This document shows positions 1 to 64,000 of a DNA stretch of 64,000 nucleotides, one piece after another. Origin of the DNA: Chlorokybus atmophyticus (taxonomy: Eukaryota; Plantae; Mesostigma and Chlorokybus algae); contig RHPI01002533.1 in the NCBI GenBank assembly GCA_009103225.1, positions 276,841 to 340,840 on the forward strand, read 5' to 3'. The notes under the pieces are model-generated. The model was not told the DNA's origin. It made no database searches and saw only the letters and a program-made list of their open reading frames with translations. Made by a program: the position numbers and the translations under genes. Position 1 is the stretch's first letter, and each line of letters opens with the position of its first letter.

Positions 1-3000
1 CAACTGGCACTTGAACAAGGCAAACAATGTGGAAAGTTTGCACGTAACTCTCAGTGGGCTCATACAAAACTTGCCTTTTGCAGATGCTTGCTTCCACATG
101 CTGCCTTGCAAATATCATGCGCTTCACCCACTGCATAAAGCGTTCATGTGCCCACTCCCAGTGGTCACGCGTCGGACCAAGCCACATGCACTGCTCTGGT
201 AGATGGCCAAGGAGGTGCAGCATCATTGTGAGAGAAGTTTGCGGGAAGAACAGCTCCACTTCAGACTGTGCCTCATGCACCAGCACCTGCAGCAAGTAAT
301 AAGCTATGCATGCTATAGAAGCTGGGCATGCAGAGTAAAGTGTTATTAAAGCCAACCTTCAATTCTTCGAGGTGTGACTGCTTTACTTCCAATGCAGTCA
401 GCCGTTGATAGATGTCGCATAGTTTGAAGATGATTCTCTTCTGATCTTCTCTAATGTCGTGTGCAGAGCGCAGCACGTACTGAAAAACGACCGACCATAA
501 GTTGTGCTTGTCGTGCAATTTCATCGAGCCTGCATGCTCCATGTCAAAAGTTTCATGCATGGTAAATCATTGCTTTAGCGTAAACACAAAACATATAACG
601 GCTATCTCACCTAAATGCTTTGTGAAAGACCGCAGTTTCGAGCTGAAAGTGCTTGAAACCCTCACGCCGGAGAGCAATTGCTCAACCAGTCCTACATCTG
701 TGATTGTCCATGGAGCCTGGGGTTTTACCTTGACTGCGACTTCCTTTCCATCCTTCATCTTCATCGCTGTCTGCAGCACATAGGTTCAAGTCCTTAGTTA
801 AATCCAACTATGGCACATGTCAACGAGGCCGACTATATACGTACCTCTAGCCAGAGTTCAGGCATGCGGCCTTGCTGCTGCAGATCTTCTCGTGATTCGA
901 TGCTGTCGCGCAAGCCAGCTAGAAGATTTGCAAAGTTGATTGCCAGGTTGGCAAAAATGTGCATAGGGCCAACCACATGACCTTTGACAGATTTTTGTAA
1001 CGGTAGCCAATATGGAAGGTCGTGAAAACAGCTCAGTCCAAGGATGCCGGAGGTCTTTGATGGATGTCTCTTGGAGTGCAGTGGACGCTTGGTGTTGCGA
1101 GATGTCATAGCATACCTAATCACATGGCATCCATTGCTGACATACCTATGTTCTGCAACCGAATGCGCAATTAATTGAGATTGCTCACCTGTACACGCTC
1201 TCTGCAGTCCGCATGGGTGGTGGAGGTCTGTCTTCTGGTTGCGGCCAACGCTCATCAACTCTGTAAGGATGGTCATCTAGTAGGTATTGGCGGTGGCCTT
1301 GATAGATCACCTTTTTGAGAAGTTCCACATGTTCTCCACTGCACTCGCACTTTGAACAGCCAAAGATGGCTCCATGCGCCATCTGCAAGGCAGCTTTTGC
1401 CAGAGCTGCGCAACCAACATGATGTACTTCAGTAGCCACAACCATGGTTGCAAGGATAGTCCGATATACAGATACAGTCAGACACTGATAACAGTAAGTG
1501 CAAACACTGCTGCTGCTTGCGTACCTGGGTAATCATGGATTACAATCTCCAGAATAGATCTGCAACGAAAAACTGCATCGCGGTGGCTGTCATATATGTC
1601 CATACCTACAACAAATGCTAGCAAATTACATGCCTCAGTCATGCGCATTTGTCAAGCATGACTGCAGTAATGGAAGCTGCTTATCCTAGCTGCGTTGAAA
1701 CCATACCTTCCCAGAGATCTCCCAACTGGTCAATAATTGGCTTGAGATAAGCCTGAAGATTCTCTGGCTGTATGGGTCCAAGAATTACAGCAAGAAGAAA
1801 TGTAGTGTCTGTCTTGTGCATCTTGGTAATGGGCAGGTTCAACACTGAGATTATGACAACCCAAAACTTATAGTTCCCTGCAACTCAACAAACCCTTTGC
1901 TGCCATTCGTACAGTTACACTGCAACGAGCATACAGAAAAAAAAATGCTCTTTTATACCTTTGTGCGGATCTTTGAACGGGTTCATCCCGTCGATGAACA
2001 TCGCTAGGCGCACATTGCGTGGTTCTTTGGCAAACCGGCTGTAGCGTTGTTCAGTGTCCTTGAACATTGGCGAGTCTGACAGCAGCAAGTACACCAAGGG
2101 CTTACGACCAACTGCCCCAGCCCCACAACACATTCAAACATGCATACAATCGCAAGGCTGGATACTGAGGTCTTACATACCGCCCCAGCACCTTGCCGAC
2201 ACACAAACAAACACAGGCAAGGACACCGAGGTCTTACATGCCGCTTCAGCGCCACGCCGACACACAAACAAACACAGGCAAAGACACCGAGGTCTTACAT
2301 GCCGCCTCAGCGCCACGCACACAAAAGCACAAGGCACGGACACTGAGGGCTTACATTAGACTGCCCCAGCCGCTCACCAACACAATCATGCACACAGTCG
2401 TGCCTCATTTACCACTGAACTTGGCAATGTTACCGTGTATAGATCGCATAATCCCATCCTGACTTCGATTTGTGTGCGCCATCATCTCCGCAGCAACACT
2501 AGGTTTTAGGTACAGAGCCCTCAGCGCAGCAGGCACGTCAAAGTAACGCCCAATCTTCCATGCAACTTGTCTACCTCCTATGTTGCGGTAGCGAGGGGCC
2601 TTGCAGACTGCATAAGCAAGTCGTATGCTGATGGGACATGCTAATCAAATCCCATTGTAGTGAACATTTGCAATAATTGCTCACCTTTGCAAAGTATCCT
2701 GTTGGCATGTCGGCCACAATACAACATGTGATCACCGCGACAGGCATCATATGTGTGGAAGCCCATGTTGAGGCCTTCAAGGCATTTCAATAGCTCGTGC
2801 ATGCTGCCTGGCATCTTATTCTCCTTAGGCAAGAGGATGCCACGCAACAACCTGGCACACAGAAACACATCAGTTCTGGACAGGCTGATGGTTCAAGCAG
2901 TCAGCAGTGTAATTTGCCCACCAACCTGAGCAGTATATTCATGAAATTGAAGGGTATTCAATGTAGCTGCGCCAGAACCAATAGCAGCATGGAAATGCCT

Positions 3001-3879
3001 AGAGGGGTTGTACGAGAGCCAAAAACAACAGGGTTGCTTGCATTATCCAGCAACGCAGCATTTACCTTGTCAAGTAGCATGGCATCATCAACGCATTTAG
3101 CCTCGTCCGGCTGCGATTCCACATCGGTTTCATAATCTTGGTCTTCGCCGGCAACATCACCTTGCTCCGCATCACCTTGCTCCGCATCGACTTGCTCAGC
3201 AGTGGAGGTGCAGTGCACTGGCGTCTCAGGCTCTACTTGTCCATTTGTGGATTTGGATCTGGCACCTTGATGCTCTTGCAATGTAGCATTATCAATTCCA
3301 CAAAATGCTGGGTGAGATCCGCGTTGTTCTCCATAAGCACACTGTCCTTCATCAGCACACGGATTACAACCTGCCAGCTGCAATGAGTCTAGTGGCACAT
3401 GAACAATGAGAGGCACAGCATCAGCAATGTCGACATGCCACGCAAGTCAGGTCGTACCTGCTGGTTGCAAGTTGGCTGCAACATTGAAAGGAGATTCAAC
3501 ACTCGGTTGCAATGGTGTGCCTGTGTCAACATGTTCAGTAGCGTCGTTCCCAACTAGCAATTGTTTGGTATCATGGAGAGCTTCACCTGGGGCAAGCCAG
3601 ATCAATGATCAGACAGCCTGTTGTATAGATTCACAGCTGTAGAGAAGGTGCTCTTGTACCTGACGACATGTGTAAGGATGCAGCAGCAACATCAGCATCA
3701 GCTTCTTCAAGTTCAAGGGGTTGTAGTCGATCACGGTATTCAGGAGCAACAGCTTCTGAAGTGCCACACCACATGTTTTTGCCAAAGTTTTCAGGATATT
3801 CAGCCCTTTCAATGTGGTTGTGTGTGAACACTTTGCTCCCTTTGCAGTCGCGGCAAAAACACTTGCGAAAGTAGCTCAT
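1..3879 (-). pseudogene. CACTA transposase (TnpD/Tnp2 type), multi-exon, disrupted, runs off window
   Basis: Ordered motifs on minus strand: KCFCRDCKG, LLPKENKMPGSMHE..YDAC, DGIMRSIH|DSPMFKD (intron 2076-2433), FAKEPRNVRLAMFIDGMNPF, VLNLP..YLKPIIDQLGDLW, KKVIYQGHRQYLLDDHPYR, LPYW..HVVGPMHI (usual D replaced by G), KLHDKH, FFPQ..MLHLLGHL..WAHERFM. At least one frameshift near 1790. Confidence 0.93.
2095..2372. repeat. ~60-bp degenerate tandem repeat (about 5 units) in a transposase intron
   Basis: Units with core GAGG(G/T)CTTACAT..CC(C)CAGC and ACACACAAACAAACACAGGCAA; lies wholly inside the GT..AG intron 2076-2433 whose removal restores HDSPMF. Confidence 0.9.
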
Positions 3880-4168
3880 GCTACAAACATCAAAAGCAGT
3901 CAGCCAACATACTGCAAGCAACTTCCAATCAACTTCCATACAACCAAAGCAAAAACCTGCAGGCACGCTGGCGCCGCTAACACCGCCGCCGTCGCCGCCG
4001 TCATGACTGCCTACCGTAAATTAGGGTTTAGGACACATCCAATCCCGATTCAAAACAAGCCGGAAAGTCAATCCGGATATGCTCCACAATTTGCGTACGT
4101 GCTCCTTTTCTTCTTCCGTCCAGTGCATTAGCTTCTAGGGTTTGTGTGCCAGGCAGCGTGGCGCCAGC

Positions 4169-5806
4169 ATGCGCGGCGTCAAAGTGTGTAGCTTCTGCAA
4201 AGCATACTTGGTTAAGAATGGCAACAACAAACGTCTGCAACAGCATGAAGAGAAGTGCAAGCTGTACAGTGAGCAGTATGGCTTCTATGAAGCCTGCTGG
4301 CACCACAAGGCAAGGGGGGACAATGTGAGGCAATGCAGACTGCTGGCACAATGCATGAGGCCAGATTTCTTTCGGGAGGAGTGCACTTGCCTGCAGTGCT
4401 CGCTTTCCAAGTTTGAGTGGGACGGCGAGCCCATGAATCACCTGCCTTGGGCACGGCCTGGAGCATATCATGATGGGCAGATGTGCAATGTGCTTCGACG
4501 TCAGCTCGTGCGCAACGGTCGCGGCAAGTCCACTGTAATCGAAGATGTCAACAACAGGGTGAGTTGAACTGTCCTTGCAAACAGCAAAACAGCGCTTGCA
4601 TGCATGACCAACTTACTCTTGAATGCCAAAGGGGAACGCGGTTGTCGACAATGTCGCGACACTGGCTGCTTGGCGGAAGGAGATTGTTGATGAGGGGCAG
4701 TCTTTGGTAGCATGCCGCGTTGTGGTGTACTGGCCAGGAATGAGCTCCTGGTATGCAGGCCACATCATCACTTTTGATGCCAACACAGGTATATTGCAGA
4801 GTATTTACATGCGCACGCTCATGCAAGCACCGGCTCAGGCAAACATGTGGCTCAGGAAAACATACCATCAAGTACGACGATTTCGTTGAGGACCCACGGC
4901 TGCACCACATCTTGATAAAGAACTGGAACATGGCAGCTGTGCGTGAGGGTTACGACGTAATGGTTCGTGTTGGTGGTCAAAGCTGTCTGAAACTGCAAGA
5001 CTTGCTGGTCGAGAGCTCGATTGATGGCCCAAGCCCCCACCCCTTCTGATCACACACACACCAATAGACTCAAGCGGAAGACGTTGCAGGCCGCGCGCAC
5101 TGGATGTCTTTTGCGGCGCTGGTAGTGTAGCCATGGGTCTGTACAGGGCAGGGTCTGATGTTGAGGGCATCGACAACAAGCCACAACCGTCATACCCATT
5201 CAAGTTCTGCCAGATGGATGCAATAGACGCTGACCCGACAGCATACGCTGCGGTGTGGGCAAGTCCTCCATGTCAAGCTCTAAGTGGGGCCATTCCCACT
5301 ACACAGCGCTCCGCGTACGGCAATCGATGGGAGCACGTCAACCTGATTGACCCCATAAGAGCCAAGTTGCAGTTGAGCGGCAAGCCATGGGTGATAGAGA
5401 ATGTCGCAGGCGCATCAGGACACATGACAACTCACCTTAAGCTGTGTGGCACCATGTTCAAGTTGGATGTGTATCGTCATCGCATCTTCGAGACAAACCC
5501 TCCACTGCACTAAGACTTGAAATGCAACCACACTGGTTGTGCACTTGGAGAGCTGGCCACCCACCCGGAGCAGCGCCGGCAGTTGCTACCTGGGGAGAGG
5601 CAAATTTACCCGGTGTACGGCCAAGCATCCTGCCGTGGCACGATTGCAGGGTGGCAGTCTGCCATGCAGGTGGAGTGGATGGATGCGGAATCGGAAGTCA
5701 AGAATGCCATTCCANAAATGCCATTCCACCAACTTACTAAAAGCATGTAGGCAGGCTGTTGCTGGAAGCAATAGGCTTCACAGTTGATTACCCTGCTTTT
5801 TACTAA
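4169..5806 (+). pseudogene. Spliced C2HC-zinc-finger / Tudor / C5 cytosine DNA methyltransferase gene with two premature TAA stops
   Basis: CSFC-x15-H-x3-C at N-terminus; introns 4559-4631 and 4789-4855 give LVACRVVVYWPGMSSWYAGHIITFDANTGKHTIKYDD (Tudor-like); probable intron 4943-5067; then LDVFCGAG (motif I, 5100), ASPPCQ (motif IV, Cys 5271-5273), VIENV (VI), RHRIF (VIII), NAIPPTY (X). Stops at 5511-5513 and after AIPPTY; single N at 5716 inside a short duplication. Confidence 0.88.
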
Positions 5807-6849
5807 AAGGTAGAGGTAGCTCTTGATTGCTGGCCACTTTGTTAGCCTGAACTCAAACCCAACAACAGAATGAGCGACCCAATAAAGTCAGCCAGAGGTC
5901 TTAATCACGAGGGTGCCTCTGTTTGCCAGCACGGGAAAGACTGACCTGCTGGGCAGAGTCTCTTTCAGAGCACCTTCATGCCCTGTTGCGCCGTCCGCCC
6001 ACCCGAGACTAGACCTCCTGCGGGTTCACTGCGAACGCAGGGTATGGTCCAACCAAAGCTGACTCACGAAAGTCATGAACCAGAGGCTCTGAGCATGTGC
6101 ACAAAGTCTACAGTACGTGACGTGCGCGAGACGGCTCTGCAGGACCACATCCTGCGTTTGCAGTCAACCCGCAGGAAGTTTTGTGTCGGGTGGGTGGGCG
6201 GAGAAGGAGAACTTCTAGGTTGCTGTGCGCATGCCTTTGGTTGCGTGCAATCTTTGGACACATGCCCGGTTGCAGCGGTTGCCGGGGCCAGTACGAGGGC
6301 GTGCCAGTACGAGGGCGGCATGTCAACAGCTGAGTCACCATATCCGCTGACATGTACACCTCGGGATTGCACAAAGATCTCGGAATTGTACTTCCTCTAT
6401 CCTGTACAATGACCACGAGATTGTCTTTCCTCTATCCTGTCATGTCAAGCTCCTGTCATGTCACCTGGAAGAACACCTCCACTTCCTGCTGGTTAGCAGC
6501 GAAAGCAGGTGGCACAGGCAAGAAGGGGGCAAGAAAGTGAGCAAGAAGGGGAATTCATCACAGGGTGTTGCCCCTACGCTCTGCATACAAAGACAGAATG
6601 AGCAAGCAGAGGGCTTATTCACGAGGATGCCTCTGCATTCAGCATGAGCTCAGACCCAAATCGAGAATGAGAAAACAGAGGGCTAAATCAAAAAGATGCC
6701 TGTGTGTTCAGCTGGAATTAATATATACACTTACACATGAGGTTGGCCCTACGCTGCGAGAACGATGTATGTTCGTTCTTAACAAGCTCTCTAATTCTGC
6801 ACAGGCATGGTGAGGTAGCAGAGGCTCCTGCAAACACAACCGCAGCAAA

Positions 6850-7499
6850 TGTTAACGAGAGCAATACTTGCAACTTTTGCTATTGTACAAGCAGTGTCCA
6901 TGCGTGTTCCAACCTGCAAAGCTGGTAGTCGTGAAGTGAACAACCTCGAGGTTGCTGTTACAGCTACCTCTGCTGCTGCGGCTGCTGCGGCTTCTGTGTT
7001 TCCTTCTGCTCCCGCCGCTGCTTCCGCTGCTCCTTTCCCTGCTGAGCCATTCGCTTTATCTGTTGGCGCTCCTCCTCCTTCTGCCGCTTGAGCTGCTGAC
7101 GCAGCTGCTCCTGCTGCTCAAGGGTCTCCTGTGCAGCTATCATCTCCTGCTCACGCTAATATGCAGCTTGATGTGCCAGCTTCTTGCCCTCCCGACGACT
7201 GTTGATTTGTTCCAATCGTTCCAATTTCCGCAACCTGCTTGGCCTTGCTTTGCCGAACTCAAACTTTGAACTATCTAGGAGGTGTGCTTGCTGTTTAACA
7301 AGCAAGGTCCGTTCTATAAGTCTTGGCAGCCGACACAAGCAAAATCGAACTGATCAGCATTCCAATCTTGGTTGCAAGGACCCTTGGGCACGCCAATGCT
7401 CACTAATTTCCTAAGTCCCTGGAGAAACAGTTGTAGTTTAAGGGCCTTAGGCACCAGCTCAACGCAGATGTTTGCCACCCCGCACAATTTTGCAAACTG
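6850..7499 (-). pseudogene. 3' part of OTU/gag-like gene (gag-like helix plus coiled coil), downstream of the Copia-1 insertion
   Basis: Removing Copia-1 and one TSD copy restores KYNAQFAKLC..LQLFLQGLRK; followed by a Q/E/K-rich coiled-coil with stops. Confidence 0.6.
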
Positions 7500-7504
7500 C
7501 GCGT

Positions 7505-7906
7505 TGTTGAGAAGCAAGCATGCAAGTGAAGAGGGCAAGCAATGACACACAGGAGAAGGCAACACACTTCCCGATTTATTACCAACAGACCGCGGGGTTA
7601 TATACCCGCCAGTCAGTACACAGTTTGTACACACTGCTGGTCTACATGCAACAGCGTCCGATATACTGAACCATATCCTACGCTGTAAGATGTGCCACGT
7701 AGCTAACTTGATAAGCTTTGTAACAAGCTATGCCACGTCCTATAAGACTAAGTATCATGGGAGATATGACGATTCTCCTAGGACCCTTCTCTGCAGTCCG
7801 CGCCAGGACCTTCTTGTCCGGAGTCTTCGAGGTCCTCCCATCGAGGTCCCTTCTCTTCTCTCTTGTATGCAGGGCAGGCTGACCGGATGTAGGAATATCT
7901 TCAACA
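7505..7906 (-). repeat. Copia-1 3' LTR
   Basis: TGTTGAGA..TTCAACA, near-identical to 12253-12654. Confidence 0.97.
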
Positions 7907-7951
7907 CTCCCACGCTGGCAGCTTGGCCTCTAACGCTTGGTCTTCTTTCAC

Positions 7952-10900
7952 CTAAGCACATATGCCGAGTCCCTTGCAACATGCCTTGAACTTCAGCGGT
8001 GACAGTGGCTTCGTCATGAAGTCCGCGAGCATGTCTTCCGTATTGCAATATTGGAACTCAACCTCCTTGCGTGTGACTCTGTCTCGCACAAAGTGATGCA
8101 TGACATCAATGTGCTTTGTCCTTGTCGAGGCAATGGGGTGCTTCAGCAACTTAATGGCGCCTTGGTTGTCGCAGTTGATCGTGATGCACGCCATCGGGTG
8201 CTCCAGATCTGCCATCAGCTTGCGAAGCCATAACGCCTCCTTTACTGCAGCCAATGCTGCCATGTACTCCGCTTCCGAAGTAGATGCAGCTGTTGTGGGT
8301 TGCAGCCTACTGTTCCAGCTCACCACGCCTCCATTCAACTTGAAGACGTACGCCGTGGTGGACCTCCTGCTATCGAGGTCACCTGCAAAGTCTGCGTCGC
8401 AATAGCCCTCCATCTCTGTGCTTCCGCAACCAAACTTGATGCCAACACTTGCGCTTCCAGCCACGTAGCGCAATACTCCCTTCGCTGCACGCCAGTGCTC
8501 CATGCTTGGTGCAGACATGTAGCGCGCAAGCACTCCAACTGCATGTGCGATGTCGGGTCTTGTGCACACTGCTAGGTAGAGCATACTCCCAACAAGCTCA
8601 CCATAGGGATACTGAGCCTTGTCGAGTACTTCCTCATCTTTCGCTTTGACGAGGTTGGTGCCGAGTGCCAATGGAGTAGACTTGGTCTTTGCTTCATTGA
8701 GTCCGAACTTGGTGACAAGTTGCTTCACCATCTGCTCTTGACTGATCTTGATTGTGCATGCTGCTCTGTCACGCTCTATCACCATGCCAAGAAATAACTT
8801 GACCTCTCCAAGGTCGCGTACTGCGAATGCTTGCTGCAATCCGTGCTTCGTTTCCTTCAGGTCTTCAACTTGCTTGGCCGTGACGATGATGTCGTCCACA
8901 TACACGAGCAAGTAAACCTTCTTCTCTTCATGGATGAAGAGCCCCGGATCCGCTGAGGATGCTTTGTAGCCGAGTTTCTCCAACTCTTTCGTGAGGCGAA
9001 TGTGCCACACACGTGGTGCTTGTCGCAGCCCATACAAAGCCTTGATCAACTTGCAAGCCATGCCTGGCTCCCCTTCTGCGTAGCCTGGTGGTTGCTTGGT
9101 GTAGATCTCTTCCTCCAGCTCTCCGTAAAGGAAAGCAGTCTTCACATCAAGGTGGTGACACTCGAGGTCTTCAGCAGCAACCATGGCGATTAATGTGCGG
9201 AAGGTTGCATGCTTACTTGCAGGTGCAAACACTTCATTGAAATCCACACCTTCTTGTTGCAAAAATCCCTTTGCCACCAACCTTGCCTTGTAGCGCTCGA
9301 TGTTGCCTTGACCATCACGCTTCACCTTGAACACCCACTTGACCGGAATGGGCTTCACACCTTGCGGGGGCTTCTCCAACACCCATGTGTTGTTGGCATG
9401 GAGTGATGCAATCTCATCATCCATAGCTCGCTGCCATTGTTCTGCATCTGGTGCTCGCAATGCCTCCTCGTAGGTGCTTGGTTCTTCACTCTCGTCATTG
9501 TGCACACTAGCGATGTGTGCCTTGTAGAAGTCAGGTGCTTGTCTTTCCCTCACTGGGTAGCGTCGAGCTTGCTCCTGCTGCTTCTGCTTCTCGCCTGCTA
9601 CAGATGAGCCCTGCTCTTTATTGATGACTGATGCCTCGCCTTCAACCTCTTCTCTGCTTGAAAGCTCTTCAGGTTGTGCTTTGTCATCTTCATCTTGAGG
9701 GTAGAAACCTTCTTCAGCTTCAACTTGTGATGAGCCTTCGTGGAACACGACTTCTCTGCTCACCACAATCTTGCGCGTGTCCTCCAGTAGGACCTTGTAC
9801 GCCTTTGAGCCTGGTTCGTAGCCAACGAAGATGCCCTTCTTGCTGACCGGCTCCAACTTGTGTCGCAATTGACTTGGCACAAGTGCATATGCCACACATC
9901 CGAACACACGCATGCCACTCACATCTGGCGCTTCACCGTAAAAGAGCTCCCACGGAGTCTTTTGCTCAGAGCTTATCGGTGAACGGTTGCGGATGTAGTT
10001 GGCAGTGAGAACGGCCTCTTTCCACAGACTGTCCTCCAACTTGGTGTCATTGAGCATGGCTCGAACACGCTCCAACAACGTTCGGTTGAGACGTTCAGCT
10101 GCTCCATTCTGCTGCGGAGTGTATGGTGCTGTTGTCTCATGCCGTATGCCTTTGCTGGCGAAGAACTCTTTGAGCTGGGCGTTGATGTACTCCCCTCCTC
10201 GATCACTTCTCATTGCTTTCATCTTCTTGCCCGATTGAATCTCAAGCAATGCAATGACTGTACGCACAGCTCCAGCGACTTCTGACTTTTGAATCAAAGG
10301 GAAGACGATGGAAAGCTTGCTGTAGTCGTCGAGGAATGTTGCAAAGTACCTTACCCCTCCTTTCGCCACAATGCGCATAGGCCCGCAAACGTCCATGTGC
10401 ACAAGCTCGCAGGGATGTTTGCTACTTGAAGAAGATGATGAGAACGGCATGCGATGCTGCTTGGCCAACACACAGGGTTCACAGAGCGTAGTTGAAGACG
10501 CTTGAAAATCTTCCTTGCTCTCAGTAATGCCCTTTACCATGTCTTCAGCGACCAGGCGTGTGAGGTTGCTATAGCCCAAATGCCCGAACCTTCGATGCCA
10601 AAGCTCAGCCGTTCCTTTCTTCTTCACAATCATGGCCTTGCTGCCATGAGTTTGCTCCACAATGTAGAGCCCTCCTCGTTGGGTGCCGACCATGTACTCG
10701 ACCCCATCCATGCGTACGGAGCAGCGTCCCTCCCGGATCACTATCTCAGCTCCCACGCGCTCAGCAACTCTCACAGAAAACAAGCTTGCAGCAGCTCCAG
10801 GTACGTGCAATACTTCACGCAGTACCACCTCTCTCTCACCATCACCAAACTTGCATTGAAGCCTCACTTCACCAACTCCTATTGCTTCCAACTCGTGACC

Positions 10901-11833
10901 ACTAAAGCCTTCCACCTTCCTTGTGGTTGACATCTTCCTGTAGTTCTCAATCACCTCCTTGTGCGGTGTGAGATGCTGGTCACAGCCTGAGTCAATTGCC
11001 CATGAAGTTGTATCAAACTTCCTTGAGGCAGTAAATGCAACACCCTTTTCTTTGCGTTGAGCGTTGCTACTGGTGCCTGCTTCAGATTGCTCTCGTTGGC
11101 GCTTACGACAATCCTTTGAAATATGTCCTTTAATACCACAATAGTGGCATGTGAGATTCTTGAACTTTGAGTTGCTGCCTTTCGCCTTGTTCTTGTCTTC
11201 ATAGTTGCTTAATTTCTTGTATTTGTCTCGTGTGTAGAAGGCCACAGAGTCCGCTTGCTCTTCCTTCTTTGAGACGCGTTGCTCCACAGTGAGCAACTTG
11301 GGTAGCACATCGTCTAGGGTTAGCTCCGATGACGATGTCTCGAGCAGAGTAGCGACAACTTCGTACTCTAATGGCAGTCCTGCAACAATCGCCAATACGA
11401 CCTCCGTCTCTTCCATCTTGTGGCCGACGTTGATGAGGTCCGCCCACAGCTCTCTCGCACGTGCAACATACTTTGTGACCGGCTCGGCCGTCTCTTTTTG
11501 AAGCGCGCTTAGCTGCTTGCGTAATTGTATCTTGCTGGCGTTGTTCTTGGCTTGAAATACGGCTGCAAGCTTCTCCCAAGCTTGTCTGCCATCTTCCCAT
11601 GCTGTGAGCATGGGAAAGTGATGTGGCTTGCAATTAAGCACCATCAATGAATGTGCTTCAACTGAGTGTTCAAGCCAGATGCTTTCTTCTCCTGCTCTTG
11701 GTGCAGATGCCTTCGGGTCAACATACTTCCACATCTTCTTGTGGATAAGTAGTGCCTTTATTTCTACGCACCAAGTGCTGTAATTGTTTGTGTCCAGCTT
11801 TGTGATCAGCCCTTTATCGTAGCTTGCCTCCAT
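7952..11833 (-). CDS. Copia gag-pol polyprotein (gag, zinc knuckle, protease, integrase, RT, RNase H)
   Basis: CHYCGIKGHISKDC, AIDSGC, LWHRRFGH, VHMDVCGP, RSDRGGEY, PQQNGAAER, YKARLVAKG, LVYVDD, YCDADFAGD, CDNQGA; Copia domain order; uninterrupted. Confidence 0.98.
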   Translation of the reverse strand: MEASYDKGLITKLDTNNYSTWCVEIKALLIHKKMWKYVDPKASAPRAGEESIWLEHSVEAHSLMVLNCKPHHFPMLTAWEDGRQAWEKLAAVFQAKNNASKIQLRKQLSALQKETAEPVTKYVARARELWADLINVGHKMEETEVVLAIVAGLPLEYEVVATLLETSSSELTLDDVLPKLLTVEQRVSKKEEQADSVAFYTRDKYKKLSNYEDKNKAKGSNSKFKNLTCHYCGIKGHISKDCRKRQREQSEAGTSSNAQRKEKGVAFTASRKFDTTSWAIDSGCDQHLTPHKEVIENYRKMSTTRKVEGFSGHELEAIGVGEVRLQCKFGDGEREVVLREVLHVPGAAASLFSVRVAERVGAEIVIREGRCSVRMDGVEYMVGTQRGGLYIVEQTHGSKAMIVKKKGTAELWHRRFGHLGYSNLTRLVAEDMVKGITESKEDFQASSTTLCEPCVLAKQHRMPFSSSSSSSKHPCELVHMDVCGPMRIVAKGGVRYFATFLDDYSKLSIVFPLIQKSEVAGAVRTVIALLEIQSGKKMKAMRSDRGGEYINAQLKEFFASKGIRHETTAPYTPQQNGAAERLNRTLLERVRAMLNDTKLEDSLWKEAVLTANYIRNRSPISSEQKTPWELFYGEAPDVSGMRVFGCVAYALVPSQLRHKLEPVSKKGIFVGYEPGSKAYKVLLEDTRKIVVSREVVFHEGSSQVEAEEGFYPQDEDDKAQPEELSSREEVEGEASVINKEQGSSVAGEKQKQQEQARRYPVRERQAPDFYKAHIASVHNDESEEPSTYEEALRAPDAEQWQRAMDDEIASLHANNTWVLEKPPQGVKPIPVKWVFKVKRDGQGNIERYKARLVAKGFLQQEGVDFNEVFAPASKHATFRTLIAMVAAEDLECHHLDVKTAFLYGELEEEIYTKQPPGYAEGEPGMACKLIKALYGLRQAPRVWHIRLTKELEKLGYKASSADPGLFIHEEKKVYLLVYVDDIIVTAKQVEDLKETKHGLQQAFAVRDLGEVKLFLGMVIERDRAACTIKISQEQMVKQLVTKFGLNEAKTKSTPLALGTNLVKAKDEEVLDKAQYPYGELVGSMLYLAVCTRPDIAHAVGVLARYMSAPSMEHWRAAKGVLRYVAGSASVGIKFGCGSTEMEGYCDADFAGDLDSRRSTTAYVFKLNGGVVSWNSRLQPTTAASTSEAEYMAALAAVKEALWLRKLMADLEHPMACITINCDNQGAIKLLKHPIASTRTKHIDVMHHFVRDRVTRKEVEFQYCNTEDMLADFMTKPLSPLKFKACCKGLGICA

Positions 11834-11904
11834 CTTTGCCGTGCCTGCTTTCTTCTTGCAGTTAGCACTCGAGACTTGCTTTGATAATCTTCACGTGTTG
11901 TGAC

Positions 11905-12180
11905 TTGAATGACTTTGAATGACTTAAGTGTCTTCGGTCTTCACTTCACTCTTTAGTGAGTTTTATGATTTCAGTCTTGACAACACTCTGTAGTGACTTT
12001 AATGACTTCAGTCTTATCTTCACTCTTTGGTGACTTTAATGACTTCGGTCTTGTCTTCACTCTTTGGTGACTATAATGACTTCGGTCTTCAGTGACTTCG
12101 CTTTACTTTACTTCACGTGATGTAGCGTCTTCACTTCAGTAACTTCAGTCTTGAATGACTTCAGTCTTCACTTCAGTGCA
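11905..12180. repeat. Degenerate short tandem repeats in the Copia-1 5' leader
   Basis: Recurrent AATGACTTC(A/G)GTCTT..CACTCTTT units between PBS and ATG. Confidence 0.7.
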
Positions 12181-12240
12181 CTTTCTTACTTTTCTTCACC
12201 TCGCTCTCTTTTTCTTTCTCACACTCTTCACGCGTAGTGT

Positions 12241-12252
12241 GGGCCCATAACC
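12241..12252 (-). promoter_or_regulatory. Copia-1 primer-binding site (half-tRNA iMet type)
   Basis: GGTTATGGGCCC directly after the 5' LTR; the same motif occurs at 16751 and 36994. Confidence 0.9.
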
Positions 12253-12654
12253 TGTTGAGAAGCAAGCATGCAAGTGAAGAGGGCAAGCAATGACACACAG
12301 GAGAAGGCAACACACTTCCCGATTTATTACCAACAGACCGCGGGGTTATATACCCGCCAGTCAGTACACAGTTTGTACACACTGCTGGTCTACATGCAAC
12401 AGCGTCCAATATACTGAACCATATCCTACGCTGTAAGATGTGCCACGTAGCTAACTTGATAAGCTTTGTAACAAGCTATGCCACGTCCTATAAAACTAAG
12501 TATCCTAGGAGATATGACGATTCTCCTAGGACCCTTCTCTGCAGTCCGCGCCAGGACCTTCTTGTCCGGAGTCTTCGAGGTCCTCCCATCGAGGTCCCTT
12601 CTCTTCTCTCTTGTATGCAGGGCAGGCTGACCGGATGTAGGAATATCTTCAACA
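12253..12654 (-). repeat. Copia-1 5' LTR
   Basis: Adjacent to PBS; matches 7505-7906. Confidence 0.97.
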
Positions 12655-12659
12655 CGCGT

Positions 12660-15248
12660 TATATTTGTCCACGGTGCGCTCCCCCTGTTGCACACGATGC
12701 AGCTTCTGGAAAGCACCGGAAGGCGTGTTGTCCCTTTGCAAAGCAGCTCGCTGTTGGCGGCGTGACGGGCGGCGTCTGCGTTTTTTAGTGTCACTGGTTG
12801 CTGCGGTGCTGATGTCAATTGACATATCACTGATAGCATCAGCCTCCTCCTCAACAGCGGCATCGACCTGCATAGCGCCAGCCTTCTGCTGGCTCCTGGC
12901 CTCAGCCTCCTGTCTTTGCTGGACTTTAGCCTCGTTGGCCTTAGCCTCCGCCTCCTGCCTCTGCTTGGCCTCGGCCTCCTCCTGCTGCTGCTTGGCCTCG
13001 GCCTCCAGCCTCTGCTTGGCCTTGGCATTGGCCTCCTCCTGCTTGGACTTGGCCTCCGCCTCCTGCCTCTGCTTGGCCTCGGCCTCCTCCTGCCGCTGCT
13101 TGGCATTGTCCTCATCCAGCTTGGCCTTGGCCTCCGCCTCCTGCCGCTGCTTGGCCTGCTGCTTGGCCTCCTGCTTGGCCTGCTTGGCCTCGGCATCAGC
13201 TTGCTGCTTGGGCTGGGGCTCGGCTTGCTGCTTGGGCTGGGGCTGGGGCTGCGGCTCGGGCTGGGGCTGGGCTTGCTGCTGGGGCTGGGGCTGGGGCTGG
13301 GGCTGGGGCTGGGGCTCGGCATCTGCAGGGTACATGCAGCGCAGGACTTCTGGTGGCATGTCGCTGCGCTGCCAAGAGAGTATACCATTTGCATCACCAA
13401 CAGACATGTAATGCGCGCTGGGCTTGCTTGGATCCGTGTTGCCAATGATTATATGGCCAGCCACATCGATAACATCCTCGCCAATCACCACTACAGGTTT
13501 GACGGAATGCTTCTCTCCCTTGGCATCCACTGTGTAGTACCTCCCGTCATCGCCTTCGATGAGGCCGCCCTTGTGCTCTGCTTCCCAGCAGTATAGCTTC
13601 TCATCGGCAACCTCAATGAGCTGCACAATACCGATGTGAATGCCAAGAGCGTGCGCCATGATCGCCACTTGCAGTTGATCGGCTTAAACGCTCTCTTCAG
13701 CAATCACTTTCTGCAGAGCCTCTACAGCGTTGTCTTTATCTTGCTTAGTCTTGAGTTGCTTTATGTTAAGTGCCCTGGTTACGCCATATTTCCTGGCCAT
13801 CTTTTTGTAATCCTGGCCCATGTCACCACAGGCCCCGTAGTTGCGATACTCCAGCAACCAATAAAGGTTGACCTGCTCAGCACAGATCTTCCGAAGCTTT
13901 TGCGCTTGCTCTCTTGTTGGCAGCTGTTTGCCATTGTCCAGCACAATGCTTCGCCAGAAAGACCCGTTGTCCGCTGCGTTCGCGCGTGTCAAGCACGCAG
14001 CGTTCACGCGAGGGCGCGACTGGGCAAGGCAGGCATAGAAGCAATTCCCATCTCTATAGGCATTGAAAAGCCGAAGCCGGTGTTTATAATGCAACAGCCC
14101 AACCAGCTCTAACTCGCCCTCCGTTTCTGCTGGAGGTAGACCGTCTTCTGGTTCAACAGCAGAAGCAGAGGTACCGGCTTCAGGTCGAGGCCCTTTCTGC
14201 TTTGTGCAATCTGGGACTTGGGTGGGGCCTCAGCTTTGTGCTTGGCCTCCGCCTCAACTTTCCTGCTGGGCCTCCGCGTCGGCTTGCTGCTTGGACTCAG
14301 CATCCGCTTGCTGCTTGGCTTGATCCTCCGCTTGCTGCTTGGCTTCCGCGTCGGCTTGCTGCTTCGCTTGGGCCTCCACTTGCTGCTTGGCCTCCGCGTC
14401 GGCTTGCTGCTTGGCTTGGGCCTCCACTTGCTGCTTGGGCGCCTCTGTTTCGTAGTCAAGACCGTATTCCCCGATGTCGATGCCCATAGCAGCTGCCTCT
14501 GGATCACATAGCCTTAGCTCTTCCTCCACATACTGCCGTAGCTTGAGCCTCCATTCTCGATTAAGGGAAGCCAAGTCTGGTTTGCACAGCGCTTTCTTGA
14601 TAAAGACCACCAGCTCACCCCATGACATGAGGTTCTTGCTCTTCGCCTTCGCTTTCCTCCAGTCAGAGAATTTTTTACCCCACTTTGTCTTCGTTTCTTC
14701 ATGGATGTCATTATCGGTAACAACATCTTCAAGGCCAAAATGCCCGAGGTCCATACCCCTAGCAGCTGCCTCCGGATCACAAAGCCTGAGCTGGTCCTCC
14801 ACGAACTTCCGTAGGCAGATCTGCAAGTTCTTGTCGAGCTCAAGCAAGCGAGGATCTTCATTCAGGTTCTTCTGCATTACTTCAACCACGACATCCCAAC
14901 TGTATTCTGTGGACATCTTCGCCTTCCCAGCCTTCTCCTCCTCCCTTAGTTTTCGCCAATTATTGAACCCCTCCAGCAACTGAGCCTTTTTGGTGTCAAA
15001 CAACCCCAGTGAGCATGCGTTTGTATGGTCAGCTGGAACAGCGCTACATTACTTGATTTCTTGCAGGGTTTCTGCAGGACAGCTTCCTTCTTAGCAGGTT
15101 CCTTCTTGTGCGCTGGACCCTTGTGCTTCTTGTCTGTGTGCATGACCAGTGTTACCACATGTTAACAATAATCATGCTGAACAAGCATACATTACTTATT
15201 ACCTGCAGGCTTAAACTGGCCAAGGGGAACGAGCTTTCGCTTGGACAT
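12660..15248 (-). pseudogene. Spliced gene: two ~90-aa repeats, Q/A linker, OTU cysteine protease, QP linker, start of gag-like domain; frameshifts and stops
   Basis: DGNCFYACLA (Cys 14041-14043), V*ADQLQVAIMAHALGIHIGIV (stop 13684 where OTU families have W), AHYMSV (His 13411-13413); duplicated LRLCDPEAAA.G.D.G..GL unit; GT-AG intron 15134-15202. Confidence 0.72.
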
Positions 15249-16325
15249 GATGAACGACCTGAGGAAAGCCTCACAGCCAAAAACAAGCACACATAGTTGA
15301 GCAACGTGAGCATGCACACACACACACGGCTGCCTATTTAAGCATGCAGACAAGCCTGAGCATGCACACTTTAGCCTCAGCCACAACGAAAACTGCATGC
15401 TCAAGTAAAACAGCTTAAAAAGTGAGCAAGAGGTGGTCTTACGCACGAGGCCGCCCCTCTGGTTAGCATCAAGTGGTGGCTAACAACATAGACAACATGC
15501 ACTTTTGATAGTCAGCGAATTGCTCAAACGGGCATGCATGCAAACAAAGACAAGCACGGCATGTTCTGCACCTTGTTGGAAGCAGTGCCAAAACCCTCCA
15601 GCAAGCCCACCCGAAGCTGCAAGAAACCACCTCGCCAGGGTTCTCGGACCCAATGAAGTAACTACAACAACCAAGCGAAAACACAACACTTGCACTTCAG
15701 CAATAAAGCCAACGCCGCCGCCGACCTCGCCAACAACGCCGCCCTTGCCGCCCAGCCTTGCCAGTTGCAAGTTGTGTGCTCGATCGCTACACCAAAACCC
15801 TAAGAAAACCCTAACTCATAAGCGTAATCGTCACAATGTACACCAGGGACTGTAGCGCGCGTCACGCATTCTATATAGGGCATTGAGTGTCTTGTCACGC
15901 TGGCTTAATGGATGTCAGGATTGGCGTGATGGTTAGACTGTACCTGGAGTGTGCAGGACTGACATGATGTCAGTGCCATCAGTGATGGGCTATCACCTTT
16001 GACGCCATAGCCAGCATCCCTAACCCTAACCCCAATGTTTTTGTAAGTTGTTGTAGTTTGCAAGGTTGGTGGCGGGGAGGTTGTTGTGGTCGGCGGCGAG
16101 GTTGTCTTGGTCGGCCGCGGCAGCGTCTTTACTTATAAAGGTTGTGGGCGGCGTGGTCGGCGACGAGGTGCTTGAGGTTGGCGGCGACGGCGGCAGCCAT
16201 CCTTGGTTGATGCAGAGCTACTTAGGTAGATACGTGCAAGCCTGCCTGCCTGCATGTTTTGTTTGTGCGCGTGCGTGTGTGTATGTGTGCTGGTGATTCG
16301 CTGGGGCGGCATGTAAGCCCTCCGT

Positions 16326-16750
16326 TGTTGAGAGTCATTCCTACATACGATCAGCATCGACCCTCCACACAGGAGTAGAAGGTCGTAAGGACGAGCACTA
16401 GGTCCGGACTTAGCAAGATGGCGTCGTCGGACCAGACTCCGGACTCCAGACTGGAGCCTTACTAACTGCTTTGTATCTCCGCGTATACTTACTCATATTG
16501 GGCGTGTAAGAGCTTGTTGGAAAGCTCGAGTTGTAAGGAAGACAACGCAGCTTAGAGCACGTCAAAGGGCTGAGTATAGCTTACGCAGTGCTTGCAAACG
16601 TAGACGTGTGTGTAACTGGCTGGTATAAGAACCAGCGGACAACTTGTAATAGATGAATGTGATGTGACTTCTGTATGCTCTGGTGGCGGTAGCTCTGTCT
16701 CGGTGCATCCATGCTTGCCTCAACTACATGTGCATGCTAGTCCTTCAACA
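16326..16750 (+). repeat. Copia-2 5' LTR
   Basis: TGTTGAGAG..TTCAACA followed by GGTTATGGGCCC. Confidence 0.97.
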
Positions 16751-16877
16751 GGTTATGGGCCCACACTACGCTTGAGGAGTGTGAGACTAGCTTGTGTGCA
16801 TAGTAGTTCTACACTACGGTAGCTTGTTGGTAGCAGAGCCTTGGGTGTCAACTGCAAGAAAGGCAGGCTCGACAAAG

Positions 16878-19800
16878 ATGGAGGCGACCTACGACGAGGG
16901 GCAGATTGCAAAGCTGGACACCGACAACTACAACATATGGTGCGTGGAGGTGAAGGCCTTGCTCATCCACAAGAAGGTGTGGAAGTACGTTGATCCGAAG
17001 GCACCACCACCAACACCAGGAGCGAACACTGTGTGGTCAGAGCATTCAGCAGAAGCACACTCTTTGCTTGTGTTGAACAGCAAACCGCATCACTTTCCCA
17101 TGCTCACTGCATGTGAAGATGGTAGACAAGCTTGGGAAAAGCTATCAGCCGTTTTCAAAGCGAAGAACAATGCAAGAAAATTGCAGCTACGCAAGCAGCT
17201 GAGCGCACTCAGGAAGGAGGCAGCAGAACCCATCACGAAGTATGTTGCGTGCGCGAGAGAGCTGTGGGCGGACATCATCAACGTCGGCCACAACATGGGG
17301 GAGACGGAGGTAGTGCTGGCCATTGTTGCAGGGCTACCAGCAGAGTACGAGGTCGTCGCAACCCTGCTGGAGACGTCATCATCGGAGTTGACGTTGGACG
17401 ATGTGCTATCGAAGCTGCTCACCGTGGAGCAGAGGGTTGTGAAGAAGGACGAGCAAGCGGATGCCGTCGCCTTCTACACCGGCAAGCACGCAAAGAAGAG
17501 CAATCATGACGAGAAGTATAAGGGCAACAAGCCAGGCAATCCTCGTCACAAAGACCTCACATGCCACTGGTGTGGTTGGAAGGGGCACATTGTGAAGGAT
17601 TGTAGGAAGAAACAACAGGGGCAACCTAGAGCAAGCACCAGCAACAGCGGCAACGAGCACCAACACAAGAAAAAACATGTCGCCTTCACTGCATCCAGTT
17701 CGAGGGCGAGCACAGCTTTCTGGGTGGTGGACTCTGGCTGCGATTGTCATCTCACACCAAACAAGGAGGTGATGGAGGGCTACAGGAAGCTGACGTCCAC
17801 AATCAAGGTGGCGGGCTTTGGTGGCGAAGTACTGGTGGCTGAGGGAGTTGGCAACGTACGACTCCAGTGCAAGGTTGGTAACACACTACGCGAGGTGTTG
17901 TTACGCAACGTCCTGCATGTTCCCAAGGCTATTGCGAGTCTATTCTCTGTGAGGGTTGCGGAGCGCTTAGGCGCGGAGATCCTATTTTTAAAGGGTGGCT
18001 GCACAGTCATCCTTGATGGGGTCGTGCACATGGTAGGAATCATTGATCCGGGAGGGCTCTACCACGTGGAGCAGCACCCTAAGGACATCGACATTTAAGC
18101 CATGATGGCGAAGGACAAGGAGTCGCCAACATTGTGGCATCGAAGGTTCGGGCATCTCAGCTACGTCAACCTCACTCGCCTTGTCGCTGAGAAGATGGTC
18201 AAGGGCATCCATCTCAGCACAGAAGAACTCAAGAATGCATCAGGTGCACTATGTGAACCATGCCTGGTTGCAAAGCAGCATGCTATGCCATTCCCATCAT
18301 CCTCTTCAAGCAGTCAGCATCCTTGCGAGCTTGTGCACATGGATGTCTGTGGCCCTATGCGCATTGTGGCGAAGGGAGGGGTCAGGTACTTTGCGGCATT
18401 CCTCGACGACTGCAGCAAGCTATCCGTCATCTTTCCGTTGACTTTGAAGTCAGAAGTTGCTGCAGCTGTGCGCACAGTTGTGGCCTTGTTGGAGACCCAG
18501 TCTAGCAACAAGATGAAGGCAATGAGGAGTGATCGAGGAGGGGAGTGCATCAACAAGGAGTTGAAGGAGTTCTTCGCCAGCACAGGCATACGCCACGAGA
18601 CAACGGCACCCTACACCCCGCAGCAGAATGGAGCAGCTGAACGCCTCAACAGGACACTCTTGGAGCGTGTTCGAGCCATGCTCAATGACACAAAGATGGA
18701 AGACAGTCTGTGGAAGGAGGCGGTACTCACTGCCAACTACATCCGCAACAGGTCTCCGGTGAGCTCAGAGCAGAAGACTCCGTGGGAGCACTTCTATGGA
18801 GCCACACCAGATGTGAGTGGTATGCGTGTGTTTGGATGCACGGCATATGCACTAGTGCCTAAACAGCTCAGGCACAAGCTGGAGCCGGTTAGCAAGAAGG
18901 GCATCTTCGTTGGCTATGAACCGGGTTCCAAGGCTTATAGGATCTTGCTCGAGAACACTCAGAAGATCATTGTGAGCAGAGAGGTGGTTTTCCACGAGGG
19001 ATTATCACAACCAGAAGCAGGCTTCTTTCCTAGAGATGAAGCACAGCCGGAGCATCCTAAAACAGTGGAGGCTACAGGCAAGGCCATCATCGACGATAAG
19101 GGTGAGCAGGACTCTACTGTGCAGACAAGCAGTCGCACCTGCAGCAGGAGCACGCAGCTCGGAGATACCCAATGAGGGAGAGAAAGGCACCTGACTTTTT
19201 ACACAAGGCGCACGTCGCCAGTGTGCAGAATGAGGAGCCAAGCACCTACGAGGAGGCATTGTTAGCACCAGATGCGGAGCAATGGCAGCGTGCTATGGAC
19301 GAGCAGATTGCGTCACTCCATGCCAACAACACTTGGTCACTAGAGCAGTTACCGCAAGGAGTGCAGACCATTCCAGTGAAATGGGTCTTTAAGGTGAAGC
19401 GTGATGGTCAGGGCAACATTGAGCGCTACAAGGCAAGACTGGTGGCAAAGGGCTTCTTGCAGCAGGAAGGTGTGGACTTCAACGAAGAGTTTGCATCTGC
19501 AAGTAAGCATACCACCTTCCGTGCACTGCTAGCTATGGTTGCTGCTGAAGACCTAGATCTGCATCACCTGGATGTGAAGACTGCCTTCTTCTACGGAGAG
19601 CTGGAGGAGGAAATCTTCATCGAGCAACCACTTGGATATGAAGAAGGGGAGAGAGGCACCGCGTGCAAGCTGATCAAGGCACTGTACGGGCTGCGACAGG
19701 CACCGCGTATGTGGCACATCAAGCTCACCAAGGAGCTGGAGGCACTTGGCTTCACCGTATCCTCTGCAGACCCTGGGCTCTTCATCCATGCAGACAACAA

Positions 19801-20767
19801 GGTCTGGCTGCTCGTGTATGTTGATGACATCATCATCACAGCCAGGCAGGTGCACCACCTGCAGGAGACGAAACTTGCTCTACAGCAAGCATTCTCAGTT
19901 CGTGATCTTAGAGAGGCCAAGTGGTTCCTTGGCATGGTGATTGAGCGCGACAGGGCTGCACGCACAATCAAGATCAATCAGGAGCAGATGGTGAGAAGAC
20001 TCGTCACCAAGTTTGGGCTCACTGAAGCGAAGACCAAGACCACACCGTTGGCACTTGGCACTGCCCTCATCAAGGCAAAGGATGAGGAGGTACTCGACAA
20101 GGCTCAGTATCCATATGATGAGCTGGTAGGCAGCATGCTCTATCTGGCAGTGTGCACACGTCCCGATGTTGCACATGCTGTGGGAGTACTTGCTCGCTAC
20201 ATGTCTGCACCGAGCATGGAGCACTGGAGAGCAGCAAAGGGAGTACTACGCTACGTTGCTGGGAGCGCAACAGTTGGCATCAAGTTTGCGAGCGGGAGCA
20301 CTGAGTTGGAGGGCTACTGCGACTCGGACTTTGCTGGTGACCTCAACAGCAGGAGGTCCACTACAGGCTACGTCTTCAAGCTGAACGGAGGCGTGGTGAG
20401 CTGGAACAGCAGGCTGCAGCCAACAACAGCAGCATCTACATCAGAGGCTGAGTACATGGCAGCGGCAGCAGCAGTGAAGGAGGCACTCTGGCTTCGCAAG
20501 CTCATGGCAGACTTGGAGCACCCCATGGCGTGCATCGTCATCAACTGTGACAACCAAGGAGCCATCAAGTTGTTGAAGCACCCTATCGCCTCGGCAAGGA
20601 CGAAGCACATTGATGTCATGCATCACTTTGTGCGTGACAGAGTCACAAGGAAGGAGGTGGAGTTCCAGTACTGCAACACCGAGGGCATGCTGGCAGACTT
20701 CGTGACAAAGCCATTGTCACCGCTCAAGTTCAAGACTTGTTGCGCGGGACTTGGCATCTGTGTTTGA
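16878..20767 (+). pseudogene. Copia gag-pol with one stop (18096-18098) and one frameshift (~19170)
   Basis: CHWCGWKGHIVKDC, VVDSGC, LWHRRFGH, RSDRGGE, YKARLVAKG, LVYVDD, YCDSDFAGD; closely similar to the Copia-1 protein. Confidence 0.96.
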
Positions 20768-20809
20768 CTACAGGAGCAAGCGTTGGAGGTCAAGCTGCTC
20801 GCGTGGGAG

Positions 20810-21234
20810 TGTTGAGAGTCATTCCTACATACGATCAGCATCGACCCTCCACACAGGAGTAGAAGGTCGTAAGGACGAGCACTAGGTCCGGACTTAGCAA
20901 GATGGCGTCGTCGGACCAGACTCCGGACCCCAGACTGGAGCCTTACTAACTGCTTCGTAACTCCGCGTATACTTACTCATATTAGGCGTGTAAGAGCTTG
21001 TTGGAAAGCTCGGGTTGTAAGGAAGACAACGCAGCTTAGAGCACGTCAAAGGGCTGAGTATAGCTTACGCAGTGCTTGCAAACGTAGACGTGTGTGTAAC
21101 TGGCTGGTATAAGAACCAGCGGACAACTTGTAATAGATGAATGTGATGTGACTTCTGTATGCTCTGGTGGCGGTAGCTCTGTCTCGGTGCATCCATGCTT
21201 GCCTCAACTACATGTGCATGCTAGTCCTTCAACA
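20810..21234 (+). repeat. Copia-2 3' LTR
   Basis: Matches 16326-16750. Confidence 0.97.
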
Positions 21235-21540
21235 TCCGTGTCCTGCCTTGCGGTTTTCGTTATTTGCATGTGTTAGTGATTCATTGGGGCGGCATGTAAG
21301 CCCTCAGTGACCTGCCTTGTGGTTTTGTTTCTGTGATTCTGTTGGTGATTTACTGGGGTGGTCTGTAAGACCGCAGTGACCTGCCTTGTTTTTGTGTTTC
21401 TGTGCATGTGTGCTGGTGAGTCGCTGGGGCGGTCTGTAAGACCTCAGTGTCCTGCCTTGTGGTTTTGTTTTTCTGTGAATGTGTTGGTGAGGAGCTGGGG
21501 CGGTCTGTAAGACCTCAGACCGGCCCTGTGGTGTGGACTG
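21235..21540. repeat. ~60-bp tandem array (same family as 2095-2372, opposite strand); first unit at 16285-16325 split off by Copia-2
   Basis: Units GGTGA..CTGGGGCGG.(A/C)TGTAAG(C/A)CCTCAGTG.CCTGCCTTG. Confidence 0.9.
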
Positions 21541-21871
21541 GGTGAATGTTTTTGTGACTCTGTTTCACCATATGTCATAACCCTGACCCTTACCGCCCGG
21601 ACATGTTGCTGTAGGTTGTGGCCGGGAGGCGGCGAGGTTGCCGTGGTTGGCGGCGAAGTCTTTGAGGTTGGTGGCGACGGCGCCAGCGATCTTTAGTTCC
21701 TAGCAAGAAACTCAGGCAAATACGTCGCATGCAGATTTGAGTCAAGGTCGTCGGCGGCGGCGGCGCCGGCGCAGGCAAGGTCATCGTCGTCGGCGGCGGC
21801 GGCGGCGATGCTGGAGCGCTAGCGGCTACACAGCAGATACGTGCATGCCGTGCTTCCTTGCGCATGCCATG

Positions 21872-21872
<1 letters not shown>

Positions 21873-21906
<34 letters not shown>

Positions 21907-22128
21907 TGTGCGTGCTGTGTTTGCTGCAAGCCGCTGGGGCAGCCTTGGGCATAACCCCTCAGTGGCCTTGCCTGTGCTGCAGCAAAAAGGTGTTTGCTGC
22001 AAGCCGCTGGGGCAGCCTTGTGCATAACCCCTCAGTGGCCTTACCTGTGCTGCGGCACAAAAGGTGTTTGCTGCAAGCCGCTGGGGCAGCCTTGGGCATA
22101 ACCCCTTAGTGGCCTTGCGGCAAAAGGG
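21873..22128. repeat. (GT)n microsatellite followed by three ~73-bp tandem units
   Basis: TGTTTGCTGCAAGCCGCTGGGGCAGCCTTG.GCATAACCCCT.AGTGGCCTT repeated three times. Confidence 0.9.
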
Positions 22129-22939
22129 TGTTCTTTCTGTGTGTGCTTGCGCTAGCATTGTGTCTCCCAAAAGTTATTTCCCTGCTCTATTTCTGACTCT
22201 ACTGTTGGTTAACTACGGTGTGTGATCCACAGGTAAACAGCTACCATTTAGCGATGTCCGGTCGCTTTAGGTCCAGTGTAGTTGATCTCGTCGAACATGA
22301 GGTAGGTATTTGGTCTTGACTCAGATGCTTGCATGCATTCAACAGAGGGTATGATAATCCAGCCGGCTGCTTCCAAGACAGCAGGTAAACCAGAGCTCGC
22401 ATGCCAGGCATGGTGTGTTTGTGGATGAGACTCAGATCAGAGTATTTGGCTCTGTGTTTTGGGTGTCTTGGCATTCTTACAGCTGCTATCAACAGGTTGA
22501 GCATTGCCTGCAGCATGTTTGCAGGACACCGCCAGTCACGGTGCCCAAGAAGTTGGCAAGAGCTCAAGCGACGACAGCGACAGATAAATGCATCCTTGCA
22601 TGCGTATCACATGAATGTGCATGTGTGTGTATGTTGTCCAGTTAGCTGGGGTTGATTGTAAGCCCTCATGTGTGTGTATGCGCGCGTGTGTCGCAAAACT
22701 CCGTGTTCACTACTTCTGCTGCGCAAACATACCTTGTATTTGTGCATATGTGAGTGCAGTTGTGAGGGGGTTTTCCAACAGCATGTTTGGGCAATTCTAC
22801 TGCCAGTGTTAGGCGCTTGCATGCCTGATTTGTGTCCAACAGTTTTGAGCGCAACCCGCTTTGCCTTGCAGGCTGTGCTACGGCCATGAGGTAATACAAA
22901 GTACAAGGTCAGATCTTTGCGTCATCCTTGCACAAGGCC

Positions 22940-23070
22940 TATAGTTTGGTGGTAGTTTTGGTAGTTGTATAGTTGTTGTGTAGTTGTTGTTGTTGTGTAG
23001 TTGTATAGTTTGGTGGTAGTTTGGTAGTTGTTGTGTAGTATAGTTGTAATGTAACTAATCTGCTAGTCAC
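22940..23070. repeat. Low-complexity TAG/TTG repeat
   Basis: TAGTTG/TTGTG reiterations. Confidence 0.8.
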
Positions 23071-23264
23071 TATGTTGTTGTGAACACAATTGTGGCGGTT
23101 GTGCCTGAGCTGATCTGCTGCTAGATTTCCAAGTTGCACAAAGGCACACACCCCACTGTTATCAGTAATTGCACATGCAACAGCCACACTTGGAGAATTA
23201 CCAGCAGAGCAGCTCAGCGGTAACCAGAGTGTAAAGGGCAAACAAAGTGTGTGTAGAGCAATGG

Positions 23265-24174
23265 TCATTGCAACGAGTCACTAGAGTCACTGGGTTTACT
23301 AGGAGGGTCGCGAGTAGGGAAAATTCCATTACAAGTTGGTGTGAGACTGGTACTGGGCGTTGCACCAGGTGCAGGGACTTCGGAGCCAGTAAACACACTC
23401 CAGCGTGCAGCAATATTGTTGTCGCACTCGATCACAACGCGCAGGCCAGCAGCGCCATAGATGCCCAAGTCAATGATAGTGCGAGTAGGAAGAGGCGCAT
23501 CAGGAGGCGAGGGAGTGTTCTCATGCACGGAGACTGCCACATACACACCGGTTTGTACAGTAGCTGCAATCGCAATGGGTGCCTGATGAACAATTCCACG
23601 AGTTGAAAGCTCCCAATTGCATAATTGGACCTGATAAACAAGCTTACAAGTTAACTCGCATGTTGCATCGCATTCATTCATAAACGTGCGCCAGAAGTTG
23701 ATGCAAATGCATAGGCAGCGCCTCTATTGTTATGGACATGAACTGGACACGCATTCAGGCAGTAGCATGGCATGACATGCACGGCATGTAACGCGCAAGG
23801 GTGTTGCATGGTAGCAATCAGAGCTGTGCATATATATAGGCGTTCCTATCATAGCAGGACAAACATATGCACACTACACAGGCAAACTCAACCCAAATCG
23901 CACACAAGGCATACGCATGTACAAACAATGCGCAACAGTATGGCACATGCATAGTGGCATGCATAGTCAGCAGCATGCAGAGTGACATAGCGCACGCAAC
24001 TCACACCATGAATAGCGAGAAAGATACCTGATGATAGCGAGCATCGCCAGAGTCCACATAGCCGTTCCACGGTTGTGTCAAGACCTGACCTAGTCCCACT
24101 AATCGCCGCCCGACTGCGAGGAGCGCCTGCGTTAGAGCCTTATTCATGGTGCGCATGGGTACAGGGGGGTCCAT
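23265..24174 (-). CDS. Predicted two-exon 170-aa protein of unknown function
   Basis: ATG 24174; exon 1 to 24028 (49 codons, CAG|GTATCT); intron 23631-24027; exon 2 23630-23265 (ATCAG|GTC) in frame to TGA; no disablements. Confidence 0.55.
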
Positions 24175-24691
24175 TGTTGCAGCACAACTACCAGCATGCA
24201 TTGGATGTTTGGGTTAGGGTTACTTATGGTTTTGGGGTAAGCCACACAGACACCGTCCTCGGATATGGACGATTTCATCGGAAATAGAGAATGTAATTCC
24301 GCTTGGTTTGTATGGACCAATAAACATAGAGTTCATTTTGGCAATCAACGTTTCGACAAAAGGCAATTTCCACGGCAAATGCTCGTGCGGCCTATTGCGG
24401 TCGGAGCAAGCGGAGACGCGACTGGTGTCCGACTAGCACAATTGCTGATGTGGATTTTCCGAACGATCATTGCATTCCATTGATTGCAGGGATTTCCGCA
24501 CCACGAAATTTGCACTGATTGTCCCACAGCACCTGCGTACTTGCTGGTTTTGTTGGCGGCGGCGGCGCTGTGGCGAGGTGAGCGAGCGTTGTCAGCTGTC
24601 TTGTCGCACTGCTTTTGTAGTGGTTGCATGCTGGGTCACTTCGTTGCAATTAGCAAATACAGCATGGTGTTGTGCCGCTAGCATTTTGGAC

Positions 24692-25290
24692 TGCCATTTG
24701 CCTGCTAGCTTGCTGTTAGGCTTACCTTTGTCGTGTTCAGCTGGCAAGAAGCTGAAGAATCTTCTACTCTACAAGGTACTGGGTGTTTGGCCTGCAATGT
24801 GCCTGTTTGACAAATTCACAAGCACATGTTTGTGCATGCACATGCCATTTGCCTGCTAGCTTGCTGTTAGGCTTATCTTTGTCGTGTTCAGCTGGCAAGA
24901 AGCTGAAGCAGCCTCTACTTTACAAGGTACTGGGTGTTTGGCTTGCAGTGAGCATGTTTGACAAGTTCACAAGCACATGTTTGTGCATGCACATGCCATT
25001 TGCCTGCTAGCTTGCTGTTAGGCTTACCTTTGTCGTGTTCAGCTGGAAAGAAGCTGAAGCAGCTTCGACTCTACAAGGTACTGGGTGTTTGGCTTGCTGG
25101 GTGCCTGTTCGACAAGTTCACAAGCACATGTTGTGCATGCACATGCCATTTGCCTGCTAGCTTGCTGTTAGGCTTACCTTTCTCGTGTTTAGCTGGAAAG
25201 AAGCTGAAGAAGCTTCTATTCTACAAGGTACTGGGTGTTTGGTTTGCTGGGTGCCTGTTTGACAAGTTTACAAGCACGCCTTTGTGCAAG
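24692..25290. repeat. Four ~151-bp tandem units in the presumed 5' intron of the TnpA-like gene
   Basis: Unit starts TGCCATTTGCCTGCTAGC at 24692, 24843, 24994, 25144. Confidence 0.93.
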
Positions 25291-25470
25291 CAGCTTAGAG
25301 ACACTTTTTTTGCAAGGTACATGGTTTGCTTGCTGTGACAAGTCAACAACCACGTCCACATGGCTTACAACCTGCAGTCACTTGAGTCAACCAAGACTGA
25401 AGGTTGATTAGGGTTGCGGTTGCAACTGACTTGTAAAGCAAGCTTGATCTATCTACAGGAGGGCATCATC

Positions 25471-27977
25471 ATGTCAGGCACCACGTCGGGTGGGCGGTCC
25501 AGCAACCGCAGCGAAGGATGGGAGAATTTGGACGAAGAGATATGGGGGAAGAATGCTGGTGGTCCTTCTGATGAGCAGCTGCAGCATGAGTGGGACACCA
25601 GTGAGGCGACTGTTCACCTGCGTGATCTTGAGACCACAACAATGATCTGCTTAAAAGTGAGCTTATGCATCAAGCATCCGTAATCAATGTCAGACCTTGC
25701 TGCCAAAGTCTGTTTCGTCCCATGTTGTACTAGTGCACCAATGTAAACTATGCAGGCACTGAAGGTCCTACATTGGCGTGGGAAGCATCATGCCCGTGAT
25801 CGTCGCAAGGTCACCAAGCTGATCGACAAAGGGCGGATTTGCTACGAGTACTGTCGCATGATGCCGGGGAAGACTCAAACGAAGCAGGACCCATTCAAGT
25901 TCGCTCTTACAACTAAATGCTGGCATCTGCTGAATCCAGAGCTCTCCTATCAAATGGTTGGCAATTTCCCACAGTTACATGAGCCGTCATGTAATATGGC
26001 AGCATTGTCTGAGCTGGGAGGAGTTTGCTTTGCATGTGTTGGCCTTCACAACTTCTTCATTGGTGGGTAGGCGCGTTTGAAGATTCAACAGTATCTGGGC
26101 AACAAAAAGGGATACAGCAACCCCAAGCACAAAGAGAAGCAGAAAGAAAAGAGTCGGAAGCGTTACAAGGGGATGATGGAGAAGGCTTTCGCGGGGGGCT
26201 TTGTGCCAAGGCGCAGGGGAGGGCCTAGCGACAAGAACAACAAGGTGTGTGTCATGTAGTGACTAAGGTGTTTGTGCGATGTGCATGTCATGAGTGCCTT
26301 TGCCATGTGCTTGATAGAAAGCCAACAAGAAGAAGCCCAAGAAGTCAAAAGAAGTGCAATCTGCCAGCGACGACGAGGATGCCACCTCAGAGGGTGACCT
26401 ACAATCTGTACAAAGTTGGCTTTGTCAATGTCGTGTTGAGAACGATGCTTTGTGTTTGATGGTGCCTTATGTATGCAGGTTGTGTGGTGTGTATAATGAC
26501 CCCTTGTAATTGCACGGCGCCCAAGCGTTCACATCCCGCCCGCGACGCCAGCGATGACAGAAATGGCACCTCGCAGCGTGAGCCGCGTCTTGCGCGCGCA
26601 GGCAGCTGCTGAAGTACTGTGTGTATATGTAGGCTTTTGTGATCGGTGCCTTGTGTATGCGCTAGGTAACAAGGAAGGCACTGCACCACAACCCTCAAGT
26701 TCTCCAGCTACTGGTTCACAGGTCAGATGCCGCTCCTGCTTGTACTTTGCTAAACATGTGTTCATGATCGTTCATGGCTGTTGTGTTCAGGCACGTGCCA
26801 AGCAGGGTGCTGATGTGCGTGACAGCAGCTCAGGGAAGCGCAAAGTGTCTGGTGAGGTACGCAGCATTGGACTTGATAGAGCGGCAATGCACTGAGTTGT
26901 GGCTCACCATCTGACTTCATGCTGTTGGCAGGAGGATGAGGTGTCAAGCCCCCCCAAAAAGAAAACAAACAAAACTGTTCGCTCGATACCGGCTCCCTAC
27001 AAGTCTCAGGAGGCAGGCCACTCGACTGGCAAGCAGGAGACGGTGTTGGAGAAGAAGAGCGGCAAGCAAAAGGAGGTATGAAAGCACCATGTACTTGATC
27101 TTATGGGCTTCTTGCGTTCTTCTGGCTGCACACAAACTGTCACCTGCGGCAGGCACGCATTCGTTGCGTGACGGTTGTAAGCTTGTTAACACGTCGTGTC
27201 ACCTTGTCGCGCAGGATGAGCCAACGTATTCAGAAATGCATAAGACAGGTAGATACGAGAACAGCGGTGAAGATGGTGCCAAGGACAGCGCCCCGGACAG
27301 CGAGGGGGACAGCCCCAACAACAGCGACAACGACTCGCAGAAGGCAGGTCGCTTCGCAAGCGCTGTATGAGAGATCACATCTGTGTATGTGTGTACCTCT
27401 TGATGTGTTTGTCACTTGCATGCGCAGGAAGAGCTGAGCGACAAGGACGACACCGCACCGACGATGAAGGTTGGCAGTGAAGTCCAACTGTTCATTAACG
27501 GGCGCAAAGAACCAGTAGGGGAGGCGCACGTAAGCGACATCAATCCTGTCAACAAGTTTCATGGCAAGAAGATTGGAGAGGGCAACATGGTGGTCCAGTT
27601 CAGCCGCAGTCTTCCCATCACTAGGACCAGACGTCCCGGACTAGGGGAAGAAGAGGTTGTGCCTCTGCCAATCAGCTTCAAGCGTGATGGGGTTGGAGTG
27701 CAAGTGACCCACTTGAAAGGTGAACGCGTTTGTGTGCATGCGATTGCATGAACAGTTTCAACATTGTGCAAGTCAGCCGAGTTCATGTGTGATTGATGTA
27801 TGCTCTGAGTGCGAGCCGGGTTTGTTGCTACTTTGGCTTGTTGGGTTGCTGAAGAGTATCAAGGTGAGGGAGCCAGCAAAGGAAGGCACAACCACACAGC
27901 GCGGGAGGGGCCGTGGGAAGGGCAGCCGGGGTGGGCGGGGTGGGCGCGGTGGGCGTGGTCGAGGCAGCAAGAAGTAG
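25471..27977 (+). CDS. CACTA ORF2/TnpA-like multi-exon protein with En/Spm Tnp1-like C-terminal domain and RGG tail
   Basis: Exons 25471-25656, 25756-25956, 26071-26244, 26318.. splice in frame with canonical sites; VGSEVQLFINGRKEPVGEAHVSDINPVNKFHGKKIGEGNMVVQF resembles the En/Spm Tnp1 C-terminal domain; ends RGRGRGKGSRGGRGGRGGRGRGSKK*. Confidence 0.7.
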
Positions 27978-28129
27978 GTAGCAGAGATACATTGTAGACA
28001 TCAGTGAATTTGTTGTTCGAGTCAGCTGCCATTCAACTGACATTGCTGTCCAAATTCACCGGCTGGACTGATTGCTATGTGCTATGTCACAGCTATGCTA
28101 TGTCACAGCTGTTGACGATAGCAAGATGC

Positions 28130-28680
28130 AGTGATTATTCAACCAAACTGTGAGTGAATAACCACTTATATGTAGGACTATGTGTGTGAGCAGAAGTGCT
28201 GTATTATTCAATTATCATTTGCGTGAAAAATCAACCAAAGGCAGCAGTGTTCAACCATACTATGGGTGAATAACCACTCATATATAGGACTATGTGTGAG
28301 AGCAGATATGCTGTATTATTCAATCACAAATCGTATGAATAATCACTCGCTAGTATGGTACATGTGCTGTTGAAACAGCTTTAATATGTGTGAACATTAA
28401 GCCAATATGCGTGTGAATAATTACCTATAAGGAGGACCTAGTGTGAGGGCAGGCGCTGTAAATATTTACGCACACAAAGTATGAATAATCACTTGGTGCC
28501 ATGGTACATCTCTAGGACCATGTATTCCTAAGAAGACTGGATATGCAGTTCTGTTGCGAGTGAATAACTACTCACATGTAGAAGGTTGTGTGCGAGATGG
28601 ATAACTACAATTGTTCATGACCAAAACGTGTGAATATCCATTGCTTGTATTCAGGGCATTTGGCCTGAATAATCAGCAAT
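28130..28680. repeat. CACTA subterminal repeats, motif TGAATAA(T/C)CACT in both orientations
   Basis: About 8 direct copies (e.g. 28154, 28266, ~28335, ~28480, ~28560) plus inverted copies (AGTGATTATTCA near 28131). Confidence 0.85.
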
Positions 28681-28740
28681 CGTAACAGCGACCTCTGAGT
28701 GTTGTTGTCATGCAGATCTTCAGCCGCTGGCTCTGCAGCT

Positions 28741-28768
28741 TCGCCTTGCAGATGAAGCTATAGTAGTG
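28741..28768 (-). repeat. CACTA right terminal inverted repeat (CACTACTATAGCTTCATCTGCAAGGCGA on minus); putative TSD TAA 28769-28771
   Basis: CACTACTA terminus at the exact boundary to pogo coding sequence. Confidence 0.8.
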
Positions 28769-30225
28769 TAATGTCTTGTTGCTGCTCGACAATCCTTCCA
28801 CGCATGCTTACAGGTTTGGGGTACCGGGCATGGAAAAAGGGTTCAAGACGCTGCAGGTGGACACTGGTAAAATGTCTATTTCTACCTCCCAATACAACCA
28901 GCAAAGTTCAACCTCTGGACGCAGGCATTATCGCTGCGTTCAAGGCCAGGTTTGTGTTGCTTCATTAACTGTTGTTGCGTCGCACTAGTCTGACACATTG
29001 TATAGTAACTCGCAGAACTGAGTGTCAATTCAGAACTTGTAGGAAAATCCCCCCCCGGGACCCCCTTTGTTTGTCAGAGGTTGTTATGCTTTCTCATTTT
29101 GTTTGTGACAAGTACAAGCGCAAGCTTGTTGCAGCAATACGACGCAGACCCAAGCATCGGCTTTTGCAAAGTTAAGGTGCAGTTGAAGGAGGCAGTCATA
29201 TGGTGTCGCGAGGCATATGGGCAGCTCACCGCACTCACCATTACGAATTGTTGGCACAAGAGTGGCATCACCCCTTCGGCTTGGCACGCGCCCACTCCCG
29301 ACTTTGACACACGAGAGCATGCTGTTGTGCAGGCGATCGGTGACATAATGCAGCGTCTTTCCATTCCATGTGCAGAGATGCATTCACCTGCTGAGTTCAT
29401 CCACGGTGATGACGCTCTTCCCACCAAAGCCGGACAGAGCGATGAGGACGTCCTCGAAAGCGTTAGAGCGGCAGAAGGGCCCGCCCCTGATGAGCCTGTT
29501 GAGGATAAATGTGAGAGGGTGGATTGCAATGTGTACTTGTGTATGGGTATGAGTAGGCACTAACAGTGGATGTGTTACAGATGATGAGGAGGAGGAAGAG
29601 TTGCCCCCGCGTGTCACAGTGGCAGATTGCATGAGGTGTCGCGAGGCATATGGGCAGCTCACCGCACTCACCATTACGAATTGTTGGCACAAGAGTGGCA
29701 TCACCCCTTCGGCTTGGCACGCGCCCACTCCCGACTTCGACACACGAGAGCATGCTGTTGTGCAGGCGATTGGTGACATAATGCAGCGTCTTTCCATTCC
29801 ATGTGCAGAGATGCTTTCACCTGCTGAGTTCATCCACGGTGATGACGCTCTTCCCACCAAAGCCGGACAGAGCGATGAGGACATCCTCGAAAGCGTTAGA
29901 GCGGCAGAAGGGCCCGCCCCTGATGAGCCTGTTGAGGATAAATGTGAGAGGGTGGATTGCAATGTGTACATGTGTATGGGTATGAGTAGGCACTAACAGT
30001 GGATGTGTTACAGATGATGATGAGGAGGAAGAGTTGCCCCCGCGTGTCACAGTGGCAGTTCTAGATGGTGTGGAGGCTTTCGTCGCCACCAATGATCGCC
30101 CTATCTCCGAGCATCATTAGCTCACATTACGGCAGCTGCGTAATGTGGTCATTGGGCATCATCTCTTTGATGTTGGCCTTCAAACCCGCATACAAGGCTT
30201 TTTCACTACGGATTCTTCTGTACAT
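28769..30225 (+). pseudogene. pogo/Tigger-type (DDE_1) transposase 3' remnant, truncated by the CACTA insertion
   Basis: NVLLLLDNPSTH, FLPPNTTSKVQPLDAGIIAAFKAR, TITNCWHKSGI, C-terminal QTRIQGFF. Confidence 0.88.
29202..30058. repeat. 433-bp-period tandem duplication within the pogo remnant
   Basis: 29202-29625 and 29635-30058 near-identical, joined by 9-bp filler ATTGCATGA. Confidence 0.95.
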
Positions 30226-30959
30226 GTTGCTAGCGCTGGTGGCACTGGCAATGAGCCCATTGTTGTAGAGTAGTGTTTTTAAACTTGATTGTGGTGCATA
30301 TACATGTGAGGATGGCCATGTAGATGCATGCGGTTTACTCATGCTCACACATATTGTTACACATGCACAAACATGTCAAACAAGTTGATATGTACACTTG
30401 CGCACGCGCGTGCGTGCACGGCGACACACATGCACATGAGCATTTATTCATCATATCAACAACACCGCGCATGCTATAACACAACGCATACTATAACGCA
30501 TATTGTAGCTTGTGTTATGAACTTGTTCACAACATACTCTGCACTCATGAGATTAAGGTTGTACATATGCTGTGCACTTGGTTTGTTAATGGCATATTTA
30601 TTCTTGTAAACGCACATGAGCTTTTTGGGCTAGACCCTCATTAGTAGAATACATATTTTGTAAACGACAAAAGAATATATATTCTTCTTAACGCCAAGAG
30701 AATAACCCCGTTGGTGGACTAGAAAGTTGAAAGATATATGGTATGTTTATAACAGGGGTGGACTGTACATGTGTACATGTGTATTGGGGCTAAAATGAAC
30801 CATGAACGGTCCCTCCCCCACGGACCAGGTAGTGCTGGCCCGCGGGGGACGTACGGACCATCCACGGTCCGCGGGGTCCATGAAAGGACTATACATGGTC
30901 CTCAAACGTCAATCCGTGCAATGGTGAGTTTCAATTCAATCTGCTCAGCGGGCATCGGC

Positions 30960-32965
30960 TGTCGTGATCGAGTGGGTGCCTCTTGCAGCCTTGCGTGCAA
31001 TGCCAAGAACAGCTGGACTGCCAACTCCAATACAGCAGGTTGCCGATAGGTTACCCCGAAGAGACAATCTCATCCTCCAGTTGTTGTTGTTTGGGCTTCG
31101 GAAGTGTGTGGTACTCTGGAGGTGAGATTGGCAGAATACGATCATCTCGGGCTACTCACGTGGTGCGTTGCCCCCCTATTCCATACGCAATGATTGTTGG
31201 TTCCATGTTGCGGAGCAGGGACATCCAGGCCCGCTTTGCTTGCGGTCCTCGTAGCACTTGTTGAATGACATCAAGGTATAGTGGTGGGGCGGGACGAATC
31301 ATTGATGGTGCGGCAATGGCGACCGCAGAAAGTGTGCCCATTGCAGAGGTGCGGCAGCATTAACCGCTGCAATGGTCGTGGCACCCGCAACAGTCATTGT
31401 GATAAAGGTAGCTGCTATGAGTGCAGCGGCAATTGTGACTGGTGCGACAGCCTCAGTCGTAGCAGGGGTAGTGCCGTCATTACCAACGAGTTCACCAGCC
31501 ACGGCTGCAGCGGTGTCGTTGCTTTTCTTCATTGGGGCCAGAGTGGTGCCATGTGTATCTGTACTAACTGCACTTGTTCGTGTGGTTGTCGACGGGGCCG
31601 TCGACGGCATCGTCCTAGCAGTGGTTGTGGCTGTTGATGCAGCCCCACTTGTGCCTTCCGACGATGCCGCTGTTGATGATGCGTCAGCTTCTCTGCACAC
31701 ATATCTTGTAAGCTGCACACGTGATGGCATGGGAGTGTCCTTCTCCCGTTTTATTGCCAGCAGTGCCTAGCGGGTAGAGTAGCAGGGGCTTTTGCTCCTT
31801 GGTGTCTTCCAATTGTGCCACGCGTGCCACCAGGGCTGCCACTTGGTCAACAGATTGTGGGTTGGTTGGTGCTTTGACAGCAGCAGCCCTAGCACGAGAA
31901 CATCCCTTAGGTTCTTTGCGTTGTGGAGGGCCGTTCTTCTCTCTGCACTCAGGCTCTTCTTTGCGAGCGCCGGGGTTGCTTTTGTTGTTGAGATTGTAAC
32001 CACCAACGTTGTTGCTGTTGTTGTAGCCAATAGAGGGCCGTAGCTCGGAGAACTTAAGCCAGCATACCGCCTCCGAGTGTCCTGTCTTGTGGCAATATTC
32101 GCACACAAGATTGCCATAGTCTTCAGTGCACTCCTTTTTGTAGTCTTATGCGGACCACACCAATCGCACAGCACTAAAGCAACAAGGGCAGCATGTGCCG
32201 ATTGTTTGCCCTTGCTGCGAGTGACTAGAGCATCCCGGCTACAGTTACGCCGAGGGGGCTCCGTACTTGTGCTTGCCATGGGCCGTGATGCGCTTCGGTT
32301 GGTGTCAACACTGCTTTCTCATACATTGCGCATTTGTAAATGGCTTGTGCAGTCTCAAGAGCTTCTTTAACGATGTAGTTGAGGGTCCTGCTGGCGTCCA
32401 GCGTGAAGGGCGTCGACTCACTCAAGGTGGGGTTCAACTCGGCCACGTACACCACTGCGGCTGCCTCCTTGCTGACAATTTTAGAATCAATGTCCTTACA
32501 AATCTTTCCAGCCACGAATACAGCCGGAGAGGGTCCTCGTGAGGCCTCCGCTAGAAGCGCCTCAACTCCTCCACCTTGCTGTTGGTTTCTGGTGGGAAGG
32601 TGCGCCGTAGTGCGGCGTAGAGGTCCTTGAGCGGAGAGTCAGTTATGGTAGCCCCAACGGTGATAGCTAGTGTGCGCAATGCCACCGACGCGAGGGTAAA
32701 GCCATTGCCTCTTGCTGGAACACGTGACTCCGGTGTTGCACCCATCTTCAAAGCTGCAGCTTGCTGCTCAGCTTGTTGCTCTTTGATGGTAGCGGCGGTC
32801 AAGTATCATGACACGTTGATTGGCCTTCTAGGCCTCAATCCCTGCAGGAGTTAGAGAGGCAACAACCAGCTCAGCTCTTTCGTCCTCTGCTTGTTGCATG
32901 TCTACCGTTAACGCCCAATCAGTGACCGAGGTTGGAGGGGCCACTATTGCCGGGGCAGCAGCTGC
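30960..32965 (-). pseudogene. Old Gypsy-like gag (3' part) with zinc knuckle, degenerate
   Basis: LRRTFPPETNSKVEELRRF, CEYCHKTGHSEAVC; continues from 40141-40460 once the nested Gypsy-A is removed. Confidence 0.65.
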
Positions 32966-32970
32966 TGGGC

Positions 32971-33647
32971 TATAACAATCAAGGCCAGATTTTGTGATTT
33001 TCATGGCCGTTTTAGGCCTTATTTGTAAGGTACATGTTTTTTATGACTTGTGGCGGATATCGGCGAGTTATGAGTCTGCCGCGGATATCGACCGGGGCCC
33101 CAAGACCAGTCCGGAAGGGCTCTTGCCAGAAAACGGAGGGCCAGTCGAGAAGGGCTCGACCAGATTTCTGGAAGGGCCTGGCGCCATGTAGTATAACTTG
33201 ACCATATGAGCAGCAAAGTAGGAGATCTTTGGTGTGTTGGAAAGGTCTAGAAGTGTACTACAAGATTCTGCAATTATATCTTAGCTTCTAGTTCCGTCTA
33301 GCGCTAGAATCGTCTAGACAGTAGCATGTGCAGACTGGTAGGTATAAAAGTGACATTCTACAATTTGCAATACAACCTTTAGCTCCCTAGTTTCTTGTGT
33401 GCAAGCTTGGTGGTGGCTAGAAGGGGCTGCTAGCGTGTGTCCACTGGTGTGTGCTTGCTTGTGTGACGATCCAAGGCGCTACACAAGTCGGTGTGTAGCT
33501 TCGAGCGCATGCGCGTGCGTACGCGAGTGGCGGGGCGCGCATGTGTGCTTGGCAGAGGGGGCAAGGTTCCGGTGTGAATACCGTGTCTTGGTGAGAGGGT
33601 TGTGGATTGGACCAACTCACAGGTGACAAGGCACGAGCACCGTCACA
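32971..33647 (+). repeat. Gypsy-A 5' LTR
   Basis: Ends GTCACA before PBS; matches 39479-40135. Confidence 0.93.
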
Positions 33648-33947
33648 ACTGGTATCGGAGCACGGTTTACGAAGGTGAGAGAGGAAGTGTGTGGGCGTTT
33701 ACACTTTTCATTCGGAAGCGGAGTGTAGTGTGTTAGTGGAGATGGAGGATGCTCGCTGGAAGAGCTTCGAGCTGCCACCTTAGCATTAAGAGAAGAGCTT
33801 CATCACACGCAAGCGGCGGCACAAGCACAACGCGAGGCATATGAGCATGCGATGGCGCGTGTATAAATTCCCATGGCATCAAGCTCGCGCGTGCATGTGA
33901 AGGTGCCAAAACCCAAGCCATTCAGGGGTTAATGTGATGGAGATGCA

Positions 33948-34943
33948 GTGGATGAATGGATTTTTCAAGTATCGTCTTGGTTGAAGCTCACGGAGGTGCC
34001 CACGCATCTGCACGTGGAGGTTGCAGCGACATTGCTTGAAGGTGCAGCACTTGTGTGGTGGAGGCATCGATGTACGCGTGTTGCAAACGGGTTGGCGCTA
34101 CCATTGACTACCATGGAAGAGTTGGCACTGGAGGTCAGGCATCAATTTGTTCCCGTTGAAAGCGTGAAGGCCGCACGCGACAAACTTGCCGCCCTTGTGC
34201 AAATGGGGTCGGCGATGGCGTACACGGCCGCGTTTCAGCGATTGGTGATATCCATACCCAATATGACCGAGGACGTGCAGCTGGACAGGTATACACGTGG
34301 GTTAAAACCTTTGGGGCGTAAAGAAGTGGAGCTACGGGACCGGAAGACACTCGCGGAGGCTATACGCATCGCGGAGCGTCTTGACGCGTTGTACTTCAAG
34401 TCCATCACAAGAAACACTGACTGGAGGCAAAGGCATGGTGATCAGCCCCGGGGAGGCTTTCAACATGCATGGAGACGAGGAGAACCAAGTTTAGCACTTG
34501 CCAATGGAGGTGGAGCTGACTCTGGGCCTGCACCAATGGAGGTGGGTGCCATACACACGCATGGAAGTGAGGCGAAGCACGGCGGACGTGGTGAACGAGG
34601 TAAAGGTGTGCGCAAGTGTTATGCGTGTGGGTCGACGGAGCATTTGGCGTACGGATGCCCCAAACGAAGCACGCAAAGGCCAACACCGGATGGCAACCCT
34701 CGCCGTGATCGTCGCGTCAACACCGTGGAGCAAAATGGCGTGGAGCAGGAAAACGACTTCCCCCAGTTGGTGAGGAGGCTGCTGCTGGGGATAGGAAGGA
34801 GGAGACCCTCATGCACGGACGGATGCTGTGACATTTCCATTCAAGAAGCAAGAGGAGATGGCTTTGAACGCACCAATGGTGGTGAGTTATGCAAACGAGG
34901 AGACAACAAAGTACTTTGGGCTTCGAGCACACATTTGCGATGA
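33948..34943 (+). CDS. Gypsy gag with CCHC knuckle
   Basis: AATLLEGAALVWW, ARDKLAALVQMGSAMAYTAAF, YTRGLK, PMEVG, CYACGSTEHLAYGC. Confidence 0.9.
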   Translation: MDEWIFQVSSWLKLTEVPTHLHVEVAATLLEGAALVWWRHRCTRVANGLALPLTTMEELALEVRHQFVPVESVKAARDKLAALVQMGSAMAYTAAFQRLVISIPNMTEDVQLDRYTRGLKPLGRKEVELRDRKTLAEAIRIAERLDALYFKSITRNTDWRQRHGDQPRGGFQHAWRRGEPSLALANGGGADSGPAPMEVGAIHTHGSEAKHGGRGERGKGVRKCYACGSTEHLAYGCPKRSTQRPTPDGNPRRDRRVNTVEQNGVEQENDFPQLVRRLLLGIGRRRPSCTDGCCDISIQEARGDGFERTNGGELCKRGDNKVLWASSTHLR

Positions 34944-36650
34944 CCAAGGACGATGGAGAGAGTGTAAGCTCATGATTGATAGCGGTGCCAACAGCAACTT
35001 CATGAGTATTGATATCGCGCGGCGTTACGGTTGGCTTTCGTCATTACGAGGAGGTGAAGTGAAGCTCGCTGATGGAGAGCCACCCTCTGGAGGTGATGGC
35101 GCTGCGTTTATAACTAAAGAGTTGTGCGTTCGCATTGGGAAGATGAAGAAGAACATGCGATTTTGCTGCATCATCCTACGGAACGGGTTTGACGGGATAT
35201 TGGGACTACCGTGGCTATGGCAACATAATCCATCCATCAATTGGAGGAAGCTCGCGCTCACCATCGAACGAAATGGTGGAGAATCCATTCAAGCTGCGTC
35301 GGACGTCATCGAGGCGCGGCACGCACAATCATGTGGTACGACAATTGCCCAGATCTGTTATGTGCAATTGAGGAAGTTATTGTTTGCACGGAAGGCAAAG
35401 GTTGCATGGTTGTGCGTGGTGTGCGAAAACACTGCAAAGTCAGCACCCGAGCTGAGTGACGATGTTAAGACGGCTACGATGGACCCCGAGGTGTGTAAAC
35501 TTGTTAAAGAATACCAAGATATCATGGTGGACGGACTTCCATCTGGTCTACCACCTCCACGGAGCGTAGACCACCGTGTGGAGCTGATTGAGGGCGTGCA
35601 CAAGCCACCGTATCGACCCGTATACAAGTTGTCACCTTTGGAGCTGGAAGAGGCCGAGAGGCAGGTGGCGGACTTGCTGAAAAGAGGCTACATCAGGTCT
35701 AGTAAGTCCCCCTATGGTGCAACTATTTTGTTTGTACGAAAGAAGAACGGGAGCTTGCGCATGTGCGTCGACTACCGAGCTCTCAACAATATCACGAAGA
35801 GGAATTGCTTTCCACTCCCACGTATCGACGAGTTGCTGGAGCAATTGCAAGGTGCGCAGTACTTCACAACACTTGATCTTGGTAGAGGTTATCACCAAAT
35901 CCGCATCGCGCCCGAGGATGTGGAGAAAACAGCTTTTAACACGTTATGGGCACTACGAGTGGTTGGTCATGTCCTTCGGACTTACGAACGCACCGGCAAC
36001 ATTTCAAACGCTTATGAACAGCATTTTTGCTGACTTGATTGGTAAGGGAATCCTCGTGTACCTCGACGACATTTTGGTGTACGCGAAAACAAAGGAGGAG
36101 CACGTGGCACTTCTACGGCGCGTGTTGCAGCGTTTGCGCGAACACAAGTTGTACGCCCAGCTACAAAAGTGCAAATTCTTGCTTCGAGAGGTGGAGTACC
36201 TAGGCCACATCGTGTCGCATGAAGGCATCAAGCCGGACCCCAACCAAGTGCAGGTGGTGCGCGAGTGGGCTTCCCCAACCAACATAAAGGAGGTGATGTC
36301 CTTTTTAGGCCTTGCGGGGTATTATTGCAAGTTTATCATGGGGTTTTCGCGCATAGCTGTTCCCTTGAGTGCCCTACTCAAGAAGGGAAAGCCTTGGAAC
36401 ACGTCAGCAGCAGAGGAACATGCATTTGCTGCGTTAAAGAAGGCGCTGACGGAGGCACCAGTCCTGGCTCACCCCGACATGGAAAAGACATTTATTTTGG
36501 CTTGCGACGCGTCCGACACAGCCGTAGGAGCTGTTTTGCAGCAAGACCATGGCAACGGCCTTCAACCAGTAGCATTCTTCAGCAAGAAGATGAGTGGTGC
36601 GGAGCTGAACTACCCCGTGCACGAGAAGGAATGCTTAGCGCAAGTCATAG
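34828..36650 (+). pseudogene. Gypsy pol (protease, RT, partial RNase H), frameshifted and truncated
   Basis: LMIDSGANSNF, LFVRKKNGSLRMCVDYRALN, YLDDIL, YLGHIVS, CDASDTAVGAVL, YPVHEKE. Confidence 0.93.
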
Positions 36651-39478
36651 TGTGGAGAATATAGCATGGTTTGCAGTGTTCTCTACATGTATAGCATATG
36701 ACACTTATGTGCTATTGTCCAGTCAGCTTAGCTAGCCCTGTTGTAGCTTATTAAGTTGGTACTTGATAAGCTACTCATAGACTGCAGTTGTATGTATAGG
36801 CTGCAGGCAGTTAGGACTGGTACAGTTTGGTCTGATCTTTGGTAATACCCAAACTAAGGGCCCAGAGCCGACAGGCCGCGGGTTATTGAGTTAGTTCACT
36901 CTCTGGTCAATACCTCTGGCGGTGTAGCTATGCTTTACCACTGTGTTGTGTATGCTTGCTGTGCATGGTTGCATGCAGCATCTCTAGTCAACAGGTTATG
37001 GGCCCACATCCACGTGTGTAGAGCTAGCTACTGTGAGAGAGTGTTCTCCTCTGTGTGTGGGGTTGTTGGAGCTGATTGCTGGAGCTGAGAGGTGCAGCGG
37101 ACAAGCAGGAGGACTGTGGGGTTCAGCTGTGAAGTTCAAGCAGCAGGAGAGTCAGCAGGATGGCAACCACTGGATCAGAGAAGGAGAAGTTCACCATCAA
37201 ACCCTTGGGAGATGACAACTACGCCAGCTGGAGCTTTGAGATGAAGATGAAGCTCATCTATACAGAGCTGTGGGACTACGTAGACCCAAAGGGGAGTGCG
37301 CCAATTGGTAACGAGTCTGCATGGATGCGAAGCAGTTTGCGTGCTTTGGGTTTGATGAGTATGCATGTTGAGCCCTTCCATAGGCCACTGCTACAGATGC
37401 AATCTGATGCGAAGCATGCATGGGAAGCTTTGGAAAATATGTTCTCTACACGCTCTGTTGGTCGTAAGATTGAGCTCAAGCAAGCGTTCAACAACATGAG
37501 GAAGCTTGCTAGTGACTCAGTTACAGACTATTTGGGACGTGCACAGAAGCTCAAAAAAATGATTTGACCTCTATTGGAGATTCAGTCTAAGAGGATGATC
37601 TGTGCTTGAATGTACTGTCTGGGTTGCCACGAGAGTTCGAGGTTGTTGTGATCATGTTGGAGGGTATTAGTACCACTCAGAAGTTGACCCTTAAAGAGAT
37701 TTTGCCTATCCTGTTGAAGGCAGAATCTAGGATCAGGGGCAACGAGGCTGATGGAGAGTCCAGTGCGTTCGCTGCTCGAGCGCAGTCATCTGGAGGAGCT
37801 GGTACCAGCGGCAACAACAATGGCAACAAGGGTGGAGATCAAAAGAAGCAGAACAAGCCTTTCAAGGGGAAGTGCTTCCATTGCGACCAAGTCGGGCACC
37901 GGAAGAGTGATTGTCAACAGCTGAGGTCAGCAAAGGGCAATCAGGGTGGACAGAAAGGAGTGGGTGGAGCAATTGCCTTCACAGCATCCACAGAGATCAG
38001 GCGTCATCCTGGGTGGGTGTTCGATTCTGGCTGTACACAGCATTTGACTCCTGATGCTGGGCTGCTACTCAACTACAAAGTTCAATCCATTCCACGGACT
38101 GTGGAGGTTCTGGGTGGACAGTTGGAGGTAGCGGGTACAGGCTCATCAGTGCTTCATTATAAGACAGGAGAAGGTGTGTATAGGGTGGAGCTGAAGGAGG
38201 TTCTTCATGTTCCTCGTGCACAGGCTAGCCTCTTCTGCATGAAGGTCGCATTGAAGGCTGGAGCTGATTCGTCAGGAAAAGGAGCAGAAGTCTGTTTGCG
38301 CGTTGATGGCAAGATGTGTCTCATCGCTAGAGAACAGCAGGGCGGCCTTTAACTGACAGAAGAAGCTGAGACTGACAAGGCACTGGTGGCGACAGTTCCT
38401 GCGTCAGCTGAACGTTGGCATCGAAGGTTTGGGCATCTTGGCTACGACAACCTGCATCGTTTGATAGCAGAAGATCTGGTCAGCGGCATCAATGTGAGCA
38501 AGCTGCAGATTAAGCAGGCCAAAGGAGTGTTATGCGAGCCATGTGTGTTGTCTAAGATGCATAGGCAACCTTTTCAGCGATCTAAGAGCGTCAGCGAGCA
38601 TGTTGGACAGTTGGTACACACATATGTGTGTGGTCCGTTACCGGAGCCATCAAAGGGGGGAGCATCTTACATTGTCACCTTCCTTGATGACTTCTCCAAG
38701 CTGTCATTGGTGCGTCCTGGGAAGCTCAAGTCAGATGTACCAGCTGTGGTAAAAGAGGTGGTGCTGTGGTTGAAAAATGTGTCTGGCAAATTTGTGAAGA
38801 CAGTCAGAAGTGACAGAGGAGGGGAGTACCTGAACAACAAGCTGTCTGCATTCTGATCTTCGCAAGGCATTGTGCATTAGACAACAGCCCCGTACACTCC
38901 GCAGCAGAATGGTGCAGCAGAGCGGCTGAATCTGACTTTGATGGAAAGGGTGAGAGCCATGCTGAGTGATGCAAAGTTGGAGTATTGCTGGTGGGCAGAG
39001 GCGGTCTTGACAGCCAACTACATCAGGTATAGATCGCCAGTGTGTGCTCAAGCAAAGACTCCATGGGAATTGTTCTTCGCGAAAGCTCCAGATGTCAGCA
39101 ACATGCGAGTGTTTGGCTGCACTGCATATGTGTTGATACCAAAACAGAAAAGGAAGAAGCTAGAGCCAGAAAGGCACATTCCTTGGCTATGAGCCTGACT
39201 CCAAGGCTTATAGAGTTTTGCTGGAGGATACTCGGAAGATTGTGATCAGCAGAGAAGTTGTCTTCCATGAAGCCGTGGGAGCTCAGCAACTGCAGGAGAT
39301 CAGTGACAGTGACTCTTCAGGAGAAGATGTTAGTTCTGATGATAATCAGCAACAGCCTGAGTTCAGCTCTGCAACCACTGCTCCATATTTGGTGGACAGT
39401 GATTCTTTCGAAGAAGAGGGACGGCAATGGCAACATTGAAAGGTATAAAGCCAGATCTTATGCATGGTGATTCTGTAA
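36651..39478 (+). mobile_element. Copia-3: 5' LTR (36651-36993), PBS, degenerate gag-PR-INT and a few RT codons; 3' part deleted
   Basis: TGTGGA..TCAACA then GGTTATGGGCCC; CFHCDQVGHRKSDC, VFDSGC, WHRRFGH, RSDRGGEY, QQNGAAER, RDGNGNIERYKAR joined directly to the Gypsy-A 3' LTR. Confidence 0.92.
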
Positions 39479-40135
39479 ATTTTGTGATTTTCATGGCCGT
39501 TTTAGGCCTTATTTGTAAGGTACATGTTTTCTATGACTTGTGGCGGATATCGGCGAGTTATGAGTCTGCCGCGGATATCGACCGGGGCCCCAAGACCAGT
39601 CCGGAAGGGCTCTTGCCAGAAAACGGAGGGCCAGTCGAGAAGGGCTCGACCAGATTTCTGGAAGGGCCTGGCGCCAAGTAGTATAACTTGACCATATGAG
39701 CAGCAAATTAGGAGACCTTTGGTGTGTTGGAAAGGTCTAGAAGTGTAATACAAGATTCTGCAATTATATCTTAGCTTCTAGTTCCGTCTAGCGCTAGAAT
39801 CGTCTAGACAGTAGCATGTGCAGACTGGTAGGTATAAAAGTGACATTCTACAATTTGCAATACAACTTTTAGCTCCCTAGTTTCTTGTGTGCAAGCTTGG
39901 TGGTGGCTAGAAGGGGCTGCTAGCGTGTGTCCACTGGTGTGTGCTTGCTTGTGTGACGATCCAAGGCGCTACACAAGTCGGTGTGTAGCTTCGAGCGCAT
40001 GCGCGTGCGTGCGCGAGTGGCGGGGCGCGCGTGTGCTTGGCAGAGGGGGCAAGGTTCCGGTGTGAATACCGTGTCTTGGTGAGAGGGTTGTGGATTGGAC
40101 CAACTCACAGGTGACAAGGCACGAGCACCGTCACA
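39479..40135 (+). repeat. Gypsy-A 3' LTR lacking its first ~18 bp
   Basis: Aligns to the 5' LTR from position 32989 onward. Confidence 0.92.
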
Positions 40136-40140
40136 TGGGC

Positions 40141-40460
40141 TGTGCATCGATATGGATGCTATGGTGCTGGCAAGCTCGCCATAGCCATCAACTCTGTGCA
40201 ACTCAGTGATGGACTTCCACACAACATGTGCCTCATGATCAAGATACTGAGCCATGTTATGAAATGATACCTCATCTGACCAGTTCTTGTTCTTAAGGGC
40301 TTGCTGCCGCATCTTGGAGTGAGATTTAATGAACTCATCAAGTGGTGTGGTCGTCCGGAGAAGCGCAGGGAGTTGGTTGAGCTGGAAGGGTCCATCTCTT
40401 TATCATCGCTGTCCGAAAGAGGTGGAGAAACTCATTGTCGAGGAGTGAAGTGAGAGGAGG
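40141..40460 (-). pseudogene. Old Gypsy-like gag (5' part)
   Basis: LDEFIK..WSDEVSFHNMAQYLDHEAHVVW; cut at TSD TGGGC. Confidence 0.6.
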
Positions 40461-41429
40461 TAAAGCTGGAGACGTAGCGAGAGCCTTTGCTGCTACGGCG
40501 TCCTTTAATTGCTCGCTCGTAGGGGAGGTTGGAGGTTGGGCTCTAACTGCAGAGGTCCTCTTCGTCTATCGCCAAAAATGGGGTGGGCCTGCTCATACAG
40601 CTGATGCGATGGTGAAAGTGTATGAAGGGTAGAGTGTCTATGCTCTACAACGCTATCTGAAGGCTGATATCACTCAACACACTAGTGCGCACTATGTGAT
40701 GACGGTGACAACAGTACACTAAGCTGTATCCAGCTACAAGCTGCGCTTCTGATATGAGAAGCAGGATGCAACCACACTCGCTCGAGGAACGAGGGTGACA
40801 CTGCGAGTCAACAAGCCAATACTATAGGTGGTGCTGTTTACACAATTCTTTGCATAAGTAGGAAATTGCATTACACTATTATGTGAGGTGAATGAGCAAG
40901 CAACACGTGGATGATGTGCCCTGACTGATGCCAACAAGCACACCATAACCAAGCACACCAAGCTCACATTAATGACAAGTACAGTGCACAAGAGCATGCA
41001 CAGGCTCTCACACGGTGAGAGAATACTTGGGAACCGGGACGGCGCGTTTTGTAGTTCAAGTCGCTTCACAAGCTCTTAGCTTTCTCACTCATAGTGTCAC
41101 AGGCTGACTAGTGAGCATTATGACTACTTATACAAATCACATCAAGACTGTTCAAAACATAAGCTAATGGTCATGTCGAGGCTATTTGTAATGAGAACCC
41201 CCACTTTATATAGAACAAAACTTATAACCAAATTCACTGAACAGCTACGCGTGGTACCTATGCAGGCTATGGTTATGAGCTAGAGTCATGACCTAGCTAC
41301 TGGTCAGTGACACGCGCGGGTCTTCATGCTGATAGGTCGGGCGAGGGTCTTAATGTAGGCATGCTCGAAGAAGGCTGGCATGCAAGGACAATGGGCATGA
41401 CAGCACACATGCTTTCAAGCAGACCCCTT

Positions 41430-43250
41430 TGGACTTGAGTTCACCTTTGAACTTTGGCCGCACAGTTGGACAAATTCAACTATATGCTCCAAGGTGTTGT
41501 GCTCTCTTCGACCAACCTTGCCACTAAGTACATACTCATTGAGTACGGGATGTGCAGTTCCAATGGACTTCAAGCTTTTTTGAACCTATTCAAGTATGAC
41601 CACATACTCTTCACCTTCAGCCCAAGTAGAGGATCAGGTTACACCGGCCCACTGCACTTCAAGTGCATGGACACACAGGTGCCGCATGACAACAGATGAT
41701 GCGTACATGCATAATCGCAGGTGACAAGCAACACATGCTCTGAAACCAACTTGGTCACCCTGAATGGGTTCAAGCATTTGGGTAGCAAATGCAATTGTTA
41801 GTGAACTCGATTGCGAGATCAATGATAAAAACAACAGTCTCAAACCCGGGAACTGTTGCTTGGCCAGCGAGGGTGTTCCTTTGCCTGGACCGCTTTCCCG
41901 CCATAGCACAAACTTGAAGCACAGCTTAGCAACTATGACATGCAGTGCATGCATCTCATATGCAGTACCGTACAGTCCCTATGCCGGGAATTGACACTGT
42001 CAGTGTTGTGGCACAACATGCATAATGTGCTTTGACTGTCATAGCCGCGAGTGTCACCCAGTGACGCTCTCAATACATGGACAACTTGTCTTTTGGACGC
42101 AAGCTTGGTATGGATAACTTGTCTCACTTACTGTTCTGAGCACCCGCAAATCTACCGCTAGCAGCCACTGTGCAATCGATGTACATAATGTGAGAAGTGT
42201 GGTTGTCGCTGCGATAGCTCGGCACGTCCTTGATACCTAGTTCAAATGTTGTCAACACCTATTGACCAACTTGCGCCTTTGTCAGCACTTGCTGACTCAG
42301 CAAACTCGACTCTAGGCCAACTCATATGGCATGACGCGAAATCTACGGGCTCAGGCCGACTTGGTTTGGCAATGCAGGATTCAACATGCTTATAATGTTG
42401 TCAACACCTCACGTTGGTGACAAGCTCAATGTCTTTGTGCCACTACTGGTGGCATCACTTGAGACTTTAAGCTCTTGCCAATGCATGTTGCAGCTGCAAC
42501 TAGTGCATTACTTGTCACGCTTGGCCAGCGATGCGGGCATCACCGAGTGACTACCTCATCAGGCCCTAAGCATGGTTGTCTGCCTGTTAACAGGCAGACA
42601 ACTGTTTGCAACGTTGCAAACAGTTGTGAGTCATACATGCGCACCCGTCATGGGCTTGTCAAGTTCAGCTTCAACTTCCATGTGTTCCCACAAGCTTTTG
42701 TGGCACACCAATCCCTTCCATGTTAGCTTGACCATAAAATTGCGGGAGCTTTCAATTGTACAGCTGCAATTGAATGTGCTACATAGTCATGTGGAGATCC
42801 TTCCCATTAGGTAAGGATCCTCACTCGGTGTCTCACCTTGTGTAACGGATTGTTCAACACCTCCCCACTGGGTTGGGTGTCAAACCGTGACATGGTATGT
42901 GCACGTACACGTGCAGCACACAAGCTCAAGATTCATTGCTATGAGAGTATGAGTTTATGAGTAAATGGGTTCAAGTTGTGGTCGGTTGCAACTGAGTAAC
43001 CGCTTTCACCCCCCCTTTAGTTGCAGAGTCACTCTGTGACTGCTTGCATTACTCCCATCAACACAAGCACACACATGCTAAGTGAGTAGTCATCACATCA
43101 TCACGATGTCTAATAGCACACAAGAAAAAAGTGATTGCTTTCGCTGAGTAACATACAAATCGCGCACGTGCGAACATGCGTTGCAACTTTGTGCCAACTA
43201 CTTGGGCATCAACATGATCACCTCAAGTATCATACTTGAGTGACCGAGAT
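41430..43250 (-). pseudogene. Highly degenerate Gypsy integrase/chromodomain remnant
   Basis: Frameshifted EYVL.WQGWSK.HNT..NLSNC (chromodomain-like, ~41450-41570) and WHKVATHVRTCAIC (integrase zinc-binding-like, ~43150-43210). Confidence 0.45.
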
Positions 43251-44116
43251 ATGTACCTCTTTGTAGGGACTGGTACAGTTTCCAGTATCTTGCAAACACA
43301 CGCATCAGCGGACGTTGCCAAGCCTCTAATCTATGCTTTTAGGGGGATGGAGGTGTGCACCAACAGCAACTTAGCCCAATCAGTCCTCACGTTGCATGAA
43401 GTGCATGCTACTTCCCCTCATTGTCTCACAAGATACTCAGAGGGACACATAGCCCTTGTATTGTTGGCGTCACAAGTGTACAGCTTGCATTAAAGAGTAG
43501 TGTGCCATACACTCTCTTCTGATTATTTTACTATCGCACAAAGAATTAGTGAGCCTGGTAAGGCTCACTACGTTGCATTGCACTAGAACCCAAAGCATCA
43601 CACGAGTTACGCATGTGAACGAGTCAGCAATGTCACACCCTCAAACACTTGCCACAATACATTGTCGCCTCATCTCATGTGGTGCATCTGCCTTTATGAC
43701 ACCAGTGGTGAGACCAAAGTAGACAAGCAAGGTCTGTGCCAGGCAATGCTTGCACACACGTGCAAATGCACCGGAGGCATGCCATGCATGTGGTAAATCC
43801 AACGTGTTCCACATGATTCAATGCACTCGGCGCGCTGATGACACGCACTTATCAAAGCGAAGCAACCGCAGTCAATCAACACCATGCATAAGACAACCAA
43901 CCACCAATCGTCATTACATGTTCGGTCTTTCCTACAACTGGAGCTGCACCAACGTTTGAAGACAACCTTTTGATCCGTTCAACTCGCACTTAACTAAACA
44001 CAAACTACACAGTCACCCCTACACATGCTCCGAGCTCAGCACTCCAGGAGCTACACAAGTCAATGGTCGCAAACACACAAAACAAAACGCACTGCCAGGG
44101 GCAAGCCAACCGCAAC

Positions 44117-47100
44117 CTAGGAATCTGCCCCGGTGATGATTCGCACAACCATGGTCAAGCGATCCATTGCCTTCGAGTACGTGTATATCCAACTCAACAC
44201 GAGAGCCACGTCATCGTAGTTGTGCAGCAGTGTATTGATGAACTTGGGGTGGCACTTGACGCACGCATGAAGCAGCTTCCTGCGCTCCAGATACTGCTTG
44301 CGCAGTTCCAACCGTGCAGCCTCCAGCTCGTGGATGGCGGCGCTGGCGCTGGCCTTGACATCTTTCTTAGACAAACTCTCATGTGTGTGCTCGCCGCTGC
44401 GAAGCATGTCCACTGCAGTCTTCACCATCCGCTCTGCCGCCCGCGACACCTCTGCAAAGTATGGCTCCAATGGCCCTGTGAGAAAGCGATGCAAGTCCCC
44501 ATTGTACCTGCACAGAACTGGAGATTGAATATTCTGTGTTCAAGTATGTGTACATGTGGCAAAGCATATCTTGAGGTCTACACTAACCAGGCTATTCTGT
44601 TTGACAAGCCCATAAGTGCTAGCAAAGTTGAAACCAAAGCGTCCAGGCCTTGTACTTGCCTGCCGGTAATCATTGGAGGCCTCTTGTTGACGATTGCCAT
44701 GGCCGCCAGTCTGTCGGACAAGGCCAGCATACCGGCGAGGGTTTGAGCAACAATCGGAGGCATGGCCAAGGGTCCTTTCTTCCACAGGACAGCCTCCTTT
44801 GCGAGGATCAGCTGCACTGCACTGAGGGGAGCAATCAGCGCTGACTGGAGGGAGAAAACCTCCCACTCGGGTGGTTGTTGATGTTGGTGGCTGAGCTTGT
44901 CACTGGCAATGGCAGATTTATCAACTTCATCGCCAATCGATCTGAACTCGTCGTGGAAAGTGTCAACCGCATGTTGGCCTTTCTCAAGTGTTTGTGCAAG
45001 TGTCTCCAGCGCCTCATCGGAAGCATACCACGGCAGGATGAGGTTGCTCACCACGATGGCGAACACACCGCCAATGACCATCGCCAGCGGCCTCGCGACG
45101 GCCCACGTCCAGTTGCCAGTGTCGCCTGGCTGCGGGGTGTACTGCTCGAGTGTAAGGATGTAAAGCGTGCTAATGGACAAGAAGACCGCATACATGAACT
45201 GCGTGGACATAAAAAGACCCATCACGAAGGTAATGACGCTTAGAATGGCCCCGAGTACAAGTGGTTCCGATGCGACTGCCGCATTGGACATAAGGCCGTA
45301 TGCAATAGCCGCGGCAATGATGGTGGCAATGATGCGCAGCATTGCACGGAGCACTGTCGTGTCCACCTTTGGGAAGATCGTAAGCATGACGCAAAAGTAG
45401 GCCCACAGAGGCTTCCAATCCGAGACGGTTTGTATGTGTTGAATGCTCAGGACCACGACGACCACTGTGGCGGTGCAGAGCCACCACTTGCATGCGTATT
45501 GGAAGTTTCTCGACCGCAGCATGTACGTGAAACTTTCTCTGGATTTCAATCTTTTTGGCAGGTGGTTGAAAAACACGTCTTTCCAACGCTTAACGAGTGC
45601 ATAGCCACTCAGCGCCATCGCATGCGGCACTACAAAAGAGAAGTTGGCTTTCAACCAGTGCTGAGATTTCTGCCTCAGGGTCGCTCCCTCCTTGTCCAGA
45701 GCCTGATAGTGTTGATTCTTCACCGCATTCTTCACGGCAGATTCCAGGTCCTGCAGATCTCTTATCATCTGATGGGTCACGATCGCGGTGAAGATGAGCG
45801 CTCGCACTTCCGAGGTTGGCGCTATGATTTGCCCGTCCTCTTTTAGTACCTTGTCATCGCAGCGAGTCAACATGTTGGAACAATCTGACCGCCGCTTGCA
45901 ACCAGTTGGAACTTGTCACTTGACTTTGGTAATACAAATTGCAAACAACATAACTTGATGTACTCACGCGCGCGCGCACACACACACAGAGCGAGCGAGC
46001 AAACAAGAGACTGGCTTGCCTGGGTCCAAGACAAAGCCCACCTGTGCCCAGTATCTATTGAATGCTGCTTTCAGGCCAGTGGTGTGCACGTCCACGTACC
46101 GCTGCCAGGCCACGCGCTTGACTCTGCAGAGTGGTGACGAGCCCATGCGGTCTGCATCGCCTCGCACAATGAACGCAAGTCCGGCACAGACGGCAGCCTG
46201 CAAGATTTCCCGCGTGATTTGCATATAGGGCAAGTGTTTGCGTGCTTGCGTGTGCAAATGAGAGTGTGAGCACACCATGTCGGCGTAAAGGTAGCGTATC
46301 AGCGGAATCTCCTCTTCAAGAAACCACTTGAGAAGCGTCCTGGTGTGGAAATGCCTGCCACCTGCACTGTGCAATCGACTCATCATCCATGCCACCACAC
46401 CATGGCTGCATCCGTAAGCTACTCCGCTTCTTTTACATTACTTTTAGGCAGTCAACGCAACAAGAAAGCACCTTCCAGCACCATCTCCAGTGCCGTCACA
46501 GTCGTAATCAACTTGTTGACGGCCTGCAGCAGCCGAGTCATTGGCTGCACTCCTAACAACGTTGATGATTGACAAAGACCAGCAAATCACGCACTATCAT
46601 GCCTGAATGACTGGATACCACTCGCTGAGGTTGTAGATGCCATCCACCCATGGGGGCTCCATGGCGGCAATCCCAAGCGCCAGCTGCACTTTGGCAACAT
46701 CGGGCCGCAGAGTCGCAACGTGGAACGCTGATGAAGGCGACCGATCTTTCTGCAGCTGCTCCGGGCTGGACAGGTTTTGCAGCGTGTCCAAAACCTCATT
46801 GTCCGCCGGCTCCTGGCGACTACTCCAGCGACCCATCCCTGAACACCGCAGTGACGAACGCATTGGTAACACGCGTGGACAACGCACACCACAACAGCCT
46901 GGCCAGAGCACTTATACTGTCATCTGCAATGCAGCACGACTGAGTCATATAACTGCCACCTTGCTGTACCAGCACATGCCTCCACAACATACATGATGTG
47001 ATGCAGAAAGACTGTGCATGCCCATGATGCTAGGCAGCATAGCCCCCACAACCTCTGCAGCACAACAATCTTGAAAAACCAAACGCCTCTGCTCACTCAC

Positions 47101-48547
47101 TTCCCACTTCTCTGACCTGCACACTGGCGTTGCTGGTTGTCATCATCAAGTAGGAAAAGCTGGCTGCCGTACTCCGAAACGCCGAGTCCCAGCCGCACAA
47201 AAACTTTGGCAAGGGTGTCGCGCACGCCACGTGAGGCGGGAAGCGTGAACACGAGGGTAGAGGCGAAAGCCACCGACGCGCCCGCAATGCAGGTCGCGAG
47301 GACCAGCCACCCCACATTCGTCCACAGCACGCGCGCGGGCCAGACATACTGAAAGGACATAACCGCCACGCCATACACCAGCCCGGTCAACAGGCCAGCC
47401 GCCTGCCCCTGCGGTGCGTCCAGGTGGCGCACCACCGCGATCAACGCGAGGCCGACGCACGTGAGGAAACACAGCCATGGCACGAAAGCGCCTGAAAGGC
47501 ATTGGCAACGATGTCAGCAGTCAGCCAAACTAAAGAATACAGTTGGCGTGTATGGAGGGAAGGAGGTAGTATATTTTGTTGCTTGGTTTGTCAAGTGTGC
47601 TCGCATGCACGTGTGCGTGTGCATGCGCTCGTGATGCCGCACACGCATTCATATGCTTCTAAAGCGTGCAAGAACGCCACTGTGCAAGCACAGTTTGTCA
47701 AGCAATGCGCTTCCTGATGCTCTTGTCTGACCTGGCAGTACGCGTGCTAGGGACACGGTGGAACCGCCAAAAGGCGTAGCGAAGGCGGAGTAACCAATTG
47801 TAGATGAAGCGGCAAAAAGCTTGCCTGGACGACACACAGTACTGAGCAAGGTTGCACGCACACGCACGCGCACACACACACACGCTGCAACAGTCCAGCA
47901 GTGCAGTACTCCAACAAGCCCTGTCACCTCCCCAATATGGACTTGCTTGAGACCAAAGGATCATGGGCACGAGGTACAGAACCGGAGCCAGGAAGCTCAA
48001 AGGAAACCGCAGCGGATTTACCAGCACAAACAGCATTGCTACCAATCCTCCCGCCACCAGCTGCACGAGACACAAGCCCATCATTTATCCCTTAGTGCCA
48101 CTTGTTGTCAGGTCAGCATGCGTGTGATTGAGTTGCTCAGCTTACAACACACATGCATGTGATTTGAGAACCTACATCATGTACCTGTGCCGAAAGTTTG
48201 ACCTCAGTCGAATTGATGCAGCGTTGCAAAGGGGTGAGCCCTCGCCAGAGGCGACTATCCAGCGGCTTGGCCTTGAGCATCTGTGCGGCGGGCTTCTCAA
48301 GAAGAACGTGGTCGCTATCAGCACCGCCATAACCACCACCATTCGGTTTGATGGTAATCACATGGTGATCACCAGCCTCTTCCTTTCCACCCTGCTGCCG
48401 CTGTTCGTCAACCGAACATGGCACCTTGCCATCGCCTTCAACGGCTTCTTCTCCCTCAGTCAGATCCGCAGTGCTTTGTTCGTCCGTGTCAATGTCGACC
48501 CCCCATCCAAGTTTGTATGTTGGCAATAGCGAGTTAATGGTCTCCAC
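44117..48547 (-). CDS. Multi-exon aromatic-acid-exporter / FUSC / ALMT-like membrane transport protein (host gene)
   Basis: Two hydrophobic TM clusters; second has LWAYFCVMLTIFPKVDTTVLRAMLRIIATIIAA..WAVARPLAMVIGGVFAIVVSNLILPW, a FUSC_2/ALMT-like signature; GT-AG introns between ORF segments; helical cytosolic tail. Exon boundaries only partly resolved. Confidence 0.8.
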
Positions 48548-49592
48548 ACTGTGAGGAACAACACCCGCAGTCGCACCCCCCGCTACCTCAGTAGCAGGCG
48601 GGCTGGGTGCATCGCCACGCCCAAGCGCCTGCAGTTTGGTAAGACAATCACCAACGGTTGCAATGAAAGCAGCTACAGTACCAAGCGTGTTTCTGCTTAC
48701 TGATCACAAATAGTAATGTCGAAATGAATGTGACTTAAGTCACAGTGCCAAGCATGCACAAACGTGGGGCGCCCACATGCATGTGTGCGTGCACGCGCGC
48801 ACGATGGGTGCGCATATGCCTGCACCTGTGCGCAGTTGCATGTGCCTGCGAACGCATGTGCGCGTGTGTGCTGCCTGGATGCTGTGGGCTGGGATGGCAT
48901 ACACGCAACTGCAACTTGCTGTAGACGTCTACCACCACACATGACTCATTCTCAGCAATTGAATTGCTGAGAAGACAAAGATTCCACCATGCCTGTAGCG
49001 CTTACTTGCTGCTGGGCGGCACCGTCGTGCTGCGTGTGCCCCATGGTTGGACCATGTGCCTGGAAAGAGAGAGAGAGCGTCTGATGGCATGTTTGTCACA
49101 TGGGCAACGCTTCGACCAGAAGCATGAGATTGCATGTTCATGCCACAACACCAATAAGCAACTTACATGTGGTACATGGTGTAAAGATGTGATTGTGACA
49201 GAACTAGCAAAGCACACATGCTCGTGCTTGCATGGTGTAGATTGTGAGCTGGCGTGTATGCTCTCTAAGATCTGCACACGAGGCGTCGTTCAAACAAGCA
49301 TAGCACTTGCCTCACCAGATCAAGCGATTACGTACGCTAAAGCGTGCAGCTTACGCGGCTCATACAACTTGACAGTTTTTCAAGCAACCAGTGGCCGCCG
49401 CCGAAGCTGCATGTGGAAAAACCCTACACAGGTGCCAGCTAGCACTGGCGCACGCTAATGCCTTTGACGTGACATGCTTCAGCAATCGCCCCCGCCTCAC
49501 AAGTGCTTGAGGTCTTCCACACTGAGCATAACACAGCTGATCGCCAGCCTGCCACAGCCAGTGTTTTGCCTTCCTCGAAAACAACCAATACT

Positions 49593-49624
<32 letters not shown>

Positions 49625-49779
49625 GCTGTGCTAGTTACCACCTTACCACAAGCGTACAAAGCGTACAGAGGTTGGTGACTCTGGTTATGCCTCGCATGCT
49701 GTCTGGGTCACAGTCGGCTGGAGGCCCTGGACACACGTCGGCTAACAGGGCGGCACATCTAACCCACATCAGTCGGTGC

Positions 49780-50140
49780 GTTGCTTTAACTTATGTAGAC
49801 TTGGAAAAAGCGTTCCCGTCTACGCCGTTTAGAGCGTTTCAAGACGCCGTCACGTGCTTCGGCCTGGGTGATGATTTCACGAGTATAATGATGGACATGC
49901 AATCTAACTTTACCATTTCGCCTCGCACCTCGGCAAGGCGTGCGGATCCCGTGCCTAAGTTGGGAGGACACAAGAGGGCTATCCGGCAACTTGCCGGCGG
50001 CAAGCCCAAAGCTTTTCGCATGGCCTAGGCCTAGTTTTCTGCAATGACTGCGAGCGTCTGATTAGGGGTGGCTGTCCCACAGGGAACCACAAAAGAGAAA
50101 TGCCAAGCTTTAGCGTACATGGATGATGTGCCGTATCTGC
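49780..50140 (+). pseudogene. Non-LTR (LINE-like) reverse transcriptase fragment
   Basis: YVDLEKAF, GVAVPQG-like segment and LAYMDD, with stops. Confidence 0.6.
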
Positions 50141-51633
50141 CCGGATAGAAGCCCCCCCCCTTTTCACCGAAGCCCCCACCTCTTCTTATAAAGGGGCCTT
50201 GTATTGGGGGGGGGGGCTTCTATTGGAAAGGGGGGCGCGAGTTACGCTGTCAGTTGGCTGAGTCGCGCGCATCAAGTTATCCGATACTTGACCACTTGAC
50301 GCGCATGAATTGCGCTGGCCTGCGCGAGTCAAGTGGTGGATTAATCACACCTATAACACACTGCCTTAACCCGTCATGTGCAAGGGTTGTAATTCAACGT
50401 GCCAGCCGCTGGTTATCCCGTGGGGAGCCATAGCCCTGTCGAACCCGCGCCGAATTACATGAATACTTGGGCTATTATGTAAGTGAGACGGCAGTGCCTT
50501 AAACTCGCGGCTGTCGGTGATTGAGGCTGTCGCATCTGTAAATTCGGATTTTTTGCCAAAATTGCATTTGTGGCTCAACTGGTGCCCTTTGACAAGGAGC
50601 AGCAGCTGCGCCGAGTGAAGGCCGTACTATTAGATGGTTGCGGACGGCGGCGCGTCTGATCCGTCACTCCATTGATCATGTGGTACTGAGGGCGGCGGGC
50701 CTCCATTCCATGGAGGACAAGCGCGCCATTTTGCCGAGTGACCCGCCGCGCCCTTGTCAATAGCTGCCTATAATCGGCGGACGTGTGCTGCCGCTGCTCC
50801 ACAAGCGCGGCCTACGTGGCGCTGCGAGGACACCTGCAGGGTGAAGATCCTTTTACTCCGGCCGGTTGGAGCCTATCTTGGTCAACCGCCCGCCGCTCAA
50901 ACACTGCAATCGGGACTTACGAAAAGTGGACCGCTCCACCCGTTGCGTTGCGTTGACGTGCAAACTACCGGTTATTGCAGGCTGCAATGACCGGCAATAC
51001 TTTGTACAACGCATCTGCGTTCAATACAGCATGTTCATTCCTTCTCAAGGCATCGGTGGCATTGCAACAGCGACACACGGTGTGTCGCTGTCGCGTGGCG
51101 GTGTGTCACACACCACCACGCGTCTGATGACTAAGAGGGTCTTTACATCTAAGGTTAAAGGTGCGAAGGTTAACAGCGCCTAACCTTGCCACGTTAGCAC
51201 AGGTTAAGCAATCGTCCCCCTTAATCTTACTGCCGGGTTCAGACTATGTTTTTGGCAGTTAGATTAACAAAAGTTTGCGTCGTTTCCCGCGATACTGGTG
51301 TAGGGTTTGCTCACACTGGAGGCGGCCGAGGCGGCCTGGAAGACGGCGTGGTGGGTGGCGGCGGCGGCGGCGGCGGCGGGGGGTAGCATGTGGGTGGGAG
51401 CGGTTGCTTGCAAGTCGGCGACGGCAGGTAGGCATGCGTACGTGTCCATGTGTGTGCGTGAGCGCAGGGGTCATTATGTGTGCAGATTCAGAGTCAGCGT
51501 GCGTGCGTGTATGTGTCAGTGTGTGTTGGTCACATGTGTGCAGAGACGGACTCCGTTCATGTGTTGTGCATGTGTGTGCCGAGTGAGTGCGTGTGTGTGA
51601 GCGTAAAGGCTGTGTGTGGGGAGGGGGGGGGGG

Positions 51634-52074
51634 NNNNNNNNNNNNNNNNNNNNNNNNNNNNNNNNNNNNNNNNNNNNNNNNNNNNNNNNNNNNNNNNNNN
51701 NNNNNNNNNNNNNNNNNNNNNNNNNNNNNNNNNNNNNNNNNNNNNNNNNNNNNNNNNNNNNNNNNNNNNNNNNNNNNNNNNNNNNNNNNNNNNNNNNNNN
51801 NNNNNNNNNNNNNNNNNNNNNNNNNNNNNNNNNNNNNNNNNNNNNNNNNNNNNNNNNNNNNNNNNNNNNNNNNNNNNNNNNNNNNNNNNNNNNNNNNNNN
51901 NNNNNNNNNNNNNNNNNNNNNNNNNNNNNNNNNNNNNNNNNNNNNNNNNNNNNNNNNNNNNNNNNNNNNNNNNNNNNNNNNNNNNNNNNNNNNNNNNNNN
52001 NNNNNNNNNNNNNNNNNNNNNNNNNNNNNNNNNNNNNNNNNNNNNNNNNNNNNNNNNNNNNNNNNNNNNNNNNN
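51634..52074. other. Assembly gap (N run)
   Basis: Run of N after a poly-G tract. Confidence 0.99.
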
Positions 52075-53153
52075 GGGCGTTGATCGCCACAATCAGGCAG
52101 GCGTTGACCAGTCACCAAGCTCGGCGTCAGCGTTTGCTATCCTTGCCAGCAGATGGAGAGGACATGCACTCCACAAGCACTGCATGGGCGGCTGTTGCTA
52201 CGATGCGAGAGCATGTCAGCATTTGGTATTGCTTTCCGCGGACACAAGCGTGGTTTGATAGAGTCGTGTCTGTACATTGGCCTGATGCTATGTGGAAGAC
52301 TCACTTTCGTTTGAGTGCAGCTTCATTCAATGCATTGTGCCAGGCCTTATCTAACACTGAGTTATTTAAAATCGATACACGCTTTAGAGAAGCGATACCA
52401 TTGCATAAGCGGGTTGCCATAGGGTTGCATAGGCTTGGACATGGTACCCCTTATCATGTGTTAGGTGAGTTGATGGGTGTAAGCACTGCTAGTGCTTGCC
52501 AAATTTGTGAGCAGTTTGTGCGAGTTGTCAGTGCAGAACTGCGTGTCTTAATAGCATGGCCGGAGGGTGCGCGCTTGAGGCAAGTAATGGCGCGTTGGGA
52601 GGGTAAAGGATTCCCAGGCTGCGTAGGCGCTATAGATGGCAGTCACATTATGATCAAGAAGCCGACTACTCCACACGCTGCTGATTACTTCAACCGCAAA
52701 GGCAGCTACTCCATCATCCTTCAAGTAAGCGTGTACCTATCTATGCAACCTATGCAAGTATGACCCATGCATTGTGTTGCCACAAGTTGTGTCGTACATA
52801 AAACTGCATGCGTGCTGCAGGCCGTGGTCGATTACGACCTGCATTTCACCCATATCGACATCGGCTGGCCCGGCAGTGTGCATGATGCAAGGGTGTTCAG
52901 CAGTTCCGGGTTGTATCGATCCATTTACCAAGACAAGACCATCATGCAAGAGCCCATCCTGACACTTGACTCTGGTGATCGTGTGACCCCTTACATTCTC
53001 GGTGATGCTACATACCCGTTAACTCAACACCTGATCGTGCCCTACCCAGGACAGCGTGATGCTTTACCTGAGTGGCAGAGTGTTTTCAACTTCCGCCACT
53101 CGTCCGCACGCATGGCTGTTGAACGAGCGTTCGGGGTGCTCGGCACAACGTAA
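52075..53153 (+). CDS. Harbinger DDE transposase (5' end in gap; C-terminus apparently truncated)
   Basis: FRLS, RVAIGLHRLGHG, GCVGAIDGSHI, YFNRKGSYSIILQ|AVVD (intron 52725-52820), GWPGSVHDARVF, ILGDATYPL, FNFRHSSARMAVERAFG. Confidence 0.93.
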
Positions 53154-53199
53154 GCATGCGTTCGGGGTGCTTGGCACAACGTAAGCATGCTATTGCCAA

Positions 53200-54948
53200 G
53201 TGTGAGGCAGTCTTCCTTGACAACATGAACATACCTTGGCAAGTCTTTGATGGCTCCTCCTCACCTCCCCCGGCGGTGAAAGAGGTGGGTGGCTCTGCAG
53301 CTGCGGTGCTGCCCAACGCGTCCTCCATCAACTCGTAGACACGGATGTTGTTGCCCAGCAAGTTGTTGGGCACTTCCCACTCCTTCTTGTGATCTACCTC
53401 AAGGCTGAAGTAGTCGGGTGCGCCTGACCGCCTAGCAAAGCGACGGATCTCATAGTATTGCGATCTCATGTTGCTCCACCTGTAGCCCATGCACATGTTA
53501 GCAAGGCGAACTACCCACCCACATACACGAACCCTGGCATACATACGTTCACATGCACACAACAACCAGCAAGTGGCTGACCTATCATCGCACTGAGCGG
53601 GTGTGCGCTCGAACACCCCATTGGCTGCCTCGGCAAGCTTAGATGCAGCTGCTGCAATCTCCTTCCACTTCAAGGTCTTGTTCTTACTTGCTTGGTAAAC
53701 GCCGGTGGCCCACTTCTCGTGGGACTCCTTGTGTGCAGCAATCAACCAAATGCTTTCCGCTGCACTCCACGTTCCTGCACGATTTTTGCCTGCACAGTAC
53801 ACGCCGGGCAGTCATGCAAGCACCTACTCTCATTCTACACACCTGCACGTGCGCAGCCTCTAGCCATGCACTTGTACAAACTTCAACACTGACTGTGCAC
53901 GTGCACGCAGGTGCTGTGAGTGTGCACACACATGCACGCTAGCAGATTCTGACTGTGCACACACACGCACAACTATTGTATCACCATGCACACACATGCA
54001 AGCACCTATCAATCTACACACCTGCACGCGCACAGCCTCTAGCCATGCACATGTACAAACTTCAACACTGATTGTGCACGTGCATGCAGGTGCTGTGAGT
54101 GTGCACACACATGCATGCTAACAGATTCTGACTGTGCACACACATGCACAGTTATTGTATCACCATGCACGCACATGCACGAATTGCTTGACTCTACACA
54201 CACATACATCACAGCACACAAACACATTCGCACTGCGCACACGTGCACATTCTAGCACATGCATGCAGCACGCAAGCTCATCCAGACTGTGCACACACGT
54301 GTACCTGCTGCTGCAGGCGTGGCCTTCTTCTTCTTCGAAGGGGCACTTCGCGCAACATGCTCAGACGTTGGGCAATGCACCGGCGCAGTTTCGGAGTGCG
54401 CGGGGGGCTCTTGAGCCGGAATGGGCTCAGTCGGCACGGTGCTGGGCGGCGAGTCGGGGCGTGCGTCTGGCCAAGACATTGCGGGTGCTGGGATGGGCAT
54501 CTGCAGATCGGAATCACGCCACTGAGTGATGCATGAATTGAATGCACGCACGCACGCATGCAAGCTCACTCGCACACACACACACGCACTCACATACAAT
54601 TACACTCTCACACTCACGCACGCACGCACTATACTGCACTGCACATACACGCACGCACTCACATACGCAATCACACTCTTACACACACGCACAAACACAC
54701 ACACACATACGCATGAACACACACGCACGCACGCATGCACGCACGTGCAATCACACCTGCACCAGATGAGGTCCTGTGGCTGGGTTGGGAGGGATGTGCT
54801 GCAGTAGCTCATGCGCTCGCTGCGCCCAATAGCCATCAAGGGTTACATCCGGTGATGTGGACGCAGCATAGTGCAGTCTACCTGGTGCAGCAGTGGGTTG
54901 ACTAGCTTGCATTGCATGCCACAGATGCTGCATGTGCTGAGCGTCCAT
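53200..54948 (-). CDS. Harbinger Myb/SANT-like (trihelix) DNA-binding protein, spliced
   Basis: WSAAESIWLI..KTLKWKEIA..RTPAQCDDR|WSNMRSQY; upstream P/S-rich exons; candidate ATG at 54948. Confidence 0.85.
53839..54195. repeat. Two ~179-bp tandem units in a Myb-gene intron
   Basis: ACACCTGCACG..GCCTCTAGCCATGCAC..ACTTCAACACTGA duplicated. Confidence 0.85.
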
Positions 54949-55366
54949 AGCAAGCAACACAACAAACCACCTCACAATGCCACCGCCTCCGCCTACCCTG
55001 CGAACTCCGCCGTCGCAGTCTTAAAAAAACCCCAGCGCCGGCATGTTTGAAATACACGACAAAAGGCGCGAGTATCAGCTCAGGCTTTGTCGTCCACTCA
55101 GACGCGACCGCAACTGCCGCGGCCCCCCTTAACATTTCCTAAAGCCGCTCGGGAGGTGGTTTAGGAAAAGTTGATAATGCACTGCAATGCATTGCAGACA
55201 ATTAGCCACGCTGGCATCGAGGTTAAGCAGCTCAATACTAACCGGCGGCCTAATCGACTAGTGTAACTGGTGCCTCCATTAGGTTAGAACGAAAAGCGCC
55301 GCCACGTCTGATAACCGCGAGGCTCGAACCTTAGGTGTAAAGACCCTCTAATACAGTATCTTGATG

Positions 55367-55520
55367 TAGTGTTGGGCTAACCCATTACCCGTTACCCGTC
55401 TAACCGGCAGGTTTGTACCCGCGCTTACCCCGAGGGCGACGGGGTGTCATAGAACTTGTGCGGGTCAAGGCGGGTTAACACAGCAGGTAATGCGGGTAAA
55501 TGCGGGTGAAGACGGGTAAT
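55367..55520. mobile_element. Possible hAT-type element end with ACCCG/CGGGT subterminal motifs
   Basis: TAGTGTTGGG start followed by about 8 ACCCG/CGGGT motifs; no matching end with TSD found. Confidence 0.35.
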
Positions 55521-55934
55521 GCATGTGAACTGTGACAGTAACATGAGCAAATGTAGATACATGTGTTAAACCCTATCTGATAATTACCATGACACGTATG
55601 CTTGCTTAGTACAAATGCAGGTTCACATGAGTTTACAAGCGTGTTACACGGGTAAGCACCATGATAATAGTTTTAACTGCAATGCATGCAGCGATAGTTG
55701 TTTGTTTTTACAGGGCATTTTATGTCACGCCCACAAGGCAGGCAAAAGTCATTCTCTGTCCCTTACTTATGTGGTAAGTAAGATGAGACCAAGTGGGGAC
55801 CAACACTACGCAAGCGTGTGTAGTGCTTGTGGGTGTGCTCTCATGTAGGTCTGCTCTTGAACCTGTGCGGCCTTGAGCATGATGAACTACACAAGGCATG
55901 ATGGCAAGCACAGGGCTGATCATAGCCGATGAGA

Positions 55935-56260
55935 CATCATGTGATGTACAGAGACATATGTGTGCATATGTCCGCATGTGTATGCATGTGTTTGCATATG
56001 TGTGCACATGTACGCATATGCGTGCATATGCGTGCATGAGAGGTATGTACTAGATGTATGCATGTATATGCATGCATGCGCATATGTGTGCATATGCGCG
56101 CATATGTATGCATAAGGATGCATAGGTATGCATGAGTATGATGTCCTAGGCTGATGTGACCAGCCAAGGACGTTCACAACGTCCAAGGATGATGTGTGTG
56201 ATGTTTTAGGCTGATTTGACCAGCCTAGGGACGTTTACAATGTCCGAGGCTGATGTGTGA
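55935..56260. repeat. ATGCAT/GTAT low-complexity tract and two ~58-bp tandem units
   Basis: Alternating purine-pyrimidine run, then TGATGT..TAGGCTGAT.TGACCAGCC twice. Confidence 0.75.
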
Positions 56261-57089
56261 TCAGTCTTGGGCGTTGAAAGAGGTCCAAGGGCTGATGTGG
56301 CAGCCCTAGACATGAGTGGTGGTCAACGCAGCCATGACAAGGCATGTAGCCTTGGACTTGGATGTTCTAGGTCGGAGAGCAGCAAAGAGAGGGTATATGA
56401 ACGGCCTCAACATGTGTTGAGGCAGCTCAGCATGTGCATACTCGACTCTTGTGTGTGGGGTGCCTAGTTTAGTTGTTCAAGGGGCTCTCCCTCTCATCCC
56501 ATGTGGGGTGTGATGTCCGTGGCAGCTTTGCACATGTGTGTGAGGTGTGTGAGTGTGTGGGAGCTGAGTAGAGAGGTTGGTGTCACCCTCTCCTTCCTTG
56601 GTGCTGTGACTTCCTCTGCAAGGTACTGCACCAGTGACGCTGGTAGGGCTTCCAGTAGTAAGTCCTTGTGCTTGTGCATAAGTTCGCCAAGCCGCCCAGC
56701 AAGTAAGTGAGTGGTATCGTTACACTAGGTTGTTGCTTACTAATCCGACAGGCTTGTCCGCGCAGGCTCGAAACCTAGCGACGAAGTCGCAAATGCGTTG
56801 CAAACCATGCGTTGCGACTTTTCGGGTTGTTGCAAACTGCGGCCTAACATTTTTGGTTGGATTGCGCATTAAGATTGATCCCCTTTATACATGATTTAAC
56901 CAATAAATAGTACACGATGTGGCAAGTATTAAGTTCAAGAAAAGACAGATATTAAACTTAATACATACAAATTACCAAACCTTAACAGCAGCTAGATACT
57001 AAACTAAGTATTAGCTGCAGCAAGAAAGAAAGAAATGCAAAAGTCGATACGCTGCTAACATATGCATCCCTAATTAAGTTATAGCTGGA

Positions 57090-57640
57090 TCTCCAATTAA
57101 GTTGAGGGCAAGGCCGAATTGTTGGGGGGCCATTTCTACCGGTGAAGTACCCGCTGCAAACATCGAGTACTGGCATGGTGCAAAAAAGCGGCATCACTGC
57201 ATCTTCTTGAACCCTCGCCACAAAATCAAGCTGCCTATGTCGTGCGCATTCTGCCACCACATCCCAGATGTCGATATGGAGCATCACAACGCATGCGATC
57301 ACGTGACATTTAAATGCTCAGGGTGCCACAAAGCCAACCATTAAATGGTACAGCAAGCTTTTTGCGACCCTCGCAACATAGCACTGCTGATCCACGCCGA
57401 CGGCTTCAGCTCAACAAACACTGTGAAGCACAGTTGCACCGTTGTCAGTGCCTCTGTGCTCAATGGCGGGAAGCGCATTTTTTCACAAGAGTCTTCGGTC
57501 ATGCCTTCGCTTTTGTTCCCACTCATCAGCTTCCAAACGGTGTGGACAGTCTGGAGCCTTCTTGAAACTACTGGTGCGTGACCTGGAGAACCTCTACTGA
57601 ACGGCTTCGCTGTTCGTTACGGCCTCAATTCCAATCATGT
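57090..57640 (+). pseudogene. Second CACTA/Mirage-like transposase fragment
   Basis: DPRNIALLIHADGF..VLN and, after frameshift, LEP.LKLLVRDLENLY.NGFAV. Confidence 0.65.
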
Positions 57641-58136
57641 CGAAAGCTGCGTGCTTGATCGACGATCAGGTAATGACAAATTATATCACCTATATTACCC
57701 AAAGTCTCATAGGCACAGTTCAAAGTCTACGACTTGCAATCCATGGCTGTGATCTAGAGACTCATATACATTGGATGGTGCCCACAACTTACAACATATC
57801 TGTAAAGGGACTTTTCCCTTATTTAAGGTTTTCCTTGACATCATTTTATATGATCTTTAATAGTCAATTATATGCCAAGCTCCACTGGTTTCTCGCTCTA
57901 AGCTTATTAAAACCCTTATATTAGTCTAATTCAAGTTATGAGTCCAGCGGATGATATTCGCGACTCTTACCCTAATTGTTTGATATCAACCAAACTGGTC
58001 CAAGATATGGCTGATGTTGAGTGGTTTGGATGGGGTTCTTTACCACAACAGTTACAGCGGCGGCGTGGGTAGGGTCGTTTGTGTGGGTGTTGGGGTAGAG
58101 GATTTAAAGGGGAGTTTGGCATTTCCCCTTTACATT

Positions 58137-61100
58137 TGGTATCGGAGCTACCCTTCCTTGTGGATACAGCTGTGATTGAATTATCGTAGGGGAGCGCCGG
58201 CAATCAAACAGACCATCGGCAGCACCGCCGCCACAATTTTCAGGCCGGAAGCCTGGCAATCCACGCTGCACTGCTCATCCACCTGCGGCGTGACCTGCGT
58301 CGTCGCAGCAGGTGCTATTGTAATCTCGCCCCTCTCCCTTGTGGGGAGGTGGATGTGCGTGAATGTTTGCTAGCTCGCGTGCATTGTGTGCGTAGTAATT
58401 TGTGCACATTTATTAGCAAAGAGAGCCTCTCGAGATAATCCCCTTAGTAATTGAAAGAGCTTCTCAGATTTCCCTTTGCGCTGCAGTAGGGCACCTAGTT
58501 TTAAGTTGCTTGACTTTGCATGGCAATATGTGACAGTACTCACTCACATGATAATACCATTCTTTGAGTGGCATTGCACTCAGTGTTACAACACGAGCAA
58601 CCTCTGACATAAGACTTGTCGTTGTTCGTTGTTGCGAGCTTTGCTTGCACAACTCTTTTAGCTTGCACAGCGTTGTTCTTACCAGCTACATTGATGTGTT
58701 CAGACATGGCAAAAGGCAAGTCAAGGAAGACATCTCAGGGCACTGTGGATTCCTCGCCTACTGCTATGCAAGTAGAGGGGCAAAAGGAGAACTTCTCCTA
58801 TTGAATACAGTTGACCCTCAGGATGAAATTGATGGGGCCATTCTCCTTGAGCTCACCAAGCAAGAACGTTTTCTCCGCCATCGACCCTACTCTGTGGGGG
58901 AGGCAAAACGGTTTATAGGTGATGTACGAAGGCACCTTCTTGCTGGTGAAAAGTTTGACAAACTTGAACCCGCTAAGTTCAACAACGCCTTACACTTGAT
59001 GTAGAGAAGCGGTTGAAAGAAGTTTAACAGGGGGCGACCCCATTAAAGTTGCCTGCAGACCCTGCGCAGATTGTGCATGTTGTTCTTAAAGGCCTGGGCA
59101 GAACAGCACACAGCAACAACCTGCACCAGCAGCTACTCGCATTATTTCTGGGGGAGCTCAACAGAGCCAACCTTTTTTGTTGCAACCCATTAAAAACAAT
59201 GATAAATCCTTTTAAAATTTATGGCGTGTTTTTAAATGCTGCTTCCAATGGCTCATGTTGCGCATTCCAAACCTTGGCACAATGTTGTCGCCATCATAAA
59301 CCGTTGGCGCGAGGCATTACTTTTTGATTGGAGAATGCAATGTTATGGGTCTCGCATCTGTCTCAGCAATTGACGACGTTGCGTTTTGCACCCGCCATGA
59401 GCACTATGTCTGCCAGTGCCAAGATGGCATTGGTCAAGCCATCAAAGTTTGATCCCACTGACAAGAAGACTACAGTCAAGAAGTGGATCGTGTCCATTAA
59501 CAACTGGTTGGCCTTAACCACTGATATGTCAGAGGAGGGCAAGTTCAACATTGTGCTCAACTTGGCACCAGCTGAGGTGCAGCTGCAGCATGAGAAGGGC
59601 AAGTTTGCGAGTACCATGCAAGCACTGCTGCACTACATGCGCAGTCACTATAAGAGTGTTGCACCTTGGGTGGAAGCAGACGAGAAGTTGGGCCAGTTAA
59701 AAGGGCAACATGAGTGCTGATGTGTATGCACGCGAGTGGCGCCTGTTGGTTGATGTCAACCAAAAACCACTTCCATATGATGCGGTTGCGCAGATGCACT
59801 ACTTTTGCAGCGGATTACGCAAGGAGATTGTTACCAGCTTGCAGCTAAAAGGGGACAACACTATGTGGGGGCCTGGGGATCTGAATTAGTGCATCAAGCC
59901 TGTCATCAGTCTCGACCACTCTCTGCGGTCTACCAAAGCAACTCATTCTGAGGATACAGCTGCAGTGTCAGCGTAGAAGAAGAGAGAGCACACCAACGGC
60001 AAACGTGGGGCACCTCAGCACTCCAAGAAGCCCCGCTTCAACAAGCAAAAGGTGGCTTGTGCTTCTTGCAAGAAGCCTGGTCATATGGCATCATTGTTGG
60101 CAGCTGCACCTTGAGCTCAAGGCCTCGACATCTCAGAAGATGGGCAAGGGCAAGGGCAAGAAGACTCAGCAACAGCCGCAGGGATTAGCCGTGCTCATTG
60201 TGCCTAGTGACGTTGGTTTGGATTACCTCTGTTGTGCGTACACATAGTGTTACACATGCTTAATTGGATCATGACACGTTGCTTGTGTTGCGGCGTGAGG
60301 AACTAGTAGCATGTCGCACAATCCGGGGGGGACACTTTTGGTGCAACGTTAATGAAGGTTTGGTCAATTGTTACCGCATTTTATGATTTCGTTCAACATT
60401 TGAAGTCATCCCACAGCTGTTTAGTTACTAGACCTCCACTACATGAAATTGGTAATGCTTCCGCCGCACAGTGACCATGCGCTAGTGGCAGCATTCAACG
60501 GTCATCTTATTCCCTGACTATGAACCTTTTAAGGTTCTTTAGCGGGTTATCATGCTTCATTTGTGTTGGACATCGCTGCTATGCATAGCTTCATTGATCA
60601 ATCGTTAATGAAACGCTTATCGCTGGCTATGTCACAAGCAAACATGCTGTTGCATGTAGCATGGTGTAACACTTTGCCTCTATATGGCGTGGTCAATGTA
60701 CGCCTGCGCATTAGTGCATACTCGGGCGTGTTGAAGTTGTTGGTCATAGATCTTGGGATTGACAATACTGACATCCTGGGGCTTAATTGGCAGCAAGCTG
60801 CGCGTCTGACTCCAGACACAGATGCAAAAGCGTGTTATGTACGCAAAGGTAAACGTAGCATTATACTCACCACGCAATTGCAATGAGCCATGCAAGCCTG
60901 CAGGGCTTTTGAATGCTCTGCAAGCCAAACGTGTGTATCGCAAGCACAATTCAATGGCCTTATTGGCTCATGTACGCGCTTTTTCTGATGCCAGCAGCGA
61001 TGCTGTAAACGGCATACCTGAAATGCAACAAGTGGTGAGCACATTTAGTGATGTGTTTGCTGACGCTTTGCCGGAAGTACCACTGGATAGAGGTATTGGT

Positions 61101-64000
61101 CATACCTTTCTTGTGAAACTGGGATCTCCCTGCATCACGACCTACAGGTTGAGTGCTATAGACAGGGAAGAAATGGAAAAGCAGATCACTTAGTTATTGG
61201 CCAAAGGTTTAATTCAGCAACGTAAACTCCCATACGGCTCTCCCATTCTCTTTGTGAAAGAAGAATGGGAAGCTACGCATGTGTGTGGGTTATCGTGCAC
61301 TAAATAAGTTCACGGTTAAAATAGGTACCCTTTACCTCGCATTGACATGACATGTTAGGCTCATTGTCGGGTAGTAAGTACTTTACATCACTCGATTTGA
61401 CCAGTGGTTATCATCAGATCTGGTTGCATCCTCGCAATGTATACAAGACTGCTTTTAGAGTGCCAATTAGTTATCATTATGACAAGGTGTTGCCGTTTGA
61501 ATTGACTTACGCACCCGCAGTCAGTTTAAGTCGAGATGAATGCTGTGTTTGGCGACTTGCTTAGCAAGATGGTAAAGGACTACTTGGATGACATCATGCT
61601 TAGTAAGAACCTAAATAAACATCAACAACATGTGGCAATCGTGCTTGAGCGGTTGCGAAAGCAAAAGTTGTTTGCCAACCTCAGCAAATGCAACTTTGAC
61701 AAGCAGGAGTTGCCATACTTAGGGCACATTGTTGGTGTTGATGGCATCAAGCCTGATCCTACCAAAGTTAAATTCATGAAAGATTGGCCTACGCCTGGCA
61801 ATCAGCATGAGCTGATGCCATCTCTAGGCTTGGCTAACTACTTTTATTGTTTTATACTCGGTTGCATTTCATTAACTTTGCCGTTGACAACATTGTTGCA
61901 AAAAGGACAATGCTTTACATGGGATGCGAAACACGATGACTTAAACTCAAAAAGCCTGATCAAGCGTGCACTAACATCAGCACTTGTACTGGCAATGCCA
62001 GATTGGAAAAAGCAATTCACTGTGATCCGTGATGCGTCTAAGTTGGGGTGTGGTGCGGTGCTCATGCAAGATGATCGTGTGTGCTTATGAGTCTCACAAA
62101 TTCATTCCGGCTGAGATCAACTATACCACTACTGAGCAAGAACTATTGGGGGTGGTGCATGCACTGAAAATGTGGCGTTGCTATCTAAAAAGCGTACACT
62201 TCAAAGTGAAAAAAGATTACAACCCTCTCGTAACCTTTCAGATTCAACCAATGCCGACTCGTCGCTAGGCACACTGGAATGAGTTCTTGTCTCGTTGAGA
62301 TTTCGAATGGTGCTATCGTCCTGGTCGTATGAATGTGGCAGACCCATTAAGCCGCATACCGGTGATGATTAACAACATTCGGGCATACATCAATGCCGTA
62401 GTTGCTGTGACATCGGACATATCATTCTTGTCATGTGTTAAGACTGGGTACAAGTGTGACCCTTGGTTAACACCCATGAACACGTGAAGGGCCTTGGATT
62501 GCGGAATGGAATATGGTACAAAGGCAATGCGCTTCTCATACTTAACCATGATGGCTTGCGCACTGACTGTGTCGCTATTGTGCATGACCCCCCGCATGGC
62601 GGTCATTTGGGGCGGTCCAAGATTACCGCTGCAACCCAACGACACTTTTACTGGCCCGGGCTGACAGTGGATGGCGATCGGTATGTTGCAACATGCGATG
62701 CATGTCAGCGCAACAAGCCGAGACGGCAAAGAATGTCCGGTCTTTGCAGCCATTGCCTATCCCATCACTAAGTTGGAAGAGTGTTAGTACCTTATCAATG
62801 AGCTACATGAGACAACCTTAGGCCATACAACGATTATGGTGTTTGTGGACTGTCTAACTAAGATAGTTCACTTAGCTCTTTGTCGGACGAACATGGGTGC
62901 TCGGGAAATAGTAATGATGTTCCTCTCCTCCGCTTTCCGTTTGCATGGTGTGCCATGCAACATGGTATCAGATAGAGATCCGAGATTTATGTCTCAGTTC
63001 TAGAGATTATTGTGTGCCTTTTTGCACATTCACCCACACATCAGTACGGCGTTTCAACTCAGATGAATGGGCCAACTGAACGTGCCAACCAGATTGTGGA
63101 AGAGACTTTGACAACATTATGTTGCATCTACATCAGTACGGCTTTTCAACTCAGATGGATGGGCAAACTGAACGTGCCAACCAGATTGTGGAAGAGACTT
63201 TGACAACATTATGTTGCATCTAATCAAACCGGTTGGGATGTCTTCTTGACCATGGCACAATTTGCCATTAATAGTGCTTGACAAGCGAGCATCAACGACA
63301 CACCCTTCTTTGCAAACCATGGCAAACACCAATCGAGGGTGGCTGATCTGAAGTGGCCATTAAGTGAAAAGGTGCTAGCTGCACGCGATCGATCTTGCAA
63401 TGGAGTTGCAATCACGCACGCAACGAGCACGTGAGTGCATGCGTGCGGCGCAAGATCAATACAAAGCGTACGCTGATAAGCATTGGTGTAATGTTGAGTT
63501 TGACACTAGTGCCATGATGTTGCTAAGTACTTTTAAAGCAAAGGGTACCCGCAAACCTATGCCACGCTTTGTGGGACCGTTTGCAGTACGCAAACGAGTT
63601 GGCAAATTCGCATACCGGTTAGAGTTGCCAGCATCGCTGGGAAAGATACATGATATATTTCCCGTGAGCCTCTTTGCAGCCTATCGTGCTAATGGACGGA
63701 CTCAACCCCCACCTCTAGCTGGTATCTTGGATGATAGCGAGGGCCTGGAATATGAGGAATATACTTGATCATAGAAGAGATAAGCACGGGCGCACATCTT
63801 ATTTGGTTAAGTGAAAAGGGTACGGTGTTGAGCACAACACATGTGACCCCCACCGAAACTTTGCAAACTGTTAGCAGGTTCTTTGAGATTACAACTCCCG
63901 CTAGCGTGTGTGCCCACCTCATTATTAATAGGGCGTGTGGCAGCATGTCTTCAGTGTGCAACCCTCGTCCCTCTCTGGAATTGGATCCGGCTGTTGGCAT
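58137..64000 (+). mobile_element. Gypsy-B: degenerate chromovirus (PBS, gag, PR, RT, RH, INT, chromodomain), many stops and frameshifts
   Basis: PBS TGGTATCGGAGC at 58137; KPSKFD..KKW, CASCKKPGH, LLDIAAMHSF, YFTSLDLTSGYHQI, YLDD, YLGHIVG, DASKLGCGAVL, YTTTEQELL, HDPPHGGHLG..CDACQRNK, RFVGPF, chromodomain remnant ~63750-63890; putative 3' LTR from ~63936. Confidence 0.92.

Follow-up and report, generated by a model that had tools for sequence, protein, structure and literature searches.

The 64,000-nt stretch of Chlorokybus atmophyticus DNA analysed here (the window) carries a gene whose product combines a Tudor domain with a compact C5 cytosine methyltransferase, head-to-head with a CACTA/EnSpm transposase gene. 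In related copies the Tudor domain is joined in frame to the methyltransferase; the copy in the window is dead and decayed. In type it is a compact C5 enzyme like those of phages and bacteria, distinct from DNMT1, DNMT3 and CMT; its nearest relatives appear to form a clade on the eukaryote side, most members of which have an inserted MBD, and not to be phage enzymes. The adjacency of the transposase gene and the co-occurring variants of both genes make it probable that the Tudor-methyltransferase gene is cargo of the CACTA transposon.

The window is eukaryotic in character, with approximately 50% GC, short GT..AG introns and copia, gypsy, pogo and Harbinger elements nested throughout (Table 1). 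The region is also present, as unspliced contigs, in two runs from two studies (X1 and X2), each of which holds a close variant (about 98% identical) and a divergent one (about 88%).

Table 1. Features of the window, with coordinates, strand and the evidence or remarks attached to each.
Feature	Position	Strand	Remarks
CACTA/EnSpm transposase gene	1..3880, runs off window start	-	many short introns
Divergent intergenic region, 288 nt	3881..4168		telomere-like boxes at 4021 and 4136
Exon 1	4169..4558	+	130 codons without stop, Cys/His-rich, CxxC..H..C pattern
Predicted intron 1	4559..4679	+	donor at 4559; two possible acceptors, 4631 and 4679, each in frame
Tudor domain, first part	4680..4788	+	PDB 7DE9 match; weak LBR_tudor/Tudor_KDM3B
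GT..AG intron, 67 nt	4789..4855	+	RDM15 register; divergent-copy indels inside
Tudor end (KYDD) and linker	4856..5093	+	window copy: frameshift near 5004, stop at 5022
Compact C5 cytosine methyltransferase	5094..5806	+	phrog_363, C5 motifs, fold match
Inverted repeat of 79 nt	5972-6220		76% complementary; directly past the methyltransferase stop
Gene with OTU-like protease motifs	6900..15250; motifs 13330-14070	-	QA/EA-rich repeats, one stop
Copia element	7505-12652		splits the OTU-like gene; 5-nt target duplication
Telomere-like boxes	4021, 4136, 15795-15813, 16018-16029		at both divergent gene pairs; motif scan
Intron minisatellites, 60-73 nt	2085-2400, 16270-16325, 21238-21532, 21917-22135		
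Clustered direct and inverted repeats	28130..28702		GAGTG at end; then a pogo DDE_1 fragment starting mid-gene
FUSC/ALMT-like host gene	44581-45915	-	
Harbinger-type transposase and Myb/SANT partner	52764-53811		

All the main C5 motifs listed in the initial annotation were confirmed in position (FCGAG at 5109-5123, SPPC at 5262-5273, ENV at 5397-5405, RHRIF at 5475-5489 and NAIP(P) from 5703 on), motifs I, IV (PC), VI (ENV), VIII (RxR) and X following each other in the canonical order. The variable region, said there to be very short, spans approximately 103 aa from ENV to AIP, against a prokaryotic median of 94. Profile and structure searches, proposed earlier as a check, returned phrog_363 (E 1.4e-21), a C5 fold and a Tudor match to 7DE9, but the score against Pfam DNA_methylase (13.3 bits) lies below the cut-off of 22. 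The window methyltransferase was matched by 1043 of the 1152 candidate proteins and by 310 of the 50,697 phage records, the best of these at about 39-40% identity. With the AF2 model of the domain (pLDDT 72, from 11 sequences), all 39 of the PDB matches listed were C5 methyltransferases, at 11-19% identity, and the best viral structure match was a Pithovirus C5 methylase (34% identity, E 3e-15). Taken together, the phrog_363, phage-record and structure matches indicate a compact prokaryotic-type enzyme. In agreement with the class assigned before, traits of DNMT1/CMT or DNMT3/DRM were not found, with no Pfam match to BAH, RFTS, PWWP or ADD and no DNMT among the phmmer PDB matches. PWWP is often present in ChloroDNMT and orphan DNMTs (Sarre et al. 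2025; PMC12344493), and the window ORFs scanned gave no Pfam match to it. From its sequence, the methyltransferase is predicted to be able, in intact copies, to methylate DNA cytosine.

Upstream of this domain, the second exon matched in the PDB the Tudor domain of Arabidopsis RDM15 in complex with H3K4me1 (7DE9, E 0.0098), the pocket of which is formed by Trp616, Tyr623, Tyr641, Asp643 and Asp645 (PMC8184781). Once the 67-nt intron is removed, W, Y, Y and D fall without any gap on W616, Y623, Y641 and D643 of RDM15. Four of the five residues of the methyl-lysine pocket are in exact register and the fifth position, where RDM15 has Asp645, is occupied by Val in the window copy, so that the H3K4me1 specificity of RDM15 is not transferable. 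The indels of the divergent copy lie within this same intron. Both observations uphold the earlier proposal of a Tudor-like domain created by splicing of a 67-bp intron, and make this domain a credible candidate for a methyl-lysine reader. Joining exon 1 to the Tudor domain requires the further intron predicted in Table 1. The stretch 4561-4676 is tandemly duplicated in some X1/X2 copies, which is consistent with it being intronic, and a diverged stretch also falls in this region; an acceptor at 4700 was disfavoured because EGQSLV aligns with SGESLV of RDM15. As to the N-terminal C2HC finger claimed before, the cysteine and histidine pattern is present in exon 1, but no match was obtained in Pfam, PHROG, PDB or Atlas and the AF2 model of the exon is of low confidence (pLDDT 48).

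Between 4853 and 5363, both variants present an extra base after 5004 and a C at 5022, at full depth (48/48 in X1 and 31.5/31.5 in X2), which brings the Tudor exon into the methyltransferase frame. In the same interval 18 more nt are present in the divergent variant, with the frame kept, as judged from indels alone in a variant with 59 substitutions. The fusion suggested by the initial annotation is thus found in the X1 and X2 contigs, in two variants, but the splice it had predicted between the two domains (4943-5067) is not supported, because the stretch encodes a conserved peptide and the X1/X2 frame, carrying both domains, runs through it. Within this stretch PPLLxTxxPxxxxGxR aligns with a Chromochloris protein and PxDxxG with the clade of relatives described below, and the peptide encoded by 5025-5093 is conserved among relatives. 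An in-frame intron of smaller size, running from 4943 to 4999 or 5013, may be present and would leave the fusion intact; by read-through or by such an intron, the predicted product is a Tudor-methyltransferase fusion either way.

The decay of the window copy goes beyond the two premature stops first reported. There are three stops (TGA at 5022, TAA at 5511 and TAA at 5738), the frame is shifted by one base close to 5004, and a 14-nt duplication that includes an N occupies 5703-5716. Where the close-variant contigs of X1 and X2 cover these sites, they show neither the stops of 5511 and 5738 nor the 5703 duplication. An alternative nuclear code (TAA = Gln) was ruled out because the standard code leaves an ORF of 1312 codons open in the copia element, and also because the window stops are missing from other copies. 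Comparison with X1 shows 74 positions where a C:G pair has been lost from the window copy and 17 changes in the reverse direction. Among 65 differences examined, 39 are C-to-T, with 10 of these 39 in a CG context against a background of 15%. Read as a trace of self-methylation, this C-to-T excess is countered by the lack of a clear target motif in the contexts of the 39 changes, and host methylation explains it equally well.

The minus-strand gene at the start of the window gave three Transposase_21 pieces, two above the cut-off (E 2.7e-8 and 7.7e-9) and a third at E 2.6e-5, and a DUF4218 match above the cut-off (E 1.1e-9). These matches identify it as a CACTA/EnSpm transposase gene, as had been proposed. 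With a single transposase exon as query, the homologue search gave no match. Like the methyltransferase gene, the transposase gene has decayed in the window copy, with a likely nonsense codon at 2958-2960 that X1 and X2 do not have; in its divergent copy the exons are kept and the differences are found at introns. We take the transposase to start at 3880 on the minus strand, on account of its CxCxxC-rich N-terminus. With this presumed ATG, the distance to the ATG of the methyltransferase gene at 4169 on the plus strand is 289 nt, in line with the roughly 290 bp noted earlier. The 288 nt between the two start codons contain no terminal-repeat-like end and likely function as a two-way promoter.

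Two sequence variants of both genes are present in X1 and X2. Record 11 of X2 (2289-4264) bridges the transposase and the start of the methyltransferase gene. The depth of the divergent transposase exons is 9.6-12.7 in X1 and 7.7-11.3 in X2, and that of the divergent methyltransferase 14.8 and 10.3, respectively, depth being no measure of copy number; the divergent transposase and the divergent methyltransferase are joined by none of the contigs listed. Carriage by a cut-and-paste transposon, as put forward in the initial annotation, is therefore favoured by adjacency and by the co-occurring variants, but the ends of the element were not found. Neither a terminal inverted repeat nor a target duplication was detected in the window, the left end lying beyond it, and the search for terminal repeats of the CAC(TA/TG) type gave a single candidate, at 28702, with its counterpart beyond the window. 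The repeats that close at this position are a candidate for the distal end of a large element; in this unproven case, the element would exceed 18 kb without its two copias.

Other features of the window may be related to the same element. The gene convergent with the methyltransferase gene, which may, from its motifs, encode an OTU-like protease, gave no significant database match; it is possibly further cargo, its membership of the same element being putative. The copia element which splits it has near-identical LTRs and is missing at the corresponding site in both X1 and X2, and is therefore a recent insertion. The minisatellite units are related between the transposase intron and the plus-strand gene at 16.3-21.5 kb, and could serve as binding arrays for an element protein. 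Telomere-like eight-mers occur seven times in the window, compared with approximately two expected.

The relatives of the enzyme were sought with a profile (window protein and its best match) run against 1.84 billion representatives, and proteins well above the phage background were present among the best 150 of 4903 matches. The phylogeny proposed in the initial annotation was carried out in part, as a quick tree of 80 rows (the window protein, 19 chosen proteins and 60 random ones from the other matches of 190-300 aa), supported by SH-aLRT only and with DNMT1/3 left out. In this tree, the window protein groups with nine proteins (P0001, P0136, P0139-42, P0150, P0152 and P0191) with an SH-aLRT of 99. 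A Pfam MBD match (E<=0.05) lies within the variable region of five of the nine, above the cut-off in two; P0001 carries an insert that resembles it, P0142 and P0191 are incomplete and stop short of this position, and P0150 gives no MBD match. P0152 is UNPLg00428 of Chromochloris zofingiensis, with zero expression in six of six samples (PMC7161124 supplement), and the remaining proteins of the clade are presumably eukaryotic. The Cys, ENV and motif I are kept across the clade at 40-50% identity, and a C-terminal signature motif occurs in 7 of 292 proteins, all of them the window protein or clade members. The window protein and its close variant in X1/X2 have no MBD in the variable region and carry a Tudor domain instead. 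Since the closest relatives form a eukaryote-side clade, the phage/bacterial transfer predates this element. The earlier description of a horizontally acquired, intron-gained enzyme is hence retained for the phage/bacterial type, but the acquisition is older and, as no intron was seen within the methyltransferase domain, the gain of introns is limited to the N-terminal part.

Scans of metagenome loci (80 of 213), of viral sequences and of prokaryote genomes (80 of 543 loci) gave enzymes of phage/bacterial type only, among the loci listed. The MBD-insert profile matched 0 of 316 loci, and transposase or Tudor matches were present in 0 of 236 loci, all of phage/bacterial type. A search for longer methyltransferases gave five matches, none with a Tudor domain, a weak result as spliced genes are poorly represented. 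A second group of eight proteins with the same methyltransferase (P0145, P0148, P0153, P0154, P0158, P0185, P0193 and P0214) has a different long insert and is at least partly marine; one cluster has Tara members, and the group was not found in the IMG/VR scans. Tandem double methyltransferases were also observed (P0137, P0138 and P0121), as well as fusions to an IS1595 transposase domain (P0190) and to a primase-polymerase (P0124).

The reading that we tentatively prefer is that a large CACTA transposon carries the Tudor-C5 methyltransferase as an accessory gene, the product of which reinforces methylation on the element's own copies. The transposase and the Tudor-methyltransferase would be co-transcribed from the two-way promoter, the Tudor domain would anchor the protein to methylated histone H3, and the methyltransferase would add 5-methylcytosine nearby, most likely on the copies of the element itself. 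This read-and-write loop would keep the expression of the element damped and the element tolerated. A feed-forward loop is favoured here since the MBD of the sister proteins and the Tudor domain both bind already marked chromatin. We regard as unlikely that the enzyme aids the activity of the element, either through gene-body-like or non-host methylation at transcribed chromatin, to which the Tudor domain would bring it, or through end methylation controlling the binding of the transposase. In favour of this, a promoter region in common with the transposase points to joint expression while the element is active, the cargo of other DNA transposons has been read as anti-silencing (TET in EnSpm, PMC12730594; PAG genes) and plant Tudors of this type bind H3K4me1 (PMC8184781), but the sister proteins carry an MBD, a binder of already methylated DNA, and 5mC on repeats is mostly a silencing mark (PMC12344493).

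The gene could also lie outside the CACTA element, as a host gene, a giant-virus relic or the cargo of another element. The lack of a terminal-repeat-like end in the 288 nt between the start codons argues against this, together with the bridging of the gene pair in X2, the divergent twins of both genes at like depth in two runs, their joint decay in the window and the lack of any viral hallmark gene in the ORFs scanned. On the other side stand the element ends not found in a window full of nested elements, the Pithovirus enzyme as best viral structure match and the related marine group, which includes records from a Tara sample; on the whole, the probability of this origin appears low. A passenger gene, made of fragments captured in Pack-CACTA style and with no role for the element, is very improbable. 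The one copy observed in full length is broken, the Chromochloris relative is silent and exon 1 has no known family, but all the catalytic motifs and most of the pocket residues are kept, the Tudor-methyltransferase frame is maintained between variants approximately 12% apart, and the conservation within the clade of relatives points in the same direction.

Beyond the reinforcing role preferred here, it is conceivable, if rather doubtful, that these proteins represent a family of C5 methyltransferases of phage origin, eukaryotic and so far undescribed, mostly scoring under the Pfam threshold and spread among algae by DNA transposons. In this family the readers would have been swapped, the majority having an MBD within the target-recognition region and the present CACTA lineage an N-terminal Tudor domain. 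If this is true, such elements would bring their own read-and-write loop in a protein of 250-500 aa. The two types of protein also offer an example of a prokaryotic enzyme that has acquired two distinct eukaryotic reader domains. The MBD-bearing clade is weak against Pfam DNA_methylase, and eukaryotic DNMT surveys may therefore have missed it. Should the gene prove to be active cargo, a cut-and-paste transposon would write its own 5mC where a histone mark guides it, and the question of why transposons capture methyltransferases could be put to the test with a small enzyme in an alga.

Transposon-borne methyltransferases are already known; the C5-Tudor combination and the reader swap are undescribed in the literature searched, in which neither a CACTA-borne C5-Tudor fusion nor an MBD-inserted compact methyltransferase was found (Repbase and most subscription papers being outside this search). 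The rotifer N4CMT reportedly unites a prokaryotic methyltransferase with a eukaryotic histone reader (chromodomain), but as a host gene and with N4-cytosine chemistry, whereas the present enzyme is of C5 type and is likely transposon cargo. The phage and bacterial C5 methyltransferases of phrog_363 share with the window enzyme the motif order, the short variable region and about 40% identity; however, they are stand-alone proteins of 200-240 aa without Tudor or MBD, and the nearer kin of the window protein is the clade with MBD inserts. The likeness to the Arabidopsis RDM15 Tudor (PDB 7DE9; PMC8184781) is restricted to the W/Y/Y aromatic cage and Asp643 in register, RDM15 having no methyltransferase and Asp645 where Val is found here.

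Among mobile elements, the literature on transposon-borne methylation enzymes (including PMC11244446 and PMC12344493) offers several comparisons. DNMT-carrying retrotransposons comprise SymbioLINE-Dnmt and DIRS/Copia-Dnmt3 (PMC5890265) and the EpiLTRs, with a chromodomain, DAM and DNMT (bioRxiv 10.64898/2026.05.21.726589). As is probable in our case, these algal elements bear a C5 methyltransferase, for which self-methylation has been proposed, and the EpiLTRs pair it with a histone reader, but their enzymes are DNMT3, orphan or DNMT4-related, in contrast to the compact phage-type enzyme of the putative cut-and-paste element described here. Mariner-1_OLpv of a giant virus is likewise a DNA transposon encoding a C5 methyltransferase (PMC3627910); it is viral, paired with a restriction endonuclease and without a chromatin reader. 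EnSpm, Plavaka and other fungal DNA transposons carry TET/JBP (PMC12730594), also a cytosine-modification enzyme in EnSpm, but a fungal eraser where the present one is a writer. The view of the initial annotation that no CACTA example had been described holds for the C5-Tudor fusion in the literature searched, but has a precedent in the giant Plavaka elements (EnSpm/CACTA superfamily) of red algae, whose PAG2 is a 6mA methylase-SET gene (bioRxiv 10.1101/2025.02.11.637652). Like the putative element of the window, these are large CACTA-superfamily elements with accessory genes, one of which associates a methyltransferase with a chromatin domain; PAG2 joins an N6-adenine methylase to SET, a writer, whereas here a C5 enzyme is joined to Tudor, a reader, beside a Transposase_21-type enzyme.
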